Positions 1 to 64,000 of a DNA stretch of 64,000 nucleotides are shown here, one piece after another; positions within the stretch are counted from its first letter, which is position 1; every line of letters begins with the position of its first letter. Under the pieces are notes generated by a model. It was not told the origin of the DNA and did no database searches. It worked only from the letters and a program-made list of their open reading frames with translations. Made by a program: the position numbers and the translations under genes. Origin of the DNA: a virus; IMG/VR virus record IMGVR_UViG_3300032093_000087, positions 6,650 to 70,649 of that record; one strand, written 5' to 3'.

Positions 1-444
1 TTTTACAGTTTTTTCTGGGTGTTTCTTCTTTGGCATATCTTCATACTCTTTTTCAGTTGTACTATCTGAAAATTCTCTTGCCATATCACACCACTTCTTT
101 TTTTCCTTACCTTTTGATTTGTTACATTTGGCCCAAAATAAACCTTGTTGAGCTTTTGATTCAAATCTCTCAGTAACTTCCCCCTCCATGGTTACGGATA
201 CACTACCATCTTGATTTAATTTTACAGCTTTACCACCAGGAAGTGACTCTCCTGATGATTTCGCACTACTAACTTCCCCAGGACTAAAGGTTCTAATTTT
301 ACTTACGGTATCAACAGCTTCATCTGTTTCTTGTTTTTTAAATTTCTCAGATAACGTTTTAATCTGAGACTCACTTAACCTTGAAACGGTTTCAATCTTT
401 AACCCATTTTTAATTAAATTCATTATGTCTTTTTTAGTTCTCAT
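1..444 (-). CDS. Hypothetical phage protein, runs off the left window edge
   Basis: Open frame from ATG at 444 (MRTKKDIMNLIKNG...FESKAQQGLFWAKC...WCDMAREFSD); overlaps the upstream gene's stop. Confidence 0.7.
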   Translation of the reverse strand, partial: MRTKKDIMNLIKNGLKIETVSRLSESQIKTLSEKFKKQETDEAVDTVSKIRTFSPGEVSSAKSSGESLPGGKAVKLNQDGSVSVTMEGEVTERFESKAQQGLFWAKCNKSKGKEKKKWCDMAREFSDSTTEKEYEDMPKKKHPEKTVK

Positions 445-841
445 ACACCATTTTTTTTTCAAACTCTAATACGATATCTCTTTCGTATAATTTATCTTTT
501 ATTTCAGTTTCGGAATCACCAAATCTGAAAACCATTCTTTTTGTTATTGAAAAGTCTATATCCCCAGTTTCTTTTTCCCACCCAAGAGCTAAAACCCCAT
601 CCATTGAGTCAATAATGGAAAAAACATCAGAATCTTGAACTAATTCTAACGACACCTTTTCATTACTTAATACACCCACCTTCTTGATATATTCAATATC
701 AGGTGGACTCGGGTATCCATTAGCTGGTTTTGATTCCCAGTTATCACCCCAAACCTCTAAGGTGTCCGAAAATATAAATTCATATATATTGTCACCCTTA
801 TAGTTTGGACCAAGTTTATTTATGTAAATTAAACAATTCAT
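434..841 (-). CDS. Hypothetical phage protein (135 aa)
   Basis: ORF track; coupled by overlap to both neighbours. Confidence 0.75.
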   Translation of the reverse strand: MNCLIYINKLGPNYKGDNIYEFIFSDTLEVWGDNWESKPANGYPSPPDIEYIKKVGVLSNEKVSLELVQDSDVFSIIDSMDGVLALGWEKETGDIDFSITKRMVFRFGDSETEIKDKLYERDIVLEFEKKMVYEN

Positions 842-2289
842 AGTACTTTACCGTCTGGTGTTATTTTATTCTCTTTTAACCCAGTTTTAAATAACAAATT
901 ACCTTTGCTTGTTGACCCAACTAAGAATGAATTTGGATTCTTTTCTAAAAATTTTAAAGCTGATCTTTCTTGTCTGATTGATTCAGAAAGATTAATAATT
1001 TTTTCTTTTGTTTTTGTTATTGATTTAGAATTTGAAATCTTAATTTCATTTTCGTCAATATGATTATTGATAACCTTATCAATTATTGATTCGTATATTG
1101 ATTCATATTTTTCGTGAGGATATCTTCTAATCTTTTGTCTAGCTCCATGTTTCGGATAATCATCATCATCGTCATCATTGTCAAACTCATTCATTAGTTC
1201 GTTTGAATATGACCCACCCATGTAATCACTAAAAGCGTCAGCGTACGATCCATAGGTTTCTGCCATCTCACCAGATGGTTCCGCTGGTTCAGCTACATTC
1301 TCATCTCCATCCCCAAAGTCAATATCTTCATCATCACCAAAATCTTCATCTTCATCATCTTCCGTCCCTTCTAATCTAGATATAATTTCTTCAACATCAT
1401 CCTCATCCAAGACTGATAGATCTAAAGATGATAATATGGAATTAATAATGTATTTAACATCATTTGAATCCATATCATCTTTTGATAAGTACGCTCTGAT
1501 TTTTTGTGCTGATTTACCGATTAATTTTTGAATTAACTTCATTGAAACTTTTCCATCTTTCTTAGATCCTCCCATGTCATCGTCATACCCATCTGATGAT
1601 GAGGATGATCCCATGTCGTCATATGTATCTGAAGCGTCTGAAGATTCACCACCATCCATAGGTGGTACATCACCTCCCTCCATAGGTGGTACATCACCAC
1701 CTTCCATAGGTGGTACAGCTGGTGACACATCCCCACCCATAGGTGGTACGTCACCACCTTCCATTGGTGGTACAGATGGTGGAGTTACCGGTTCTGGTGA
1801 AGCTACTGGACCTTCAGGTGTGGTTGGTTCACTTACTGATGGTGTTTCAGTAGATTTTGTTTTTGGTAATTTTAGTTTAAACTTTTTTTTTTGCTCTGAA
1901 AATAGAGAAGTACCTTCGGAATTTTCGTGTAAAGTGTTAAATTCCTTAGCCATTAAATTTAATTTTTTAAGTGCTTGGGAGTATGAAGAATAGTATTTTC
2001 TATTTTTCATTGGTTCAATATAATCGGATACCGACTCATTAATCGATCTTTTTATAATGTATCCTTGTTTTTCTTTAACGATTTCGTAATGATTTCCGTC
2101 AGATAATGATATCCCATATTCTGTTGATTCACTCTCATTAAGTCTTGACGGTCTATTTTCATTATATCTAGCGATTTCCATAATACGCTTGATTTTATCC
2201 ATACCCTCAAGTTTCTCACTTCCAATTGGTCTTAATCCTGACATAGTGTATTTTTTTAAATAATTATTTTTTCTTAATAAATATATCAA
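838..2289 (-). CDS. Acidic, Pro-rich low-complexity protein, possibly prohead scaffold/core-like (start may be MSGLRP at 2244)
   Basis: 483-aa ORF with (VPPMEGGD)n repeats, D/E tracts and many L/I-x-E motifs; function is inference. Confidence 0.6.
   Translation of the reverse strand: MIYLLRKNNYLKKYTMSGLRPIGSEKLEGMDKIKRIMEIARYNENRPSRLNESESTEYGISLSDGNHYEIVKEKQGYIIKRSINESVSDYIEPMKNRKYYSSYSQALKKLNLMAKEFNTLHENSEGTSLFSEQKKKFKLKLPKTKSTETPSVSEPTTPEGPVASPEPVTPPSVPPMEGGDVPPMGGDVSPAVPPMEGGDVPPMEGGDVPPMDGGESSDASDTYDDMGSSSSSDGYDDDMGGSKKDGKVSMKLIQKLIGKSAQKIRAYLSKDDMDSNDVKYIINSILSSLDLSVLDEDDVEEIISRLEGTEDDEDEDFGDDEDIDFGDGDENVAEPAEPSGEMAETYGSYADAFSDYMGGSYSNELMNEFDNDDDDDDYPKHGARQKIRRYPHEKYESIYESIIDKVINNHIDENEIKISNSKSITKTKEKIINLSESIRQERSALKFLEKNPNSFLVGSTSKGNLLFKTGLKENKITPDGKVL
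1645..1780 (-). repeat. Coding tandem repeat, ~24-bp unit (VPPMEGGD), about 5 imperfect copies
   Basis: Recurring ccataggtggtacatcacc units on the + strand. Confidence 0.85.
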
Positions 2290-2319
2290 TAAATAGTATT
2301 ATCTATTTTAAATTATAAA

Positions 2320-3051
2320 TTATTGATTCATCGATAATCTATCATCAAGTAAACCTATTGACGCGTCATGTAGTTTTTCAATATATCCGTTTCTTCTCAG
2401 TATTTTAAATACCAAGTTTTCAACAGAGTATTCACCACCAGACTCTAATCCAGATGTTCTATATTTCTTAAGTTTATCTTTATATTTTGATAGCAATTCC
2501 TTAGCTGTTTCGAGATCCTCATCCTCAATATTCTCAAGAACACCATCAATAATATCCATCCATTGTTTAGTTTTCCTCTTTAATAACCTACGATCAATAT
2601 TAACACTTTCTTTTTTTGGTTTGTTTGACCAATCATCGTATAGTACAGAATAAACCCCACTACTAAAATGAGCCTCAACCTCATTTTGGACATATAACTC
2701 TACCTCATAACCAAATAGCTTTATGTCGTGTTTCTGATTAAATAGTATTTTTTTTAGGTTGAAGAACTTTTCATATAACTCAATCTGTTTTTCATTGTAT
2801 TGTGAGAAATTAGCGACAACATGTAAATCAAAATCTGAATACCGGGACCAATTATAATTAGATAATGATCCTGTTAATATTATATCCGTCACCACAATGT
2901 CAACATCTAAAAATTCAATAAATTGGTGAGATATCTCCAATAATTTATCTCTAACATCACGTTTCATTTTTACAGTACCGTCAACCTTTTCCCAAATTTT
3001 GGGATTTAAAGATGTCTTAGGGATAAAACTACGTAATATTTTACTGTCCAT
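2320..3051 (-). CDS. Nucleotidyltransferase (Pol-beta superfamily)
   Basis: hGS...DxD signature: ILTGSLSNYNWSRYSDFDLHVV; distal acidic residue in EVELYVQ. Confidence 0.75.
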   Translation of the reverse strand: MDSKILRSFIPKTSLNPKIWEKVDGTVKMKRDVRDKLLEISHQFIEFLDVDIVVTDIILTGSLSNYNWSRYSDFDLHVVANFSQYNEKQIELYEKFFNLKKILFNQKHDIKLFGYEVELYVQNEVEAHFSSGVYSVLYDDWSNKPKKESVNIDRRLLKRKTKQWMDIIDGVLENIEDEDLETAKELLSKYKDKLKKYRTSGLESGGEYSVENLVFKILRRNGYIEKLHDASIGLLDDRLSMNQ

Positions 3052-3092
3052 TTTAATTATTGATTCAATAATAAATAGTTAAACTATATAAA

Positions 3093-3338
3093 TTAGGTTA
3101 ATTTTTGATACTTAAATGTTTTTGATATTTTACTATTAAAGAACGACCCCTGTGATGGTGACATTCTAAATTGTGTATATAATTGGTGTGGTACGTCGGA
3201 ATACTGGTATTTCATCCCCCCTTTAAATTCAGCCACCAATGTTTTTGTTTCGGTATCATATTCTGTTTTAACTAAATTACTTGATTGTATTTCATTTATA
3301 ATTTTAGTTCCGGATATTACTTCTTTTAATATTGCCAT
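3093..3338 (-). CDS. KTSC domain protein
   Basis: SSNL..EYD....L..EFKGG..YQYSDVP...Y......SQGSFFNSKI pattern. Confidence 0.85.
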   Translation of the reverse strand: MAILKEVISGTKIINEIQSSNLVKTEYDTETKTLVAEFKGGMKYQYSDVPHQLYTQFRMSPSQGSFFNSKISKTFKYQKLT

Positions 3339-3422
3339 ATTATCATTTTTTTAATAAATATCTTAATAAAAACATTATGTACTTTTAGTGTTTTATTTAT
3401 TAAACTTATAAAAAATAATATT

Positions 3423-5480
3423 ATGATTGAATATGTAGATGGTGATGATAAGAACAAGAAAAAATCCGAAAGTGGTACACCTGTTCTAGACAACTTCAGT
3501 AAAGATTTAATAAAACTAGCTGAACAAGGTAAGTTAGATCCAGTTATAGGTCGACAAAGTGAAATTTTTAGAATAGCTCAAATTTTATCAAGAAGAAAAA
3601 AGAATAACCCAATTATTATTGGTGAACCAGGAGCTGGAAAAACAGCTATTGTTGAGGGGTTAGCTATGATGATTCATAATGGTGAGTGTCCAAAAAATTT
3701 AATGGACAAACGAATAGTATCATTAGATATTAACTCTATTGTAGCTGGTACAAAATACCGTGGACAATTTGAGGAAAGAATGAAGGTAATTATCGAGGAA
3801 TTACAAAACACAAACAATATAATCCTTTTTATTGATGAAATCCACACCATGGTTGGTGCTGGGAATAGCTCCGGATCCCTGGACGCTTCAAATATCTTTA
3901 AACCAGCGTTATCAAGGGGGGAGATTCAATGTATTGGAGCCACAACTCTAGATGAATATCGAAAACATTTTGAAAAAGACGGTGCTTTGGAGAGAAGATT
4001 CCAAAAAGTTATTGTTGACCCTTCATCAAAAGACGAAACATTTGAAATTTTAAAGAGGAGTAAGTCAAAATATGAAGAACACCACAAAGTACATTATTCC
4101 GATGAATCACTTTGGTTGTGTGTTGAGTTAGCTGACAGATATATCACCGATCGTGAGTTCCCGGATAAAGCTTTTGACATCCTGGATGAGGTTGGGTCAA
4201 GAATGCAGATAGACATTAAATTACCAGAAGTAATTGAAAAACTAAAACAGGAAGCTCAGGACATTAAAAAGGAAAAAGTTGATGTGATTAAAAAACAAAA
4301 TTACGAACAAGCTGCTGAACTTAGGGATCGTGAAAGAAGCGTGGTATTAAAACTAGAGGATGAAAAGAAAAAATTTGAACTTGAGTTATTAAGTAGTAAA
4401 CGTGGAATTCCGGAAGATTTGATTTATGAGGTGGTTTCTAATATGACTAAAATTCCGGTTAGTAAATTAAACGTTGATGAAAAAAACTCATTGGTTAGTT
4501 TGGAGTCTTCTTTAAATTTAAAGGTTATTGGACAAGAGGAAGCTGTATCTAAAATATCAAAATCTATCCGTAGAAACCGTATCGGAATTAAAGACCCGAA
4601 TAGACCTATCGGTTCATTTATATTCTTAGGTTCTACTGGTGTTGGTAAAACATTTTTAGCTAAACAATTAGCTAAAGAAATATTTGGTAGTGAAGATAGT
4701 TTAATTCGTGTTGATATGTCTGAATACCAGGAAAAACACACAATTTCGAGGTTGATTGGATCACCTCCAGGATACGTTGGTCACGAAGAGGGGGGTCAAT
4801 TAACAGAACAAGTTAAAAATAAACCATATTCTGTAATATTATTTGATGAAATTGAGAAAGCTAATAAAGACATATTCTCAACCCTATTACAAATGTTGGA
4901 TGACGGTCACATAACAGATAGTTTAGGTAGAAAGATTAATTTTAAAAACTGTTTAATTATTATGACATCAAACATTGGTGTTAAAAAATTACAAGATTTT
5001 GGTACCGGTGTAGGGTTTAAAAGTAATATTAGTGAAACAATCCAGGAAGAACACAAACGTGACGTATTAAAAAAGGAATTGAGTAAGTTTTTCGCTCCCG
5101 AGTTTTTAAATAGGATTGACGATGTAATCATATTCAACTCACTTAAAAAAGATCATGTTGATAAAATTGTAAAACTTGAAATTGATAAGTTAATCGAGAG
5201 ATTGAAGTCCATGAAATACAATTTTACGTATGAGAATTCTGTAACTGAGAAAATATCTGAGGTCGGGTTTGATGAACAATTCGGTGCTAGACCAATTAAA
5301 CGAGCTATTCAGGATAAGATTGAGGATCTAATATCTGAGAAGATATTAACTGGTGATGTTACCGAGGATAGAGAGTATATGTTGTTTGTCAAAAAAGAAA
5401 ACGATGAATTGGTAATTGATTTGGAAGAAAGGTCAAAACCAGAACCAAAAAAACGTGGTAGAAAGAAAAAGGAGGATTAA
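3423..5480 (+). CDS. clpC: ClpC-type AAA+ unfoldase lacking the N-terminal Clp-repeat domain
   Basis: Two AAA modules (GEPGAGKT/FIDEIH; GSTGVGKT/LFDEIEKA), pore loops KYRG and GYVG, short UVR-like M-domain (QNYEQAAELRDRE), ClpP-docking VGF; protein begins just before TPVLDNFSKDL. Confidence 0.9.
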   Translation: MIEYVDGDDKNKKKSESGTPVLDNFSKDLIKLAEQGKLDPVIGRQSEIFRIAQILSRRKKNNPIIIGEPGAGKTAIVEGLAMMIHNGECPKNLMDKRIVSLDINSIVAGTKYRGQFEERMKVIIEELQNTNNIILFIDEIHTMVGAGNSSGSLDASNIFKPALSRGEIQCIGATTLDEYRKHFEKDGALERRFQKVIVDPSSKDETFEILKRSKSKYEEHHKVHYSDESLWLCVELADRYITDREFPDKAFDILDEVGSRMQIDIKLPEVIEKLKQEAQDIKKEKVDVIKKQNYEQAAELRDRERSVVLKLEDEKKKFELELLSSKRGIPEDLIYEVVSNMTKIPVSKLNVDEKNSLVSLESSLNLKVIGQEEAVSKISKSIRRNRIGIKDPNRPIGSFIFLGSTGVGKTFLAKQLAKEIFGSEDSLIRVDMSEYQEKHTISRLIGSPPGYVGHEEGGQLTEQVKNKPYSVILFDEIEKANKDIFSTLLQMLDDGHITDSLGRKINFKNCLIIMTSNIGVKKLQDFGTGVGFKSNISETIQEEHKRDVLKKELSKFFAPEFLNRIDDVIIFNSLKKDHVDKIVKLEIDKLIERLKSMKYNFTYENSVTEKISEVGFDEQFGARPIKRAIQDKIEDLISEKILTGDVTEDREYMLFVKKENDELVIDLEERSKPEPKKRGRKKKED

Positions 5481-5498
5481 TAACCCTCCTTTTTTTAT

Positions 5499-6281
5499 TT
5501 AGTACTTTTCGTAACCAAGTTCATCTATCATTAACTGACCAACTTTAATACCGTTATATGTATCCTCCACAACCACGTATTCATTCCTTGTGTGATAATT
5601 ATAATACCCAATCGATATATTGAAACATTGAATACCGAACATCGTTCTAATGGGGTATATATCGGTATATGGATGTTTGTGATATTTGGTATCCGACGGG
5701 AAATGTTCAGTAATTAGTCTACCACCAACCTCAAAGAATTTACTATCACGATCAAACATATTAATATTCATCAAAAACTCTGAAATCATATTGTTTTCCG
5801 GAGCGTCAAACTGAATTGAATACCCGACATTATCAAAAAACCCAGGATCAGCTTTGAAAGATCCCTTACACCCAGTCTCCTCAGACACAAAGAAAGCTGC
5901 TTTTACATTTGGTAGTTCCTTTAGTAATTCAAGACAAGCGTAAACACCACATTTGTCATCACCCCCAATTCCAGTCGGGTTCCCATCATCGTTATACGCT
6001 TTTAAGGACAATTTAACATTACCCTGTGCGTCAGGTAACATCTCCTCAACCACATTTATGGTCTCAATGTTATGTACGGTGTCTGTGTGGGATATTACAC
6101 ATGGGAAAAAACTAACCTCATCAGTTTTTTTTGTAGCGTAAATATTGTGAAACTCATCAACATAAAATGGTATATTGTTTTCGGTTAACCAATCACAAAT
6201 AAATTTAACCATTTTTTCCTCCTGGTACGTTTTTGTTGGTACCGATAGAACGTCTTTTAATAACTGATAATTTCTTTCCAT
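5499..6281 (-). CDS. M20/M28-clan zinc peptidase
   Basis: SHTDTVH, GGDDKCG, SEETGCKGS and YHT metal-binding motifs. Confidence 0.85.
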   Translation of the reverse strand: MERNYQLLKDVLSVPTKTYQEEKMVKFICDWLTENNIPFYVDEFHNIYATKKTDEVSFFPCVISHTDTVHNIETINVVEEMLPDAQGNVKLSLKAYNDDGNPTGIGGDDKCGVYACLELLKELPNVKAAFFVSEETGCKGSFKADPGFFDNVGYSIQFDAPENNMISEFLMNINMFDRDSKFFEVGGRLITEHFPSDTKYHKHPYTDIYPIRTMFGIQCFNISIGYYNYHTRNEYVVVEDTYNGIKVGQLMIDELGYEKY

Positions 6282-6317
6282 ACAACAAATGTATGGGTTT
6301 TATATTTAATTACCAAA

Positions 6318-7031
6318 TTAATTTAACACGTATGTTTTTTTAAATCCGGACCAATCCATGTAATAGTCATACATTTCCAGATCTATTGTGGTCATATTAC
6401 GTTTTACTGTGATCACACCAACAGAACCGTCACTTAAATACCAATTCCTGGTAAAATATTTAGTCACAAGATCAGCGAATGTATTTTGACCAATTGATCT
6501 AACATCACCCGGGAGAATATTATCACCCTTAACATAACTAAAATCAAATTCGTAATCATTTTCACGACCCCAGAAATTTAATTTGAAGTATTCTGAGTCA
6601 TTCTCAATTAAAACCTCTAAAAATTCTTTTGGTGTTTTGAATTTTTCAATTTCCCGACCACCATCATTGTATGAAGATTTTGTCTTTAATACTAATTTTT
6701 TTTCTTTTGGGTAAATAAAAAATACAACCTCATTATATGAGTAATTACCATAATCGTCACCCCCTAACGCACTTTTTGGTTCACCCTCAATATACTTAAA
6801 TCTTTCTTCATTTGTCATTAAAGTTATATCAACCAAAAATTGTGTAAGGTTACCTGGTAATTTAAGACTTTTAGATTTAAGTCGTTGTCCTTTTTCGTTC
6901 AGACCATAGACATATCTCTCAACATCATCTATCTGTGGACCATCCAATAATATTGTGAAAGTTGACACGTCCCCCAGTGAACGACAAAATATGAATAAAC
7001 CGTTTAATAAATTTCTTTCATTATTTTCCAT
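6318..7031 (-). CDS. Hypothetical protein (237 aa)
   Basis: ORF track; no recognised motif. Confidence 0.7.
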   Translation of the reverse strand: MENNERNLLNGLFIFCRSLGDVSTFTILLDGPQIDDVERYVYGLNEKGQRLKSKSLKLPGNLTQFLVDITLMTNEERFKYIEGEPKSALGGDDYGNYSYNEVVFFIYPKEKKLVLKTKSSYNDGGREIEKFKTPKEFLEVLIENDSEYFKLNFWGRENDYEFDFSYVKGDNILPGDVRSIGQNTFADLVTKYFTRNWYLSDGSVGVITVKRNMTTIDLEMYDYYMDWSGFKKTYVLN

Positions 7032-8413
7032 AACTTTAATTTACTCTCATTAAACAGTTCATAATTATATAGGAATGAATTTAATTCATCCATTGTTAAT
7101 TTACGATATTCTGGATCTCTTTCCCCAGTATCAATCGCGATTGTAGCTTTGTTTGTTGATCTATCAAGATCCGTAATTACGAATTTTTTATTTTCACTTT
7201 TTGGTATAGTTATCACGGTACCAAATCCACCGAGTTTTTGAATATAATCCAAATAATTACCATATTCTTCAAAATTCATAAACCCGAATTCTTCAGATTC
7301 TTGAATCTCATCAAGAATGTTATCAAATACATCCGAAATCCGATCATTTAATTTTTCATAATCAAAATCAGGACACCCAACACTGTACTCAAGTTCTGAC
7401 CAATCACCCCTATAATTCTTACCGTACTTATCAATCAATTTTGTCAATAGGTCTTTTACCGTCCCACCAATCATATTTAATTGTTTAAACCATGTCAATA
7501 ACACAGAAATATTAACTTCATATTTGTAAGAGTGGTTTACTTCCTTAATCCCAAATTTCATAAATGGATTATCAAACTCAGAATTGATGGAGTCTTTAAC
7601 ATTGTCGTCAACACAATCTTGATAGTCCGACGCGTAATCGTAAATAAAATCATCGGAATATTTACCAAAAAATTGATCAAACACTTTAACTTTTTGACGT
7701 ATATCTAAATTAATTGATTTTGGTGATACCAGTGAAAGTATTTCATTAAATTTTTCTTTGTTCACATCATTTAACGTACCATCAATAAAACTCCCATCTT
7801 CCCACTGTTCATCATACCAGTATCTATCAACATCCCTTTCTCTGTAATAACTATTAGCGTCTTTATAGTAATACCTATCCTCATTATCGATATTAAATAC
7901 GTCTAAAAAATCATCACTCTCCTCAAATTTAATCGTTACAATACTAGATGAGGGTCTATCTTCTTTGTAATCAATATCACCAATCAATGGATCAAACCTA
8001 TCATCCCACCGTGGTACTCTTTTACCGGACATAATCGACTTTAAATATTCGAATGTTTCACCACCTTTGAATATTTTATTAATGTTTTCTTTTAACTGGG
8101 GGTATTTTGAGATCACGTCCCTAACATCGGTAGCTTCTGATGACTTAAACCCGTCTGTCACATTTAATATCTTTGTCCCATCCCCATATTCTTTAAACAT
8201 GAATATCTCAGATTCCGGATCCTTACCGACAATAAAATAAATGTCCTCACTAAATACCCCAAACTCAGTACTCACATCTGTTAAATCTTGAGTATCAAAA
8301 TCCGGTAATAAATACCTAAGACCTTTTTTTGTCATAACGTCAATTAATCTGACACTATCATCTTCATAAATAACGTCCAGGTCTTCTTCGTATGGATTAT
8401 AATTTTCTCCCAT
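7004..8413 (-). CDS. Acidic hypothetical protein (469 aa)
   Basis: ORF track. Confidence 0.75.
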   Translation of the reverse strand: MGENYNPYEEDLDVIYEDDSVRLIDVMTKKGLRYLLPDFDTQDLTDVSTEFGVFSEDIYFIVGKDPESEIFMFKEYGDGTKILNVTDGFKSSEATDVRDVISKYPQLKENINKIFKGGETFEYLKSIMSGKRVPRWDDRFDPLIGDIDYKEDRPSSSIVTIKFEESDDFLDVFNIDNEDRYYYKDANSYYRERDVDRYWYDEQWEDGSFIDGTLNDVNKEKFNEILSLVSPKSINLDIRQKVKVFDQFFGKYSDDFIYDYASDYQDCVDDNVKDSINSEFDNPFMKFGIKEVNHSYKYEVNISVLLTWFKQLNMIGGTVKDLLTKLIDKYGKNYRGDWSELEYSVGCPDFDYEKLNDRISDVFDNILDEIQESEEFGFMNFEEYGNYLDYIQKLGGFGTVITIPKSENKKFVITDLDRSTNKATIAIDTGERDPEYRKLTMDELNSFLYNYELFNESKLKLWKIMKEIY

Positions 8414-8498
8414 TATATAATAAAATACTTTTTTTACTAATTTTAACTTGTTATATAAGATAAATATATTTATACTTGTATATATGTAGGAATATACG

Positions 8499-8521
8499 TA
8501 TATTTGTACATAGTTCTTTGA
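8499..8521 (+). promoter_or_regulatory. Bacteroidota-type -7 promoter box followed by a boxA-like GTTCTTTGA, upstream of tmRNA
   Basis: TATATTTG at 8499-8506 matches TAnnTTTG; GTTCTTTGA at 8513-8521. Confidence 0.6.
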
Positions 8522-8527
8522 TAATAT

Positions 8528-8912
8528 GGGGGTGTTTATGGATTTGACAGGTATTGGCTGGAGAATAAGGGCATGTGGGGACTGAATTAATCCCCTTAAA
8601 AACTGATTCAGAAAACAACTGGCAATGTGCTAAACAAAATGGAAACTCTTGGTTTACTAAGAGGTTCTGAAGTTACTGTAGCTTAAGAAGTTTACGGAAA
8701 CGGGGGGTCGGTGGACATACAACCTAGCAACAGAAGTCTTTACAAAGGTGGATCACGACTGAACCCAAAATCGAGTCGTCCATTGGTTGTTGATTAACGA
8801 TGGTGAAGAACAAATTAACTATTTTGGGGTATTAGAAAATACCAACCTAAACATGTAGTCCTTACCTTACGGGGTATTATGGACGAGGGTTCGAGACCCT
8901 CCACCTCCACCA
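8528..8912 (+). ncRNA. ssrA: tmRNA
   Basis: 5' GGGGGTG...GGATTTGACAGG; 3' T-arm GAGGG-TTCGAGA-CCCTC and CACCTCC-ACCA giving the G3.U70 alanine pair; tag frame 8621-8686 after AACAACT. Confidence 0.95.
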
Positions 8913-8914
8913 CT

Positions 8915-8946
8915 TAACCTCATTACACTTGTGATGAGGTTTTTTT
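8915..8946 (+). terminator. Intrinsic terminator after tmRNA
   Basis: aacctcattac-actt-gtgatgaggtt hairpin followed by a T tract. Confidence 0.8.
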
Positions 8947-9007
8947 ATGCCAAATAAAAACCCCATTCAATTAAGAACGGGGTTTCATAATCCAGGTAAA
9001 ACCTAAA

Positions 9008-9172
9008 TTACTTAACAGTAACAGAATCTTTTACAGTTGATGTAGCTGTACTATCTGAAACTTCAGTGGTTGCGTCTTGAGTCGCGTTTCCAGTTGATGT
9101 GTTTTCACCACAAGATGTCATTAGAGAAATTGTCGTGAAAACCACGAAGGAAATTAAGAATAATCTTTTCAT
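9008..9172 (-). CDS. Small lipoprotein (54 aa), not in the ORF track
   Basis: MKRLFLISFVVFTTISLMTSC signal peptide with lipobox, then an S/T-rich tail. Confidence 0.7.
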   Translation of the reverse strand: MKRLFLISFVVFTTISLMTSCGENTSTGNATQDATTEVSDSTATSTVKDSVTVK

Positions 9173-9304
9173 TTTTTTTTAATTAAGTTATTAGTTTATT
9201 ATACATAATATATAGTGATTTTTTTTGTAAAAATCAAGTTTTCACATAAAAAAAAAGACAACTAATTGTTGTCTAAGTTATTTTTCCAGTAAAATTTAAA
9301 AAAA

Positions 9305-10175
9305 GGTTGAGATTACACCTGTTATTGAGAACCTTTGGAAGGATTATTGTTTCCCTTCGTATCCACCATCTTTTGAACGGTATTTCTCAGTGACGGTTAT
9401 TTAAGTGAACCACTCTTTGAGGTTTGATCTACTCTCCTATTACTTAACTCTCTCCGAGAATGCCTTCCCAGTTGATCCTTGCGAGATTAGAGGTCTTTGG
9501 TAAAAATACACTCAGACTTGGGGTCTTTATGTGCAACGAACAACTCGTTACTAGGTAGTCACCTTTCGACCAAACCTGACGGACACTTTTCCTTTCTGTA
9601 GTTTAATAATAGATTTATTACTTTCCATAAAGTTTTTGTGTCGTGGATTGTGAAAGTAGTGGTCCGTCTCGAGATTCATTATCTTTTGGACAACGAAATA
9701 CCCAACTACCCTCTGAAATGTCCCCATTTCCATACTTTAAGACTACTTCGAAACAAATCCCTTGGTAGAGATTTATTAAGGACAATTTCAGCACCACCTG
9801 TTTGTTGTCATACCTTTCGGTTTTAAGTATCCTTTAATATTGGAATACGTAATTGTAAATTTGGATAACCTACTTCTCACATAATTCCTACGGGTTATTC
9901 CTATTGGGGTTCCCCCCTCAATCAGATGACCCACATCACCTAATCATAAGATCACTTTCCCTACACCGTTGGCCTCGGTACTAAAGATCTTATGGTATCC
10001 CGCTTGTGTACTCGACCTCGATAATCCGAAGACTAACAAGACGCAAATCAATTTGACAGTTGACTCACTTTATCCCACTTTCGTGGTTTATTTAACGACT
10101 ATACACAGCCAATTATCGTTTATCAGTTCCTGGTGTTTGTCCCGAAGGATCTAACCGTACTCCTGAACGGATAAT
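9305..10175 (-). ncRNA. Large structured non-coding RNA (~870 nt), GOLLD-like candidate
   Basis: No credible ORF; many GNRA/UUCG-capped hairpins on the - strand; TAnnTTTG promoter at 10221-10228, boxA-like motif at 10186-10194, terminator at ~9248-9274. Family not confirmed. Confidence 0.65.
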
Positions 10176-10257
10176 TTCTTAATTTTCAAAGAACGTTTCG
10201 GTCATTTCCGAATTCTGATACAAATATAATATGAATTTTTCTTATTGTCAAGTATTT

Positions 10258-10986
10258 TTATAAATATTCACCAAAAAAATTCAAAAATTTTTCACCATGA
10301 CTTATTTTACAGTGTTTTGTGAACTTAATATCCCTGGTTACACCGATCATATTCATTTTTGAATCAACTGAGGATGTACCAAAATAAACACCATCATGGT
10401 ATGTATTATAATTATTATTTCTATTTGAAATTTTGTCCCAGAACAAAATAAAGTTATTTAACTTTTCGTTATTCTTAAAAATAACCCTAGTCTCATTCGG
10501 ATTTGGTGACCTATCCAATTCTGGGTAATATAGATCTCCGAACTCATTGGTAACCTTGTCTTGGAAATGACTGTAGTTTCTCCTTAGATCACCTAATTGT
10601 GGATGTACGTGTGAGACGTAAGCTACATCAAAATCTCTCGAACAAAACTCAATAAAACTTTCATGGTCCCATCCGTCAATAAAACAATCACAATCATTAT
10701 AGAATACCACGTCATATCCTAACTCTTTTGCTAGGAATATTGATTTTCTTTTTATGTGCATATTAAAAAGACCGGCGGAAACCACCGGTTCTTTAAATTT
10801 ATCATCGTAATTAATTAGTTTAACCCTATCAGTGGACAAATCCTGTAACTGGTCCATCCTATTGGTTAATACGATAATATCGTAGTTGGTGAACTCAATA
10901 TGTGAATTTATTAGATCACGACATTTTTCAGTATACCTAGACCCCTCTTTAGTCTCAACACACAGTGTTGTCACACATATGTTCAT
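10258..10986 (-). CDS. Putative glycosyltransferase-like protein
   Basis: GT-A-like DxD motif in VFYNDCDCF. Confidence 0.45.
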   Translation of the reverse strand: MNICVTTLCVETKEGSRYTEKCRDLINSHIEFTNYDIIVLTNRMDQLQDLSTDRVKLINYDDKFKEPVVSAGLFNMHIKRKSIFLAKELGYDVVFYNDCDCFIDGWDHESFIEFCSRDFDVAYVSHVHPQLGDLRRNYSHFQDKVTNEFGDLYYPELDRSPNPNETRVIFKNNEKLNNFILFWDKISNRNNNYNTYHDGVYFGTSSVDSKMNMIGVTRDIKFTKHCKISHGEKFLNFFGEYL

Positions 10987-10988
10987 AA

Positions 10989-11138
10989 TTAATATTTTTC
11001 TACGTATACATGTTCGGTACCATACTTAGTCGCTTGATTGTGAGCGAACTCAGCACTTGGTGTGTGGTACTTCATACCGTTAGATCCGAAATAGTAAAAA
11101 ATAATGTTCTCAATGGCAACAGTTTCTTGTTCTGACAT
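10989..11138 (-). CDS. Small hypothetical protein (49 aa), not in the ORF track
   Basis: MSEQETVAIE...VYVEKY, downstream of a TAnnTTTG box at 11162-11169. Confidence 0.55.
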   Translation of the reverse strand: MSEQETVAIENIIFYYFGSNGMKYHTPSAEFAHNQATKYGTEHVYVEKY

Positions 11139-11195
11139 ATTAATAAGTTTTAAATTTGATACAAATATAACTGATAAAAATTTAAAAACAAAATT

Positions 11196-12314
11196 TTATA
11201 ATAATTTTTTAAGTATTTTTTTGATTTCGTTAACATTCTCAGTTACCTCAGAAGTTTCTTTGGGTGTCATCATTTTACCGAAAGACCCAAATAGATCAAA
11301 AAGAGTCGCGTTACCACCTTGGCCAAAAAATCCAGAATAAGCGTCATCGTAGGTTGACTTTGTATCCCCACTTGTGGATTCCCCACCTTCATCAGAAGAT
11401 TCAGAAGCTTTACCGGAACCTTTTAATAATGTCCCATCTACCGACAAATACTCCTTAATATGTTTTTTATCGTCAATACCAATATGTACGTGGGTTATTG
11501 TAGGAGCTGAGTCCCACTCACTTATCTCACCAACTAAATCACCAACATTTATCTCATCACCAACATTTAGTTTCACATTTTTTAAGTGTGTGTAAAATGT
11601 ATTTGGGTATCCTTCGGTTCCTGTAATTGACACCTGAGTACCAAAAACTTTACCGGTAGTTTTATTGGTTACTTTTACTTTTTTGACTTTACCAGGTAAT
11701 ATGGCGTAAACCTTTGTACCAGGTTTAGCAAATATATCCCAAGCGTTATCTGATTCCCAATTACCAAAAGCTCTAGCTCCATGGTTTTTTGGTCCATTCT
11801 CATAACCAGAATTCTTATTATCACCCCAACCAGGTTTAATGTCCCCAAAAATTTTAGGTAATGTTTTAGATACTACTTCATCACCCCCTTCAGTATCACC
11901 CCCTTCAGTATCACCTCCTTCAGTTTTATCATCGGATGTGGACTTACACAATTCTGGAATTCGACCAATTAAAGTCTCAAGTTTTGTTAAATCGGTTTTG
12001 TCTTCCGGATGACAAGTTAACATAGATTTAGCTGATTGTATACCATTTTTAGCTTCATCAATCTCACTTAATTTTGAACAAGCTTTATTTGGATCAATCG
12101 CTCTCAGGTCCTTCTCCTTATTTTCAATTTGAGTTTTAACAAACCCCGAATGTCTATTTTTTAAAGTTGACAATATTGATAACGCTTCGGTTTTGACCTT
12201 TGTTATCTCGTCAACTTTAGATTCGTTTAATAGATATTCTTTACCCTTTAAGAATTTAGTCTCAAGTAATAAATTAGATTTTGTTAAATTTTCACGTTTT
12301 GAGTTATGTCTCAT
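11196..12314 (-). CDS. M23 family peptidase domain protein
   Basis: NAWDIFAKPGTKVYA, TFYTHL and THVHIG M23 motifs; (GGDTE) linker repeats. Confidence 0.85.
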   Translation of the reverse strand: MRHNSKRENLTKSNLLLETKFLKGKEYLLNESKVDEITKVKTEALSILSTLKNRHSGFVKTQIENKEKDLRAIDPNKACSKLSEIDEAKNGIQSAKSMLTCHPEDKTDLTKLETLIGRIPELCKSTSDDKTEGGDTEGGDTEGGDEVVSKTLPKIFGDIKPGWGDNKNSGYENGPKNHGARAFGNWESDNAWDIFAKPGTKVYAILPGKVKKVKVTNKTTGKVFGTQVSITGTEGYPNTFYTHLKNVKLNVGDEINVGDLVGEISEWDSAPTITHVHIGIDDKKHIKEYLSVDGTLLKGSGKASESSDEGGESTSGDTKSTYDDAYSGFFGQGGNATLFDLFGSFGKMMTPKETSEVTENVNEIKKILKKLL

Positions 12315-12340
12315 TTGAATTGATATATCTTATAAATATA

Positions 12341-12817
12341 TCATTGGGGTAAAAACCACTCCGGTTTGTTTCTATTTCTCCAGGTTGTAAAACCAGACTT
12401 AGCTCCTATGTAGTATTTACGATATGATTCAATTACGGAATCAACCTTATATTCATCTGGCATTGCTTTTGGTGGATCTGTAAACCCACTATCCGGAATA
12501 CCTGGTTTATTAATTATACACCACTCAATAATCTCCTGGGATTTATGACGTTTACCGTATCTGTACGTGTACTCACGACATAGTTCTAATCCAAGATCAC
12601 ACAGATAAAAATAATTTGATAAACTTTCCCTAGACCATATAGCACACGGGTGATTTTTATGGGACAATTTATAGGGGATATCGTCAGTATTGTCTTTAGT
12701 CATGTGATGAACACCACATAGGAGTTGTGCGGTCTCCAAAATCATTTTTACCACATGTTTATCACAATGGTATGTAGCACATTTTTTTGTGTCGAAGTCT
12801 AAAAAGAAAATATTCAT
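12341..12817 (-). CDS. Pyrimidine-dimer DNA glycosylase / endonuclease V-like family protein
   Basis: MNIFFLD..HCDKHVVKMILETAQLL..HKNHPCAIW..EYTYRYGKRHK..AMPDEYK signature. Confidence 0.75.
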   Translation of the reverse strand: MNIFFLDFDTKKCATYHCDKHVVKMILETAQLLCGVHHMTKDNTDDIPYKLSHKNHPCAIWSRESLSNYFYLCDLGLELCREYTYRYGKRHKSQEIIEWCIINKPGIPDSGFTDPPKAMPDEYKVDSVIESYRKYYIGAKSGFTTWRNRNKPEWFLPQ

Positions 12818-12874
12818 AAAACTAATTTACTGGATATAAACCAATAAAACAAATTTTATTAAATATTTTTTATA

Positions 12875-13486
12875 TTAATTCTCAAGATGTGAGATCAGAA
12901 CACCCCCAACGGATGTCGCGTGAACCTGAAGGTGATTAATACTTTCCATATCTAATTTAGATTTTTTCTTAGTGTAGTCCACACCAAGAATACCTATGAA
13001 TTTTTCATCTATTGTTTTAATTGAGAATAGGTACCCGGACTTACACCCACTTTCTTCCGCTACATATTTTAATCCAAAAGTAGCTATGGTTTCATTTTTA
13101 AAGTCGGAAATTTCGATCGTATCGTTTTGTAGGAGTTCATTTATAGCTTTTGAAAACAGATTAACCGGAATATTATGGAAATTACTCTGTATTGACGTTG
13201 TCCCCAGATTAACGGTTTCGTATATTATTGAGAATTTAGCCATTGACTTACCGGTTGGGTAAAAATTTCCTCCGTTGTGGAATTGAGCTATCCAAACTCT
13301 GTCAGCGTGAAACTCTTCTTTTATATGTTCAATTTTTTGTGTTATTAATTCACTAACTCTGAGTGTATCTCTTACCATATCTGGTTTTTTCTTTCTTGAT
13401 TCTAACCAATTTCTAACAAAAATTACTAAAATTGGTCCTAAAACACCGGTAATAAAAGCTACCGAAATCATCATGAAGTTCTCCAT
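12875..13486 (-). CDS. Membrane-anchored GAF-like protein (architecture like T4 holin T)
   Basis: N-terminal TM helix, then ADRVWIAQFHNG...FIGILGVDY GAF-like core; next to lysis genes. Confidence 0.55.
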   Translation of the reverse strand: MENFMMISVAFITGVLGPILVIFVRNWLESRKKKPDMVRDTLRVSELITQKIEHIKEEFHADRVWIAQFHNGGNFYPTGKSMAKFSIIYETVNLGTTSIQSNFHNIPVNLFSKAINELLQNDTIEISDFKNETIATFGLKYVAEESGCKSGYLFSIKTIDEKFIGILGVDYTKKKSKLDMESINHLQVHATSVGGVLISHLEN

Positions 13487-13586
13487 TTGTTTTTTATTTG
13501 ATAAATATATTTAAGTGTGTAAAAATACGTATGTTTAAAAATAAAAAACCCCCATTTTAGGTGGGGGTTCACAAAAAATGTATTGG

Positions 13587-13757
13587 TTATTTTACTTTCT
13601 CAATAACAGACCAGATAGATCCCGCTAATGTTATTACACCACCGACAACTTCAGTTACGACTGTTTCATCAATAAGACCTCTCATTACCAAAATACCACC
13701 AACAAACGTTAACGCGTGTCTTACGATACCTAGTACTTGTTCTTTTGTTAATTTCAT
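13587..13757 (-). CDS. Small putative holin (56 aa), not in the ORF track
   Basis: MKLTKEQVLGIVRHALTFVGGILVMRG...VVGGVITLAGSIWSVIEKVK; two hydrophobic helices and a basic C-terminus. Confidence 0.6.
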   Translation of the reverse strand: MKLTKEQVLGIVRHALTFVGGILVMRGLIDETVVTEVVGGVITLAGSIWSVIEKVK

Positions 13758-13839
13758 AAAATTTGTTTTTATAATGTTTATTTAAATATAAATATAAAAA
13801 AACTTAAAAAAATGTCAATCACTAATTGATTTGGTTACT

Positions 13840-15051
13840 TTACTGGATGTATACCGCTTGTCCAGATTCGGGTGAAGACGGTGAAGATGGTGGAGGAGGT
13901 ACCGGTGTGTCATTAACCTCCGGAGTACTAATAGTTGATATTGTAAGTTTACCTTCTTTAGGTTTAAGTGCTAAAAAATAAAAAGTCGTTAAATCTTCAA
14001 TTTCAAGTAACATTTTACTTTTTTTGAATATTTTTTCGGTAATTGTTAAAGTATCGCTATTATTTTCTTTGTCAATATCCGCTGTTGTTTTATTTAAATC
14101 GGACAGTAAGTTAAAATTTACGTATATTGTATCGGACTCACGTTTAGCAAATGAAAAATTAGAAAATAGTTGTTCAACGTTTTTACTTGATAATTCACCA
14201 ATAAATATTCTACCTGTTAGGTACATATTAAGACTTTTGGCAACTTCAGTGGTATTTTTCTTAAATGTTGATGGTGTATACTGTCCCTTAGCGGTTAAAA
14301 AGTTAAAGTATGGGGAGGATATCTTACCTTCTTTAACCTTTGACATAAATTTATCTAGTAAACTTTTAGGATCATCCATAGGACCAGCTCCAATAGCGGT
14401 TCTAAGTACACTAAGTCTAGAAAATTGATCCTTATCATTTATTATGTAGTTTTTTTCGTAATCGTCTCTATTGTAATTGTCATGTGTTTTTAAATATATA
14501 TTTTCACCATTAACCCTAAAATAAGAATCTATTATGTGACCCATTTCATGGTGGATAACATCGTACAAACTGTTTAAATAATTTTTACCATCATGTAATT
14601 GATAAACATTAATATTTATTACACCCCACTTATCACCTAAAAGTTTAACGTCACTCTCAACCGAAGGTACCATAACCCAAGCGATTGATTTTGGTTTTGG
14701 TGATTTTGAGGGATCTGTATAATAAGTTATTGGTTTACTTAGTAACTTATCTAAAAATGATGGTAACGTTTTGAGTAAACTTTTTTTGGTTATTTTCTTT
14801 TGTGTTTCTGGTTTATTATACCAGTTTTTGTATATCGTAACTGAATTTGATAATTGTAGTTTTGCCGCGTCCTGTATTGATTTTATAAGTACGTTATTTT
14901 CGGTTGGGAACGATGTGTTTATTTCATTCTTCACATTTACATTACAAAAATCACTGGAATCCCCAAAATTGTCGGTGGATCCACTGATCTGTTCACTCAC
15001 TAAGTTTACGAGTTTATTTAATTGATATTCACTTATTATTATTTTTCCCAT
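13840..15051 (-). CDS. Leader-family protein with zincin motif
   Basis: N-terminal MGKIIISEYQL; HHEMGH HExxH motif. Confidence 0.65.
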   Translation of the reverse strand: MGKIIISEYQLNKLVNLVSEQISGSTDNFGDSSDFCNVNVKNEINTSFPTENNVLIKSIQDAAKLQLSNSVTIYKNWYNKPETQKKITKKSLLKTLPSFLDKLLSKPITYYTDPSKSPKPKSIAWVMVPSVESDVKLLGDKWGVININVYQLHDGKNYLNSLYDVIHHEMGHIIDSYFRVNGENIYLKTHDNYNRDDYEKNYIINDKDQFSRLSVLRTAIGAGPMDDPKSLLDKFMSKVKEGKISSPYFNFLTAKGQYTPSTFKKNTTEVAKSLNMYLTGRIFIGELSSKNVEQLFSNFSFAKRESDTIYVNFNLLSDLNKTTADIDKENNSDTLTITEKIFKKSKMLLEIEDLTTFYFLALKPKEGKLTISTISTPEVNDTPVPPPPSSPSSPESGQAVYIQ

Positions 15052-15158
15052 GAAGTTACTAATAACTATAAATATTAAATTAATTAAAAAGATTAACAGA
15101 ACTTCCCTTTCTTTATTTTTTAATAATTTAACCTATAATTATATATAAATATATTATT

Positions 15159-16037
15159 ATGGAAACATTAAAAAAAGGTAGCAAAGGAGAATCAGTAAAA
15201 GTATTACAGGAGTTCTTAAAAATAACTGTTGATGGTAACTTTGGTCCTAAAACTGAAAGTGCTGTTAAATCATACCAGAAAAAAAATGGACTGATCGTTG
15301 ATGGAGTTGTTGGACCCAAAACTTGGGCACACATGGGTATTCTAACCACGGATAACGCTGAGAATAGTGAGGTAGTAAACGCTCTTCAAATTAAAAAATA
15401 TTGGATGCCGGAAAATACATATTTTAAAGGTCCGGTACCCAAAAATTGGATATTTCTACACCACACAGCTGGTGGACCTAACCCATACCAGGTAGCTGAT
15501 ATGTGGGCTAGAGATAATCGTGGTAACGTAGCTACAGAATACATCTTAGGTGGTCAAAACGTATCAAACGGTAATAATAAATTTGATGGTGAACTAATCC
15601 AATGTTTTCCTGAAGGTGGGTATGGTTGGCATACCGGAACCGGTAATTCAGTAATGCACAGAAATTCAGTTGGTATTGAGGTTTGTAGTATGGGTCAAAT
15701 TGTAAATGGTAAAACTTATGTGAATACCCCAGCTGACTCATCACAGATAATTAAATTGGCAAAACCATTTAGAGGGTACCAGTACTGGCACAACTATTCC
15801 GATAGTCAGATCATATCCTTAAAAAATTGGATATTATTTATTTCAAACAAATACAATATTGATCCTAGAGTTGGATTAGTTCAATGGGTTAAAGAGAAGG
15901 GTGCTGACGGGTTTGATGTTTTGGATTTAACAAAAGCTAATTCAACCCCAGGTATGTACTCACACACAAACGTGATTAGAGGTAAAGTGGACATGTACCC
16001 ACATCCAGATTTAATTGATATGTTATTAAGTTTATAA
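15159..16037 (+). CDS. Endolysin: peptidoglycan-binding domain plus N-acetylmuramoyl-L-alanine amidase
   Basis: LKKGSKG..V..LQ...DG.FGPKT...DGVVGPKTW PG-binding domain; FLHHTAG, GWHTG, SVGIEV, SH...K.D amidase_2 motifs. Confidence 0.9.
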   Translation: METLKKGSKGESVKVLQEFLKITVDGNFGPKTESAVKSYQKKNGLIVDGVVGPKTWAHMGILTTDNAENSEVVNALQIKKYWMPENTYFKGPVPKNWIFLHHTAGGPNPYQVADMWARDNRGNVATEYILGGQNVSNGNNKFDGELIQCFPEGGYGWHTGTGNSVMHRNSVGIEVCSMGQIVNGKTYVNTPADSSQIIKLAKPFRGYQYWHNYSDSQIISLKNWILFISNKYNIDPRVGLVQWVKEKGADGFDVLDLTKANSTPGMYSHTNVIRGKVDMYPHPDLIDMLLSL

Positions 16038-16039
16038 TT

Positions 16040-16648
16040 ATGTGTTACACTAGAAGTCAAATAGAAACAGCTGTAAAATCAAAAGGATACGTTTGGTTTT
16101 CAGACCCCAATAAAAAAGGGTATGATGTGAACATAATTGGTGTTAGAAATAATTCACCAAGTGTCGCTGATAAAGTAACAAATGTTTTTGATGATTGTCT
16201 AACACTATCATTTTTTGACGAAAGGGGTGTTGAACAATTCTACTGTTGGATGGCAACAACTGATCCTGGTAAAAAGGGTGTACAACAATTTCATAATAAA
16301 AATGGTGTAGCTAGATTAATACCTGGACAATATAGGGGGGTATATTCTATAGACAAACATCAAGGTAAGTATGACGCTTTATGTCAAAGACTCGGAAATG
16401 TAAAGGTATTTAGAGATTCAAATAGAGATTTAGTTTTTGAGGAAGTTAAAATTGATACCGGTATGTTTGGTATTAATATTCACAAAGCTGGTCAAGACTC
16501 TACCTGGGTTGAAAATTGGTCTGAGGGATGTCAAGTTTTTAAACGTGTTAAGGATTTTGACGTGTTCATGTCAATATGTAAAAAAGCCATGAAGATATGG
16601 GGTAATAAATTTACCTACACACTTATTGAATCCACGGATATTAAGTAA
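16040..16648 (+). CDS. Putative L,D-transpeptidase-fold cell-wall enzyme
   Basis: GINIHKAG...WSEGCQV resembles the YkuD His...SxGC catalytic motif; follows the endolysin directly. Confidence 0.5.
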   Translation: MCYTRSQIETAVKSKGYVWFSDPNKKGYDVNIIGVRNNSPSVADKVTNVFDDCLTLSFFDERGVEQFYCWMATTDPGKKGVQQFHNKNGVARLIPGQYRGVYSIDKHQGKYDALCQRLGNVKVFRDSNRDLVFEEVKIDTGMFGINIHKAGQDSTWVENWSEGCQVFKRVKDFDVFMSICKKAMKIWGNKFTYTLIESTDIK

Positions 16649-16929
16649 ATTAGTCTTTCTTATACGTAATGTAAGAAATTACAAAAATACTAAATATAAC
16701 CAGTGGTGTGATGATTGAAACTATGATTTCACTTTCCATATTCTTTTTATTTTAAGACGAATAAAGTCGTTGTTGGTAGAATTAGATGAATAAAAACATG
16801 TTGTGTATTATCATACATCTTATGTTGATTATTATTAATTAATTTTTTCATTATAAGCTATGAAAATACTGATCATGAATATAATAGTAAAAAAACCAAT
16901 AATAATTAAACCCATATTTTTATTTTTTG

Positions 16930-17003
16930 TGGTCCTTGTTGGGATCGAACCAACCACCTACTGATTATGAGTCAGTTGCTCTAACCGAATGAGCTAAAGG
17001 ACC
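16930..17003 (-). tRNA. tRNA with CAT anticodon, Ile2-type
   Basis: GGTCCTTTAGCTCA...CTGA-CTCATAA-TCAG...GGTTCGATCC...GGACCA cloverleaf; CCA not encoded. Confidence 0.85.
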
Positions 17004-17007
17004 TTTG

Positions 17008-17085
17008 ATGTTAGGGTGGGATTCGAACCCACAATGAGAAACCTTTTAACAGGATTCGGCACCTAGCCTCATTACACTCCTAACA
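17008..17085 (-). tRNA. Aberrant tRNA-like element (pseudo-tRNA), anticodon unclear
   Basis: Acceptor TGTTAGG/CCTAACA and perfect T-arm GTGGG-TTCGAAT-CCCAC; D and anticodon arms irregular. Confidence 0.5.
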
Positions 17086-17226
17086 AACACGACTCTTCAG
17101 CTTTCTACTCCCAGCACCGAGGAATTGTATATAACTTAGCCCATCTCACCGCTGTGTGGGAACTGAAGTTTATCGTCTTTTTCTTATTACAAATATAAAC
17201 AAGTTAGACACTGTCTAACTTATTTG

Positions 17227-17310
17227 TACTCGGAGCCGGAGTCGAACCGGCACGGACAAATGTCCACAGGATTTTAAGTCCGGCGTGTCTACCAATTCCA
17301 CCACCCGAGC
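17227..17310 (-). tRNA. tRNA-Leu(TAA)
   Basis: GCTCGGGTGGTGGAATTGGTAGAC...CTTAAAA loop, long variable arm, TTCGA T-loop. Confidence 0.95.
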
Positions 17311-17387
17311 AAATTTATTCGTTTTTTCTTTTCCTTATGAGTAATATAAACCCAAAAAATGTAATAAATAATAATAGTTCCATATTG

Positions 17388-17459
17388 CGGTCCATCCGGG
17401 AATCGAACCCGAAGCACATCCGTGACAGGGATGTATGTTAGCCGTTACACTAATGGACC
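17388..17459 (-). tRNA. tRNA-Asp(GTC)
   Basis: Cloverleaf with CATCC-CTGTCAC-GGATG anticodon arm. Confidence 0.95.
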
Positions 17460-17607
17460 AAATAAAAGATGATAAATAACTTTATCAGGAATCTCGTCAT
17501 TTAACTTCACACACCATTAGAGAGCTGGGTATTTCTACCTATCCTTAGTGTGTACCCTTGTGAACACCTCTCCGTGTTTGTTATTTTACACTTCCTATCA
17601 TCTTTTG

Positions 17608-17689
17608 TACTCAGGGAGAGACTCGAACTCTCACGTCTTTCGACAGTGGATCCTAAATCCACCGTGACTACCAATTCCACCACCCGAGT
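17608..17689 (-). tRNA. tRNA-Leu(TAG)
   Basis: GTGGA-TTTAGGA-TCCAC anticodon arm, GTCGAAAGAC variable arm. Confidence 0.95.
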
Positions 17690-17775
17690 AAATTAGATGA
17701 GTCGTGGACTTGTGTACCACTTCTGTTCCCCTTTAAATTATTAACTAACCCTGGGTGTGGGAAAACTCATCTTAG

Positions 17776-17848
17776 AGCGGAAGAAGAGACTCGAACTCTC
17801 AACAACCTCCTTGGAAGGGAGGAGCTCTACCAATTGAGCTACTTCCGC
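17776..17848 (-). tRNA. tRNA-Gly(TCC)
   Basis: GCGGAAGTAGCTCAATTGGTAGAGC...CCTCC-CTTCCAA-GGAGG. Confidence 0.95.
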
Positions 17849-18068
17849 AAGTTGTGACTACTCCTTTGGGTTTTGTTTCGTCACATTTACGTGAATGAGG
17901 TGATCAAACCTACTAACATCACGGGTGTAAGTTTATATGTCAAACTATCTCCACAACAACATCAGTTTTTATCAACAAAACTAAAAAACGACTTGACACC
18001 TTGTAACCCCCCTTTAAAGTGTGTGTTACCATCTTCTCTCAAGTAGAACTCTACTGTATACACTCCCG

Positions 18069-18149
18069 TACTGACGGTTGGATTTGAACCAACGTTTTCA
18101 ACTTACCGCTACAGGTATGGACGATATAAGCGTCCACTGGTACGTCAGT
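18069..18149 (-). tRNA. Non-canonical tRNA-like RNA (TAT or GTA anticodon reading)
   Basis: Acceptor ACTGACG/CGTCAGT, T-arm GTTGG-TTCAAAT-CCAAC, internal hairpins TGGACG-CTTATAT-CGTCCA and TACC-TGTAGC-GGTA. Confidence 0.55.
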
Positions 18150-18156
18150 ATTTTAG

Positions 18157-18229
18157 TTGCGGGAGCCAGATTCGAACTGACGATCTCGGCTTATGAGACC
18201 GAGCGGATAACCATCTTCCACATCCCGCA
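18157..18229 (-). tRNA. tRNA-Met(CAT), initiator-like
   Basis: TGCGGGA/TCCCGCA acceptor, TCGGT-CTCATAA-GCCGA anticodon arm. Confidence 0.9.
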
Positions 18230-18249
18230 ATCTTTTCATGACCAATATT

Positions 18250-18294
18250 TCAAAGAACATTACAAAATTAAGTATAATTTATTGTATTGTCAAA
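18250..18294 (-). promoter_or_regulatory. Promoter of the tRNA cluster plus boxA-like motif
   Basis: - strand: TTTGAC (18289-18294), TAATTTTG (18263-18270), GTTCTTTGA (18250-18258). Confidence 0.6.
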
Positions 18295-18333
18295 TCGTTT
18301 CGGTTATTTTTTTTTTATAAAGTATTTATGTAT

Positions 18334-19527
18334 ATGAAATTAGTGTTAACCGAATCACAATTAGACTATATTATTGAACAAACCTTTAAACCATCATCAA
18401 GACTTAGTTCTATTGGTATTGAAAGGGTACTTAAAACTTATACTAATCCGATTTCCGATGGTTATAATTACAGATTGATTAAAACCTATTCAAACCCACT
18501 CTCTAACACTCCTAATGATTCATATGGTTTAAATGATCAAAATTATGGTAGGTTTTGGTACCAAAGATTAAACCGTACAAACTCGTTAGCCTATAGAAAC
18601 GCCACCGAATCCTGGGGTGGGGATAACTCGACGTATCCATTCATCACAAATGTCGACACAATCAATAAATTAAACATTAAGTTGTTCCCACAGTCAAGTG
18701 GATCAAAAATTGATCCGAGATTATTACCTCGACAGTCCGACACAATAGATTCAAAATATGAATATATTCCGAAACAACCTAAACAAAAACCTTATGTTTC
18801 TAACTGGAGTTGGCATGACGCTGCACCAATATTACAAGTAGCGTCACTTTTTATTCCTGTTGTCGGTCCACTTCTTGCGGTTGGTATTGGTGCGTCTGAC
18901 GCTGCCGTTTATTATTCCGAGGGAAAAAATGAGGAAGCTGCTTTATCAATGATGTTATTAGCTTTACCTGGAGTTTCAAAAATACCAGGAGTTAAGGACA
19001 TCGGTAAAGATACAATAAAGTCCATAGTTTCAAAAATAGGAACATCAAAGGTTCTGACGAAACTTGAAACTAGCACGGTAGGTAAAATCGCGAAAAACGC
19101 TAAGTCTTTAAGAGACGAGATGACTAACTTTATATCATCCACATCATCAAAACCAACTGTTCAACAATCCATGAAAGCTGGTAAATCGGAAGTTCTCAAG
19201 AAAGTTAAAGATAACATTAAATCAAATGTTTTTGGTGAATATGGTGGATTTATCACAAGACCAAAAGAAGGTTTAATTGACAATATTGTTAAATACACAA
19301 AACCATATTTAAAATCACTAAAAAGTAGGTATGGTGCTCCAGTGTCTCTTAGCAGTCTAAACTCAGTAATTAAAAGTAGTGCGGATAATAAATACCTTTA
19401 CACTAAAAACGGAACTGACATTTACTGGACAAAAGCAAAAGAAAATACCCCTTGGACTAAATTTAACCCCAGTAACAACGCAAGGGTCGCTAATGTTTGG
19501 GACAACTTACCGGTAGTTACCTCCTAA
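18334..19527 (+). CDS. Leader-family protein with hydrophobic helices (start moved from 18238 to MKLVLTESQL)
   Basis: TATTTAT motif just upstream of ATG 18334; LFIPVVGPLLAVGIG...AALSMMLLALPG hydrophobic segment. Confidence 0.7.
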   Translation: MKLVLTESQLDYIIEQTFKPSSRLSSIGIERVLKTYTNPISDGYNYRLIKTYSNPLSNTPNDSYGLNDQNYGRFWYQRLNRTNSLAYRNATESWGGDNSTYPFITNVDTINKLNIKLFPQSSGSKIDPRLLPRQSDTIDSKYEYIPKQPKQKPYVSNWSWHDAAPILQVASLFIPVVGPLLAVGIGASDAAVYYSEGKNEEAALSMMLLALPGVSKIPGVKDIGKDTIKSIVSKIGTSKVLTKLETSTVGKIAKNAKSLRDEMTNFISSTSSKPTVQQSMKAGKSEVLKKVKDNIKSNVFGEYGGFITRPKEGLIDNIVKYTKPYLKSLKSRYGAPVSLSSLNSVIKSSADNKYLYTKNGTDIYWTKAKENTPWTKFNPSNNARVANVWDNLPVVTS

Positions 19528-19579
19528 ATAAAAAAACCCGGACAAAATCCGGGCCTGTATTTGGTTATGTAAAATCCTA

Positions 19580-19861
19580 TTAATTATGAATCAGGATTTT
19601 TCTAGTCTCAACAACATCACCATTTGATTTAAATATGAACTTGTAGTTACCTGGGGGGTAATTGTGTATTGTCATTTCGTTTGTCCCAGAACAAGGAACT
19701 TTCGGGACTAATAGAGTGTCGGATGAGTACACATCAAATGTGTCCGCTTTATCCGAATCCCAGGAAAGGGTAACCTTATCCTCAGAACGGTACTCGGTAA
19801 TGTTCATTGTTTTACAGGAGAACAAAGAAAACCCAATTAAAATTAAACTGTATTTTTTCAT
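19580..19861 (-). CDS. Putative lipoprotein
   Basis: MKKYSLILIGFSLFSC lipobox. Confidence 0.65.
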   Translation of the reverse strand: MKKYSLILIGFSLFSCKTMNITEYRSEDKVTLSWDSDKADTFDVYSSDTLLVPKVPCSGTNEMTIHNYPPGNYKFIFKSNGDVVETRKILIHN

Positions 19862-19864
19862 ATT

Positions 19865-20173
19865 TTAGTTATATAAGATTTCATAGTTGTTATTGAAGAT
19901 CTCCGGTGATTTAAACCCGGTTTTTAATATCGATCTTTTTACCACAAACATTTGTTCAATTAGGTGAACACGATGGCAAAGTAACTCACTTAATGTGTTT
20001 TTCATTGACCCTTTTATTAAGTCATAATTATCAATCAACATCTCAAGTCGAATGGATAAATCAATTCCATCTGAATAAATCATGAATAGGGAATCTTGAT
20101 CATAATTATCGACTAACGTTTTGGAGTCGTGTTTGATCGAGTAAAATACGGATGAGAATACTTCGTTATACAT
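19865..20173 (-). CDS. Hypothetical protein
   Basis: ORF track; TAnnTTTG box upstream. Confidence 0.6.
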   Translation of the reverse strand: MYNEVFSSVFYSIKHDSKTLVDNYDQDSLFMIYSDGIDLSIRLEMLIDNYDLIKGSMKNTLSELLCHRVHLIEQMFVVKRSILKTGFKSPEIFNNNYEILYN

Positions 20174-20236
20174 ATCACAATAATTTAAGATTATGTGACA
20201 AATATAACTGTTTTTTTTTAATTCACAAAATTTTTA

Positions 20237-20671
20237 TTAAAAATCTTCTTCGGTTTCTTCACTATCGTAATCAAGTTGACATGATATTGGTGTGTCAATA
20301 ACCTTCCATCTACGGTGATCAATCCCCTCCGACAATTCATACTCCTCCTCATCACGTAACATTTCATCAATAATCTCATAAGTTCTTTCCAGGTGATCAC
20401 AAATATAATCCCTAACATATTCGAATGTCGGTCCGGATACTGGTAGTTCAGCTATAATCATTTCATCACCCCACTGTTCACAAACTAAAACAGACCCAAA
20501 TCTTTTAAATTCTAGATCAGTTGTTTTACTTTGAGCTATTTTAATCTTACAATTCTCACCGGTCCTTGGGTGGGTATATTTTAGATCTTCCTCAGAGTAA
20601 TTACTTTCTGAGATGACTTTTTTTATTAATTTGATTAATTCAGATTCAGTTAATCTAACTTTACGTACCAT
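20237..20671 (-). CDS. Leader-family hypothetical protein
   Basis: MVRKVRLTESELIKLIKKVISE. Confidence 0.75.
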   Translation of the reverse strand: MVRKVRLTESELIKLIKKVISESNYSEEDLKYTHPRTGENCKIKIAQSKTTDLEFKRFGSVLVCEQWGDEMIIAELPVSGPTFEYVRDYICDHLERTYEIIDEMLRDEEEYELSEGIDHRRWKVIDTPISCQLDYDSEETEEDF

Positions 20672-20810
20672 TTTGATATTTTATAATAAATATCAAGTGA
20701 TTCACTAATTTTCAACTGATGGGGGTTGGGTGTTATTAATCTCCCATAAATATTTTTGATAATCTTCAGAATTTATAAACTCTTCATGTATTTCTTGTAT
20801 GATATCTTCA

Positions 20811-21506
20811 CTACACATTGTATAAAAGTTTTATTAGTTTAACATCAATATTTGAATATTCGAATACTTCGTTCCCTCCCTGATAAAAACAACTTTCGGG
20901 GTATAACCAACTATCGTTATAAAAACCCAATGATTGGGTTATTTCTTCACGTATAGCGTCTCTAATGTCATTGTCACTATCCTGTTTTGGTAAATTTATA
21001 AAAATCCTAGATGATTTTATTTCATCCGATCTTCCGGTTTTAGTCATAAAGAACCCCTCACAATTTTTAAGTTTATTGATACGTCTTAAGTCTGGATTTT
21101 GGGATATGAAAGAATTATAATCACCAAAATAAATGGTCATATTGGACTCACTTTCATCCTTGACGACTGAAAAATTTATGGGGTCAATTAAGTCATTTAA
21201 GTCCATAATTACCCTGTTAACCTCATCCAACATGAACTGTTTATAATCCCCATGAATATAAAGTCTAACATTTTTTTTATATTTTTTTGGTGACTTACGT
21301 AGTCTTGAATTTAATTCACTTTTAAGACATATCTCATTGAAATACTTCATGGTCTCCGGATCCGAAGTGTATTTAGTCCCCTCGTCGTTTGAAGTCCTAA
21401 TGGTTTCAGTATCATTTAACATCCGATCAAACTTTCTAAAATATTTTTTAGGTGTGACCATGACAATTAAGAAACAAACGGTAAATACAATTAAAAAATT
21501 TTTCAT
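20811..21506 (-). CDS. DUF2927-like exported metallopeptidase-fold protein
   Basis: N-terminal signal/TM; REEITQSLGFYNDS...S.FY...D..LIKLLY motif. Confidence 0.65.
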   Translation of the reverse strand: MKNFLIVFTVCFLIVMVTPKKYFRKFDRMLNDTETIRTSNDEGTKYTSDPETMKYFNEICLKSELNSRLRKSPKKYKKNVRLYIHGDYKQFMLDEVNRVIMDLNDLIDPINFSVVKDESESNMTIYFGDYNSFISQNPDLRRINKLKNCEGFFMTKTGRSDEIKSSRIFINLPKQDSDNDIRDAIREEITQSLGFYNDSWLYPESCFYQGGNEVFEYSNIDVKLIKLLYNV

Positions 21507-21528
21507 TGTTATGGGTTTATTTAGTTAG

Positions 21529-21602
21529 TGATCCCGGATGGATTCGAACCATCGACCTACTGCTTAGAAGGCAGTTGCTCTATCCAGCTGAGCTACGGGA
21601 CC
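21529..21602 (-). tRNA. tRNA-Arg(TCT)
   Basis: GGTCCCGTAGCTCAGCTGGATAGAGC...ACTGC-CTTCTAA-GCAGT. Confidence 0.95.
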
Positions 21603-21608
21603 ATATTG

Positions 21609-21785
21609 TTATATCTTTCTTACTTCGTATTTGTGACCAGAATCAGAGTTTAATTCAAAAATTTCCCTCATTTTTTCAGCTTCCTCAATAGTATCAAACT
21701 CCCAGATTTCACTTTCAGAGTTTAATATAATAACCGGTAAACGTTTTGTTTTGTCGGTCTTAACGTGTTTAATTATAACATACAT
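21609..21785 (-). CDS. Small hypothetical protein (58 aa), not in the ORF track
   Basis: MYVIIKHVK...SGHKYEVRKI; TAnnTTTG box upstream. Confidence 0.55.
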   Translation of the reverse strand: MYVIIKHVKTDKTKRLPVIILNSESEIWEFDTIEEAEKMREIFELNSDSGHKYEVRKI

Positions 21786-21834
21786 AATTTGACTATTTAT
21801 GACAAATATAAATGGTTTTATTTATTAAAACAAA

Positions 21835-23592
21835 TTATTTTGATTTTTTACCCAAACTAATTATTGGTAAACTTAGTCTTCTATTTGGTAAAATATTTAA
21901 AAATTGTTTACTAGTACTTGAAATTAATTTGTTGTTTGTGTTTTTTTGTGTGATCAAAATGTTGTTTGTTTTTATTTTTTTATTGTGTACATTTTGACTT
22001 GGGTTCACAATTTTATTGGGGTCGATAGGTCTATCAACCTTTCCCGTTACATTTGTAATTAGGGGTTTATCGTTTTTTATTATTTGTTTTCTGTCAGATA
22101 CGGTTTTTTTTACCTCATTTGATGTTTTTTTTTCTATTTTTGGTTCTGTATAGTCATCTTTAAGACCTCTACCGTTACGAACATCCCTAAGTGACTCGAC
22201 TAAAACCTCACTTATATATTTTTTAACTGGTATTATATTATATAACTGTTTACATACCCTATAATCGCCATTCGTGTAAGGTTCCCAATTTACCGTATAT
22301 TTGTAATGATGTATAAATCCCGCGGTATCTACCTGAGTTAACTGTGGTTCGTGACCAAATAGTTTAACATCTGGTACCGTTCTATGTGGAAACTTAACGA
22401 TCCAAAAAACCATCTCATCATCAGAAGTAATATTACTCATTATTTTGGATAATGCGGTCTTATTAACAAATTGATTATCATCATCCAAGTAGAGTATGAA
22501 ACCCCCAACAACCTCATTTCTAAGGTCATTCATATATAGGTTTGGTATGAACTCATTACCATATTCAACACCAATTGGTTTAATACCAAAACGGTAATTA
22601 TTGTAGTTATATTCCACCATTCTACACTTTTCTGGTTGTACGTATTTTTTGGATTCCCGATCATCAACACCAACAATGATATTTACATTTTTATAATCTT
22701 GTGAGTATACAGACTCAATACACCTTTTGAAAAACTTAGGTCTCCCAGACGTTCTAATTAATATGTTAACAATCGGTCTATTATCAACCCACTTATGTTT
22801 TACTAGATCAATGAGGGATTGATAATTATTTACATGACTAAAAATACCCTTACCCAATTTATGATACCATCGATAAAATGAGTTAACATTTGGGTCAAGT
22901 TCCCTAGTTTTTTTTGAAAATATAATATTTTCACCACCAAAATAAGCTGACATAATTAGTTGTCCCCCATTTGAAGATACGAATTTGGAACACCCAGCGA
23001 ACACCCTTAATTGGAGTTCGTTTAAACTCAAACCTGGATACATAGTGAATAATTGGGTAAACGTTAAAACGTTTGGGTACTTAAGTAGAACGTCCTTATC
23101 ATTAAACTCTAGTGGTGGTAAATGGTCATAGTATCTATCGTCATGATTTAAATTTAAATAAACTATTTGATATTTACCTGACAACATGTTGAATAGGGTA
23201 TCTAAAGTTTTTGTATCTAAGAAATTAATTGGGTCTTTACCCCACTCATTATTATATCTATTAAAAATTACTATTGTTTCACGATCAAAAGTAATTTTTT
23301 TATCCTGGTAATAATCCTTCAGGGGGGGAGGTGTGAATTTAGACCAGTCTAGTTCACTTTTATGTATGTCAATATTAGGGAAATTTTCCCTTTTCAACTC
23401 CAGTACAGAATCCCAGGATCTTTTATTATTAATTTCAGTGTGGTTTGGACTAAAAAAGTAAAAGCACTTAGTATCAAATCCAGATATTGTGGACTCTAAT
23501 TGACCGTTTACATATTGATTGTACGCTAATGGGAGTACCGACAATAATTCATACCCAAACTCACAACATTTTGAATCTATAGTTCTATACAT
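21835..23592 (-). CDS. Two-domain glycosyltransferase with C-terminal GT2 domain
   Basis: VNILIRTSGRP...SVYSQDY.N..IIVGVDD...LYLDDD...GDY GT2 motifs. Confidence 0.8.
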   Translation of the reverse strand: MYRTIDSKCCEFGYELLSVLPLAYNQYVNGQLESTISGFDTKCFYFFSPNHTEINNKRSWDSVLELKRENFPNIDIHKSELDWSKFTPPPLKDYYQDKKITFDRETIVIFNRYNNEWGKDPINFLDTKTLDTLFNMLSGKYQIVYLNLNHDDRYYDHLPPLEFNDKDVLLKYPNVLTFTQLFTMYPGLSLNELQLRVFAGCSKFVSSNGGQLIMSAYFGGENIIFSKKTRELDPNVNSFYRWYHKLGKGIFSHVNNYQSLIDLVKHKWVDNRPIVNILIRTSGRPKFFKRCIESVYSQDYKNVNIIVGVDDRESKKYVQPEKCRMVEYNYNNYRFGIKPIGVEYGNEFIPNLYMNDLRNEVVGGFILYLDDDNQFVNKTALSKIMSNITSDDEMVFWIVKFPHRTVPDVKLFGHEPQLTQVDTAGFIHHYKYTVNWEPYTNGDYRVCKQLYNIIPVKKYISEVLVESLRDVRNGRGLKDDYTEPKIEKKTSNEVKKTVSDRKQIIKNDKPLITNVTGKVDRPIDPNKIVNPSQNVHNKKIKTNNILITQKNTNNKLISSTSKQFLNILPNRRLSLPIISLGKKSK

Positions 23593-23632
23593 TAAGAGTA
23601 TTTATTAATAAATATAGTAAATATTAATAATA

Positions 23633-24217
23633 ATGATAGACATAATAGCTGTAACATACGGACATAAAGAAATTTTAAAGTGTTTCATTAATTCAATAAA
23701 ATCACAAACCAACAATAGATGGAGATTACACCTCATACATGATGGGGTAAATAAAGAACTTGAAAATGAATTAACCAGTGAGGGTTATTTGATTAAAGAT
23801 AAAATAGATTTTATACAATTCCCTAGTAGAACTGGTAATTATGGTCATGTTCTACGTAATTGGGGTTTAACTAATTTAGTTAAAAATGATTATGTCTTAA
23901 TTACAAATGGTGATAACTATTACACACCTAATATGGTTGAGTTAGTTTTAAAACAAGGTGGGGACTTCATATATTTTGACTGTGTCCACTCCCACAATAC
24001 ACCTAAAAATACAAACAAATCTGATTATGGTCATATGATATCAAAATTGGAACGTGGTCAAATTGACATGGGGTCTGTCGTTATCAAAACAAATTTAGCT
24101 AAAAGTGTTGGGTTTAACCATATTGACTTTGCTGCTGATTGGCATTACTTTAATGAAGTATTACAGAAAAAACCAAAAATAAGTAAAATAGATAAAATAT
24201 TATTGGTACATAATTAG
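23633..24217 (+). CDS. GT2 glycosyltransferase
   Basis: IIAVTY, LIHDG, RNWGL, LITNGDNYY, ADW motifs. Confidence 0.85.
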   Translation: MIDIIAVTYGHKEILKCFINSIKSQTNNRWRLHLIHDGVNKELENELTSEGYLIKDKIDFIQFPSRTGNYGHVLRNWGLTNLVKNDYVLITNGDNYYTPNMVELVLKQGGDFIYFDCVHSHNTPKNTNKSDYGHMISKLERGQIDMGSVVIKTNLAKSVGFNHIDFAADWHYFNEVLQKKPKISKIDKILLVHN

Positions 24218-24220
24218 ACT

Positions 24221-25267
24221 TTATTTAATTCTTAGATTATCACGACCCAAATTAATGGATGGTAGATCCAATTTCCTATTTGGTTTATTTTTAAACATAT
24301 TTTTTGATGTATTATTTAATGATGTATTATTTTTCTTAGTATCAATTAATTCTTGTCTATTTTTTGGGGTTAATTTATTATTTTTTACCTGTGTAGTCTC
24401 CTTAATTGGGGCAGTTTTATTCACTGAGACATAATTTATTTCTTTAACCTCAACCCGTTTTCTAGGTTCTCCGGTTTTAATTAGTCCACCAACAATGTTA
24501 ATACTAGATCTGGTTGTAAGTTCTGGACTTTTTGTAAATTCCACATTACCGTTTAGTTCTGAAATGTGAATACAATTTCGAACATTTAGTTTGTCCGGAT
24601 TTCCAGGTCCAACCTTTTGTTTTATAATTCTAGAATACTTACTTCGTAATATTGATCTAAACCCAGTATCTGGTCTTGTTGTCAATCCTGAATTATGTAG
24701 TCTACGATAAAACATAATATCTTGTGTGTATAATACTGAAACTTTTGATTTATAGATTCTATTCATGAAGTCGGAATCTGCGGCACAAATCCAAGGTTCA
24801 AAACCATTCATTGAGATAAATGTTTCTTTTCTGATTGAGAACACTCCTTCACCGTAAGATTTTGATCTTTTTACATCTATATTTCCTGAATCGTTATTAA
24901 AGTTAAGTAATTTAGCTTTAATACATGTATATTTACTTATGTTTGAGATGGTATTACCGATCATCAATTCACCCATAATGTCATCTGAATCAAAAAACAG
25001 TAGTGTATTCGATTTTGACATTGAGGCTAAGGTATTTTTAATTGTGTACGGTCCACCATTTTCGGTGAATAGAAAAACTTTAAAATTTTCCGGTAGTTGT
25101 TTAGATTTAAAATATTCTAACGTTTTGTCACACCCATCAATCCCAAATAATACTTCATACTTATAACCATTACCTGAAACTAAGATAGAATCAATACACT
25201 CATCTAAATATTGTACGTTATTAAACGTTGGGATTATTATTGATACATCATACTGGTTATCGTTCAT
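24221..25267 (-). CDS. GT2 glycosyltransferase
   Basis: VSIIIPTFN, GIDGC, NGG...KN, FFDSDD, ADSDF motifs. Confidence 0.9.
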   Translation of the reverse strand: MNDNQYDVSIIIPTFNNVQYLDECIDSILVSGNGYKYEVLFGIDGCDKTLEYFKSKQLPENFKVFLFTENGGPYTIKNTLASMSKSNTLLFFDSDDIMGELMIGNTISNISKYTCIKAKLLNFNNDSGNIDVKRSKSYGEGVFSIRKETFISMNGFEPWICAADSDFMNRIYKSKVSVLYTQDIMFYRRLHNSGLTTRPDTGFRSILRSKYSRIIKQKVGPGNPDKLNVRNCIHISELNGNVEFTKSPELTTRSSINIVGGLIKTGEPRKRVEVKEINYVSVNKTAPIKETTQVKNNKLTPKNRQELIDTKKNNTSLNNTSKNMFKNKPNRKLDLPSINLGRDNLRIK

Positions 25268-25427
25268 ACACTTAAAATTAATATCTATATATAAATAGTC
25301 CGAAAAAACAAAATGAGGCCAAAGACCTCACTCTGCTAGATAATTGAACACCTCCCCTTTCATTAGTTGGTTTATCCTTATCCGATAACTACATCAGATA
25401 AGTTTCGTAAAACCAAAGCTCATCAAC

Positions 25428-25955
25428 TTATAAAGCTTTTGAAGCTCCGGAAATAACATCTTTAAACACCCCAAATCCCTTACTCAAAATGGGACAAATT
25501 ACTGGGTTTATTTTTTCTTCTAATTTATTAACAATATCACTATCAGCAACGGATTCAACGACGGTTTGTTGTAAGAACACTAAAAACATGTTGTTAAAAC
25601 CTTTTTCATATCTCCATTTATCTATGAATGACGCTATTATTGATTTAGCTAATAGTCCAGTCGTAAAAGAACAATCCGTAAATACCTTACCATAGTCAGC
25701 GAAGTTTAAACTCGCAAAAGCGTTTTCAAAAACAACCGCGGTCCAGGTATTTGGATTAATACCAATCTTAGCTAATAACCATCTAACAATTTCCTTTTTT
25801 ATTGTTTGACCAAAACCAAGACCAGCTTTATCGACCAAAGACCCGAACATGTCTTTAAGACCAGCTCCAATTTCTTCTTCCGTCAACCCTCTAGATCTCC
25901 AGTAGTGGACTTCAGTTAAAATGTCATCAATTATATGTGATGTATCCTCTTCCAT
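25428..25955 (-). CDS. Hypothetical protein
   Basis: ORF track; last gene of a tightly packed run. Confidence 0.7.
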   Translation of the reverse strand: MEEDTSHIIDDILTEVHYWRSRGLTEEEIGAGLKDMFGSLVDKAGLGFGQTIKKEIVRWLLAKIGINPNTWTAVVFENAFASLNFADYGKVFTDCSFTTGLLAKSIIASFIDKWRYEKGFNNMFLVFLQQTVVESVADSDIVNKLEEKINPVICPILSKGFGVFKDVISGASKAL

Positions 25956-25956
25956 A

Positions 25957-27261
25957 TTATTTTCTACGTCTTTTAAATTCTTCTAATAAATTTTTCTTAA
26001 CAACATATCCAATTGGGTCTACTGATTTTGTTTTTTTACCTTTAATGGCTTCAAGTACAAACTTATTTATTGTGTAATCCAATGTATTTGACATTTTTAC
26101 AGATTCCATTAAATTTTCATTAAACGTACCAATCCCAAATTGTGTGTCAACATCATTTAATAAGTCCTCAAATTCTTTTTTTAACCCAAGACCAAGGATA
26201 TTCACTGTTTTGTTATAAGCCCCAAGTGTATTACATCTGTGAGCGATATATCTATTTGTGAAAACAGTTTTAAATGATTGACATTTTTGTCTATCAACTA
26301 ATTTACCTTTTTGATATTTACACGAATATAAAAATCTAACAGCTTCCCTACATTGACCCATGTCAGAAGCGTTTTTATCTATCTTAGTCCTTTCACCAGC
26401 TTCTGGACAAAACATTGTCCATGAACCCTTTTTTAACCCCGTGTTAGGATCGTTTATTGTTACTTTTAATTTTTCGTAAGTAATCCCTGGAGGGAATTTT
26501 TGTGCCGTTGGGAATAAACCCTTAGCTGTTATACAATATTGGTAAGTATCGTCTTTTATACTTGGAATTTTTGTGGTTAATTTAGGACTCATGTCCGCGA
26601 TATAATTTGTAACATCGAGTACTTGGTCAGGGGTCGCGTTCATTAGTCCCTTCCTAATCCAAATATACATGGTATTAGGTGGGAAATTTTTAAAAGATTC
26701 ACCAATACTGTTTATTTTAGTAACGTCAAGTTTATCAAATTCTTGTTCACTATACCCAGTTGGTGGGTGTTGTGAGTAAACAGCACCTACGGTATCAGCG
26801 TAGTTTTGTAATTGAAGTTGTTGTTCAGGTGACAAATCAACTTTATTCAAGTCACTAACCTCAGCAAAAGCGTTTTTACATCCCCAAGTTCTCCCACTAT
26901 TAACCTTTATATATGTTTTTCCACTATCAGGAGTGACACATAGTTGGAAGTGTGTCAATCCATTGGTGTCTGGATTTGGGTTTGTCGCGGTGTCTTTGGA
27001 ACCAAAAAAATAAACTGTTGTAGTTCCCGTGGTCCCAACAGAGTAATTTGTTAGTTCACTTACACCACAAGCTGTGGCTAAATCTTTAGTAGCTACCATC
27101 ATATCACTAATTGGATACCCTTTAGATTTAAAACAGGATGGGTCTTTAATTGCGTGCTGTAAAACGGATTTTGGGTCGTTTACATTAACTTTTTGTGTTA
27201 CTTCTTTCCCAGTTTCATCTACTTCAAGTAAAACTCTTCTAACTAATTTATCAATGTTCAT
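25957..27261 (-). CDS. Hypothetical Cys-containing protein
   Basis: 434-aa ORF. Confidence 0.75.
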   Translation of the reverse strand: MNIDKLVRRVLLEVDETGKEVTQKVNVNDPKSVLQHAIKDPSCFKSKGYPISDMMVATKDLATACGVSELTNYSVGTTGTTTVYFFGSKDTATNPNPDTNGLTHFQLCVTPDSGKTYIKVNSGRTWGCKNAFAEVSDLNKVDLSPEQQLQLQNYADTVGAVYSQHPPTGYSEQEFDKLDVTKINSIGESFKNFPPNTMYIWIRKGLMNATPDQVLDVTNYIADMSPKLTTKIPSIKDDTYQYCITAKGLFPTAQKFPPGITYEKLKVTINDPNTGLKKGSWTMFCPEAGERTKIDKNASDMGQCREAVRFLYSCKYQKGKLVDRQKCQSFKTVFTNRYIAHRCNTLGAYNKTVNILGLGLKKEFEDLLNDVDTQFGIGTFNENLMESVKMSNTLDYTINKFVLEAIKGKKTKSVDPIGYVVKKNLLEEFKRRRK

Positions 27262-27285
27262 ATCATTTGTTTTTATTTTTCTTTA

Positions 27286-28824
27286 TTAATATATAGCTCT
27301 ATCTCCGGCTGACCTACCACATATCACCCATATGTTTTCAGGTTTAAAAGTAGATTTACCCCATTTAGCTAATAATTTTTTTTCCATTATTGGACCAAAT
27401 TTACCGTTAGTTGGTAAACCTAGACAAGCTTGTACCTCTTTTATATTACCATATATATCAGTACATCCTAATTTATATTCACCAGTACAGTCAGCGTAAA
27501 CCGTCGGATCATTAGCGTCCCCGTCCTCTAGTGATACTTTTGGTTTTTCTTCCTCATCTTTTTTGTTTTCATCATCTTTAGCACCACCGTCACTATCACC
27601 ACTATCACTATCACCATCCTCTTCAGTATTGTCACCAGATCCAGCACATTGTACTTCATAAGTGTTATCACCAGCGGTAATATATAGGATATCACCATCA
27701 ATTTCCCATTCTCCGGTATAACTACCATTTCCTGTTTTAAATTCACCATCATCATAAAATACACCACCACCTAATCTGTCTAATTCAGAGTTACCGGTGT
27801 TAGCTATTGATAATGAATCCCCACTACCATCAGCGTAATTTTGTAAATCCTCTTCACGAGCCATTCCGGTTATACAAACTGGAAAAGGTGATGAGTCCCT
27901 TGATGTTAAAAATTTATAAGCTAAATATAAACCAAGAGCTCCACCAACTATATATACAAAGTATCTAACACCTTTATACCCCCATAATCTTGTACCAGTT
28001 GCGGCCGCTTTTTCTTTAAAACTTTGCCATCTTGTTTTTTTACCTGTTGGGTCTGTAGGTGGTTTTTTTGTTCTTTTACCTGGTGTTCCTTTTTTTGGTT
28101 TAGTTTTTATTGGTGTAACCTTACCACCTTTAACATTTGTTTGAGCTTGTTTTAATAATCTATCTCTAGTTCCTTGTCCAGCGTTTGTATTTTTACCTAA
28201 TCTTCTTTGTTCTTTTTGCCATTGTTTTAATAGTCTATCGTATTCTGTTTTTACAGCGTTTGAATTGGTTACATTTGATTTTTTACTGGAGTTTTTATAG
28301 ACCGCTGTAGCTATTTCATCTGCCGCTGAATCACTATAACCCATCTTTTTAAATCCAGCTTTTATTTGGTCTTTTGATTTTCCAGAAGCTTTTATTAATA
28401 GATCATCTGTATTAGCTAATTGTTTAATCAAAACATCTTTAGCAGCTTTGTTAGCTCCTGAATTAATTACATGAACCCTAAGTTGACCCATTGAAGTTTT
28501 AGTCAAAGTTCCCTTACTTAAAGCTATTAAAACATCGTCCGCGTTTCTAGCTACTTTTGCAACACTTTTACCACCAACCTCAATAGTATAACTTATTTTA
28601 CCGCCAGCACCTCTTAAAATGTCATCAGCAACGTTTCTAGCGGCCGCTCTAGCACTTCCTTTTAACGCAGCTTCACTACTAGCACCAAATAAAGCTCTAA
28701 ACAATCCTTTTAACGGTTGTTCCATTAAAAGGTCTTCGAAAATAAATTCTCTATTTTCGGTTAAAGTATGTTTTGAGTCATACTTCATCATTAATAAAAT
28801 TCTTTTTACAACGTCTTCACTCAT
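27286..28824 (-). CDS. Membrane-anchored protein, possibly virion/ejected; PG-binding-like C-terminus
   Basis: Basic Ala/Gly-rich N-half, one TM (YFVYIVGGALGLYLAY), acidic linker, KEVQACLGL..NGKFGP. Confidence 0.6.
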   Translation of the reverse strand: MSEDVVKRILLMMKYDSKHTLTENREFIFEDLLMEQPLKGLFRALFGASSEAALKGSARAAARNVADDILRGAGGKISYTIEVGGKSVAKVARNADDVLIALSKGTLTKTSMGQLRVHVINSGANKAAKDVLIKQLANTDDLLIKASGKSKDQIKAGFKKMGYSDSAADEIATAVYKNSSKKSNVTNSNAVKTEYDRLLKQWQKEQRRLGKNTNAGQGTRDRLLKQAQTNVKGGKVTPIKTKPKKGTPGKRTKKPPTDPTGKKTRWQSFKEKAAATGTRLWGYKGVRYFVYIVGGALGLYLAYKFLTSRDSSPFPVCITGMAREEDLQNYADGSGDSLSIANTGNSELDRLGGGVFYDDGEFKTGNGSYTGEWEIDGDILYITAGDNTYEVQCAGSGDNTEEDGDSDSGDSDGGAKDDENKKDEEEKPKVSLEDGDANDPTVYADCTGEYKLGCTDIYGNIKEVQACLGLPTNGKFGPIMEKKLLAKWGKSTFKPENIWVICGRSAGDRAIY

Positions 28825-28835
28825 TTTTTTTTATA

Positions 28836-30263
28836 TTAAAATTCTTCTGGGTAATCAATACCAGCTTCTGGTTCACTTTTAACTATTTCATCCGATATTT
28901 TACCCTCAGTTTCTTCTTTAGCTTTTTGTATTTGTTCTGGGGTTATCTCACCACTTTCAGCTTTTTGTTTACACGTCCAATCGTCAAGACCAAAATAGTC
29001 ACATATCGCACCTGTTAATAACATAGCTCCACCAGTTGTGGCAACAATAACACCTTTTGATGGCACAACATAATTAGCACCTTGACCAATCAATGTTTGT
29101 TTTAGTGTTTCTTTTGATCCCGTTCCAGCCGCTGTTTTAGTTACGGTTTTGGTCGCGGTTGAGGATCCACCCTTAGCTAAACTAGCTAAACTAGCTTCAG
29201 CTTTACTTCCATAATTAGCTAACCATTTAATACCTAATTTTTCGCCTATAAATTTAACTCCTTTAGCTATCCACCCACCAATTTTTGACAAACTAGTTGT
29301 GATTATCCCTAAAGCTTTACCAAGTATCGGTATTTTACTAGCCAATCTCCAAACAGCTGAAATAGATTTTACTCCAGCTACCGCTACCGCTTTTAAACCT
29401 TTACCAATTAATGGGAATAGTAAGGAAATCGCGTCTATAATAATGTCAAACCAACTCCAAGCGTACTTACCACTTTCATATTTACCACTCAACATTTTAT
29501 AAATGTCCCATATCAACAAAATACCAAATATAATTAATGTTGGTATTTGACCAACACCAGGTATAAAGCTAACAGCGGTTAATACACCAATACCAAGAAC
29601 TGACATCGCTAAACTCCTAAGACCCTCCATTAAACACTCAACAAAGTTATTAGTTAAACATTTCCAAGCTGCAACTACCGCGTCCTTAACTGTGTTATAT
29701 ATGTTCTTAACTGTTTTAACACCATAATCCCATGTTTTCTTTGCCACATTTTTAAGTCCACCCTCTTTATAAGCTTTAACAACTTTTTTACCTTTATCAT
29801 AAGCCCAGGTAACCGGTCTATAAGCGATGAAATCTTTTGAAAATGGGTTGTACCAAGACTCTGTCAACCCGATTATAAAGTCCCAAGATTCTGAAACATG
29901 TTCTACTATTAAATCATCATCTTTGGATTCATTTATCAACAATAATCGATCACCAAATGTATCTTCCCATTCAGTTATAATATTTAACGCTTCATTTTTA
30001 TCACAAACTATTTCCACTAAGTTATTTAAGAATTTTCTAGAGGATGAAAGTAAACGATCACGATCTATAATTTTATTTGCGTATTCAAATAAATTAACCT
30101 CTTTAACCATATTAACAGCTTGTGGTATGTTTTCTGGTGTGTATTTAATTAAACTTTTATGATTATTTTCATCTACCGACTCAAACACTGATATTATACC
30201 TTTGTTGGTAAACACATACCTCATGTCTCTAGTTAGACCTATAAATTTTAAACTTTTTTCCAC
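28836..30263 (-). CDS. Multi-helix membrane protein, possibly virion/ejected
   Basis: Several hydrophobic and amphipathic Ala/Gly-rich helices. Confidence 0.6.
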   Translation of the reverse strand: MEKSLKFIGLTRDMRYVFTNKGIISVFESVDENNHKSLIKYTPENIPQAVNMVKEVNLFEYANKIIDRDRLLSSSRKFLNNLVEIVCDKNEALNIITEWEDTFGDRLLLINESKDDDLIVEHVSESWDFIIGLTESWYNPFSKDFIAYRPVTWAYDKGKKVVKAYKEGGLKNVAKKTWDYGVKTVKNIYNTVKDAVVAAWKCLTNNFVECLMEGLRSLAMSVLGIGVLTAVSFIPGVGQIPTLIIFGILLIWDIYKMLSGKYESGKYAWSWFDIIIDAISLLFPLIGKGLKAVAVAGVKSISAVWRLASKIPILGKALGIITTSLSKIGGWIAKGVKFIGEKLGIKWLANYGSKAEASLASLAKGGSSTATKTVTKTAAGTGSKETLKQTLIGQGANYVVPSKGVIVATTGGAMLLTGAICDYFGLDDWTCKQKAESGEITPEQIQKAKEETEGKISDEIVKSEPEAGIDYPEEF

Positions 30264-30307
30264 GACTTTTTTATTATAAATACTTAATAATGATAAAAAA
30301 TAATTTT

Positions 30308-30553
30308 TTAAATTAAAGTATTTGCTTTACCTCTAGTTGTTTTATATAATGAAGTCCATGTCACCTTATCATCTATTGTGTTAGCTACACTTCTGGTTAA
30401 TCCGGTTTCCCATTTTGTCACTGTTGGATATCCGGTTGTTGTACCAGCTGTTGATGTCCCCGCTCCAGTAGCTCCAGCGTCCTGTTCTTTGAATTCAGAA
30501 CGACCTAGGTCAATGTAATTATTCATTAATAAAATTATCTCGTCTAGATTCAT
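30308..30553 (-). CDS. Hypothetical protein
   Basis: ORF track; TATTTAT motif upstream. Confidence 0.65.
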   Translation of the reverse strand: MNLDEIILLMNNYIDLGRSEFKEQDAGATGAGTSTAGTTTGYPTVTKWETGLTRSVANTIDDKVTWTSLYKTTRGKANTLI

Positions 30554-30626
30554 AATACTTTTATGATAAATATTTTGATTTGAAATAAAAAAACAATATA
30601 TTTGTCAAATACTTAATATAAATTAT

Positions 30627-31133
30627 ATGAGAAAAATAATCAGTTTTGCCTTAGTGTCAATAGTTCTGTCCTCCTGTTTGAAATATGGTGAACCTGATTC
30701 ACTATCTTTAAATGGTGAATACCGTGTTGATAAAATAACCTATGAATTGACGGATAACTCTCAGACAACAAATTCTATGGTTTTTTATCCGGGTGATTTG
30801 TACGTCAACCCAAATGAAAAATTTCCTTTAGACACAATCGAGGTGGGATTCACACCAATTCATATTGATTACAGTATGATCAGGTTCAGACCAATTTTAA
30901 ACCCAGACGGATCTAAAGATTGGACTAAAGAGTATACTTATTATGTCCAAGGTCACAATAATATATATGATAATGGGTATATGACCTTCGATTGTGAGGG
31001 AACCCATAGGATTTGGAAAATTATCGACGACGGACTTGAGTCTTTGGTTCTTAGGACACAAAATTCTTGGTATAGTGGTAGTTCAGGTCCCTCAGAATCG
31101 ATAACAATTTACTTAACAAGGGTTGGTCCTTAA
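30627..31133 (+). CDS. Putative lipoprotein
   Basis: MRKIISFALVSIVLSSC lipobox; TATATTTG promoter upstream. Confidence 0.7.
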   Translation: MRKIISFALVSIVLSSCLKYGEPDSLSLNGEYRVDKITYELTDNSQTTNSMVFYPGDLYVNPNEKFPLDTIEVGFTPIHIDYSMIRFRPILNPDGSKDWTKEYTYYVQGHNNIYDNGYMTFDCEGTHRIWKIIDDGLESLVLRTQNSWYSGSSGPSESITIYLTRVGP

Positions 31134-31438
31134 ATAAATTCTGATTTTGGTATTCTGTTTGGATGTACTATGTAATACTCATTCATAAAATTAATTAGTA
31201 CATCCTCATCTACCGATTTAAACTCATCATCAAAGTCGTCAAACTCGTCATCTTCAACGTACTCGGTTAGAAAGTCATAATTTTCCTGTATTAAATCAAA
31301 CCCAAAATCAGTAGCTTCACCCAGACTAATTATATCTGTCCTTACCTCGTCCTCAGAATCAATACTCAACCTAAACGACACTTCAATAGTATTTGAGTCT
31401 TCATATATGTAATAAGATACAATCTCTTGTATTTCCAT
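31130..31438 (-). CDS. Acidic hypothetical protein
   Basis: ORF track. Confidence 0.7.
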   Translation of the reverse strand: MEIQEIVSYYIYEDSNTIEVSFRLSIDSEDEVRTDIISLGEATDFGFDLIQENYDFLTEYVEDDEFDDFDDEFKSVDEDVLINFMNEYYIVHPNRIPKSEFI

Positions 31439-31440
31439 TT

Positions 31441-32139
31441 TTAATTATACTTCTTAAATCTTCTAAACATGTCCAAGGACTCGTTTAGTTTCTCAATAAA
31501 CTCCGGTAGTATCTCCTCATCGACCTCCTCGAAGTCAATATTAACATCGTTAAAACCCTCATCATCTTTAGGTTCTAAAGTATCCCCCATGTCCAAGTCA
31601 GACATGTTAATTTTAAATTTATTCGATTTTGGGAATTCTTTCTCACTATAATCAACCCCACCTCTTAAATCCATGATGTATGGATCGTCAAATCCCTCAC
31701 CAAGTTCAATTTCAAAGTCATTATCACAATGATCACAAGAATCCACATCAACATCGTCATTAAAAAATTTACCTAGTGATACAAAATCAACATCATCATC
31801 CCCTGGGGATGGATAATCATCGTGGTATGAATCTGAATTAGCGTTCATATCCACCAAACTATCCATATCGACAGTACCATTTTTTAAATGGTTTTTACCA
31901 TCAGCGATTCTATCATGTCGATCAATGTCTTCATTAATATTCATGTTAGTGTAGGTCTTAACATTTCCTTTATTTGACACGGTAATTCCGTTTTTATCGT
32001 TTGCGAAGTCCTGAACATATAAAGGTTGTTTATTTTCACCTTTAGAGTATTCGGTAACATATCCGTCGTACACCGTTTTATGTTTGTCAAGAATATTTTC
32101 TCTCTCTTCTTTTGTTATTTTGAAAAAGTATTGGTTCAT
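31441..32139 (-). CDS. Acidic hypothetical protein
   Basis: ORF track; N-terminal ITKEERENIL resembles the N-terminus of 53386..54498. Confidence 0.7.
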   Translation of the reverse strand: MNQYFFKITKEERENILDKHKTVYDGYVTEYSKGENKQPLYVQDFANDKNGITVSNKGNVKTYTNMNINEDIDRHDRIADGKNHLKNGTVDMDSLVDMNANSDSYHDDYPSPGDDDVDFVSLGKFFNDDVDVDSCDHCDNDFEIELGEGFDDPYIMDLRGGVDYSEKEFPKSNKFKINMSDLDMGDTLEPKDDEGFNDVNIDFEEVDEEILPEFIEKLNESLDMFRRFKKYN

Positions 32140-32165
32140 AATAAATTTTTAATATAAATATATGT

Positions 32166-33005
32166 TTATTTCATCTTTTTTGATCCACCCTTAATGTTGG
32201 TCCATAATTTGAATAATTCCATTGAATCTCGTTTGATTATTTGGGTCATGTTCCTAAAATATCTTGAGTTGTATTCATCGTATTCCTCATCACTCATTTC
32301 CGAGTCGTCACTCTTGTCGTCCTTCATTTGTTTTTCAGCTCCTAGGACCATTACACGTTTAACATCATCGGCCATATCTAACATCATATCATAATATTCC
32401 TCAAAATCATCAAATATATCTGTATATTTGTGTTCATGTTCAATTCTTTCCCTACCTAAATAAAGGTATTGGGGTGACATCATCATATTTACTATCCCAG
32501 ATCTTCTAAGTAATTCAAAAAATTTAGATATTTTACCAACATCATAAAATTTAGATAAATCCACAAATTTTTGAGCTGGACCATTTTGATCCGCTTCCAT
32601 CAGAAAACGTTTTTTACTTTTTAATATATATCTTTCTGTTACCTGATTATCGACCCACTCAATTTTCCACCACTCATCGATCCATTTCAATTTTTCCGGA
32701 TTACCGGACTCAACAGATGAACAATTTTTATTTTCACAAAAATCTAAATCTGATTGATACTCTACCTTACATATTTTACAAAATTTACCGTCAATTAGAT
32801 CCAATGTAGGTCCAACTTTCCATTTTACTTGATATTGTTTTAATCCAAATACTGTATATACTTTCTCCACCTTTCCAGGTGTACCTTTTACCTTTTTTTC
32901 ACTTGACGGACCTTCTATAGTGTCGGACATTGATTTACAAACGACCATATCACCGATATTTAATGGAGCGTTTTCCGTTTTTATCATTCTCTTACCTTCA
33001 GACAT
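32166..33005 (-). CDS. Hypothetical protein with CxxC...C Zn-ribbon-like motif
   Basis: FCKICK...FCENKNC. Confidence 0.65.
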   Translation of the reverse strand: MSEGKRMIKTENAPLNIGDMVVCKSMSDTIEGPSSEKKVKGTPGKVEKVYTVFGLKQYQVKWKVGPTLDLIDGKFCKICKVEYQSDLDFCENKNCSSVESGNPEKLKWIDEWWKIEWVDNQVTERYILKSKKRFLMEADQNGPAQKFVDLSKFYDVGKISKFFELLRRSGIVNMMMSPQYLYLGRERIEHEHKYTDIFDDFEEYYDMMLDMADDVKRVMVLGAEKQMKDDKSDDSEMSDEEYDEYNSRYFRNMTQIIKRDSMELFKLWTNIKGGSKKMK

Positions 33006-33050
33006 TACTATTTTTATTAAATAAATATTAGGGATATTTATAATGTAGTT

Positions 33051-33671
33051 ATGAAAGTTTTAATATCACAAAATCAATATAAACACCTAGTACTCGAGAG
33101 TACCAATTCCAAGATTAGTAATGAATTGGAAAAAATGAAGTCGTTCACCAAAGATTTACTAATTAAGAGTAAAAAACAGTTGGGTTTTGATTTAAAATTT
33201 CTTTTAACCTGGGGAGCTACAATTGGGGGTTTAATGTCCCCTGTATCAGATTTTATATCTGGTGAGTATCCAGAACTATCAGATAAGGATTTAACATTAC
33301 TTACAGTTGGGTGTGTTCTAACTTACTTTACCGATAATAGGGAAAAACTAAATGTTGTCCTAGAAAAGATTAAAAAGGAAGGTCTTGTTGATGTTTTCGA
33401 TTCAATGTTATTGAAAGTTGACGAATTAAAAAATACTTTTATTTCTTTTATTGATAGTTTATCAATTACCACTCATTCATTGAGTAATATGTTAGCTTAC
33501 ACCTTTTTAATTCCAATACTACCACAATTATACGATATGTCAGTGTCTGGTGTTGATACTAACGATATTAATGAAATAACAAAAAGAATTGTTTTATTTT
33601 TTGGGTCCACGGTCTCTGGGATAACAATCAAAGAAATTATATCAAAGATTGTTGGTAAATTTAAAAACTAA
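33051..33671 (+). CDS. Leader-family membrane protein
   Basis: MKVLISQNQY..LVLE; several hydrophobic helices. Confidence 0.7.
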   Translation: MKVLISQNQYKHLVLESTNSKISNELEKMKSFTKDLLIKSKKQLGFDLKFLLTWGATIGGLMSPVSDFISGEYPELSDKDLTLLTVGCVLTYFTDNREKLNVVLEKIKKEGLVDVFDSMLLKVDELKNTFISFIDSLSITTHSLSNMLAYTFLIPILPQLYDMSVSGVDTNDINEITKRIVLFFGSTVSGITIKEIISKIVGKFKN

Positions 33672-34072
33672 CCAGCTGTAGTTACCACATGTAACCCGAC
33701 CTCCAGTGTTAATGAACCTAATGACATGTTTATATATGGCGTTGTTGTCCATACTTGACCAGATTCATTTTTAACCACATTTAACTCACCATCAAACGAA
33801 ATATTATTAAATGACCCAGATAATTTGTCAACATAAAAATTTATGTTATCAACTAATGACGAAACTTCATATTCACACTCATCACAATCAACATCAAGTA
33901 ACTTAACATAAATAATAAATTCGTAAACTGTATTACCATCTGTGGAATAGTCGTGTATATCATAGTCCCATTCAGCTTGATCCCTGAGAACTGAGTGTAA
34001 TCCGGATCTAGCAATCATCATTTGTTTTATAAAACCTACTTTGTTTTTATATCTTTCTTTATATCTACTCAT
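33668..34072 (-). CDS. Hypothetical protein
   Basis: ORF track. Confidence 0.65.
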   Translation of the reverse strand: MSRYKERYKNKVGFIKQMMIARSGLHSVLRDQAEWDYDIHDYSTDGNTVYEFIIYVKLLDVDCDECEYEVSSLVDNINFYVDKLSGSFNNISFDGELNVVKNESGQVWTTTPYINMSLGSLTLEVGLHVVTTAG

Positions 34073-34689
34073 TGTTTATTTTTCATCATTAACAATTTAT
34101 TTATAATTTTTTCAGACTGTGAGTCAGTTAAACGGTGTAAATCCTTATGAGTTTTATACCAATTCCTAACAATTTCCTCAAATGGTTTTCTTGTCAACTT
34201 TGATAACCGGTTAAATCCAAATATCTGAGCGTCCATTTCATGTGGTTGTAGGTAATATTTGTATGGATCAGTCTCATCTTTTTTATTTAAATCAAACATA
34301 CCTTTATTTTTTTGGTCCACATGTCTAATTTCATGAGCTACGATCTCATTTAACTCACCAATCAGATCATAAGCCATCACCCTTTTATTTTTTGGGTTGT
34401 ACTCCAGGTTAATTTCGATTATTTCCTCCTCACCATAGTAATTCGCGTCAACTCTAAAGTTATCAATTGACTCATTTATCGACATTTTAAATTCAATCGT
34501 CAAACTTTCATTCAATCCAGGAAAATCATATATCATAATACGATCCTCAAAATACTCTGGTAAATAAAAGTCACCCTCCTCATTATCCTTAAATACAATA
34601 ATAAGATCTTTTACTATTTTTCTAATAACTTCACGTCTTCTATTGTCCTCGATTAATACGGTTTCCATTATAATTTTTTTCAAATTCAT
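34069..34689 (-). CDS. Zincin-like metallopeptidase
   Basis: AHEIRHVDQ plus Y...PHEMDA third-ligand motif. Confidence 0.65.
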   Translation of the reverse strand: MNLKKIIMETVLIEDNRRREVIRKIVKDLIIVFKDNEEGDFYLPEYFEDRIMIYDFPGLNESLTIEFKMSINESIDNFRVDANYYGEEEIIEINLEYNPKNKRVMAYDLIGELNEIVAHEIRHVDQKNKGMFDLNKKDETDPYKYYLQPHEMDAQIFGFNRLSKLTRKPFEEIVRNWYKTHKDLHRLTDSQSEKIINKLLMMKNKQ

Positions 34690-34755
34690 AACAATAAATA
34701 CAAATCTAATTTGATTATTAACCCTAATATACGTATTTTTGTAAAAAATTAAACA

Positions 34756-35178
34756 ATGGAATTATTAAACTCACACCCAATTAAGAAGTCCGATTTAGGT
34801 TTTCATGGTAATTTATTTGGTGGTAAACTTTTAGCTTGGATTGACGCTTCCGCCGCTGGTTACGCAATGCAGTTATGTGACACCCCCAGGATGGTAACAG
34901 TATCAATTGACAAGTGTAACTTTGAAAAACCAGCTAGGGAAAGTCAGTTACTAAAAATATATGGAAAACCTTCCGATATTGGTCATACCTCGGTTACATT
35001 ATACATGGAAGCTAGAGCACATAACGTATATACTGGAAAACAAGTGTTGGTATTAAAAACACAAATAAAATTTGTCCATATTGATGAGGAGGGGAACCCA
35101 ATCCCAATTGGAGAAAAAGGTAAAAATAGAATAAATAGAATAATTGAATTGGAGAACAACAATGAGAAAGAAGTTTGA
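34756..35178 (+). CDS. Acyl-CoA thioesterase (hotdog fold)
   Basis: DLGFHGNLFGGKLLAWID..A...A...MVTVSID...F.KP; FVHIDEEG.P. Confidence 0.9.
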   Translation: MELLNSHPIKKSDLGFHGNLFGGKLLAWIDASAAGYAMQLCDTPRMVTVSIDKCNFEKPARESQLLKIYGKPSDIGHTSVTLYMEARAHNVYTGKQVLVLKTQIKFVHIDEEGNPIPIGEKGKNRINRIIELENNNEKEV

Positions 35179-36124
35179 TTTTAATGATATAACCCTACTA
35201 CCTAATTTTAGTTTAGTTGAGAGTAGGTCAGAATGTGATACAACCTGTACATTTGGTAATCACCATTTTAAATTACCAATAGTACCGGCAAACATGGAAA
35301 GTATAATCAATGTGGATTTAGCTATTAAATTGTCACAAAAGGGGTACTTCTACATATTACATAGGTTTGATGTTGATGAGGTGTCGTTTGTTCAATATAT
35401 GACAGACCATAATCTAATATCGTCAATATCGATTGGTGTAAATGAGGAATCGTATAAACTTATTGATGAACTTTTATCCAGGGATCTAATACCACATTTT
35501 ATAACTATAGATATCGCTCACGGACACTCAATCAAGATGAAAAAAATGGTTGAGTATGTTAAAAACAAATTACCTGGTGTATTTTTAATTGGTGGGAACG
35601 TTTGTACCCCAGAAGCTGTAATAGATCTTGAGTCCTGGGGGTGTGATTCGGTTAAATGTGGTATTGGTGGGGGATCCGCTTGTACAACTTACCACTCAAC
35701 CGGATTTGGAAACCGGGGATGGCAGGCTTCGATGATCGAAGAGTGTGTTTCTGTAGCTAGAAAACCAATTATAGCTGATGGATCAATTAAAGAACATTGT
35801 GACATCACAAAAAGTCTTGTTTTAGGAGCTTCTATGGTTATGGTTGGTGGAATGTTATCAGGATACGTAGATTCACCTGGAGAGAAGGTTAAAAACGTAA
35901 TAGACGGACACTGGTATAAGGAGTTCTGGGGGAGTGCTTCATCGTCCCAATCAGGTAAAACAAATAGAATAGAAGGTATTAGAAAATTAGTCCCTTACAA
36001 GGAGATATCTGTATTTGAAAAATTACGTGAGATCGAGGAGTCTTTACAAAGTTCAATATCTTACGCTGGTGGGGATCATAAAACATTAAAAAGTTTGGAT
36101 TTAGTGAAGTACGTCATTAAATGA
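35144..36124 (+). CDS. guaC: GMP reductase
   Basis: FDFNDITL.P, PIVPANM, ITIDIAHGHS, GNVCT, KCGIGGGSACTT, IIADG, LQSSISYAG; start may be ATG at 35162. Confidence 0.85.
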   Translation: MNWRTTMRKKFDFNDITLLPNFSLVESRSECDTTCTFGNHHFKLPIVPANMESIINVDLAIKLSQKGYFYILHRFDVDEVSFVQYMTDHNLISSISIGVNEESYKLIDELLSRDLIPHFITIDIAHGHSIKMKKMVEYVKNKLPGVFLIGGNVCTPEAVIDLESWGCDSVKCGIGGGSACTTYHSTGFGNRGWQASMIEECVSVARKPIIADGSIKEHCDITKSLVLGASMVMVGGMLSGYVDSPGEKVKNVIDGHWYKEFWGSASSSQSGKTNRIEGIRKLVPYKEISVFEKLREIEESLQSSISYAGGDHKTLKSLDLVKYVIK

Positions 36125-36544
36125 TCACCATGTTCTACAAGCCCAGTATCTAGGTTTCCATCTAGGTCCTGGATTATCACAATTATGTCTGGCCCTGAAC
36201 GATTTTCGTCGTTCGGGGTTATTCTTTTTAATTGTCATTCGTTTACCTTTTGCTGATTTACCACCAAAACCAAAATTTACTTTAACAACCTTACCTTTGT
36301 CATTTTTTACGTAAACTTTAAACTTCTTAATGTCACCCTGCATTATTTTACCTAGTTGTACTTTTCTACCCTGGTACTCAGCTTCGTTTAGGTACCCAAC
36401 CTCCTCAACAGAACCATAAACATCCTCATACAGATATACATCAAATTCCTCTTTGATGATTTTATGAAGTATTTTTTTTATTTGTGATTCATTAATCATA
36501 AAATCTTTTGTTAATATTCGATATTTATTATTATAAATACACAA
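36125..36544 (-). CDS. Conserved-looking phage protein with basic C-terminal domain
   Basis: AEYQGRKVQL...KKFKVYVKN...RKSFRARHNC...RYWACRTW, a pattern recalled from large T4-like phages. Confidence 0.65.
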   Translation of the reverse strand: MCIYNNKYRILTKDFMINESQIKKILHKIIKEEFDVYLYEDVYGSVEEVGYLNEAEYQGRKVQLGKIMQGDIKKFKVYVKNDKGKVVKVNFGFGGKSAKGKRMTIKKNNPERRKSFRARHNCDNPGPRWKPRYWACRTW

Positions 36545-36568
36545 TATTTATAATTAAAATCATTACAT

Positions 36569-37102
36569 ATGAAAAAAATTAAATTAACTGAAGATACGTT
36601 ACGTAGAATTGTTAAAAGGGTTTTATCTGAATCCGAAATGTCCGGTAATTCAGAAAAGAAGGAAGAAACAAAACCAAGGTGTTTACCAGAAAATACAATG
36701 CCCCTCGATGAGATTGTTGGTAAAGCTGGGGACTATATAAAATATTCACCAGGTATTAAAAAAAGATCTGGAGGTGTGAATTCTATGGTCGATACACTTG
36801 GTATTTTAAATAATATTAGATGGACTAACGATATAAATGACGGTGGGACTCATTTAGCTTTTGAAATGATGAACGGACTAAATAAGTTTAGAAATAAAAA
36901 CTATTATGATGAAACTAGTGGTGAATGTCATAAAGCTATGGATAAAATCTTAGAACTGTATAAAGAAAATGAACACGGTACTGAATTAGTTAAAGACATT
37001 GAGAAAGTTTTAAATCTACAAACTAGGGACGACGAACAAACTCCATCAGCAAGAGCTAAAGAGTACTTAAAACAATGTGTTAATATTGTTAAAGGAAATT
37101 AA
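36569..37102 (+). CDS. Leader-family hypothetical protein
   Basis: MKKIKLTEDTLRRIVKRVLSE. Confidence 0.75.
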   Translation: MKKIKLTEDTLRRIVKRVLSESEMSGNSEKKEETKPRCLPENTMPLDEIVGKAGDYIKYSPGIKKRSGGVNSMVDTLGILNNIRWTNDINDGGTHLAFEMMNGLNKFRNKNYYDETSGECHKAMDKILELYKENEHGTELVKDIEKVLNLQTRDDEQTPSARAKEYLKQCVNIVKGN

Positions 37103-37177
37103 TAATCTTTAATTAGGACCGTTACCGTTATCGGTAACACGAAAGGGACAATTCGCTACTGTCCCTTTTTTTATTAC

Positions 37178-37438
37178 ATGATATTTATATTAAAAACAAT
37201 TATGATGAAGAATTATTGGAAACCAACACCGAAAAAGTGGAGAAAACTTGGTGATTCTCTATTAGCTGTCGCGACTATAATAGCTGTTGGTGGTATTTGG
37301 CAATTTGACAGTCTAAAAGAGTTATTTACCACAAATGAACTAAAAATAATGATAATTTCATCAATAGTGTTAGGTGTTATTGGTAAATTTTTAACAAATT
37401 TCTTTAAGGAAGACGAAACACCAAGTGAAAATTCTTAA
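37178..37438 (+). CDS. Small two-TM holin-like protein (start probably ~37202)
   Basis: YWKPTPKKWRKLGD followed by two TM helices ending GKFLTNFF. Confidence 0.55.
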   Translation: MIFILKTIMMKNYWKPTPKKWRKLGDSLLAVATIIAVGGIWQFDSLKELFTTNELKIMIISSIVLGVIGKFLTNFFKEDETPSENS

Positions 37439-37481
37439 TTTTATTTACATTTAATAATTTTTTTCACTATATTTGTGGTGT

Positions 37482-37637
37482 ATGAGTGATAAAAAGGTAA
37501 AAAAACCAGTGGAACACAAAAAAAGTGAATTATCCTTCAAATACGATGATTGTACCGTTATATGGAGGTTTGATAACCATAAAACAACTACGGGACCATA
37601 TGAAGTTGAGGTCAAATATAAAAAATCAAACAAATAA
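37482..37637 (+). CDS. Small hypothetical protein (51 aa), not in the ORF track
   Basis: MSDKKVKKP...EVEVKYKKSNK, 6 nt after TATATTTG. Confidence 0.5.
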   Translation: MSDKKVKKPVEHKKSELSFKYDDCTVIWRFDNHKTTTGPYEVEVKYKKSNK

Positions 37638-37638
37638 T

Positions 37639-37869
37639 TTACAATTTTAAGTTTCTTTTGTTAAAATAATCTTTGATTACCCTCAATTGGTCTGAAATGT
37701 TTGGGGTTTTACCATTATTTTGTTTTTTAATCATTTGGTTATTCATTTTGATGATGTCTTTTGTCATTTTTATTAGATCAGACCCAAAATTTTTCCACCA
37801 AACGTACACCATCAGTAAAAAAACAATAAAAGCTATTAGTAATAATGATAAAAGGATATTTAATAACAT
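37639..37869 (-). CDS. Small membrane protein
   Basis: N-terminal TM helix. Confidence 0.55.
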   Translation of the reverse strand: MLLNILLSLLLIAFIVFLLMVYVWWKNFGSDLIKMTKDIIKMNNQMIKKQNNGKTPNISDQLRVIKDYFNKRNLKL

Positions 37870-37965
37870 ATTTTTTTATTTTTATAACAATACGATAGTA
37901 ATTACCGGGAAAATGTAAATGACATAGGTTGATTCTTACCCATTTGTATTGTATATTTAAAAAGT

Positions 37966-38244
37966 ATGAGAAACAATAAGGAACTACTCCAAAAAATGAT
38001 TAATTTACCTCTACGTGGTGAATTAATGTCTATGTTTGGATCCGGAAGTACCCTACACATTGACAGACTCGACTATATCTCAAGTAAAAAATCTCACATG
38101 GTTCATGTTAGACTATTATTAACAGATGTAGAATTAGGAATGGACCTTTTTCCGGATGGAGTTGAGGTATTAGTTAAAAAAGCTTGGAAAATACTGACTC
38201 AAAACGATAAAATTATCATTGTTTCTAGTGTTGACGTTAAATAA
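37966..38244 (+). CDS. Hypothetical protein
   Basis: ORF track. Confidence 0.6.
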   Translation: MRNNKELLQKMINLPLRGELMSMFGSGSTLHIDRLDYISSKKSHMVHVRLLLTDVELGMDLFPDGVEVLVKKAWKILTQNDKIIIVSSVDVK

Positions 38245-38246
38245 AT

Positions 38247-38837
38247 CTAATCCCACCACCACCTCATTCTTTCTTTTAAAATTTTAAACAATAAATCGTG
38301 GGATTTTTTTTCATTATGTTTTGAAACATAGTAACATAAGTCTTTTTTAGTTAGATCAGGTCTTTCTTTTAATACTTTACGAACACTTGACGGGTATTTT
38401 TTTAAAAACTCATCATATTTCTCACTTAAAACATCTATTTCTAACGATGTAAGGTTTTCACTACCCTCAACAGGTTCAAATCTGAATTTAGATTCCTCAT
38501 AATCATGATACTCAGTTCCATAATATTCTTCTTTTACCCTTTCTATAAGATTTAAAACAATTGTCATATCACGATTATCACGATCAACCTGTGTGTGACG
38601 ATTTGCGTAGATAATTTCCTTTCTTTGGAATTCTATCTTCTTTTGGAGAATTGTGAATATGTACCAATCGTCCCAATCTTTGTCTTTGTATAGAGTTGGA
38701 GCCCACCTGATAATGTTTTTACACCCCTCAATAAAATATCTTATTCTCCAATGAAGGTTTCTCCAAATATAAGCTGAAATAGTCTTTCTATTCCAAGAAG
38801 AATCTTCAGGTATCGTTAGTTTTTTGTAATTTTTCAT
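38247..38837 (-). CDS. Hypothetical phage protein ending WWD
   Basis: IIRWAPTLYKDKDWD...MRWWWD. Confidence 0.75.
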   Translation of the reverse strand: MKNYKKLTIPEDSSWNRKTISAYIWRNLHWRIRYFIEGCKNIIRWAPTLYKDKDWDDWYIFTILQKKIEFQRKEIIYANRHTQVDRDNRDMTIVLNLIERVKEEYYGTEYHDYEESKFRFEPVEGSENLTSLEIDVLSEKYDEFLKKYPSSVRKVLKERPDLTKKDLCYYVSKHNEKKSHDLLFKILKERMRWWWD

Positions 38838-39026
38838 TTTTTTTATCTTTCCACTCTAGGTATACGGAGAATACAACTAAAAAGTTCACAAGTAAACATA
38901 AAAAGATTTCAAAAATATAATGTAAATCAACCATTGTCACACCTACATGGGTACCAAACCACATAAATGATCCATATCTATTCATTATTGTTATCAATAA
39001 ATGTTTAAAAAACTCTATCATAATTT

Positions 39027-39584
39027 TTATTTTACCGTTGGGAACACTTCATCAGTTAAAAAATAACTAAACAACGATTTAAGTGATTTAGGGTCCTTAT
39101 CCGGATTCATACTGGACAATTCTTCGAAGAATTTATTTGATGACTCCTTAAAATCGTCCAAATTTGATATTACATAATCAACCAAAAGTCCTTTTGGGGT
39201 TATGGCAAATGATATTATGTACATTTTATCCTCTTCCCAACCGATCTGACCACCAATACTAACCATCCCGTCTAGTTTTGGGTCACTTTCAATTTCCTCA
39301 TCATCCAGATCCATGGTCTCATCATAAATAAATTTTAAATCATGTAGTTCTGGTATTTCAGATGTTATGACCATACCATATCTATCATCATATTCATCTA
39401 CATCTTTAAAATCGTCTAGTTCACCCCCTTTTTTTAGGTGTTTTTGATACTTACGATATAGTGTCAATTCTGACGGTCTTAAAGATTCTATCCCACCAGA
39501 TTTTATTTTCTTCACTAGGTCAAAGAATACATCTTCATTTTCCATTAATAAACCTATTTGGGATTCTGTTAATATTATTTTCAT
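39027..39584 (-). CDS. Leader-family hypothetical protein
   Basis: MKIILTESQIGLLME. Confidence 0.75.
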   Translation of the reverse strand: MKIILTESQIGLLMENEDVFFDLVKKIKSGGIESLRPSELTLYRKYQKHLKKGGELDDFKDVDEYDDRYGMVITSEIPELHDLKFIYDETMDLDDEEIESDPKLDGMVSIGGQIGWEEDKMYIISFAITPKGLLVDYVISNLDDFKESSNKFFEELSSMNPDKDPKSLKSLFSYFLTDEVFPTVK

Positions 39585-39764
39585 TACTTTTATAGATAAA
39601 TATTTTGGTTATATCAAAAAAACCAGTTATATTTACGGTATAAAATTTTGTATTATGATAAGAAACACATTAATTATTTCGGTAACAGGGTACATTACTT
39701 ATGTTTGTTATGACTACATTAGAGTAGTGGTAGACGTGGTTAATAATGTAGTTGAGTTTTTTTC

Positions 39765-40211
39765 TTAGGATTTTTTCTTTTGTTCTGGTTCAGGTTCTTT
39801 GAACTTTTGATCAACAATCGACCCTAATGACGCTATTGAACTCTTATAAGAGTCATAACTTGATATAGCTCTACCTAAATGACCCAACAACTCATTTTTT
39901 TTGTCATCCGGAATATCTGATTCACTTATATCAACCTGAGCGTACTTTAGATCCTTCATTACATCAGCGTAAGCCATTTCATATCTCTTTGATTTGGATA
40001 CAGCTCTCTTTAATATATTTAATTGTCTATAGTAGTTATACCCTTCACCTTTCCATAGACCCTTAAATCCTTGTCTAATGTTACCAAATCTTAGTCTACC
40101 TAAGTCACTAACAAAATCACCAATAGCCCCCTCCTCAATCTCTGATTCGGACTGAACACGTTCAACAATACGTTTGAGGTCTGATTCTGTAAGTCTAATT
40201 ATTTTTTTCAT
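39765..40211 (-). CDS. Leader-family hypothetical protein (start moved to MKKIIRLTESDL)
   Basis: Leader motif; TATTTAT immediately upstream of ATG 40211. Confidence 0.75.
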   Translation of the reverse strand: MKKIIRLTESDLKRIVERVQSESEIEEGAIGDFVSDLGRLRFGNIRQGFKGLWKGEGYNYYRQLNILKRAVSKSKRYEMAYADVMKDLKYAQVDISESDIPDDKKNELLGHLGRAISSYDSYKSSIASLGSIVDQKFKEPEPEQKKKS

Positions 40212-40284
40212 ATTATAATAAATATCAACAATAAATATTTTACTATTTAAAAAAGTTTGTTTATAATTATACCAAAAACATATT

Positions 40285-40710
40285 ATGAGTAAAATTGAAA
40301 CAAACAGCACGGTGACTGTTCATTACACCGGAAAACTAGATGATGGGACTGTGTTTGACTCATCTTTAACTGAAGGTCGTGAACCGTTAACAGCTACTTT
40401 AGGTCAAGGACAATTAATTCCTGGGTTTGAATCTGGTCTAATTGATATGACAATTGGTGAAACTAAAACAATTGAAATTGACCCATCTAACGCGTATGGT
40501 GAGGTTAACCCAGAATTAGTACAGGAAGTTGAGTTAAGTCGAGTTCCTGAAGGTGTAGCTGTTGATCACATGTTACAAGCTAACACCCCGATGGGTCTTA
40601 TGAACTTCAGAGTTGTTGAGGTTAAGGAAGATACTGTGTTATTGGATGGTAATCACCCTTTAGCTGGTAAAAAATTAATATTTGATTTAGAAGTAGTTGG
40701 TGTCCAGTAA
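40285..40710 (+). CDS. FKBP-type peptidyl-prolyl isomerase (SlyD/FkpB-like)
   Basis: VTVHYTGKLDDGTVFDSS...G.GQLIPGFE...AYG...DGNHPLAGK.L.FDLEV. Confidence 0.95.
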   Translation: MSKIETNSTVTVHYTGKLDDGTVFDSSLTEGREPLTATLGQGQLIPGFESGLIDMTIGETKTIEIDPSNAYGEVNPELVQEVELSRVPEGVAVDHMLQANTPMGLMNFRVVEVKEDTVLLDGNHPLAGKKLIFDLEVVGVQ

Positions 40711-40792
40711 TTGGATACCAACTTTTTTTATTCAAAAACTTGTATATTAAAAAAAAACCGGTATATTTGTTTAAATATTAAATTAATATACT

Positions 40793-41503
40793 ATGAAATC
40801 GATCACTTATTTTTCAGTAATCTCTTTTTTTTCCATTAGTTGGATTTTTGACATTTTCCCATTTACAATATTTGATGGGTCCGACAAATCGATTAATACT
40901 AAAATCGTTAAAGAGGGTAAATTTGATGTTTATCGCATTGATAACAATGAGATGTCTTTCGGTGTATCAATGACAAAACCAAAAAAATCTGAATTTTTTA
41001 TAAATAGTAACTTCTTCTCACCTTCCGGTGACCCTATTGGGTTAGTAGTCATGGATCGAGAAAAACACAGCAACAGGACAACTGGTGGTGGTTATTTTTA
41101 CGTTGTTAACGGTGTACCACATGTTAGGGTTGGTGAATGTCCTAGAATGACTGATTTCGCTTCACAAACCCTTTTTTGGGGTATCAACAATGGTAGATTG
41201 AACACCAGTCTATTTGATAAATCATCCTCAAATGAGGTAACGAGTAGATCTATCATCGGTGAAGATAAAAATGGTAATATAATGGTTGTGTCATCCCAGG
41301 ATGGTTGTACAATCAAAGAATTGGTTGAGTTCGCTAGTAATAACGGAATGTATGAGGGTATCCTACTTGATGGTGGTAGTTCCACGGAATACAAGTTTAC
41401 CGATAACACAAGTGAAGTTAATTTTAAATCAACAAACTCATTAATAAAAGATTTTGTGGGTAGAAAAGAACCACCAGTATTTATTTATGGGTATTTTAAG
41501 TAA
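40793..41503 (+). CDS. Phosphodiester glycosidase (NAGPA-like) family protein
   Basis: INSNFF...PIGL, SRSIIG and LLDGGSST motifs; N-terminal signal/TM. Confidence 0.7.
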   Translation: MKSITYFSVISFFSISWIFDIFPFTIFDGSDKSINTKIVKEGKFDVYRIDNNEMSFGVSMTKPKKSEFFINSNFFSPSGDPIGLVVMDREKHSNRTTGGGYFYVVNGVPHVRVGECPRMTDFASQTLFWGINNGRLNTSLFDKSSSNEVTSRSIIGEDKNGNIMVVSSQDGCTIKELVEFASNNGMYEGILLDGGSSTEYKFTDNTSEVNFKSTNSLIKDFVGRKEPPVFIYGYFK

Positions 41504-41504
41504 T

Positions 41505-42809
41505 CTATTTCTTATTGTTTTGATAAACCAAACCATCCGGTTTGCTTTTCAAGAAAGCTGTTAGATAATATCTTTTACCATTACCACCTTTAAGTTGTAC
41601 AATTGTTTTTGATATATCCTCACCAGCGTACTTACCACCATAAGTGGTTATCTTGCCAACAACAGAAGTTTTATTTATAGTCCCGTTACCACTTTGAATT
41701 GGATATCCACCATTTTTACTAGTATCCTTCCATATTACCCACGGACCGGAATAAAAATAATTAGCGTTTTCAATTTTACCATTAGCTTTTGGGTCTAATT
41801 TAACCGGTAAACCAGCTTTGCCTATTGCACTGTACAAAGCTTTCCAATACCTTAGATCACCAGGTTTACTATCCCAGGGTGATTTGGTTAAATTTGATAA
41901 CCACTCATATCCCGTACCTAAACCAGATTTCAAAGTATTAAAAGCTTTAGAAATAGACCCACTCCAATCGTTATCCACACAGGAAAAACTCTTCATTCTT
42001 TTTGATACTTCAGTGACATAGTTATGAGTTGTCAATTTTGTACCGTAATTTGGTAAATAATTTGCTACTGGTTTATTATATACTGTAACACCATCTTCAA
42101 CCTTACCAGCCAAAGAACAAAACTTTTTGATTTTTGGGTTTGATGTTTCACAATATTTGGTCATTTTAGATTCACCAAGATTGTGTCCAGCTATAGCTAA
42201 ATCTAAAGCTGCGTTTCCAGTACCATTTGTAAAATTTGACGAAGGTTTGTTTGTGGAATATCCGTTTTTAATTGCTAAATTATAATTTGATAGTAGTATT
42301 TTGTAAGCTCCGTTAACCGCTGTAGATACATCATTTAGATCGTTAGGGTTAATCCCGTATTGTTTAGCTGTTTGTGGTGTTATTTGTGCGGGACCAAGTG
42401 ATGTTGGGTCGCCACTGTAATCATCAAAAAGTGATTTAAGGTTTTTAACCTGGGATTTCAGTTTATAGGACCACCACTTTTTCGACATCATACTTTCACC
42501 CCCACCAAAATCACTTTCACGACCAATAATACCAAGAGCGGCTTTTAATAAAAGGGTTGACGCTCCGGAATTTTTTAATTTACGAATAGCGGATGCGTAG
42601 GGTCCTGGAACACAAGAACTAGCTTGTACGGATCTAGAGTTTTCCATCTGTTTATTGAAAACCTGATTATCAAATTTTAAATTCCCGGTAGCTGGTAAAC
42701 CAGAGGATATCCTAGCAGCACCAATACCACCAGACGGATCATATCCTGATGGGTCAGCTTTATACTCGAGTAACACTTTTTTTATTATGTTATCTAAATT
42801 CTTACTCAT
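41505..42809 (-). CDS. Lytic transglycosylase / lysozyme-fold domain protein
   Basis: IIGRESDFG (catalytic Glu), SLGPAQITPQTA, AIAGHNLG. Confidence 0.65.
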   Translation of the reverse strand: MSKNLDNIIKKVLLEYKADPSGYDPSGGIGAARISSGLPATGNLKFDNQVFNKQMENSRSVQASSCVPGPYASAIRKLKNSGASTLLLKAALGIIGRESDFGGGESMMSKKWWSYKLKSQVKNLKSLFDDYSGDPTSLGPAQITPQTAKQYGINPNDLNDVSTAVNGAYKILLSNYNLAIKNGYSTNKPSSNFTNGTGNAALDLAIAGHNLGESKMTKYCETSNPKIKKFCSLAGKVEDGVTVYNKPVANYLPNYGTKLTTHNYVTEVSKRMKSFSCVDNDWSGSISKAFNTLKSGLGTGYEWLSNLTKSPWDSKPGDLRYWKALYSAIGKAGLPVKLDPKANGKIENANYFYSGPWVIWKDTSKNGGYPIQSGNGTINKTSVVGKITTYGGKYAGEDISKTIVQLKGGNGKRYYLTAFLKSKPDGLVYQNNKK

Positions 42810-44002
42810 TATGGTTGTTTAATCCACATTATTTTACCATCCCCCTGTAATTTACCAAGAGGATCGGCCCATACGGTACCACCTATGTTATGAAATATAA
42901 TCGGAACACCATTTTTCACCTCCCCAACAATACCAAGGTGTGTATTAAAACTCCATACACGTCCACCATCAAAAGTTTTACCTAATTTAGGGAATCCATC
43001 TGTACCTTTTACCATTTTACCATTAGTATCTGATTTAACATAACTTGATGATATTTGATTTCCTTCACCATCTTTTCCTGTAGCAGCTTGATAAAAAGCT
43101 TCTACGTGGTGTGATGATTTTGGGTAATATATACCAACAATGTCACCTTTTTGTAGGTAACTTTTTAATGACGACTGGTTTGGAATTAGAGCCGATTGTA
43201 AATTTTTAATGTTTTGTGAGAATTCAGAAGCTTTTGCCCACCCACCTTTTTTCCAGATAGCGTTAAACACTCTACGAGCTCCTGTTTTTACTGAATCCGG
43301 AACTTTAGTATAAACACTATATTTTCGTTTACCAGCTCCATCTAGATCGTGTGTAAACCAAGCGTTACCAACATAAGATACTTTATCTGAAAATGAATTA
43401 ACAAAAGCCGCACAGTCCGTCACATTTGACGTACCTAGTTTAACACTTTTGGTTGAGTCAGCTAAACAGTTGTTTATATTGTCGAAATTTTTAATTTTTA
43501 CTCTTGAACATGATTTTTTATCTTCATCTGTTGATTTTGATGTACCACCTGGACAACCAGAAGACAAGTATGATGATCCGTATTTTATCCAAGCCTTTTT
43601 ACTGTTATTACCCCATTTTCCGTCAGCACCAAAACTACCAAGTATTTGTTTATCTTTTTTAACATCTATAACAAAACTTTGGAAACCTGGGATATCAATT
43701 AGTGATGGTGGGTATTCGGATCCGTATTTATCAAAAGCTAATTTTGTATTTTGTCCCCACTTACCATCAGCCCCAGTAGGTCCTAAAATTTTTGAGTCTT
43801 GTTTAACCGATTTAACCCAATTTTGAAACTCCCCAACACAATCACCTGATGATGATTTGAATCCTGATGTAATTTTATTATACTGATCCTTAACCCAGTC
43901 ATAAACACCGGATGGTGATAAAGTCTGTTCAGAAATAACAACTCCACGTTTATAACGGGTCATATATTTCATTAACTCTATTTCATTTAAAATATCACTC
44001 AT
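42809..44002 (-). CDS. PG-binding repeats plus CHAP/NlpC-like cysteine hydrolase
   Basis: Two GADGKWG repeats; DCAAFV...GNAW...GDIVGI...THLGIV. Confidence 0.6.
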   Translation of the reverse strand: MSDILNEIELMKYMTRYKRGVVISEQTLSPSGVYDWVKDQYNKITSGFKSSSGDCVGEFQNWVKSVKQDSKILGPTGADGKWGQNTKLAFDKYGSEYPPSLIDIPGFQSFVIDVKKDKQILGSFGADGKWGNNSKKAWIKYGSSYLSSGCPGGTSKSTDEDKKSCSRVKIKNFDNINNCLADSTKSVKLGTSNVTDCAAFVNSFSDKVSYVGNAWFTHDLDGAGKRKYSVYTKVPDSVKTGARRVFNAIWKKGGWAKASEFSQNIKNLQSALIPNQSSLKSYLQKGDIVGIYYPKSSHHVEAFYQAATGKDGEGNQISSSYVKSDTNGKMVKGTDGFPKLGKTFDGGRVWSFNTHLGIVGEVKNGVPIIFHNIGGTVWADPLGKLQGDGKIMWIKQP

Positions 44003-44131
44003 AACTTTATATAAATATTATCAATTTTAAAAATGTAACTTGTATAGTTCACAAATATCCCCTATATTTACAGTAAAAACATATGTGGGTTCCTATTACA
44101 TTAATTGTCGTTTGGTTAGTTAAAGATTTAA

Positions 44132-44362
44132 TTAGTAATTACCAATCAAATACTGATAGATAAATTGTGGGACTTTAACACATTCGTGTTTATTCCCTTC
44201 ACTATCGTAACACTCGTGTTCATCTAGATTTGTAATATATTTTTTATATTGTCTAGGAGCTTTCTTTAATATATTTACGACATAACTTTTTTTATATAAT
44301 TTATCTGGGTCGTAAGTTTCCTTTAATTGTCTTAATTGTGATTCTGTTATTACTATTTTCAT
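44132..44362 (-). CDS. Leader-family small protein (start moved to MKIVITESQL)
   Basis: Leader motif and upstream TATTTAT. Confidence 0.7.
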   Translation of the reverse strand: MKIVITESQLRQLKETYDPDKLYKKSYVVNILKKAPRQYKKYITNLDEHECYDSEGNKHECVKVPQFIYQYLIGNY

Positions 44363-44434
44363 CTTACAAATAAATACCTTGTAAAATAAAAAAACCCACA
44401 TTATGTGGGTTTTATAAATAGTGTAGGTGTAATG

Positions 44435-44914
44435 TTAAACAATACCGTGTGAAGTTAAATACTTATCTAACCCAGGAATGTCAATCCCAACAGACTTATA
44501 AATCCTAAAATTAAATATACCGGTGTTTTTCGTTATTCTCCCAATAGATTTATGTTCTTCACGAAGAACCTCAACAGTAGACCCATATTTCTTAATTAAC
44601 GACAAAAATTCTTTAGACTTCATGTTAGGGTTATTCACCAGTTCATCAAAAATTAACCCCATAGCTAATGATCTTTGGATATAATGTTCCTTAGAAGTTT
44701 TAACTTCCGGATCAACTGAAATAGATCCGGTTGACCTTAACCCGGTGGAGAAGTATTTGAGATTGGTTAAATCCCACAATGGGTTTCTATTTCGAGTACA
44801 GAAACTTTTTAACTTTTTGGGACTACCTTTACACTCCAGGTACCTTGGAATTAAACATTTAAAATCCTTTAATGTTTCCTCAACCTTAACCATTTGTTTT
44901 CTACTTAACTTCAT
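44435..44914 (-). CDS. Hypothetical basic protein, co-transcribed with the DUF262/HNH gene
   Basis: ORF track; 12-nt gap to the upstream gene. Confidence 0.65.
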   Translation of the reverse strand: MKLSRKQMVKVEETLKDFKCLIPRYLECKGSPKKLKSFCTRNRNPLWDLTNLKYFSTGLRSTGSISVDPEVKTSKEHYIQRSLAMGLIFDELVNNPNMKSKEFLSLIKKYGSTVEVLREEHKSIGRITKNTGIFNFRIYKSVGIDIPGLDKYLTSHGIV

Positions 44915-44926
44915 ATATTATTTGTT

Positions 44927-46219
44927 TTATTGATTTAAAACTTTGTCAGATTTTAATAGATTCTCTTCCCTGGTCATTAGAGATAGATTTTCTATTACTG
45001 TTTCACCCCCTTTAGAATGTGGCGTTTTATGATCCCCCACAATATATTTCGGATTTAACACTTGGTGAAGTCTGTACTTCCTTTTTGATCCATCCATAGA
45101 CTCTAAAATACCTTTAGTTTCGATCCACTTTGAAATCTTTTGATCCTCAGTAAACAACCTATTAGGGTCCAGTATACTGAAATACTTATCATACACGTTA
45201 CAAAACCCACATAGAATCAATTCAAACTTGTACTCTAGATACTTAGTCCCACCACGGTTCAGTTCGTTCCATTGAGAACTTAAATTTGTTACAGGATCAA
45301 CGGTCAATTTGATTCGATCTTCCTCAAGTTTTAAATACATATCAGAAAACTCACTAATCATTTCCTTTTTGAGTTTCATGTTGAATTTTCTTTGGGTTTC
45401 CAATAAAAATACAAATAGGTTAATTGAAAATGACTTGGTCACCACGGACTTGGTACTTACAATTTTAGTAATTACCTCTGACCAGGATTTTATTATTGAC
45501 TCAAACTCAAGTCGTTCTGTGACATCATTTTGTACTGTGATTTGGTCTAATAAACTAGAGTCAATGTTTGTGGTTGGTTTTTGGTGATATGTTAATAAAA
45601 TTGACATTAATTCACGGTCACCCATTCTAGTCATGGTTACACCTTTTATTTTTGTTAGTACATCAATATACTTATCGGACATATTTCTAATGTAATTTGA
45701 TGTAAAACTTCTAACCGCGTTCCTTTTCTCTTGTTGATTCCAAGCGGTACCACTATTTCGGTTAATTGCGATATCATGTAAGTCTTGTTTACTTGAAAAA
45801 TGTACCTCAACAATTGAAACCACACTGTCAAATAATTTTGAATCTTCTTGACTGGCTTTTTTCCAGTCAGTAATCTTTGAGAATCTCTCAAACAGACACT
45901 CTGTCCGGTTAGATCCGTCAATTGATATGTATTCATAACCTTGATCACTTAATTTTTTAAAGTACTCAAAATCATCATCATTTTTCTCAATATAAGCTTT
46001 TTGTATAGCGGAGTTAATTTCAGCTAAAACGATATTATCGGTATTTGTGTTGTGGAGAACCGAATCAATAAACTCAACTCTATCCTTTTTTTTCCATACT
46101 TTACGCCTCTGGATTCCATCATCGTAATATATCTTATCCTTTGTTCTACTTAAATAGTTGTGGATTGTAACGTCTGATTTGTTAATCAGTTTGATACTAA
46201 ATTCTGGGTTTGAATTCAT
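44927..46219 (-). CDS. DUF262 (ParB-like NTPase) plus C-terminal HNH nuclease, GmrSD-like
   Basis: IQRRKVW, SIDGSNRT and RNSG DUF262 motifs; GDHKTPHSKGGETVIENL...EN..KS HNH motif. Confidence 0.8.
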   Translation of the reverse strand: MNSNPEFSIKLINKSDVTIHNYLSRTKDKIYYDDGIQRRKVWKKKDRVEFIDSVLHNTNTDNIVLAEINSAIQKAYIEKNDDDFEYFKKLSDQGYEYISIDGSNRTECLFERFSKITDWKKASQEDSKLFDSVVSIVEVHFSSKQDLHDIAINRNSGTAWNQQEKRNAVRSFTSNYIRNMSDKYIDVLTKIKGVTMTRMGDRELMSILLTYHQKPTTNIDSSLLDQITVQNDVTERLEFESIIKSWSEVITKIVSTKSVVTKSFSINLFVFLLETQRKFNMKLKKEMISEFSDMYLKLEEDRIKLTVDPVTNLSSQWNELNRGGTKYLEYKFELILCGFCNVYDKYFSILDPNRLFTEDQKISKWIETKGILESMDGSKRKYRLHQVLNPKYIVGDHKTPHSKGGETVIENLSLMTREENLLKSDKVLNQ

Positions 46220-46290
46220 ATAATAAATTTAAAATTGGAGACAAATGTACCAATTAAATTATATAAAACCAAATATTTTTTGAAAAAAAA

Positions 46291-46650
46291 TTAACAATCA
46301 TCACCATCCCACAAAGAAACCAAATAATCGTAGTACTCTTCGTACATTAGGTTTGTAACCTCATCTCGCTCTGGATAATCGTCATCTATATATATGGAGT
46401 CCTTTTTTGTTCTTGGTTCATCCTCATCTTCGTCATAATATTCATCATCATCCTCATCATCTTCACAATTTTCATCTCTATAAAAAAAACATAACGCTTC
46501 ACTTATACAAAAATCAGCGTATTCCTCACCATCCTCAAAATTACACGGGTCCTGGATTTCAGTTTGAAAGTCAATACTATCTCTTATTTCTTGGATTCTC
46601 CTAAGTCTTTGTCTCATTTTATCTTGAGACTCCGTAATGATATATTTCAT
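46291..46650 (-). CDS. Leader-family acidic protein
   Basis: MKYIITESQ. Confidence 0.75.
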   Translation of the reverse strand: MKYIITESQDKMRQRLRRIQEIRDSIDFQTEIQDPCNFEDGEEYADFCISEALCFFYRDENCEDDEDDDEYYDEDEDEPRTKKDSIYIDDDYPERDEVTNLMYEEYYDYLVSLWDGDDC

Positions 46651-46652
46651 AA

Positions 46653-47219
46653 TTATAAATATCTAACGTAGTCAAAAGCACTTTCACAGTACTCAGAAAC
46701 TATTTTCATATATTTGTTATTGAACCAGTCTTTAATTTCGGAAAATGAATTAAACTTCATTTTAAGAGGTTCCTCTTCGTAAAAACCACCCGGATCAACC
46801 TCAAGTTCCTCGTCGTATCCTGTTTCACTGTCTTTATAGTTATAAAAATTTACTTCTAGTGGCAACTTACAAACACCATCCCAGTATGGTGTAGCGTATC
46901 CAGTAATTTTGTCGTTCCTGTTTTTATCCGTACATATAAAGTAAATTGACCCTACCATATCGTCAGAATAAAATCTAATGTTATAAAGATAAGTATTGTA
47001 TTCATAATCGACTAATCCATCCTTAAATAATTCCCATATTATATCATTTAAATCACCACAATCTAACTCAGGAAAGTATTCTCCGGATAGTAATCTATCC
47101 ATCATATCTATATTTAATCTAAATTTTTTCTTAGTTCTATAAAAACCAATTTCTTCAATAGATCGTTTTAACTCCCTTCGTACAATACTGGATTGAGATT
47201 CTGTGATTAAGTAGTTCAT
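46653..47219 (-). CDS. Leader-family protein, paralog of 56612..57196
   Basis: MNYLITESQ; shared G.ATPYWDG.C.LP motif. Confidence 0.75.
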   Translation of the reverse strand: MNYLITESQSSIVRRELKRSIEEIGFYRTKKKFRLNIDMMDRLLSGEYFPELDCGDLNDIIWELFKDGLVDYEYNTYLYNIRFYSDDMVGSIYFICTDKNRNDKITGYATPYWDGVCKLPLEVNFYNYKDSETGYDEELEVDPGGFYEEEPLKMKFNSFSEIKDWFNNKYMKIVSEYCESAFDYVRYL

Positions 47220-47221
47220 AT

Positions 47222-47533
47222 TTATCCTATTGTTTCTTGATATCGTTTTTTGAGATAATCGTAGTAATTATTTTGAATATATCTTTGTAATTGGTTTCTA
47301 AATGTCACAAAACTATCATTATCATCATCATCTGTTGGTTTAATGTCGTCTTTAGCTATTATCTGAGCTATTGTGTATGAAATAAATGAAATAAACTCAT
47401 CAAAATTAACCCTGGTTGTTCCAAGAACCCTATAAATAAACTGATCATCGTCGACATATTTTTTAAATAAATCTTCGATCATACCTCTTCGTCTTAATAG
47501 ATGAAACTGTGACTCAGTTATAATAATTTTCAT
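47222..47533 (-). CDS. Leader-family protein
   Basis: MKIIITESQFHLLRRR. Confidence 0.75.
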   Translation of the reverse strand: MKIIITESQFHLLRRRGMIEDLFKKYVDDDQFIYRVLGTTRVNFDEFISFISYTIAQIIAKDDIKPTDDDDNDSFVTFRNQLQRYIQNNYYDYLKKRYQETIG

Positions 47534-47549
47534 ATATTATAAATATGGA

Positions 47550-48272
47550 CTAATCCATAAAGTCTTCTTTTGTGATTATAATACTCTCACCCGAAATAAA
47601 TTTTTTCTCGGTGTGATTTAAAATTAACATGGAATCACCCTCATGAGTAAACTTTAACATACCATCGTATTCCATATCATCATCCGGACCAACAAAGTCC
47701 CTCATGGTTATAAAAATTTCGTTATCAGCGTTATCCCTATTAAACCCAACCGAGATCGTAGTACCTTCTGAATGTAGTAATACTTCACCCACTCTAAAAT
47801 CCATACCTTCACCAGAAAACTGAATATAAAGTGAATAAGGTATCCCACTATTTAGTGTGGGTATGTTGTTCTTAATTATATCTCTAAAATGATGATCTGA
47901 ATCTTTTGGTAAAGGTATTTTATTTTTTTTTCTATCATAGTTCCAGTATTTTGGTGTGAGTATGATTTCTTTATCTGACGGATTTATAATTATATCACAA
48001 ACAAATGTATTGTCCTGTTTGTTTGTATTTTGGTACAACAAATTACCGTAAGATAAAAGTACTTTTTCTAAAAACTGTTTAAACATTCTTGGGGGGTTAA
48101 CCTGGTCACCGGTTGTACTAAAAAACACATCATCGAAGTACTCAATCTCATCCCAATACATGTCAACATTAGTCCCAACGGAACCAATAGGATTAAGATA
48201 CATCATTAACATCTTGAATGTATTCAAATCTTTTCTATCGAAGTCACCCTTATTACTCATTGAATGAATCAA
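47550..48272 (-). CDS. Hypothetical protein
   Basis: ORF track. Confidence 0.7.
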   Translation of the reverse strand: MIHSMSNKGDFDRKDLNTFKMLMMYLNPIGSVGTNVDMYWDEIEYFDDVFFSTTGDQVNPPRMFKQFLEKVLLSYGNLLYQNTNKQDNTFVCDIIINPSDKEIILTPKYWNYDRKKNKIPLPKDSDHHFRDIIKNNIPTLNSGIPYSLYIQFSGEGMDFRVGEVLLHSEGTTISVGFNRDNADNEIFITMRDFVGPDDDMEYDGMLKFTHEGDSMLILNHTEKKFISGESIIITKEDFMD

Positions 48273-48939
48273 CTGTAAGTGTTATTTCGTGATCAAAAAA
48301 CTCACTCTCTTCGGTATTCCACCGGTGATCTATGTCGATACTTTTTTTTGTTAGTGTTATCTTTCCTTGTGATCCCTCATTAATTTCCCATCCACCAAAA
48401 TCTTCTAGTAAATTATAACAAATGTCCTCAATTCCCGCTGGTACATCCCCCGATCCGTTCTTACTTTGATACTGACCTTCCACATAACCTGAGTCACCAC
48501 CACCACTATAATCAATAACAACCCCATTTGAGTTGATTTCTTCTAAAAATTTTTGTACCTCAATAAATGTGTCATAAATAGAGTCACCTTCTTCGTAATC
48601 CCCAAACTCATAATATGATCCGGTATCTTCAGTACCATAAGTTGTTACGTTCATACCCCCAATTCTCATGGTTGTTTTATCAAAATAAACGTCAAAATTC
48701 GACCATGAACTCATTTCGTCATCAAAATAATACCTAGCTTCATCATACAATTCTTTAGCAGAACCCTCAACTACATCTGTTAGTAAATCTGTCATGTTTT
48801 GTGGTATACTTTTATCACCACTATTACAGTAAAATGTAACGTATTCAATGTTACCCTCATCGCACTGTACGTTAGCGTATGGTTTTTCACACGATAACAG
48901 AGATACAAATCTCATAAAAAGTTTAAATTTATTTTTCAT
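48253..48939 (-). CDS. DUF6878-like protein
   Basis: YSGGGDSG...WEINEGSQG motif. Confidence 0.55.
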   Translation of the reverse strand: MKNKFKLFMRFVSLLSCEKPYANVQCDEGNIEYVTFYCNSGDKSIPQNMTDLLTDVVEGSAKELYDEARYYFDDEMSSWSNFDVYFDKTTMRIGGMNVTTYGTEDTGSYYEFGDYEEGDSIYDTFIEVQKFLEEINSNGVVIDYSGGGDSGYVEGQYQSKNGSGDVPAGIEDICYNLLEDFGGWEINEGSQGKITLTKKSIDIDHRWNTEESEFFDHEITLTVDSFNE

Positions 48940-49037
48940 ATTAATAAATATATGAAAATATCTTATATGTTAAATGTTCATTTACCTAACAATTTAATAT
49001 TTATTAAAAAAATAAACATAAAAAAAAACAATTAAAA

Positions 49038-49880
49038 ATGGAGTACGTACCATCTAGTAAAATCAGAAAAGAGATACCAATACTTACAAATTCAATTAAA
49101 CGAAACGAATTAAGACTTAGTAATTTATCTAAACCAATTTCATTAATGAAGAAATTAGAAGAAAAATCTAAAGACCTGGAAGAAAGAATTGATAAGACTG
49201 TTAATGAAAAAGAAAAATCCTTACTAATTTTAGAATTAAACTTGGTAAAAAAACAAATTGACGAGACTAAAAAATTAATAACTGTCGAACTAGAAAAAGA
49301 AATGTCAGTATTACGAGGTGTAATTGAAAAACAAAAAGAGGAATTGGATTTACTTAATGTAAAATTAGAGGAATCATTAAAATATGAGGAGGAGGTTAGA
49401 GTTAGAAAAGGTATTACTGTTTGTGAAACAATAGACATTAGACCGTTTTTTCCAAATACCATCAGATTAACTATCAATAAGGGGGAGGTTGTTGAGTATC
49501 TAAGATCAATAGATACAAACACGGTATACTTAAAAATATCAACAATGGTAAATTCGGAGTCCACTAACGAGACCCCAACTAATATAAAACCTGTTGATTA
49601 TAATACAATATTTTTAAATGATGGTGGTCGTGTTATTATTGACGACAGTGTTAAGTACCCACTTGAGGAGGGGGTTAAAAATGTAATTGGGGACGCCATC
49701 AAAAACCCAGTCAATGGTTTTGGGTCTGAGACAAACTATATAAGTCAGGTTCTTAATTTTAATATGGACATTGTTATTAACCCTAGCAGTGGATTTATTG
49801 TTAGAGATGTTGATAGAAACGACGGTGATTTATCTGTCTGGGTTTTATCTAGTTCGGATGGACCAATTAAACAATTATAA
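49038..49880 (+). CDS. Coiled-coil hypothetical protein
   Basis: K/E-rich heptad N-terminal half. Confidence 0.7.
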   Translation: MEYVPSSKIRKEIPILTNSIKRNELRLSNLSKPISLMKKLEEKSKDLEERIDKTVNEKEKSLLILELNLVKKQIDETKKLITVELEKEMSVLRGVIEKQKEELDLLNVKLEESLKYEEEVRVRKGITVCETIDIRPFFPNTIRLTINKGEVVEYLRSIDTNTVYLKISTMVNSESTNETPTNIKPVDYNTIFLNDGGRVIIDDSVKYPLEEGVKNVIGDAIKNPVNGFGSETNYISQVLNFNMDIVINPSSGFIVRDVDRNDGDLSVWVLSSSDGPIKQL

Positions 49881-49911
49881 AACAAAACCCCCACCTAAAA
49901 TGGGGGTTTTA

Positions 49912-50067
49912 TTATTTTTTACGACCCTGACAGTGAGCTCTCTGGGAGAAACCTTTGGGGTTTTTACAATTTATTGATTTTTTATATTTTTCGGACCATT
50001 TTTCATTAACCACACGTTCTATCATGTGAATTAATTCCGATTCTGTTAATCTAATTACTTTTTTCAT
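49912..50067 (-). CDS. Leader-family micro-protein (51 aa), not in the ORF track
   Basis: MKKVIRLTESELIHMIERVVNE-KWSEKYKKSINCKNPKGFSQRAHCQGRKK. Confidence 0.75.
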   Translation of the reverse strand: MKKVIRLTESELIHMIERVVNEKWSEKYKKSINCKNPKGFSQRAHCQGRKK

Positions 50068-50071
50068 GTAA

Positions 50072-50437
50072 TTAATCTTCAGATCTTCTTCGTCTAACCT
50101 TCATTGGTCCTTTCTTATCCTTATAGGTGTCAAACATTGATTTTGAGTGGGGACCTTTACCAAATTTATTCAGGGACTGTTTAGGATATTTTTCACTGTA
50201 TTTGTCAAAATCGTCAAACTCCTCCTCATCAAAATCCACATCATCTAATTTAACACTTACGTCTTCATCATTAAACCAATTCTCATCATCGAAAGATGAA
50301 AATGTTTCCTCAGAATCTCTATTTGATTTCCAATTTTTATCAGCGTCCTTAAGAGATGACTCATCTTCCATTTCCGTAACCATCCTTTTAATTAGTCTGG
50401 TTAATTCGTTTTCGGTTAATCTAATTACCTTTTTCAT
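50072..50437 (-). CDS. Leader-family protein
   Basis: MKKVIRLTENELTRLIKRMVTE; C-terminus similar to 58620..59192. Confidence 0.8.
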   Translation of the reverse strand: MKKVIRLTENELTRLIKRMVTEMEDESSLKDADKNWKSNRDSEETFSSFDDENWFNDEDVSVKLDDVDFDEEEFDDFDKYSEKYPKQSLNKFGKGPHSKSMFDTYKDKKGPMKVRRRRSED

Positions 50438-50467
50438 ACAATATTTATTTATAAATATCTAAGTTTA

Positions 50468-51037
50468 TTAATATGATACGTAAACATCTGTAAATTTAAT
50501 ACCGTATTCGTCCAGATACTCAGCAAAAATACTCTCTAGTGATCCTCTAAACCAGTTATCCCATTCCCAGTAATCCTCATCGTCCGACCATTCTTCATGT
50601 GATGTAACATAACCACCCTCCTCTGTTGAATATATTTTAAAGTCATATAAATCACCTATATGTATTTCAACATCGAGATATAGAGAGTTTTTTCTTTGGG
50701 TTCTATCTATTCCGATAATATTAAACTTAAATGTATCATTAGTTTGGAATCCGTTTTTAATTAGGAAGGTCTCGTCAAGTTCCTGACCAGTAAACTCAAT
50801 ATCGAAACGTTTATATCTTTCCTCTTCATTTAGATTTAAATAATCATTATACAAATTAAGTATTTCTTCTTCCGACCCAAATTCCTGTGGATCCCACAAC
50901 CTCATCTTCTTCAACCGAGTCCAATTAATTTTTGGGATAAGGGTAGCTTCTTTTTGTGAGTCCCAGACTTTTTTAATCATTCGTTTTCTCTGATCATGAA
51001 TCTCCTCGTTTAATATATTTCTAATAAACTCTTTCAT
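50468..51037 (-). CDS. Hypothetical protein (start probably MKEFIRNILNEE)
   Basis: TATTTAT upstream of ATG 51037; this start avoids overlap with 51054..51398. Confidence 0.65.
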   Translation of the reverse strand: MKEFIRNILNEEIHDQRKRMIKKVWDSQKEATLIPKINWTRLKKMRLWDPQEFGSEEEILNLYNDYLNLNEEERYKRFDIEFTGQELDETFLIKNGFQTNDTFKFNIIGIDRTQRKNSLYLDVEIHIGDLYDFKIYSTEEGGYVTSHEEWSDDEDYWEWDNWFRGSLESIFAEYLDEYGIKFTDVYVSY

Positions 51038-51053
51038 ATATGATAAATACAAA

Positions 51054-51398
51054 TTAATACCTACTTTGATTACATTTACGAACATATAAATTTCGAATAT
51101 AATTCCCGTAATTTTCATCCACAAGTTTATTTAAAACCGATAGATCCATATCAGATCCACCATTTTCCGTATTATCGTGAAAAAAATCCCAATTCTCATT
51201 AACAAATTCCTCAATCGACCTATCCCTAAGATTATCCAAAAAAGTATCTGGGTTAAACACTGAACACCACCAAGGTTGATCTGAATTATTCTCATACCCA
51301 TTAATCTGATCCTCAACAATTTCAACAAACTGATTAATTCGTCTTAAAACATATCGTCTAAGATTATTATTTTGATCTTCTGTTATGATAATTTTCAT
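51054..51398 (-). CDS. Leader-family protein
   Basis: MKIIITEDQ. Confidence 0.75.
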   Translation of the reverse strand: MKIIITEDQNNNLRRYVLRRINQFVEIVEDQINGYENNSDQPWWCSVFNPDTFLDNLRDRSIEEFVNENWDFFHDNTENGGSDMDLSVLNKLVDENYGNYIRNLYVRKCNQSRY

Positions 51399-51464
51399 AT
51401 AAATAAATACCCCAGGAAATAAAAAACCCCACTAATGAGGTGGGGTTTTAAATAAATTCAGAAT

Positions 51465-51809
51465 TTATTGAGCTGCACAGCTTTGTCCACCGTACTTACC
51501 AGTGTCAATACAACTAACAACACAAGCTGTAATTTTTATAATATCATCAGTGTGTGATAATATCTGTGATGTACAAGCCATGGTACCAAAACCGGGACTC
51601 AAAATCATTGTTCCACAGTCAATAAGAAAATCTTGGAATTCCTTAGCTGTGGACATTTTTCTAGCACAATACATTAATGATCTTTGACCTGGAAATTTAT
51701 TTGAGGTCATTTTTATTTTTTTACTTAGGTCCTCAACAACCCCTTCAGTCATAACTCTTTTTACTATTCTAGTCAAATCTGACTCAGTTAATCTAACAAC
51801 TTTTTTCAT
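51465..51809 (-). CDS. Leader-family Cys-rich protein
   Basis: MKKVVRLTESDLTRIVKRVMTE. Confidence 0.8.
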   Translation of the reverse strand: MKKVVRLTESDLTRIVKRVMTEGVVEDLSKKIKMTSNKFPGQRSLMYCARKMSTAKEFQDFLIDCGTMILSPGFGTMACTSQILSHTDDIIKITACVVSCIDTGKYGGQSCAAQ

Positions 51810-51893
51810 AATTTTTTATTTGTATAAATAAATATCATTAAAAATGAAAAACCTCACCCGAAAGGATGAGGTTATCACTTTTTTAATAAATTG

Positions 51894-52430
51894 TTATTGT
51901 TCTGATTCTACAGTTTCCGTAACTACCTCCAAAGTTTGTAAGTCAATAGTTAAAGTAACATCATCACTAACCAAAACACCACCGGTTTCAAGGGGAGCGT
52001 TCCAGGTTAAATCAAAATCATCACGACTTATTTTACCAGAAAACTCAAATCCGTGTTTTCTATTTCCCCACGGGTCAACACTGGTACCATTGTATTCAGA
52101 ACTTAATGTGACTACACGAGTTACACCTTTAATTGTTAAATCACCAGTGATTGATTCATCACCAACGTTGTACCCATTCGAAACAAATGAGATACTTGGG
52201 TATTTTTCCGAATCAAAAAATTCAGGTGACTTTAAATGATTATCCCTATCCAAATTACTAGTATTAATTGAATTGGTGTCCAACGTAAAGTTTACAGATA
52301 ACTTATCCATTTCACCTTTAAGGGATCCATCAAATTTTGTAAAATTACCCCTAACTGTTGAGATCATTAAATGTTTCACTTTAAATCCTACCTCAGAGTG
52401 AGCTGAGTCAATAATTAAATTTTTTTCCAT
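51894..52430 (-). CDS. yceI: YceI-family polyisoprenoid-binding protein
   Basis: IDSAHSEVGFKVKHLMISTVRG.F...RDNHLKS.EFFD..KYP...GDLTIKGVT...DPWGN...GGVLVSDDV. Confidence 0.95.
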   Translation of the reverse strand: MEKNLIIDSAHSEVGFKVKHLMISTVRGNFTKFDGSLKGEMDKLSVNFTLDTNSINTSNLDRDNHLKSPEFFDSEKYPSISFVSNGYNVGDESITGDLTIKGVTRVVTLSSEYNGTSVDPWGNRKHGFEFSGKISRDDFDLTWNAPLETGGVLVSDDVTLTIDLQTLEVVTETVESEQ

Positions 52431-52487
52431 AATATATTTTTTATGTAGAATGAATAGATAAAATAATTTGATTTGTCAATAGTGATT

Positions 52488-53375
52488 TTAATCCTCGTTA
52501 CACAATTCCAACCTATCGTGATAAGATCTTTTAATTGAATTACCAAACTTTTGTTCCATAAATGAATAAACAAAGTTGTCAATTTCATTTATTTGTAAAT
52601 CATCAAGTTTAGTAAATTCTGGAAATGTATTAATAAACGTTATAGAAGACCCGTTAAGTATTTCATGTAAAAATTCTTTGAATCCCCCATCATAATCATA
52701 GTCACAAACATCGGTATAATCAAATCCTTCAGCTATGATATCCTTCATTAAGGCCAAGTATTCGGGGTCATGTATTAGTCTTCTTCTCAACCCAAAGACC
52801 CCAACTTGTGACTCCGTAATCAAATCTTCAAAATTATCCTCAATGAATTGTCTTAAATTGTATAAATTTTCATCGGTGAACTTAAGATCATTGTCCGAAT
52901 TATCCAGGTATGAGAACGCACTGTGGTCGATTACAACCTCTTTCGCGTTTTCAGGGTAATACTCTTGCCTCAATAAATACTGATAATCAGATTTAACCCA
53001 AGATTTTATTTCCTGGTACCTCCTCCTTAAGTTCAACTTATCAATTTGTGATTCTAACATAACATCAGAGTCATCGGAACAATCCCCATCACCATACTTG
53101 TCATAATGATTTCTAATTCTTTCATCAAACAATGGTATGAGTTGATCCCTAAAATTAAAAAGATCACTAGCACTCAAATTGTCAAACGAATATGTACTTC
53201 GGTCTTCATCATGTGTCATCATCGAAATAGCGTCGTTAATTACCACTCTTCTATATTGTTCATACCTGGAATACTCACATGCGTCGTTCCTCATAAGAGA
53301 CAGACCAATTTTATCCTCAACTCGACCAATTCGTCTAACTAAATTGTGTTGGTTTTCATTTAATAGTATTTTCAT
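52488..53375 (-). CDS. Leader-family protein built from three tandem leader+cargo units
   Basis: LNENQ..LVRR, internal LESQ...LRRR and ITESQ...LRRR. Confidence 0.7.
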   Translation of the reverse strand: MKILLNENQHNLVRRIGRVEDKIGLSLMRNDACEYSRYEQYRRVVINDAISMMTHDEDRSTYSFDNLSASDLFNFRDQLIPLFDERIRNHYDKYGDGDCSDDSDVMLESQIDKLNLRRRYQEIKSWVKSDYQYLLRQEYYPENAKEVVIDHSAFSYLDNSDNDLKFTDENLYNLRQFIEDNFEDLITESQVGVFGLRRRLIHDPEYLALMKDIIAEGFDYTDVCDYDYDGGFKEFLHEILNGSSITFINTFPEFTKLDDLQINEIDNFVYSFMEQKFGNSIKRSYHDRLELCNED

Positions 53376-53385
53376 CTATCGAAAA

Positions 53386-54498
53386 TTAATATACCGAAGG
53401 TGAATTATTTTGTTGGTCTGTTTGTTGAGTTGTTGATGAACTCGTAGTACTTGATGGTGAATAATTCGTAACCGGATTACCCTTTGGTAGATAACTTTTT
53501 AAAACCCAAGCGGTATTTGGACCAACAATACCATCCACCTTTAAGTCGGAAGACTTTTGAAACTCCCTCACAGCGGAATCGGTCGTATCATCAAAAACAT
53601 TATCACATTTGTTGGTATCCGATTGACAACCAGACATATCAGATGTTATTTGGGCGTCACCGATTTTATCTGAAATTATTAGTGATCTCTTAAGTTCCAT
53701 AACCCCAACCCCTTTAGATCCTTTTTTTAAGTATAAGTCATTTTCCGATATATCTTCTAATTTAGATGTCTCAGTTGCTGGTGTTTTAGCTTTTCTTTCT
53801 GTAAAAGTGATGGTATTACCATCTAAAGTAAATTTAACATTTTTGGACCATTTATAACCATCCCAATATTCTATAGATCCCCCATCTTTAGAGGATTTAA
53901 ACCAAATAGATTTAAAGTTATCCCCATTAAATCTGATAGTTAAGTCAATACCCCAATTCTGAAAATCAACATCAAAAATGAACGATTCACTATAACCGTT
54001 TAGGTTATTATTTTTATAAAAATCGAAAAATGTTTTTAAATACTTTGAATTTTGATTTAGTTCAGAGTCGGTTATATTCCCGTTCTTAAGTTTCTCAACA
54101 ACGTCCTTAATGTGATCTATCGCGGTTGTGTTTTCAGTTTTAAAGTATTTTGTGTATGCGACAAATTGATCTGGTTTTGTTCTAAGTGTGGTTGGTATAT
54201 TTATAAATTTAATGTAAAAATAACCCGGAAATCGTCTATCATGTATTAATTCTACGGTACCTTTATCAATCCCAAATAACTCCTTAGAGTTTGTTACTTC
54301 CTGTTTGTCCTTAGTTAGTGGACCCAACTTCATACCCATTAATTCATTCATGGTTGTAGTACTATTTGATTGGGTTGTTGCGGTATTTGATGGGGTTGAA
54401 TCTGTTGACCCAACCTCCTGTTCACTAACAATTCGTTTAGACATATACATTGATAATATGTCTTTTTTTTCGTCTTCGGTAAGAATAAATCGTTTCAT
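53386..54498 (-). CDS. Leader-family protein with C-terminal peptidoglycan-binding domain
   Basis: MKRFILTEDEK; LKKGSKG..V.ELK...T..AVREFQK...LKVDGIVGPNT. Confidence 0.75.
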   Translation of the reverse strand: MKRFILTEDEKKDILSMYMSKRIVSEQEVGSTDSTPSNTATTQSNSTTTMNELMGMKLGPLTKDKQEVTNSKELFGIDKGTVELIHDRRFPGYFYIKFINIPTTLRTKPDQFVAYTKYFKTENTTAIDHIKDVVEKLKNGNITDSELNQNSKYLKTFFDFYKNNNLNGYSESFIFDVDFQNWGIDLTIRFNGDNFKSIWFKSSKDGGSIEYWDGYKWSKNVKFTLDGNTITFTERKAKTPATETSKLEDISENDLYLKKGSKGVGVMELKRSLIISDKIGDAQITSDMSGCQSDTNKCDNVFDDTTDSAVREFQKSSDLKVDGIVGPNTAWVLKSYLPKGNPVTNYSPSSTTSSSTTQQTDQQNNSPSVY

Positions 54499-54510
54499 AA
54501 TATTTTTTAT

Positions 54511-54753
54511 CTAACTATCCAGTTTATCAGCTAGTTTTTCCCACTCTTCGTGACTACTAAATCTATTTTTATTTTCTTGTCTAAGTTTTCTCGCTAATTC
54601 CTTGGGGGTATTTTCTTTAAGTCCGATCATACCGTACCCAAGTCTACTAAGTATTATACGAGCCTCCCTTTCAAGAGACTCTTTATTTTCTTTAATTACA
54701 CGATTAACAATCTTTGTTAAATCACTTTCAGTTAGTCTAATTATTTTTTTCAT
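54511..54753 (-). CDS. Leader-family protein, near-identical paralog of 59987..60229
   Basis: Both 80 aa and nearly identical along their length. Confidence 0.85.
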   Translation of the reverse strand: MKKIIRLTESDLTKIVNRVIKENKESLEREARIILSRLGYGMIGLKENTPKELARKLRQENKNRFSSHEEWEKLADKLDS

Positions 54754-54780
54754 AATAATAAATATCTCTGAAAATAATTA

Positions 54781-55695
54781 TTACAATTTTTGATACAATC
54801 CTGGTAGGTCTTTTTGAATATAAATAACCTTTTCCTTAAATGATTTATTTACATAATACTGAATTGGTAAACTCCACTCATATGGCCCAACATATCGGTT
54901 GTGCATTTTTAAAAAATTATCATTAATATAAACATATACAACCCCAGCGTCTACCCAATTGGTCCACAAACTAACAGTTGGTGGTGGGATAACTATTTTT
55001 TCCTTCCCAATAATTTCTAGGGTTCCATTTATTTTCGGATAAAAATTTGTATGGGTACCTAGTATGAAATTGTCAAGGGATAAACCGGCGTATATATTCG
55101 CGTAACCACTATATTTTACAATTACTTTACCAGATCCCCTGGTTAATGTTACGTTTTGTAAGATTAACCCATTAAATTTAACCGTTAGGTGAACCCCAAA
55201 ACATGTTTCACCAAATGGCCAAACATCGTAACAGCTACCATACCATTTATTGGTATTTGAATTTAGGTAATTGTTTATTTTTGGTATTATATATTTTTGT
55301 ATCACTTGATTTACTTCTTGGATTAAAAGTCCCTTATTGTTTGTAAATATGGTGTACGGGTCCACATTTGTGGATTCAGTTAGATTTGTTTGTGTTGATC
55401 CGGATGTTTGACCGGTAACAGCTGGTGGTGTCGTTGGTGTTAAACTCTTAGGTGTTTGTTTGGGTCCTTTTATATAATCAAGTAACTCTTTTTGACTTGG
55501 GTTTTCCTTTTTAAAAATATTTAACGACCAATTTTTAATTTTGTTGTCAGATTTAATAAGATTCACAAATTTAGAAAATAGATTATTAATGCTAGTCTTT
55601 TCTTGACTTTGTTCAGACGAAGTAACTTCCATCAACAATGGTTTAACATTACCTAATTTCGACTCAAGTAGTTCTTTAAATCTAAAAATGTTCAT
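54781..55695 (-). CDS. Hypothetical protein
   Basis: N-terminal RFKELLESKLGNVKPLLME. Confidence 0.7.
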   Translation of the reverse strand: MNIFRFKELLESKLGNVKPLLMEVTSSEQSQEKTSINNLFSKFVNLIKSDNKIKNWSLNIFKKENPSQKELLDYIKGPKQTPKSLTPTTPPAVTGQTSGSTQTNLTESTNVDPYTIFTNNKGLLIQEVNQVIQKYIIPKINNYLNSNTNKWYGSCYDVWPFGETCFGVHLTVKFNGLILQNVTLTRGSGKVIVKYSGYANIYAGLSLDNFILGTHTNFYPKINGTLEIIGKEKIVIPPPTVSLWTNWVDAGVVYVYINDNFLKMHNRYVGPYEWSLPIQYYVNKSFKEKVIYIQKDLPGLYQKL

Positions 55696-55698
55696 ATA

Positions 55699-55968
55699 TT
55701 ACATACCGATATTTCCTCGTAGATTACGTATTGTATAATTAAAATCCTTCTCTAACTGGTCAATAGCTCTTTCGTATTGTCTACGATTTCTTGGTCCATC
55801 TGGAGCGTAATTATTTAACATCTCATAACCAAAGTCCATAACTTTATTAATGTCCCCACCCATTCTTTCATCGAACATTTCATCACCCATAGATTCTTCA
55901 TTTTCTTTGATGATCCTTTTAATCAGTCTTGTTAACTCTCTTTCATTAAGTCTTATTGTATTTTTCAT
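55699..55968 (-). CDS. Leader-family protein
   Basis: MKNTIRLNERELTRLIKRIIKE. Confidence 0.8.
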   Translation of the reverse strand: MKNTIRLNERELTRLIKRIIKENEESMGDEMFDERMGGDINKVMDFGYEMLNNYAPDGPRNRRQYERAIDQLEKDFNYTIRNLRGNIGM

Positions 55969-56035
55969 AACATTTTTTTATTTATAAATACATTGATTAG
56001 TAAAAAAAAACAAATCGAGTGGGTGGTGGATTAGA

Positions 56036-56215
56036 TTATAAACGGGAAGCGGTTTCCATAATAGACCTTAATTTATTTTCCAATTCTCGGACCTCCCTTA
56101 ATTGACTCTCATTTAAATCTAATGACTCACCTTTTACTGATGAGATTTTGTTTTGGGTTCGTGTGTACTCCATCATTAATTGGGTATACTTTTGTGCTTT
56201 TTCTTCGTTGTTCAT
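56036..56215 (-). CDS. Small coiled-coil protein (59 aa), not in the ORF track
   Basis: MNNEEKAQKY...METASRL; TATTTAT upstream. Confidence 0.55.
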   Translation of the reverse strand: MNNEEKAQKYTQLMMEYTRTQNKISSVKGESLDLNESQLREVRELENKLRSIMETASRL

Positions 56216-56285
56216 ACTTTATATATAAGTGATAAATATTAAAAGGAAATAAAAAAACCCCACTTTATAGGTGGGGGTTTTTTAT

Positions 56286-56600
56286 TTAATATTCTTCATA
56301 CTCGTCGTAATCGTCATCCTCGTCATCCTCATCGGATCTAACATCCCAATCACCGTAACTATCCCTAAACGCGGTCCATCCGTAGATGTTAGGACCAACT
56401 TCACCGATCCAATCCTGGATACCCATTCTATCGTCCGGATCGTTACTTGAATTCCATTTACTTAGATCCTGTCTAACCATGTCCCACCACTCAGTTTTAC
56501 TCTTAGCTACCCTAGGGCTGTCATCTTTTTTCATCTCATTTATTGTTCTACGAATAACCTTAGTTAATTCAGACTCCGTTAATCTTATAGTTTGTTTCAT
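56286..56600 (-). CDS. Leader-family protein
   Basis: MKQTIRLTESELTKVIRRTINE. Confidence 0.8.
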   Translation of the reverse strand: MKQTIRLTESELTKVIRRTINEMKKDDSPRVAKSKTEWWDMVRQDLSKWNSSNDPDDRMGIQDWIGEVGPNIYGWTAFRDSYGDWDVRSDEDDEDDDYDEYEEY

Positions 56601-56611
56601 ACTAGTAAATA

Positions 56612-57196
56612 TTATAAAAATTGATTTTCATATTCCATTTGTTTAAATATCGGACGACACATATGTAGTATATTTGAAACGTAGGTTACGTTTAACCAAG
56701 TTATTATATCCTTAAATGTTTCAAAATCTTGTTTAAGTTCAAATCTCACATATTCATCTAGGGGTCTCCCGGTTATAACACCTTTTTTGATGTACAGATC
56801 AACGTCAACCGGTAAAAAACAATTCCCATCCCAATAAGGAGTCGCGACACCATCAAGGACATCACCGGTACTTATTTTTGTAACTTTAAAATATACCGTC
56901 TCACCATAACCACCAGGGTAAATTTTAACCACATAATCACCCCATTTATGTTCTAATTTCATTACTTTCTTACTTCCACCCCACCATTCCATAGACTCGG
57001 ATCCAGAATTTACCACGGAATCACATATTTCATACAAATCAGTACAACTAAGTTTTGGTAACTTGTGATCACCATAAATTTTAAAAATCTGAGGTAATGT
57101 TAGTCTCATTCTTTCCATGGTCTCAACAAACCCATGTTCTAAAAATGATTTTGATAATAGGTTTTTTAAATTAGATTCTGTGATGATGTATTTCAT
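56612..57196 (-). CDS. Leader-family protein, paralog of 46653..47219
   Basis: MKYIITESNL; GVATPYWDGNCFLP. Confidence 0.75.
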   Translation of the reverse strand: MKYIITESNLKNLLSKSFLEHGFVETMERMRLTLPQIFKIYGDHKLPKLSCTDLYEICDSVVNSGSESMEWWGGSKKVMKLEHKWGDYVVKIYPGGYGETVYFKVTKISTGDVLDGVATPYWDGNCFLPVDVDLYIKKGVITGRPLDEYVRFELKQDFETFKDIITWLNVTYVSNILHMCRPIFKQMEYENQFL

Positions 57197-57205
57197 ATAT
57201 GTTAA

Positions 57206-57754
57206 TTATCTATACCCGTGTCTGAGTCTAGGGTTATCAAGTCCGTTTCTCTCCAACCAATCAACAAGTGAATTGTATAGATTCTCATCCTTATTAGCTA
57301 CGGTATAAAAAAGGTATGATTCTGCTTCATCCTCCTCAAAAAACCCAGGTTGTGACAACCTATATACCGTATCGTATATTTTATTCAATTCTTCAGGTGT
57401 GAATTGTGATAGTGGGTCCATATCTAGGTTTTCATCGTCACCCTCCATGTCCATACCATAATAGTCATCACTCATGTCACCATCCTCACTATAATCCTCA
57501 AACAATGAGTTAGTTGAGTGAAGTAGTCTTCTACCTTTTTCTTTAAGGTACTCAAGATCCTCCTCGTTACCCTCACAATATCTAATCACAATTGTTTCAT
57601 CATCAATGTCAACGTGACCACTTCTAATATTCCTCCCACAATCAACCGATTGTATGTCATAGGAATAGTCATAATCCATTTCCCTATTTTCCTTAACAAT
57701 TCTCGTAATCAGTCTTGTTAAATCGGATTCTGTAAGTCTAATAATTTTTTTCAT
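57206..57754 (-). CDS. Leader-family acidic protein (start moved to MKKIIRLTESDL)
   Basis: Leader motif and upstream TATTTAT. Confidence 0.8.
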   Translation of the reverse strand: MKKIIRLTESDLTRLITRIVKENREMDYDYSYDIQSVDCGRNIRSGHVDIDDETIVIRYCEGNEEDLEYLKEKGRRLLHSTNSLFEDYSEDGDMSDDYYGMDMEGDDENLDMDPLSQFTPEELNKIYDTVYRLSQPGFFEEDEAESYLFYTVANKDENLYNSLVDWLERNGLDNPRLRHGYR

Positions 57755-57785
57755 ATTAATAAATATATCATAAAATAACAATTAC

Positions 57786-58547
57786 TTAAACACCTTTCCT
57801 ACCAAGAATCCAGTTACAACCATACAATCTATTGTTTTTCCTATTTTTAAGGTTTTTGAAATCAAGTAAAAGTATTTGGGTAAGGGCGGCAATAAAAGAT
57901 TTTTTCCATTTTGAAGCACATTTAAACCCTATACTAGCCTGAAGTTTATAGATTAAACACCTCAACATAACACAAATAAAGTAAGCAGCCATAGTAATCC
58001 ACATCCAAGGTTTAATTCTTTGTAAATAAGGATATAAATCAGGGAAACTTCTTTGTATTACATTTGTTTCATATGGGTCAGGATCTTGTTCTGATATTTC
58101 TGTTTTAGGAGGTTCGACTCCCGGTTGATTTATACTAGGCTTTTTTAATTTTTTTATAAATTCAGATATTAATTTTCTAAGATCATCAATTGTTAGTTTT
58201 TCTAAATTTGTTGTTGGTAATTTTTGTATTTCATTTATTAATGTTTTAGTTTGAGTTTTATAATCACCATCTTGGTCAGACCCATTTGGGATACTAACTA
58301 AATTAGACGCTTCATTAACGAGTCTTTGGATATCACCAGCACTTTTAACTTCGTTGTCTATAGTGTCAATTAATTTTTCATCATTAGCTGAACACATATA
58401 TTGTGTGTTAGCATTGTCTGGTGTATTTTGTAAATTTGTTACGTTATACTCTGTTGGTGGTGTTGTAACTTGTTCGGAAATCACCCTACCCTTTTGATAT
58501 GAAAGAAGGTATTTCACATAATTCAATTCTTCATTAATATTTTTCAT
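57786..58547 (-). CDS. Membrane protein with second leader type (start MKNINEEL)
   Basis: EL..VKYLLSYQKG.VISEQ resembles the N-terminus of 42809..44002; C-terminal TM. Confidence 0.7.
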   Translation of the reverse strand: MKNINEELNYVKYLLSYQKGRVISEQVTTPPTEYNVTNLQNTPDNANTQYMCSANDEKLIDTIDNEVKSAGDIQRLVNEASNLVSIPNGSDQDGDYKTQTKTLINEIQKLPTTNLEKLTIDDLRKLISEFIKKLKKPSINQPGVEPPKTEISEQDPDPYETNVIQRSFPDLYPYLQRIKPWMWITMAAYFICVMLRCLIYKLQASIGFKCASKWKKSFIAALTQILLLDFKNLKNRKNNRLYGCNWILGRKGV

Positions 58548-58619
58548 ATTAATAAATATTATATAAAACAAAAAAACCCCACCGATGAGGTGGGGGTATT
58601 AAACTCAATATATAATTTT

Positions 58620-59192
58620 TTATTTTCTTCTTTTAATTTTTAGTGGTTGCCCTTTTGCTGTGTACCGGTCATAATATTGTTTAGGATTTGTCCCGTACAT
58701 TCTTGAAGCACTTTTCATACCATATTTATCTACAAAGTCATCAAATTGATCTTCACCATATTCTTCATCCTCAAACTCATCATCATTAAATTCATAATTA
58801 CCAGGTAGACCTTGTTTATTAATCCAACGCTCATTTCCGTGAGAAGCATACATATCACCTTCGTAATAATCATAATCACCTGATTTCTGTCCCTGTAGAG
58901 AAACACCTTTCCTCATTGAGTAATCAAGAAGTTCTTCCCATTGATTTAAATAATTATCCTTTTGGTCTTGATCCAACTGAGAGTCATTTTGAATTTCTTG
59001 TTCCAAATTACTTACTTCATCGTTAACATCAATAAATTCATCATAATTGTGGGTTGTTCTTACTTTATTTTTAAGTGATTTAAGTTTAGAATCGTACTTA
59101 TTATCTGGGAACATATCCATTTGATTTTCTCGAATGACACGTTTAACAAGACGTATTAAATCTGATTCTGTAAGACGTATAGTTTTTTTCAT
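58620..59192 (-). CDS. Leader-family protein
   Basis: MKKTIRLTESDLIRLVKRVIRE. Confidence 0.8.
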   Translation of the reverse strand: MKKTIRLTESDLIRLVKRVIRENQMDMFPDNKYDSKLKSLKNKVRTTHNYDEFIDVNDEVSNLEQEIQNDSQLDQDQKDNYLNQWEELLDYSMRKGVSLQGQKSGDYDYYEGDMYASHGNERWINKQGLPGNYEFNDDEFEDEEYGEDQFDDFVDKYGMKSASRMYGTNPKQYYDRYTAKGQPLKIKRRK

Positions 59193-59285
59193 AATATTAT
59201 TTTATATATAAATATATCATAAATAAAAAAAAACCCACCGATGAGAGGTGGGGGGGATTTAAACACACAAAATAATATAAAATGA

Positions 59286-59516
59286 TTAAACCAAAGAATC
59301 TATTTCCTCGTCATCAAATATCTCCAAACTACTGTAAGCGATGTCCATAGCGGCACCATTGTCAAATCTAACGGCCACAAAATGATCAAAACTTCCATAT
59401 AAACCAAATTTATGGTTTGGAATCGTAGTACCTAATGAACCTTCGACACAACGAGAATCGTATCTGGTTAAATCTACGTTCAAACGAACTCTAACTGGGG
59501 GACCTCCTAACTGCAT
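59286..59516 (-). CDS. Small hypothetical protein
   Basis: ORF track; own TAnnTTTG promoter and terminator. Confidence 0.65.
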   Translation of the reverse strand: MQLGGPPVRVRLNVDLTRYDSRCVEGSLGTTIPNHKFGLYGSFDHFVAVRFDNGAAMDIAYSSLEIFDDEEIDSLV

Positions 59517-59644
59517 ATTAAATAATTTAAAGATTAATAAAACAAATATAGTGGATAATTTTTAATTGGCCAAATTTTATATCATAATAATAATAAATAA
59601 AAAACCCCACCGATGAGGTGGGGGTAGTCAAAATAGTTTTTTTA

Positions 59645-59977
59645 TCAAAATTTAGGGTATGATTTCTCATCATTCCGATTATAAGAATAACCTAAATCTC
59701 TAATTTTCTTTTTTAGATCCTTAATTTCACGTTCATAAAAACCAATCTCTTGAGGGTCTATGTTCATTGAGTCATAGAAGTACAAATAATGATTTAATTC
59801 TTTTGTTAATTCATCAACCTTCTCCTTTTTGGAAAGTTCAACTGGAGTTGAGTCGTCCGGTTTTTCTTTCTTAAACATTTTGGAAATCCAATTTTCCTTA
59901 ACTTCATTGTTTTCTTCAACAATCCTTTTAATAAGTCTTGTCAACTCCGATTCTGTTAATCTTATAGTTTTTTTCAT
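59645..59977 (-). CDS. Leader-family protein
   Basis: MKKTIRLTESELTRLIKRIVEE. Confidence 0.8.
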   Translation of the reverse strand: MKKTIRLTESELTRLIKRIVEENNEVKENWISKMFKKEKPDDSTPVELSKKEKVDELTKELNHYLYFYDSMNIDPQEIGFYEREIKDLKKKIRDLGYSYNRNDEKSYPKF

Positions 59978-59986
59978 ATTGTGTAA

Positions 59987-60229
59987 TTAATCTTCCAATT
60001 TATCGGCTAACTTTTCCCATTCTTCGTGATTGCCAAATCTATCTTTATTTTCTTGTCTAAGTTTTCTCGATAATTCCTTGGGGGTATCTTCCTTAAGTCC
60101 GGTCATACGATACCCAAGTCTACTAAGTATTATACGAGCTTCCCTTTCAAGACCCTCCTTATTTTCTTTAATCACTCGTTTAACAATCCTTGTTAAATCT
60201 GATTCTGTTAATCTTATAATTTTTTTCAT
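59987..60229 (-). CDS. Leader-family protein, paralog of 54511..54753
   Basis: MKKIIRLTESDLTRIVKRVIKE. Confidence 0.85.
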   Translation of the reverse strand: MKKIIRLTESDLTRIVKRVIKENKEGLEREARIILSRLGYRMTGLKEDTPKELSRKLRQENKDRFGNHEEWEKLADKLED

Positions 60230-60248
60230 AGTTTTTTATTTATAAAAA

Positions 60249-60566
60249 TTAGGACTTCCTACTCTTATCCTCAAATGACCAAAGTCTAATGATATCTGAA
60301 ACAAAACCTTTATAATCATTTACTGTTTCCTCTGGTAATTTTTTAAGGTTTATTTTTTCATCTTCAAAAAACTGATCAATTCTTGATTTAAATTCTTCAG
60401 TACTATTGGAAGTGTCAGTTATATTATAAATTTCACCAAATAATTCATCCCCAAGACGTTCCCAAGATAATCTTTCATCTCCTATACGTGGATAACCGTA
60501 TTCATTAATTATTCTTTTAACAAGTCTTGTTAAATCTCTTTCTGTAAGTCTAATAATTTTTTTCAT
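60249..60566 (-). CDS. Leader-family protein (start moved to MKKIIRLTERDL)
   Basis: Leader motif and upstream TATTTAT. Confidence 0.8.
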   Translation of the reverse strand: MKKIIRLTERDLTRLVKRIINEYGYPRIGDERLSWERLGDELFGEIYNITDTSNSTEEFKSRIDQFFEDEKINLKKLPEETVNDYKGFVSDIIRLWSFEDKSRKS

Positions 60567-60620
60567 ATTAATAAATATTATATAAAACAAAAAACCCCAC
60601 CGATGAGGTGGGGTTCGAGA

Positions 60621-60908
60621 TTATTTAACTCCTTTCATATAATACCCGACTTGACCGGTAGCGGATGAAAAAACAAATCCTTCCTTCTTTAGATGATAGA
60701 TCATTCTATTTTTAAGGGATTTATCGTAGAAGTACGTTTCATAATTATCGTTATTTGGGAATAACATAACTGAAACACAGTTACCGGTAATACCGACCAT
60801 TGATTTATAAACGTATTCGGCCGCTGAGTTCAGCTCTACAACACCAACGTACCCTTTAGACGCTTGTTCATTTAAGAACTCGGATTTAAATTTAAAGTTT
60901 TTTTTCAT
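60621..60908 (-). CDS. Hypothetical protein
   Basis: ORF track; TAnnTTTG box upstream. Confidence 0.65.
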   Translation of the reverse strand: MKKNFKFKSEFLNEQASKGYVGVVELNSAAEYVYKSMVGITGNCVSVMLFPNNDNYETYFYDKSLKNRMIYHLKKEGFVFSSATGQVGYYMKGVK

Positions 60909-60947
60909 GATTAAAATATTTAAGTCAAATATATGTAATATTTTTAA

Positions 60948-61409
60948 TTAATTAAATAAAGGGTCAGTACTAGTTATTGAACTATGACCCAAATCGTAAC
61001 CAAAGTCAATTTCAGGACCAATATGTTCTACATTTAAACCATAAATTTTGGTAAACCAAGAGCCAATTATGTTTAATATTTCCGGAATTTCCTCCACATC
61101 AAAGTCAAAAAAATTGTCAAAAATTAACCAAGCGTGTATGTCCACCGAAATATGATTCCCTTCTTTATCGTGGACCATTAAGAGGTACCCACTATCATTT
61201 ACCAAATATGTGTAATTTGGATATTGCTCCGATTTAACCGGACGGAGATTTTTAAATAAGTTTAAAACGTCACTCAATGAACGTATGTCCATAATCTCTA
61301 TTAAACTCTCATAACCACCAATAGAGTCAACCACATGTTTTGTGTGATGACGATTAATTAATTTCCGTAAACTCCTTTTTAATTCTGTTTTTGCTGTAAG
61401 TTCTCCCAT
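60948..61409 (-). CDS. Hypothetical protein
   Basis: ORF track; TAnnTTTG box upstream. Confidence 0.65.
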   Translation of the reverse strand: MGELTAKTELKRSLRKLINRHHTKHVVDSIGGYESLIEIMDIRSLSDVLNLFKNLRPVKSEQYPNYTYLVNDSGYLLMVHDKEGNHISVDIHAWLIFDNFFDFDVEEIPEILNIIGSWFTKIYGLNVEHIGPEIDFGYDLGHSSITSTDPLFN

Positions 61410-61524
61410 TATGTAATTTTTAATTTTATTAATACTGAAAACAAATATAGTGGATATTTTTTAATTAACCAAATTTTATATCATAAAAATAATAATAAAT
61501 AAAAAACCCCACCGATGAGGTGGG

Positions 61525-61898
61525 GTTATATTTCTAGTTTCAAATAAGGATCATACACAATATATCATTTAAAAATACTGAATTATATACTGTATAATGT
61601 TGTGATTACCTTTCAAATAAGGATTATACACAATACGATGGGAAATTGTACAATTATATCCAAAGTTGTGATTACCTTTCAAATAAGGATCATACACAAT
61701 AACTTGTCCGAACATCCATAATACCATTGTGTTGTGATTACCTTTCAAATAAGGACCATACACAATGATGAAAAATTCAACATTTTGGGGACCCCAGTTG
61801 TGATTACCTTTCAAATAAGGATCATACACAATTTGGATCTAATGTTGATCTCATCATGACTGGTTGTGATTACCTTTCAAATAAGGATCATACACAAT
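61525..61898 (-). CRISPR. CRISPR array: 5 full 36-nt repeats plus 1 degenerate terminal repeat, 5 spacers
   Basis: Repeat (- strand) ATTGTGTATGATCCTTATTTGAAAGGTAATCACAAC at 61863-61898, 61797-61832, 61731-61766, 61665-61700, 61599-61634; degenerate copy at 61525-61561; unique spacers of 30, 30, 30, 30 and 37 nt; terminator directly after the degenerate copy. Confidence 0.97.
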
Positions 61899-62009
61899 GT
61901 GTATTTAGGAAACATGATAAATTGAAAGGCTCTTGTTGTCATATGAAACCCACAAAGTGAATTTCGACCACAATTAAATTGGATGTCACACCACCCAGTT
62001 TTTTGTTTC
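61899..62009 (-). ncRNA. Putative tracrRNA / omega-RNA-derived scaffold
   Basis: GCCTTTCAA (61922-61930) complementary to repeat TTGAAAGGT; ATCAT (61914-61918) to repeat ATGAT; TTGTGGT (61967-61973) to repeat 3' ATCACAA. Confidence 0.6.
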
Positions 62010-63257
62010 CTAATTTTTTAAATTGTCAAAGAACATTTTCTTACCTACGTCTCGAATGTTTAACGCTGCGTTGTAATCACGATCAATTACATTTTTACAG
62101 TTTTCACATTCCCAGACCCGGTCAGTTAAAAGTAGATTTTGATTTACCGAACCACAGTTATTACATTTCTTACTTGTGGGGTAATACCTATCCACCTTAA
62201 TTGTGTGTTTCCCGTTGGATTCACTTTTATATTCAATCATTTCACGTAACATTCCAAAACCTGAGTCCAGGATATTTCGATTTAGATTTGATTTTTGTTT
62301 TACATTTTTACCTGGGTTTTCTACGGTACCCTTATTTGATTTGGTCATTTCAACAACATCCAAATCCTCCATACAAATTAGGTCGTGCTCACCAACCAAT
62401 TTTTTAGATACATTATGAAGATAATGTTTACGACAATTAGCTATTTTCTCTTCTAAAATTCTAATCTTTTTACTTAACTTTTTCCAGTTATTAGAATACT
62501 TAACACATTTATCCCTTTTACTTTTTAATTTTGACAAATGGTTTAAATGTTTTTGTAAGTATCTTGGGTTTTCAATAACCTCATTGTCCGATGTAACGAC
62601 CAATGATTTAACACCAAGATCAATACCAACAACAGACTCAACATCAACCTTCTTGACCTCATTTACATATTCAACCATTATTGATACGTAGTACTTATCG
62701 TTTTTTCTGGAGATTGTATAGGTTTTTGGTGTACCGACAATAGGTCTATGGTATTCTACTTTAATATTACCAGTTATTTTGGGTAATGTTAACTTACCAT
62801 CTTCTTTTATTCCGTGTTTAAGTTTATTAGAACCAGTTAAATGTGTGGTGAAACTTTGTCTTGGGTGATTTTTTTTTCTAAAATCGGGAGGTGTTGGTTT
62901 TTTTAAATCTAAATTTGGATTTTTTTTAATCCTCTCGTTATATATTTTTAGTCTCTCGAAATAATTTGACCAACTACCACTTAAATATTTCATTTCGTCA
63001 AGATAAATCGTTGAGTCGTAATCATTTAAAAAGGGTGCTGATTTCCTATAGTTTGATATATGTGAGTTAAAACCAAAATGTGATAGATTTGGTTTACCAC
63101 CCAAAGAATATATTTGTCGGTCCAGGTCTATTGTTAGGTTCCTAACGTATCTAGCGGATTGTATCGCCCCCTCTATTTGTTTAATCTGGGTTTTATTGGG
63201 GTATATTCTATATTTGAACCCCTTATTAGATACTCCAACCTTTTTTTCTTTTTTCAC
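62010..63257 (-). CDS. tnpB: TnpB / Cas12f-like RNA-guided RuvC nuclease, CRISPR-adjacent
   Basis: N-terminal KGFKYRIYPN..Q; RuvC-I VGIDLG, RuvC-II CMEDL, Zn finger CNNC...CENC, RuvC-III DRDYNAALNI; all three catalytic acids present. Confidence 0.92.
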   Translation of the reverse strand: MKKEKKVGVSNKGFKYRIYPNKTQIKQIEGAIQSARYVRNLTIDLDRQIYSLGGKPNLSHFGFNSHISNYRKSAPFLNDYDSTIYLDEMKYLSGSWSNYFERLKIYNERIKKNPNLDLKKPTPPDFRKKNHPRQSFTTHLTGSNKLKHGIKEDGKLTLPKITGNIKVEYHRPIVGTPKTYTISRKNDKYYVSIMVEYVNEVKKVDVESVVGIDLGVKSLVVTSDNEVIENPRYLQKHLNHLSKLKSKRDKCVKYSNNWKKLSKKIRILEEKIANCRKHYLHNVSKKLVGEHDLICMEDLDVVEMTKSNKGTVENPGKNVKQKSNLNRNILDSGFGMLREMIEYKSESNGKHTIKVDRYYPTSKKCNNCGSVNQNLLLTDRVWECENCKNVIDRDYNAALNIRDVGKKMFFDNLKN

Positions 63258-63261
63258 AATA

Positions 63262-63293
63262 CAAATCTAGGAGTATTTTTTTTAATAGTCAAA
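63262..63293 (-). promoter_or_regulatory. Host-type promoter of the TnpB/CRISPR unit
   Basis: TTTGAC (63288-63293) and TAGATTTG (63262-63269), 4 nt before the GTG start. Confidence 0.6.
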
Positions 63294-63360
63294 TTATTTT
63301 GAAAAATTTCCAAAAATTTTTTTTCAGTATTTGGGTCTTATATAAAGAGGGGGTTCTAGT

Positions 63361-63795
63361 TTACCGGGGATAATGCTTCCTAACAAACTCATTTTTGTAT
63401 CTATCAATAATGAATTCGGAATATTCCTCCCACACCATAGTATTAAGTCTTGATATTCTATCCATGAAATAATATCTCTCATCCATGATCCGATCAAAAC
63501 AATCCGGTCGACTATATGTAAAACGGGGGTTATTCTTATCTACGTGGTTTAACATTACAGATATATTACAATCAAATAAATAATAATGGTGATCTATTAG
63601 TTTTGTGTTAATTTCCAGGTCATTCAAAACTAAGTTAACACAATTGGGGTAGGTTTTTGGAATATCCAATATATCCATTAATTTATCAATGCCCCCAGAT
63701 GATTTAATTGCGACACCAAGACCTTTTGTTTTAAGTAACTGTGAAAATAATTTTTTTAATTTCTTTTCCTGACTTTCTGTAATAATGTATTTCAT
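63361..63795 (-). CDS. Leader-family protein
   Basis: MKYIITESQEKKL; TATTTAT upstream. Confidence 0.75.
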   Translation of the reverse strand: MKYIITESQEKKLKKLFSQLLKTKGLGVAIKSSGGIDKLMDILDIPKTYPNCVNLVLNDLEINTKLIDHHYYLFDCNISVMLNHVDKNNPRFTYSRPDCFDRIMDERYYFMDRISRLNTMVWEEYSEFIIDRYKNEFVRKHYPR

Positions 63796-64000
63796 ATAAA
63801 GATAAATATTCTCAGGAAATAAAATAACTTCCCATAACTAATAATTAACGATAGTCTTGGGAAAGTAATAAAAACTATCTCATACTAAATTACCTTTTAA
63901 TCTCCAGATCTTTAAATGAGTCAGGATTCACAAACTCATTTGTTAGATGATTCATAACATCCCTAAAGATTTCCCCCTCTGTTTTATGTCCTTTCTCCCC

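What the first reader, a model, noticed from the sequence alone, without database searches (positions are those of the whole stretch)
61863..62034. Two-part anti-repeat between tnpB and the first repeat: looks like an omega-RNA split into tracrRNA and crRNA
Seen on the - strand after the stop codon: ...AATTGTGGTC...CAACAAGAGCCTTTCAATTTATCATG...ATACAC, then repeat 1. GCCTTTCAA pairs with repeat TTGAAAGGT (9 bp, one G.U), ATCAT can extend the duplex, TTGTGGT pairs with the repeat 3' end ATCACAA (7 bp), and ATACAC can fold onto GTGTAT of repeat 1. Known: TnpB omega-RNA overlaps and follows the gene's 3' end, and Cas12f tracrRNAs use two separate repeat:anti-repeat duplexes. Inference: CAAGAGCC resembles the motif that precedes IS605 right-end hairpins, so one arm of that hairpin may now be supplied by the repeat. 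Scaffold, repeat 1 and spacer 1 would then form a natural single-guide RNA in cis, while later crRNAs would pair in trans.
Basis: partly seen in the sequence, partly recalled or inferred. Interest (0 to 1): 0.85.

Follow-up and report, generated by a model that had tools for sequence, protein, structure and literature searches.

The report
Phage TnpB-sized CRISPR nuclease with tracrRNA scaffold

Summary
The sequence features are real. A 415-aa TnpB-family gene (62010-63257, minus strand) is followed by a 111-nt spacer region, five 36-nt repeats plus a terminal half-repeat, and a terminator, in a phage fragment. Seven distinct homologous loci form one protein clade, and all seven carry the same scaffold and an array.

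In the window alone, the repeat complementarity is no better than chance. Across the seven loci, four helices keep pairing, some through compensatory changes:
- a hairpin at 61980-61997;
- a stem at 61966-61973 / 61933-61940;
- the first anti-repeat at 61922-61930, pairing with repeat positions -18..-10;
- a pseudoknot between the hairpin loop TGTGA (61986-61990) and repeat positions -7..-3.

Its match to the repeat tail holds fully only in the window and L001.

In three loci the first repeat keeps only its 3' half, so the first unit looks like an unsplit omega-RNA. RNA-library contigs bridge the gene end, scaffold and repeat 1.

The idea is already published (TranC, Cas12n, type V-U), including a phage-borne TnpB-sized example. 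No spacer targets, cas1 or tnpA were found. Verdict: a real system, a new member of a known kind, with a corrected RNA model.

The parts
62010..63257 (-). TnpB-family RNA-guided nuclease gene, 415 aa, with RuvC residues D213, E297 and D394 and a zinc-finger TNB domain.
   Evidence: ORF. Pfam OrfB_IS605, Cas12f1-like_TNB and HTH. NCBIfam guided_TnpB 288.9 bits against a cut-off of 100. D213, E297 and D394 are invariant in 18 clade proteins and align with the catalytic D191, E278 and D361 of ISDra2 TnpB.
62004..62013 (-). 5' strand of closing stem H1 (TTAGGAAACA). It overlaps the stop codon TAG at 62010-62012.
   Evidence: Perfect 10-nt inverted repeat with 61905-61914 (I13). Watson-Crick runs of 10, 7, 9, 8 and 6 in W, L001, L002, L082 and L003. 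L003 has GGAAAT/ATTTCC, a compensatory change. The stem is absent in L083 and L004.
61980..61997 (-). Hairpin H2: stem TGGGTG/CATCCA and loop GTGTGA. Proposed equivalent of stem 1 of TnpB and Cas12n guide RNAs.
   Evidence: Predicted by RNAalifold. 97.6% of cells paired in 7 loci. Two stem positions show changes on both sides: U-A to C-G in 2 loci and G-C to A-U in 1.
61986..61990 (-). Proposed pseudoknot strand (TGTGA in the H2 loop). It pairs with repeat positions -7..-3 (TCACA; 61865-61869 in repeat 1). This is the likely true second anti-repeat.
   Evidence: The only site complementary to the repeat tail at a homologous place in 7 of 7 loci. All 35 cells pair; G-C becomes A-U in L083 and L004. 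Slid controls give 23-54%, and 21 of 500 shuffles do as well. In RdCas12n the pseudoknot strand (-168..-170) likewise lies between the two strands of stem 1 (-173..-178 and -158..-162), by the coordinates in the passages of PMC12216341.
61966..61973 (-). 5' strand of local stem H3 (TTGTGGTC).
   Evidence: Pairs with 61933-61940 (GACAACAA). The homologues have TTACC/GGTAA (L002), TTATT/GATAA (L082) and TTGTT/AACAA (L003). Changes on both sides: G-C to A-U in 2 loci and U-A to C-G in 1. As a partner of the repeat tail it pairs fully only in the window and L001; at aligned column pair 204:318, 2 of 6 loci pair.
61933..61940 (-). 3' strand of stem H3 (GACAACAA). 61941-61965 between the two strands is a variable hairpin.
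   Evidence: The enclosed hairpin differs in sequence and length between loci.
61922..61930 (-). Anti-repeat 1 (GCCTTTCAA). It pairs with repeat positions -18..-10 (TTGAAAGGT; 61872-61880 in repeat 1). The invariant AAGA at 61931-61934 precedes it.
   Evidence: RNAalifold pairs it with repeat 1, with repeat 2 and in the 7-locus alignment. 90.6% of cells paired, with 1 pair changed on both sides and 3 on one side. Per-locus duplexes end at repeat position -9 in 6 of 7 loci, and at -6 in L002.
61914..61918 (-). Extension of the repeat:anti-repeat duplex in the window (ATCAT with ATGAT of the repeat).
   Evidence: Part of the best duplex in the window. The extension differs between loci: TTTGTGG:CCACAAA in L003, and AAATTTTGGTCT with the first half-repeat in L004.
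61905..61914 (-). 3' strand of closing stem H1 (TGTTTCCTAA). It lies between the anti-repeat and repeat 1.
61538..61898 (-). CRISPR array: five 36-nt repeats, four 30-nt spacers and a last 37-nt spacer, then a terminal half-repeat (61538-61561) that keeps only the 5' 24 nt.
61505..61527 (-). Terminator-like hairpin that ends the array transcript.
   Evidence: 9 pairs, 6 of them G-C, followed by a T run.

Best explanation
This is a miniature, phage-borne type V-like CRISPR system of the TnpB-to-CRISPR intermediate kind (TranC, V-U and Cas12n-like).

The 415-aa TnpB-family nuclease is guided by RNAs made from the DNA just downstream of its gene. The 111 nt between the stop codon and repeat 1 encode the scaffold, that is, the tracrRNA or omega-RNA body. 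The scaffold has:
- a hairpin (61980-61997) whose loop pairs with the last bases of the repeat (-7..-3) to give the pseudoknot common to TnpB and Cas12 guides;
- a stem that encloses a variable hairpin (61933-61973);
- an anti-repeat (61922-61930) that pairs with repeat positions -18..-10;
- in five of seven loci, a stem that joins the two ends of the scaffold.

The 3' half of each repeat plus the following spacer is the crRNA. The first unit can pair with the scaffold in cis, as an unsplit omega-RNA would. Later units would pair in trans.

Shown: the anatomy, its conservation in seven loci, pair covariation, intact catalytic residues, and RNA-library contigs that bridge the parts.

Inferred: that the RNAs are made and processed this way, that the protein binds them, that DNA is cut, and what the spacers target.
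For: - Protein: full-length TnpB architecture with the catalytic D213, E297 and D394. The RuvC/TNB half matches RdCas12n (9j09) at E = 2.7e-50 and the whole length matches ISDra2 TnpB at 1.2e-34.
- Seven distinct loci carry the scaffold and an array: W; L001; L002; L082 (= L084, L170, L185, L186); L003; L083 (= L208, L324); L004. Their proteins form one clade with SH-aLRT 99 in a 55-row quick tree. The L084 row stands for L082 and was not labelled as arrayed in that call.
- In L004 the scaffold and array lie upstream of the gene, so the module works apart from the ORF end.
- RNAalifold finds the hairpin and the anti-repeat pairing unaided.
- The four-helix model pairs 95.2% of 165 cells. Six pairs change on both sides. 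No shuffle of 500 reaches the observed pairing or covariation score, and slid controls give 41-51%.
- First repeats keep only the 3' half in L002, L083 and L004. Identity to the consensus is 8/18, 4/18 and 4/18 in the 5' half, against 17/18, 14/18 and 18/18 in the 3' half.
- The cis fold recovers the anti-repeat stem in 6 of 7 loci.
- Contigs of 4 of 4 RNA libraries laid cover and bridge scaffold with repeat 1 (61869-62001, 61869-61990, 61869-61960). One bridges the ORF end with the scaffold (61962-62244).
- The register matches solved relatives. ISDra2 pairs -5..-3 with -103..-105, and its stem 4 corresponds to the Cas12f repeat:anti-repeat stem. RdCas12n pairs -4..-2 with -168..-170, extending stem 1.
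Against: - In the window alone the complementarity is within chance and the single-sequence fold is unremarkable, z = -1.17.
- Only seven sequences are available. The pseudoknot covariation rests on two sister loci (L083, L004), so probably on one event, and 21 of 500 shuffles reach it. I found the pseudoknot by a post hoc scan.
- In L083 the anti-repeat pairing is A/U only and weak, -1.1 kcal/mol. L004 has a G-G mismatch inside it.
- The alignment controls can be exceeded by related sequences without any structure, as the tool warns.
- The RNA libraries are contigs. They show no strand, no ends and no level, and they can hold DNA.
- A promoter-like site (61942-61914, 10 of 12 matches) overlaps the anti-repeat, so part of the conservation could be promoter or leader.
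- No spacer target, and hence no PAM, was found.
- No adaptation genes were found.
Confidence: 0.65

Rival explanations
1. One reading: a two-part anti-repeat in which TTGTGGT (61967-61973) pairs with the repeat 3' end ATCACAA, together with GCCTTTCAA (61922-61930).
For: The 7-bp match exists in the window and in L001. It lies about 105-111 nt before the guide, close to the place of the ISDra2 pseudoknot strand at -102..-106.
Against: - In six aligned loci 71.4% of cells pair, 4 of 7 pairs break in some loci, and one pair holds in only 2 of 6.
- L002 (TTACCGG) and L082 (TTATTCG) have no match to their repeat tails at this site.
- The same bases form a local stem with 61933-61940 that has compensatory changes.
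Confidence: 0.08
2. There is no tracrRNA. The nuclease uses repeat-spacer crRNA alone. The conserved 111 nt are leader, promoter and terminator of the gene and array, and their match to the repeat is incidental.
For: - The complementarity is within chance in the window.
- Promoter-like hexamers lie at 61942-61914, and the hairpin 61980-61997 with its T-rich tail is scored as terminator-like.
- The repeat ends are themselves partly palindromic, TTGTG...CACAA.
Against: - Compensatory changes in three helices and the pseudoknot argue for RNA structure rather than protein-binding DNA motifs.
- The anti-repeat stays at the same aligned place and pairs with the same repeat positions in 7 loci.
- RNA-library contigs run through the hairpin into repeat 1.
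- The nearest solved relatives, TnpB and Cas12n, need a long scaffold.
Confidence: 0.15
3. An ordinary mobile IS200/IS605-type tnpB with its own omega-RNA happens to sit beside an unrelated CRISPR array.
For: The protein scores as a TnpB (IS200_TnpB 262 bits, below the cut-off of 425). TnpB genes are common in phage contigs.
Against: - All 7 clade loci have arrays whose repeats co-vary with the scaffold.
- There is one copy in the 70.6-kb record.
- No Y1 transposase is found in 5 phage records.
- The covariance model of the scaffold finds nothing at E below 0.1 in 197 other loci; 198 were searched, one of them the model's own L004.
Confidence: 0.03

Closest known systems
TranC (transposon-CRISPR intermediates; Jin et al., Cell 2025). 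The paper is not held. I know it only through passages in PMC13565253 and bioRxiv 10.64898/2026.03.27.714800. Includes the phage-borne CauTranC9.
   Same: - A TnpB-derived effector next to a small CRISPR array, without cas1, cas2 or cas4.
- The guide is explained as a transposon right-end RNA split into tracrRNA and crRNA.
- Clade 9 is described as averaging 414 aa, found in a Caudoviricetes genome, with 5 repeats and no enlarged domains. Here the protein has 415 aa, there are 5 full repeats, and the host is a phage.
   Different: - Clade 9 repeats are given as 38 bp; here they are 36 nt.
- I could not compare sequences, because supplements are closed and the Cell paper is not held. Membership of a named clade is therefore open.
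- The solved LaTranC (9jfo) matches only residues 257-408 at E = 3.8e-16, so this is not that clade.
- The preprint says a consistent tracrRNA structure was found in only two TranC clades, shown as clades 3 and 11 in its Figure 1e-f. A covariation-backed scaffold for a TnpB-sized phage clade may therefore add detail.
Cas12n (type V-N, formerly V-U4), e.g. RdCas12n, PDB 9j09 (passages of PMC12216341)
   Same: - It is the best solved match: residues 176-413 at E = 2.7e-50. This includes the insertion TKSNKGTVENPGKNVKQKSNLNR, which ISDra2 TnpB lacks.
- The guide has a pseudoknot between the bases just before the guide and a strand between the two halves of stem 1, then a repeat:anti-repeat stem. 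This is the same layout as the model here.
   Different: - RdCas12n has 540 aa and an enlarged recognition lobe. The N-terminal half here does not match it (5.8 bits) and is of TnpB length.
- The Cas12n tracrRNA overlaps the ORF and a disordered C-terminal tail. Here the scaffold starts at the stop codon.
- The PAM is unknown here.
ISDra2 TnpB with its omega-RNA (IS200/IS605 OMEGA system; passages of PMC10097598)
   Same: - Full-length protein match at E = 1.2e-34 with the same three catalytic residues.
- The RNA order is the same: pseudoknot, stems, hairpin and guide, with the hairpin just before the guide. In L083 and L004 the first unit still folds as one continuous hairpin.
   Different: - No tnpA and no sign of mobility.
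- Five guides in an array instead of one.
- In the window the two strands of the last stem are 41 nt apart and can lie on separate RNAs.
Cas12f (type V-F) with tracrRNA
   Same: - A miniature effector, an array without adaptation genes, and a tracrRNA with two contacts to the repeat.
- A 501-aa Cas12f-like gene in another huge phage (G004) uses repeats with nearly the same 3' half, TGAAAGGTAGTCACAAC.
   Different: - NCBIfam Cas12f2 scores 76.6 bits against a cut-off of 450.
- The G004 protein shares only 32% identity over 65 residues with the window's protein.

Membership tests
TranC / type V-U (TnpB-derived CRISPR effectors) | TnpB-like effector with an intact RuvC triad | tested here: met
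   D213, E297 and D394 are conserved and align with D191, E278 and D361 of ISDra2 TnpB.
TranC / type V-U (TnpB-derived CRISPR effectors) | Evolutionarily conserved adjacency to a CRISPR array | tested here: met
   7 of 7 distinct clade loci have an array, 6 downstream and 1 upstream. The clade has SH-aLRT 99.
TranC / type V-U (TnpB-derived CRISPR effectors) | Scaffold RNA (tracrRNA) with an anti-repeat derived from the right-end or omega RNA | tested here: met
   Met by computation only. RNAalifold and pair counts support it. RNA-library contigs bridge scaffold and repeat 1. RNA ends and binding are not shown.
TranC / type V-U (TnpB-derived CRISPR effectors) | RNA-guided DNA cleavage with CRISPR RNA | not testable with these tools
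   Needs an interference or PAM-depletion assay.
TranC / type V-U (TnpB-derived CRISPR effectors) | Placement in one of the published clades (for example clade 9) | not tested
   The Cell paper is not held and supplements are closed. Only lengths and repeat numbers could be compared.
Cas12n (type V-N) | Sequence membership over the whole protein | tested here: inconclusive
   The C-terminal half matches 9j09 at 2.7e-50. The N-terminal half does not match.
Cas12n (type V-N) | tracrRNA overlapping the ORF and a disordered C-terminal tail | tested here: not met
   The protein ends 12 residues after the NIRD motif. The conserved scaffold begins at the stop codon. In L004 it is detached from the gene.
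Cas12n (type V-N) | A-rich PAM | not testable with these tools
   No protospacer was found.
IS200/IS605 TnpB with omega-RNA (mobile OMEGA element) | TnpB domain architecture | tested here: met
IS200/IS605 TnpB with omega-RNA (mobile OMEGA element) | Transposon context: tnpA or several copies | tested here: not met
   One copy in the 70.6-kb record. No Y1_Tnp in 5 phage records, although the control genomes gave matches. The records are fragments of 8-100% completeness.
IS200/IS605 TnpB with omega-RNA (mobile OMEGA element) | One omega-RNA with a single guide at the element's end | tested here: not met
   Five repeat-spacer units follow the scaffold.
Cas12f (type V-F) | Family model score | tested here: not met
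   CRISPR_Cas12f2 scores 76.6 bits against a cut-off of 450.

The most novel reading that the evidence does not exclude
This phage clade may preserve successive stages of the split of an omega-RNA into tracrRNA and crRNA within one family.

In L083 and L004 the first unit is still an unsplit omega-like hairpin: anti-repeat, loop, half-repeat, guide. Full repeats follow it. In the window and four relatives a 40-nt insert with an end-joining stem separates the two strands. A TnpB-sized nuclease would then use one hard-wired cis guide and several trans guides from a single transcript.

The same repeat 3' module also serves a 501-aa Cas12f-like effector in another huge phage. Huge phages may therefore be where such guide modules arise and are exchanged.
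Probability: 0.3. Interest if true: 0.7.

Novelty: new member of a known kind. Interest (0 to 1): 0.5.

Why it matters
The system is among the smallest CRISPR-associated nucleases (415 aa) and sits in a large phage. That fits the recent view that CRISPR type V arose many times from TnpB by splitting its guide RNA.

What this work adds is a scaffold model backed by covariation: hairpin-loop pseudoknot, local stem, anti-repeat and end-joining stem. It also adds natural variants in which the first unit is still in one piece. Together these give concrete positions for compensatory mutagenesis and for building a short single guide.

The general idea, and a phage-borne TnpB-sized example, are already published. 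The finding is therefore confirmatory rather than new in kind.

Tried and rejected
- Single-sequence tests did not support the pairing.
- The leader hairpin ATACAC:GTGTAT pairs in 65.5% of cells, and 135 of 500 shuffles do as well. By eye it is kept in W, L001 and L082 only.
- GTTCTT (62029-62034, inside the ORF) with AAGAGC (61929-61934) pairs in all 36 cells. It shows no change on both sides, and the partner is missing in L004. I leave it open.
- The Cys-Gly codons TGTGG about 146 nt before the stop also match the repeat tail in 5 loci. They are fixed by coding, and there is no ORF upstream of the scaffold in L004. I rejected this site as the main partner.
- More clade members were sought in viral contigs with two scaffold motifs. 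They returned only contigs already known, or sequence identical to L082.
- Genome contigs gave nothing above 33% identity.
- The covariance model R1 was run on 198 loci, one of them the model's own L004. It gave only weak hits elsewhere: L339 at E = 0.16 and L238 at 0.34. On five phage records it again found only the known scaffolds strongly. No unsplit ancestral omega-RNA was found.
- Spacer targets were sought with the window array against the phage collection. The best hits were E = 0.4 over 27-30 nt.
- The window array against five handles, of which three records were held and searched, and against its own record gave only A/T-rich partial matches. Examples are 22 of 24 nt at window 49599-49622 and 87% over 30 nt in G002.
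- 22 nt of spacer 3 against viral contigs gave 0 matches.
- The arrays of L001, G004 and L003 against five records each gave repeat-to-repeat matches only.
- In the RNA-library contigs nothing was laid on 61300-61670 or 62279-63400, and contig ends near 62001 and 62244-62278 differ between runs.
- My array detector missed L004 and L083, so I give no rate of arrays among the other loci.
- The careful tree did not finish. The quick tree is reported. Its rows were the 55 best tblastn scores of 279 ORFs, after dropping identical sequences and lengths outside 330-520 aa.
The supplements of the 2026 preprint and the Cell 2025 paper could show whether this clade is already named.
- Papers:
  - Jin et al. 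2025: nothing seen.
  - PMC13565253: passages.
  - bioRxiv 10.64898/2026.03.27.714800: passages.
  - PMC10097598: passages.
  - PMC12216341: passages.
  - PMC10691335: passages.
  - bioRxiv 10.1101/2025.09.28.678669: listing, and a term search with no hits.
  - Literature searches.
Full report
**What is there.** On the minus strand a 415-aa ORF (62010-63257) ends in TAG. It is followed by 111 nt, then five 36-nt repeats (ATTGTGTATGATCCTTATTTGAAAGGTAATCACAAC). The spacers are 30 nt, with a last one of 37 nt. A terminal half-repeat keeps only the first 24 nt, and a hairpin-plus-T-run terminator lies at 61505-61527.

The ORF has the full TnpB architecture: Pfam HTH_OrfB_IS605, OrfB_IS605 and Cas12f1-like_TNB, and NCBIfam guided_TnpB at 288.9 bits. 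Residues D213, E297 and D394 are invariant in 18 relatives. They align with the catalytic D191, E278 and D361 of ISDra2 TnpB.

The window is a piece of a virus record of 70,649 bases, estimated 24% complete. It also holds a GOLLD RNA, a tmRNA and seven tRNA genes. The setting is therefore a large phage.

**Checking the observation.** Two of them (ATCAT:ATGAT and ATACAC:GTGTAT) compete for two bases of the repeat.

Taken alone they are not beyond chance in this 31% G+C DNA. The best duplex between the 111 nt and the repeat is -17.5 kcal/mol. It is reached by 16.6% of 1000 dinucleotide shuffles and by 9.3% of 5060 other windows. Folding 61833-62060 gives z = -1.17 and a different structure. Any claim must therefore rest on related loci.

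**Related loci.**
- A protein search found 19 clusters at 44-99% identity, then a drop to 38%.
- I could fetch DNA for seven distinct members: W; L001 (78%); L002 (58%); L082 (55%, identical in L084, L170, L185 and L186); L003 (46%); L083 (45%, the same contig as L208 and L324); and L004 (41%).
- All seven have the scaffold and an array.
- In L004 the scaffold and array lie upstream of the gene, detached from its 3' end.
- In a quick IQ-TREE of 55 TnpB rows the seven form one clade with SH-aLRT 99 on a stem of 0.52. The L084 row stands for L082 and was not labelled as arrayed in that call.
- Nothing above 33% identity was found in 185,579 species genomes.
- No Cas1 and no Y1 transposase was found in five of the phage records, while the control genomes gave matches.

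**RNA structure.** RNAalifold, given no hint, pairs RCCTTTCA with TGAAAGGT of the repeat. It does so with repeat 1 in one alignment and with repeat 2 in another. It also predicts the hairpin TGGGTG-GTGTGA-CATCCA and a stem closing a variable hairpin.

On the seven-locus alignment:
- the hairpin pairs in 97.6% of cells, with two positions changed on both sides;
- the local stem pairs in 94.3%, with G-C to A-U in two loci and U-A to C-G in one;
- the anti-repeat stem pairs in 90.6%, with one pair changed on both sides and three changed to wobble pairs.

The local stem is TTGTGGTC/GACAACAA in the window, TTACC/GGTAA in L002, TTATT/GATAA in L082 and TTGTT/AACAA in L003.

A further stem joins the stop-codon region to the bases just before repeat 1. 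Its Watson-Crick runs are 10, 7, 9, 8 and 6 in five loci. L003 has GGAAAT/ATTTCC in place of GGAAAC/GTTTCC. The stem is absent in L083 and L004.

**The second anti-repeat.** As a partner of the repeat tail it pairs fully only in W and L001. 71.4% of cells pair, and four of seven pairs break in some loci.

I scanned each locus for any match to the last eight bases of its own repeat. One site recurs at the same place in all seven: the loop of the hairpin. TGTGA (61986-61990) pairs with TCACA (repeat -7..-3). In L083 and L004 the loop reads TGTAA and the repeat TTACA.

All 35 cells pair. Slid controls give 23-54%, and 21 of 500 shuffles do as well. The two changed loci are sisters in the tree, so this is probably one event, and the site was found after the fact. 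I rate it likely, not shown.

The full model (hairpin, pseudoknot, local stem, anti-repeat) pairs 95.2% of 165 cells. Six pairs change on both sides, and no shuffle of 500 reaches its pairing or covariation score.

The geometry agrees with solved relatives:
- In ISDra2 omega-RNA, -5..-3 pair with -103..-105 and stack on stem 1. The hairpin just before them corresponds to the Cas12f repeat:anti-repeat stem.
- In RdCas12n, -4..-2 pair with -168..-170. By the published coordinates these lie between the two strands of stem 1.

**Cis and trans.** In L002, L083 and L004 the first repeat matches the consensus in only 8, 4 and 4 of 18 positions of its 5' half. In its 3' half it matches in 17, 14 and 18 of 18. 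In W, L001 and L002 the last unit keeps only the 5' half.

The working unit is therefore the 3' half-repeat plus spacer. The first unit needs no 5' half.

Folding from the invariant AAGA to the end of repeat 1 recovers the anti-repeat stem in 6 of 7 loci. In L004 it is an 18-bp hairpin. In L083 it is a weak A/U hairpin with a 9-nt loop, like the last stem of an unsplit omega-RNA.

The duplex extension differs from locus to locus, together with the inner repeat sequence: ATCATG:TATGAT in W and TTTGTGG:CCACAAA in L003.

**RNA data.** Twenty runs hold the stretch or a part of it, six of them RNA libraries. I laid four of the RNA libraries, from four studies, as contigs.
- Contigs cover and bridge repeat 1 with the scaffold: 61869-62001 at depth 15.7, 61869-61990 and 61869-61960.
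- One contig bridges the scaffold with the ORF end (61962-62244).
- Others cover array units.
- Two runs carry a 1-nt deletion at 61919, between the anti-repeat and its extension.

Contigs give no strand, ends or level, and such libraries can hold DNA.

**Comparison with what is known.** The splitting hypothesis was stated in 2023. According to two papers that cite it, it was shown experimentally for TranC systems by Jin et al. 2025. I could not read that paper.

A 2026 preprint reports a TnpB-sized TranC clade 9. It averages 414 aa, has 38-bp repeats and 5 repeats, comes from a Caudoviricetes genome, and has spacers that match phages. The preprint says a consistent tracrRNA structure was found in only two TranC clades, shown as clades 3 and 11 in its figure legend.

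Altae-Tran et al. 2023 list 40 V-U branches with downstream arrays and describe half-repeats next to a tracrRNA.

The best solved match here is RdCas12n for the C-terminal half (E = 2.7e-50), and ISDra2 TnpB over the full length. LaTranC matches only weakly.

The system is thus a member of a known kind. I cannot say whether it belongs to an already named clade.

**Function.** No protospacer was found in any search. The target and the PAM are unknown. By analogy with other phage-borne arrays, competing phages or other mobile elements are the likely targets. That is inference only.

**Verdict.** The finding is real and its central reading is right in outline. One of its two pairing sites is misplaced, and the concept is already published. 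Interest 0.5; new member of a known kind.

Noticed in passing
window 9304-9713 (-), 8528-8912 (+), 16930-21602 (-): GOLLD RNA (328.5 bits), a tmRNA (108 bits) and seven tRNA genes in the same phage fragment.
   Followed up: no
window 58620-59192, 59645-59977, 59987-60229, 60249-60590 (all -): Four neighbouring small ORFs start with nearly the same 20 residues (MKK[TI]IRLTE[SR][DE]LTR[LI][VI]KR[VI]I...) and then diverge. They form a paralogous family of unknown function.
   Followed up: no
window 61505-61527 and about 60595-60620 (-): The same terminator hairpin sequence (CCCCACCTCATCGGTGGGG plus a T run) occurs twice, after the array and after the ORF at 60621-60908.
   Followed up: no
L345 (G004:358600-362603) and L339: A 362,603-bp phage record has a 501-aa Cas12f-like gene (L345:1946-3451, P0121). 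It is followed by about 250 nt and an array of at least 18 repeats. The 3' half of these repeats (TGAAAGGTAGTCACAAC) is almost that of the window. The array runs over both ends of the record, so the 'direct terminal repeats' and '100% complete' label may be an assembly effect of the array.
   Followed up: partly
L346, L338 and L347 (G005: about 43.5 kb, 56.2 kb and 63.0 kb): A 128-kb phage record holds three small arrays with the same repeat tail (…GGTAATCACAAC). No adjacent effector or scaffold was found. Its TnpB homologue (30% identity) lies 3.6 kb from the nearest array, next to tRNA-like sequence.
   Followed up: partly
L218 = L341 (G006:21796-22911 and downstream): A separate TnpB (379 aa, 31-35% identity) in a 183-kb phage record is also followed by an array. 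Its 38-nt repeats end in GTTGCATTGAAAC. This may be a second, independent TnpB-array pairing in huge phages, and its repeat length is the one reported for TranC clade 9.
   Followed up: partly
window 62026-62034 (-): GTTCTTTGA inside the last codons of the gene is identical at the DNA level in 6 of 6 loci, at 45-78% protein identity. It is complementary to AAGARC just before the anti-repeat. No covariation is seen, and the partner is absent in L004.
   Followed up: partly
window 61919: A 1-nt deletion variant appears in contigs of two RNA libraries (X15, X17), in the unpaired stretch between the anti-repeat and its extension.
   Followed up: no
window 61974-61980 (-): The A/U-rich stretch AATTTAATT right after the hairpin is nearly invariant in 7 loci and is unpaired in my model. 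In RdCas12n a strand after stem 1 forms a triple helix with it. Whether the same holds here is untested.
   Followed up: no

What the first reader, a model, noticed from the sequence alone, without database searches (positions are those of the whole stretch)
61525..61898. Repeat resembles Bacteroidota type VI-B and Cas-lambda repeats: possible borrowing of host adaptation machinery
Seen: 36-nt repeat with complementary ends (ATTGTG...CACAAC) and a TTTGAAAGGTA core; four spacers are exactly 30 nt and the distal one is 37 nt. I noticed no spacer match elsewhere in the window, but this was not an exhaustive search. Known (recalled, not searched): Cas13b repeats are 36 nt, of form GTTG...TTTGAA(A/G)GGTA...CAAC, with 30-nt spacers; VI-B loci often lack cas1/cas2 and can acquire spacers through type II-C adaptation proteins; Cas-lambda repeats also run ATTGT...ACAAC. 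Inference: the array was captured from or mimics a host VI-B array and may be updated by host Cas1-Cas2. It could alternatively, or also, load host Cas13b as guides or decoys.
Basis: partly seen in the sequence, partly recalled or inferred. Interest (0 to 1): 0.7.

Follow-up and report, generated by a model that had tools for sequence, protein, structure and literature searches.

The report
Phage TnpB nuclease with Cas13b-type array
A large freshwater phage carries a very small TnpB-type RNA-guided nuclease gene followed by a short CRISPR array whose repeats belong to the family used by bacterial Cas13b systems, which suggests a transposon nuclease that adopted a ready-made array type.

Summary
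The array is real: five identical or near-identical 36-nt repeats, a sixth that keeps only its first 24 nt, and spacers of 30, 30, 30, 30 and 37 nt.

The likeness to type VI-B repeats holds when tested. The last 19 nt recur in 36/30-nt arrays of Bacteroidota. All 5 large neighbouring ORFs tested there are Cas13b. Read in reverse, the same half is 16/19 identical to the start of a type II repeat in a Chryseobacterium genome.

The array does not stand alone. It lies 110 nt downstream of a 415-aa TnpB-family gene with an intact RuvC triad and a TnpB fold, on the same strand. Between them is a conserved structured RNA whose 3' strand is the 3' half of the first repeat, supported by covariation.

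Gene, scaffold and array recur together in at least 11 variants (39-100% protein identity). No spacer is shared between variants.

No cas1, cas13b or tnpA was found in the phage records, which are mostly fragments.

Best reading (0.6): a phage-borne TnpB-derived mini type V ("TranC"-like) system that uses a VI-B-family array, probably refreshed by host Cas1-Cas2. Use by host Cas13b is neither shown nor excluded. It may belong to the published TranC clade 9.

The parts
63258..63352 (-). Upstream region conserved with the relatives' cassettes. It holds a promoter-like site, TTGACT-17-TAGATT, at 63292-63264.
   Evidence: Homology between the window/L136 lineage and the L045/L142 lineage begins about 95 nt before the start codon. 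The promoter-like site is from the consensus scan only.
62010..63257 (-). 415-aa TnpB-family RNA-guided nuclease gene with a GTG start.
   Evidence: Pfam: OrfB_IS605 3.5e-25, Cas12f1-like_TNB 7.7e-24, HTH_OrfB_IS605. NCBIfam guided_TnpB scores 288.9 bits against a cut-off of 100. D213, E297, D394 and C365/C368/C384/C387 are conserved in 22 sequences. The AF2 model has pLDDT 85.1; its best fold match is ISDra2 TnpB 8h1j, TM 0.74/0.84.
61899..62012 (-). Conserved structured non-coding RNA (omega-RNA / tracrRNA-like scaffold). It has a closing stem GGAAAC/GTTTCC, stem 1 at 61997-61980 with loop GTGTGA, a covarying stem 2, and an anti-repeat GCCTTTCAA at 61930-61922.
   Evidence: Alignments A1 and A3. 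Consensus fold with 11 of 25 pairs showing compensatory changes. Pair count: 93.7% paired, 13 pairs changed on both sides, 0 of 500 shuffles as good. MFE of the window sequence.
61863..61898 (-). Repeat 1. Its 3' half (TTGAAAGGT ... TCACA) forms the 3' strand of scaffold helix 5 and of the proposed pseudoknot.
61833..61862 (-). Spacer 1 (30 nt).
   Evidence: Also present in RNA-library contigs and in DNA run X12.
61797..61832 (-). Repeat 2.
61767..61796 (-). Spacer 2 (30 nt). It has one candidate natural target in environmental DNA run X12.
   Evidence: In one search, record 5 (151 nt) matches 61764-61795 with 2 other letters and has non-repeat flanks on both sides.
61731..61766 (-). Repeat 3 (one substitution).
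61701..61730 (-). Spacer 3 (30 nt).
61665..61700 (-). Repeat 4.
61635..61664 (-). Spacer 4 (30 nt).
61599..61634 (-). Repeat 5 (one substitution).
61562..61598 (-). Distal 37-nt AT-rich spacer (14% G+C).
61526..61561 (-). Terminal truncated repeat. The first 24 nt are kept and the 3' half is lost.
   Evidence: The same truncation is seen in L136, L045, L142 and L130.
61505..61527 (-). Terminator-like hairpin followed by a T run; it closes the cassette.
   Evidence: Conserved in L010/L045. A second copy lies at 60571-60615.

Best explanation
The array is the guide store of a phage-borne, miniature, TnpB-derived CRISPR effector. That makes it a type V-like "transposon-CRISPR intermediate", not a free-standing VI-B array.

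Gene, scaffold and array are read from the minus strand, probably starting at the conserved promoter-like site upstream of the gene. The RNA after the stop codon folds into an omega-RNA-like scaffold. Its anti-repeat (GCCUUUCAA) and a hairpin loop (UGUGA) pair with the 3' half of a repeat (UUGAAAGGU ... UCACA). This places the spacer that follows in the guide position, as in TnpB and Cas12 (repeat 5', spacer 3').

The 415-aa protein has an intact RuvC triad and a TnpB fold. I infer that it cuts DNA of competing phages or other mobile elements next to a 5' motif that is still unknown.

The repeat is homologous to Bacteroidota VI-B repeats, and in reverse to the start of type II repeats. The most economical account is that a TnpB element took over, or inserted into, an array of that family. 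New 30-nt spacers would then be added by the host's type II Cas1-Cas2, as shown for VI-B arrays in Flavobacterium.

Shown: the anatomy, conserved synteny, covarying RNA structure in cis, repeat homology, spacer turnover, and the absence of cas1, cas13b and tnpA from the records held.

Inferred:
- use of the internal repeats with the scaffold in trans;
- DNA cleavage;
- host-supplied adaptation (my odds about 0.4);
- a Bacteroidota host.
For: (1) Position. The gene, a 110-nt spacer-free stretch, the array and a terminator lie in that order on one strand.

(2) Conserved trio.
- The scaffold-motif scans returned 5 viral and 17 metagenome stretches.
- All 5 viral and 11 of the 17 metagenome stretches are this cassette.
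- Every one has VI-B-like repeats directly after the scaffold.
- In the protein-led scan of 80 viral loci, the 2 closest relatives (45% and 55% identity) both have the array.
- None of the other 78 has an array downstream of the gene.
- Proteins in the family are 39-100% identical to the window's.

(3) RNA.
- Across 9 lineages the structure is 93.7% paired.
- 13 of 30 pairs changed on both sides.
- 0 of 500 shuffles do as well, and slid controls reach at most 51% paired.
- The helix between anti-repeat and repeat is 96.8% paired.
- The loop-repeat helix is 100% paired, with one compensatory change, in L126.
- In five lineages (L131, L133, L126, L130, L140) the first "repeat" is only its 3' 16-20 nt, fused to the scaffold, like an omega-RNA followed by a guide.

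(4) The terminal repeat lacks its 3' half in 5 variants. That costs nothing under repeat-then-spacer reading, but wastes the last spacer under Cas13b's spacer-then-repeat reading.

(5) Protein. NCBIfam guided_TnpB scores 288.9 bits. The catalytic D/E/D residues and the zinc cysteines are conserved. The fold is closest to ISDra2 and ISFba1 TnpB.

(6) Not an ordinary IS. There is one copy per record and no Y1 transposase in 5 records; the control rang in 6 of 14 genomes.

(7) VI-B leaders of 6 bacterial loci show no likeness to the scaffold. The covariance model hits only the repeat part there.

(8) Spacers turn over. Among 60 distinct spacers in about 11 variants, none is shared between close variants: window vs L136; L045 vs L142; L131 vs L133 vs L141.

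(9) Contigs at least 99% identical from three RNA libraries (three studies) cover the array (S1-S3), the scaffold and the last ~260 nt of the ORF.

(10) A 151-nt environmental contig carries spacer 2 (29 of 30 nt plus 3, with 2 other letters) between non-repeat flanks.

(11) Precedent. TranC systems, including a 414-aa-average clade found in a Caudoviricetes genome, are reported to be active with CRISPR arrays (passages of bioRxiv 10.64898/2026.03.27.714800).
Against: Pairing of the scaffold with internal repeats in trans is not supported by energy. In 7 of 8 lineages, 22 to 189 of 300 shuffled repeats pair as well; only L126 stands out, at 2 of 300.

A leader that pairs with the first repeat is itself a known feature of true VI-B arrays (PMC13187072, passages). 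Helix 5 alone therefore does not prove a tracrRNA-type role.

No homologous scaffold was found beside the 78 more distant TnpB genes, so the ancestral omega-RNA end is unknown.

Apart from the single X12 contig, no target was found for any spacer. No flanking motif or strand rule can be read from one case.

The RNA evidence is contigs only, and DNA carry-over in those libraries is not excluded.

All but one of the phage records are fragments (8-64% complete by CheckV). The absence of cas1 and cas13b from these phages is therefore not established.
Confidence: 0.6

Rival explanations
1. Orphan VI-B array for the host's Cas13b. The phage transcribes VI-B-type crRNAs that load host Cas13b, either as guides against rival phages' transcripts or as decoys that saturate it. 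The TnpB gene is only a neighbour, for example an insertion sequence that landed beside the array.
For: The repeat is 24-29 of 36 identical to Cas13b-adjacent repeats, with the same 36/30 layout and the same orientation relative to the upstream gene. It can form the end-to-end hairpin. Leader-first-repeat pairing is a VI-B hallmark, and overexpressed extra crRNA can sequester Cas13b (PMC13187072 passages). No effector other than the TnpB gene is in the record.
Against: The gene-scaffold-array trio is kept down to 39% protein identity. The scaffold is unlike VI-B leaders. Scaffold stems 1 and 2 covary and have no role in this reading. The last spacer lacks a usable repeat in 5 variants. A second, unrelated TnpB-type gene sits beside a similar array in another huge phage.
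Confidence: 0.12
2. Dual use. One pre-crRNA is read as repeat-then-spacer by the phage TnpB-type nuclease (DNA targets) and as spacer-then-repeat by host Cas13b (RNA targets or decoy). It is refreshed by host Cas1-Cas2.
For: All the evidence for the best explanation applies, together with the full-length VI-B-like repeats in the window lineage. The half of the repeat shared with VI-B and type II repeats is also the half that pairs with the scaffold.
Against: Nothing here shows Cas13b binding. Cas13b activation induces cellular dormancy (PMC13187072 passage), which I infer would also hurt the phage.
Confidence: 0.1
3. An ordinary mobile TnpB element whose omega-RNA simply reads into neighbouring DNA. 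The array would be a decaying relic with no present function.
For: The protein is an unexpanded TnpB by fold and by HMM. Arrays are short, 3-6 repeats.
Against: Repeats are kept nearly identical within each array, while spacers are completely replaced between close variants. There is no transposase, and each record holds a single copy. RNA-library contigs cover the array.
Confidence: 0.06

Closest known systems
TranC (transposon-CRISPR intermediate) systems, especially clade 9 / CauTranC9
   Same: A TnpB-sized effector with a short downstream CRISPR array and a scaffold RNA split from the omega-RNA. Clade 9 averages 414 aa. Its tested member comes from a Caudoviricetes genome, has 5 repeats, and its spacers hit phages (passages of bioRxiv 10.64898/2026.03.27.714800). 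The founding paper, Jin et al., Cell 2025, was seen only as a reference entry.
   Different: The preprint gives 38-bp repeats for clade 9; here they are 36 nt. [quoted passage not shown] Sequences are in supplements that I could not open, so membership is untested. By sequence, LaTranC (9jfo) is a distant match, 3.8e-16.
IS200/IS605 TnpB with omega-RNA (ISDra2, ISFba1)
   Same: Same fold (TM 0.74/0.84 to 8h1j, 0.76/0.82 to 8iaz) and size, with a RuvC triad and a zinc finger. A structured RNA follows the gene, with the guide 3' of the scaffold.
   Different: There is no transposase, and each record holds one copy. The guide position is fed by a CRISPR array. The window clade carries an insertion of about 25 aa, roughly aa 103-130.
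Type VI-B CRISPR arrays of Bacteroidota (e.g. Bergeyella zoohelcum ATCC 43767, Chryseobacterium, Sphingobacterium)
   Same: 36-nt repeats and 30-nt spacers, the shared 3' 19-mer, and an array directly downstream of the effector gene on the same strand. No adjacent cas1/cas2. For such VI-B loci, spacer acquisition in trans by a type II-C Cas1 was shown in Flavobacterium columnare (PMC8092290 passages).
   Different: The effector gene here is a 415-aa TnpB-type nuclease, not a ~1,100-1,200-aa Cas13b. The leader is a structured scaffold unrelated to VI-B leaders. The 5' 17 nt of the repeat are only 6-10 of 17 identical.
Cas12f and the V-U branches (type V effectors with arrays but no adaptation genes)
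   Same: Small RuvC effectors with a downstream array and usually no cas1/cas2. Passages of PMC10691335 describe 40 such branches and leave open whether arrays arise by omega-RNA duplication or by insertion next to an existing array.
   Different: Scores are below the curated cut-offs for Cas12f2 (76.6 vs 450) and C2c8 (137 vs 350). The fold is nearer to TnpB than to Cas12f, TM 0.56-0.61.
Phage-borne repeat or guide mimics (RNA anti-CRISPRs; viral sgRNAs against Cas9)
   Same: Phage-encoded RNAs that copy host CRISPR repeats. RNA anti-CRISPRs ("Racrs") are mentioned in a passage of PMC13187072. The viral sgRNA preprint 10.64898/2026.06.01.729453 was seen only in a search listing.
   Different: Here the repeats sit in a multi-spacer, turning-over array tied to the phage's own nuclease gene and scaffold.
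Cas-lambda (Cas12l)
   Same: Phage-encoded type V effector with a 36-nt repeat-derived crRNA scaffold (PMC12141684 passage).
   Different: Cas-lambda chains are 739 and 673 residues and rank 37-39 in the fold search, TM 0.48-0.58 / 0.30-0.38.

Membership tests
TnpB family (RNA-guided endonuclease, IS200/IS605 OrfB) | Profile match above the curated cut-off. | tested here: met
   NCBIfam guided_TnpB NF040570 scores 288.9 bits against a cut-off of 100. Three Pfam domains score above their gathering thresholds. The narrower IS200_TnpB model is below its cut-off, 262.4 vs 425.
TnpB family (RNA-guided endonuclease, IS200/IS605 OrfB) | RuvC D-E-D triad and CxxC...CxxC zinc finger. | tested here: met
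   D213, D394 and C365/C368/C384/C387 are invariant, and E297 is at least 90% conserved, in 22 sequences.
TnpB family (RNA-guided endonuclease, IS200/IS605 OrfB) | TnpB fold. | tested here: met
   AF2 model pLDDT 85.1. Foldseek top matches are 8h1j (6e-27, TM 0.74/0.84) and 8iaz.
TnpB family (RNA-guided endonuclease, IS200/IS605 OrfB) | Part of a mobile IS: a transposase nearby, several copies, defined ends. | tested here: not met
   No Y1 transposase in 5 records; the control rang in 6 of 14 genomes. One copy in each of the 4 records that hold the gene; G004 has none. IS ends were not sought.
Type V-like / TranC (TnpB-derived effector using a CRISPR array) | A CRISPR array conserved directly downstream of the effector gene. 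| tested here: met
   All 16 family stretches found by the scaffold motif, and the 2 closest of 80 protein-led loci, have it.
Type V-like / TranC (TnpB-derived effector using a CRISPR array) | A scaffold or tracrRNA that pairs with the repeat. | tested here: inconclusive
   Pairing in cis with the first repeat is supported by covariation. Pairing in trans with internal repeats is no better than shuffles in 7 of 8 lineages.
Type V-like / TranC (TnpB-derived effector using a CRISPR array) | Spacer-guided DNA cleavage with a 5' motif. | not testable with these tools
   Only one candidate protospacer.
TranC clade 9 specifically | Sequence membership in the published clade. | not testable with these tools
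   Sequences are in closed supplements. Size (414-aa average) and phage origin fit; the repeat length given (38 bp) differs.
Type VI-B CRISPR array | Repeat sequence and architecture shared with Cas13b-adjacent arrays. | tested here: met
   24-29 of 36 identical, with a 36/30 layout. 5 of 5 large neighbouring ORFs tested are the VI_Cas13b equivalog, 432-853 bits.
Type VI-B CRISPR array | cas13b in the locus or genome. | tested here: not met
   0 of 5 phage records. The positive control found it in 5 of 5 bacterial genomes, 4 of them above the cut-off. Four of the five phage records are incomplete (8-64% by CheckV); the fifth, G004, is rated complete, but that rating may be an artefact of CRISPR repeats at its ends.
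Cas-lambda-type repeat | Repeat sequence likeness. | not tested
   The repeat sequence was not in the accessible text; only the 36-nt length is.

The most novel reading that the evidence does not exclude
The array is common currency between three machines of different CRISPR types. It is refreshed by the host's type II Cas1-Cas2. The phage's TnpB-type nuclease reads it as repeat-then-spacer to cut DNA. Host Cas13b reads it as spacer-then-repeat. The phage thereby arms itself and also reprograms or saturates the host's RNA-targeting defence. As a corollary, the family would be a natural snapshot of a type V system born by taking over an array of another type, rather than by duplicating its own omega-RNA.
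Probability: 0.1. Interest if true: 0.85.

Novelty: new variant of a known kind. Interest (0 to 1): 0.58.

Why it matters
Passages of PMC10691335 leave one question open: do TnpB-derived effectors get their arrays by duplicating part of their own omega-RNA, or by settling next to an existing array? Here the repeats are demonstrably of a family that serves a different effector (Cas13b). They also share their conserved half with type II repeats, while the scaffold is the TnpB's own. That favours take-over of an existing array type. It also gives a concrete way for a Cas1-less phage system to obtain spacers, by fitting the repeat standard that the host's adaptation proteins already serve.

The family also spans two states. 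In some lineages the scaffold is fused to a half repeat; in others it is closed and followed by whole repeats. This makes the omega-RNA-to-tracrRNA/crRNA split testable in natural variants. The effector, at 380-415 aa, is among the smallest array-linked nucleases.

If it is simply TranC clade 9, the new element is limited to the repeat's kinship and what that implies for adaptation.

Tried and rejected
Spacer targets.
- Own 70.6-kb record, up to 7 mismatches: none.
- 60 family spacers against all fetched loci: only self hits and chance 20-26-nt matches.
- Arrays of the window, L045, L130 and L131 against 50,697 isolate phage records: nothing below E 0.03.
- First 24 nt of window spacers 1-4 in IMG/VR: 0 hits each.
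- Window array against 401 genomes of the class of G008: only repeat-type hits and weak partial ones.
- Spacer 2 with up to 3 mismatches in G001-G004: none.

Host.
- Bacterial arrays and cas loci against all phage sequence held: only 17-33-nt chance-level matches, E 0.006-0.04.
- The phage tmRNA against 301 genomes of the same class: one 33-nt hit.
- The host remains inferred.

Ancestral omega-RNA.
- The covariance model over 78 distant viral TnpB loci and L153 found nothing convincing.
- Five metagenome hits to the scaffold motif share one sequence.
- In the one examined (L144) it lies inside a coding gene and has no array.

Trans pairing energy is not significant.

PHROG scans of neighbours in the window, L126, L128, L130 and L140 were mostly blank.

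RNA-library contigs do not cover 62282-63350 or 61450-61641. I draw no transcript ends from it.

Full report
OBSERVATION. Read on the minus strand there are five 36-nt repeats, ATTGTGTATGATCCTTATTTGAAAGGTAATCACAAC; two of them carry one substitution each. A sixth copy at 61526-61561 keeps only its first 24 nt. Spacers are 30, 30, 30, 30 and 37 nt. The ends pair over 5 bp and the core forms a short stem, but the hairpin's energy is unremarkable, z -1.26. No spacer matches the 70,649-base record at up to 7 mismatches.

SETTING. The window is part of an IMG/VR virus record rated 24% complete, so the phage is large. It also encodes a GOLLD RNA, a tmRNA and seven tRNAs. On the minus strand the order is as follows.
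- A conserved upstream stretch with a promoter-like site.
- A 415-aa ORF at 62010-63257.
- 110 nt of non-coding sequence.
- The array.
- A terminator-like hairpin at 61527-61505.

THE REPEAT FAMILY. A scan of one genome per prokaryote species with the last 19 nt (three positions R) gave 30 stretches. Eight had two or more matches, and all eight are from Bacteroidota. Seven of them show runs of 66-nt spacing, which corresponds to 36-nt repeats and 30-nt spacers; L037 has only two matches, 513 nt apart. I tested the five large neighbouring ORFs, from Bergeyella zoohelcum, Chryseobacterium, Sphingobacterium, a Bacteroidales MAG and Capnocytophaga stomatis. All five are the NCBIfam Cas13b equivalog, 432-853 bits. 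Each lies upstream of its array on the same strand.

Over all 36 nt the window repeat is 24-29 of 36 identical to these repeats; random 36-mers of the window reach 21 at most. The likeness is concentrated in the last 19 nt, which the search itself required. The first 17 nt are 6-10 of 17 identical.

In the Chryseobacterium genome that holds a VI-B array, a cas9 (C-terminal part)-cas1 (type II model, 284.6 bits)-cas2 locus has a 47-nt repeat and 30-nt spacers. The first 19 nt of that repeat are 16/19 identical to the window repeat read on the plus strand. The likeness to Cas-lambda could not be tested.

THE ARRAY DOES NOT STAND ALONE. The ORF is a TnpB-family protein. Its catalytic D213/E297/D394 and four zinc cysteines are conserved. 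The AF2 model (pLDDT 85.1) is closest to ISDra2 and ISFba1 TnpB, TM 0.74-0.76 / 0.82-0.84. That is nearer than to Cas12f or LaTranC. By sequence the best solved relatives are 9j09 over the C-terminal half and ISDra2 TnpB over the full length.

A related 187-kb phage contig has the same gene (78% identity), a nearly identical non-coding stretch, and an array with other spacers. The homology covers a cassette that runs from about 95 nt before the start codon to the terminator, and the genes on either side differ.

A scan with a 20-21-nt motif from the non-coding stretch found 5 viral and 17 metagenome stretches. All 5 viral ones and 11 of the 17 metagenome ones are this cassette, each with VI-B-like repeats right after the scaffold. 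The other 6 are unrelated: five share one sequence that, in the one examined (L144), lies inside a coding gene, and one is GC-rich.

A protein-led scan returned 80 viral loci. The two closest (45% and 55% identity) have the array. None of the other 78 has an array downstream of the gene. Three of them were flagged for repeated words elsewhere in the locus and were not followed up.

Family proteins are 39-100% identical to the window's. Close variants share no spacers: window vs L136 (90% protein identity), L045 vs L142, and L131 vs L133 vs L141. In all there are 60 distinct spacers of 28 nt or more, counting the stretch after each last repeat. Three loci carry two gene-scaffold-array units in tandem.

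THE NON-CODING RNA. An alignment of nine lineages folds into four elements.
- A hairpin TGGGTG/CATCCA with loop GTGTGA.
- A second, strongly covarying stem.
- A helix between GCCTTTCAA and the repeat's TTGAAAGGT.
- As I propose, a pairing of the loop's TGTGA with the repeat's TCACA.

Counted on the alignment, 93.7% of cells pair and 13 of 30 pairs changed on both sides. No shuffle out of 500 reaches these values, and sliding the partners drops pairing to 40-51%. The loop-repeat pairing has one compensatory change, TGTAA/TTACA in L126. The half of the repeat shared with VI-B and type II repeats is therefore also the half held by the scaffold.

In five lineages the first "repeat" is only its 3' 16-20 nt, fused to the scaffold. 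In the window lineage the scaffold is closed by a GGAAAC/GTTTCC stem and is followed by a whole repeat. In five variants the terminal repeat keeps only its 5' part.

Three caveats apply. First, VI-B leaders are reported to pair with their first repeat (PMC13187072, passages), so that helix alone does not prove a tracrRNA role. However, six VI-B leaders show no likeness to this scaffold. Second, pairing of the scaffold with internal repeats in trans is no better than with shuffled repeats in 7 of 8 lineages. Third, no related scaffold was found beside more distant TnpB genes.

OTHER CAS GENES. No Cas1, Cas13b or Y1 transposase was found in five phage records: the window's record plus records of 187, 73, 29 and 363 kb. 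The Cas13b search was validated on five bacterial genomes, 5 of 5 found and 4 above the cut-off. Four of the five records are fragments. The fifth is called complete from terminal repeats that are in fact CRISPR repeats. Of the five VI-B-bearing bacterial genomes, 3 have Cas1 elsewhere. In Flavobacterium columnare a VI-B array acquires spacers through the type II-C Cas1 (PMC8092290, passages).

EXPRESSION AND TARGETS. Fourteen DNA runs, mostly labelled freshwater or lake, hold at least half of the sampled words. Six RNA runs hold 15-23%. Contigs at least 99% identical from three RNA libraries of three studies cover 61671-62271, which spans spacers 1-3, the scaffold and the last ~260 nt of the ORF. 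These are contigs, so neither transcript ends nor strand can be read from them, and DNA carry-over is possible.

In DNA run X12, a 151-nt contig matches 61764-61795 with two other letters, between flanks that are not repeats. That range covers 29 of the 30 nt of spacer 2 plus three adjacent letters. I estimate the chance expectation at well under 1e-5 for 1.46 Gb. On the side of the spacer's 5' end the flank reads ...GTTCTTG in crRNA sense. This is a single case and gives no rule. All other target searches were blank (see Tried and rejected).

A SECOND CASE. A 363-kb phage contig carries a similar array, GTTGTTGATCTATTGAATTTGAAAGGTAGTCACAAC with 30-nt spacers. It lies 250 nt downstream of a 501-aa TnpB-family / Cas12f-like ORF that is only marginally similar to the window protein, 32% over 65 aa. 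Two unrelated TnpB-type genes beside the same repeat family suggest that the repeat type follows the host's adaptation standard rather than the effector's ancestry. This is inference.

WHAT IS KNOWN. TnpB-derived effectors with arrays are established.
- Forty V-U branches are described (PMC10691335, passages).
- About 50 independent origins are reported (PMC12669027, passages).
- The TranC systems are described in a review passage and reference entry for Jin et al. 2025 and in preprint passages.

TranC clade 9 averages 414 aa. Its tested member comes from a Caudoviricetes genome with 5 repeats. This locus may belong to it, but I could not check because the sequences are in supplements. The repeat length given there is 38 bp.

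In my searches and in the passages read, I found no statement that a TnpB- or Cas12-type effector uses repeats of the VI-B/II-C family. The Cell paper and all supplements were not visible to me, so this is not a claim of absence from print.

VERDICT. Most likely (0.6) this is a phage-borne TnpB-type mini CRISPR system that works with a VI-B-family array and its own scaffold RNA. Spacers are probably supplied by host Cas1-Cas2 (about 0.4). Use of the array by host Cas13b, alone or in addition, remains possible (0.1-0.12 each). It is a new variant of a known kind and of moderate to good interest.

Noticed in passing
window 9304-9713 (-) and 8528-8912 (+): A full-length GOLLD RNA (328.5 bits, E 2.3e-93) lies about 400 nt from a tmRNA gene (108 bits) in this phage fragment. 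ARAGORN did not call the tmRNA.
   Followed up: partly
window 16929-18229 and 21528-21602 (-): Seven tRNA genes: Met x2, Leu x2, Asp, Gly, Arg. Six of them are in one cluster.
   Followed up: no
window 54511-60590 (-): At least eight small ORFs share an N-terminus of the form MKK(T/I)IRLTE(S/R)(D/E)LT(R/K)(L/I)(V/I)(K/N/R)R(V/I)I, followed by unrelated, often acidic tails. Examples are 54511-54753, 55699-55968, 56286-60590 (several), and 59987-60229. A 67-nt DNA repeat links 60164-60230 and 60501-60567. No family match was sought.
   Followed up: no
window 60571-60615 and 61483-61527: The same terminator hairpin (AAAACCCCACCGATGAGGTGGGGTT) occurs twice, 912 nt apart. It closes both the array cassette and the gene block before it.
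   Followed up: partly
L153 6546-8051 and 8303 onward; G004 ends: A 363-kb phage contig has a 501-aa TnpB-family / Cas12f-like ORF 250 nt upstream of a VI-B-like array. The array runs off both contig ends, so the 'direct terminal repeats' behind its 100% completeness call may just be CRISPR repeats.
   Followed up: partly
L131, L133, L143 (metagenome contigs): Two complete gene-scaffold-array units in tandem, 1,542 nt apart, each with its own spacers. Here the scaffold is fused to a half repeat.
   Followed up: partly
window 61764-61795 vs run X12: A 151-nt environmental contig carries spacer 2 between non-repeat flanks. It is a candidate protospacer from the same kind of habitat.
   Followed up: partly
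window 3423-5480 (+), 51894-52430 (-), 53386-54498 (-): A Clp-type ATPase (PHROG 4871, 787.6 bits), a YceI-like protein (Pfam 9.1e-46), and a protein with a peptidoglycan-binding domain.
   Followed up: no
G008:C9:58364-59269: The Flavobacteriales MAG whose array is among the most similar to the window's has only a weak Cas13b-model match (39 bits), inside a 1,113-aa open frame about 2.6 kb from that array. It may be a divergent Cas13b.
   Followed up: no
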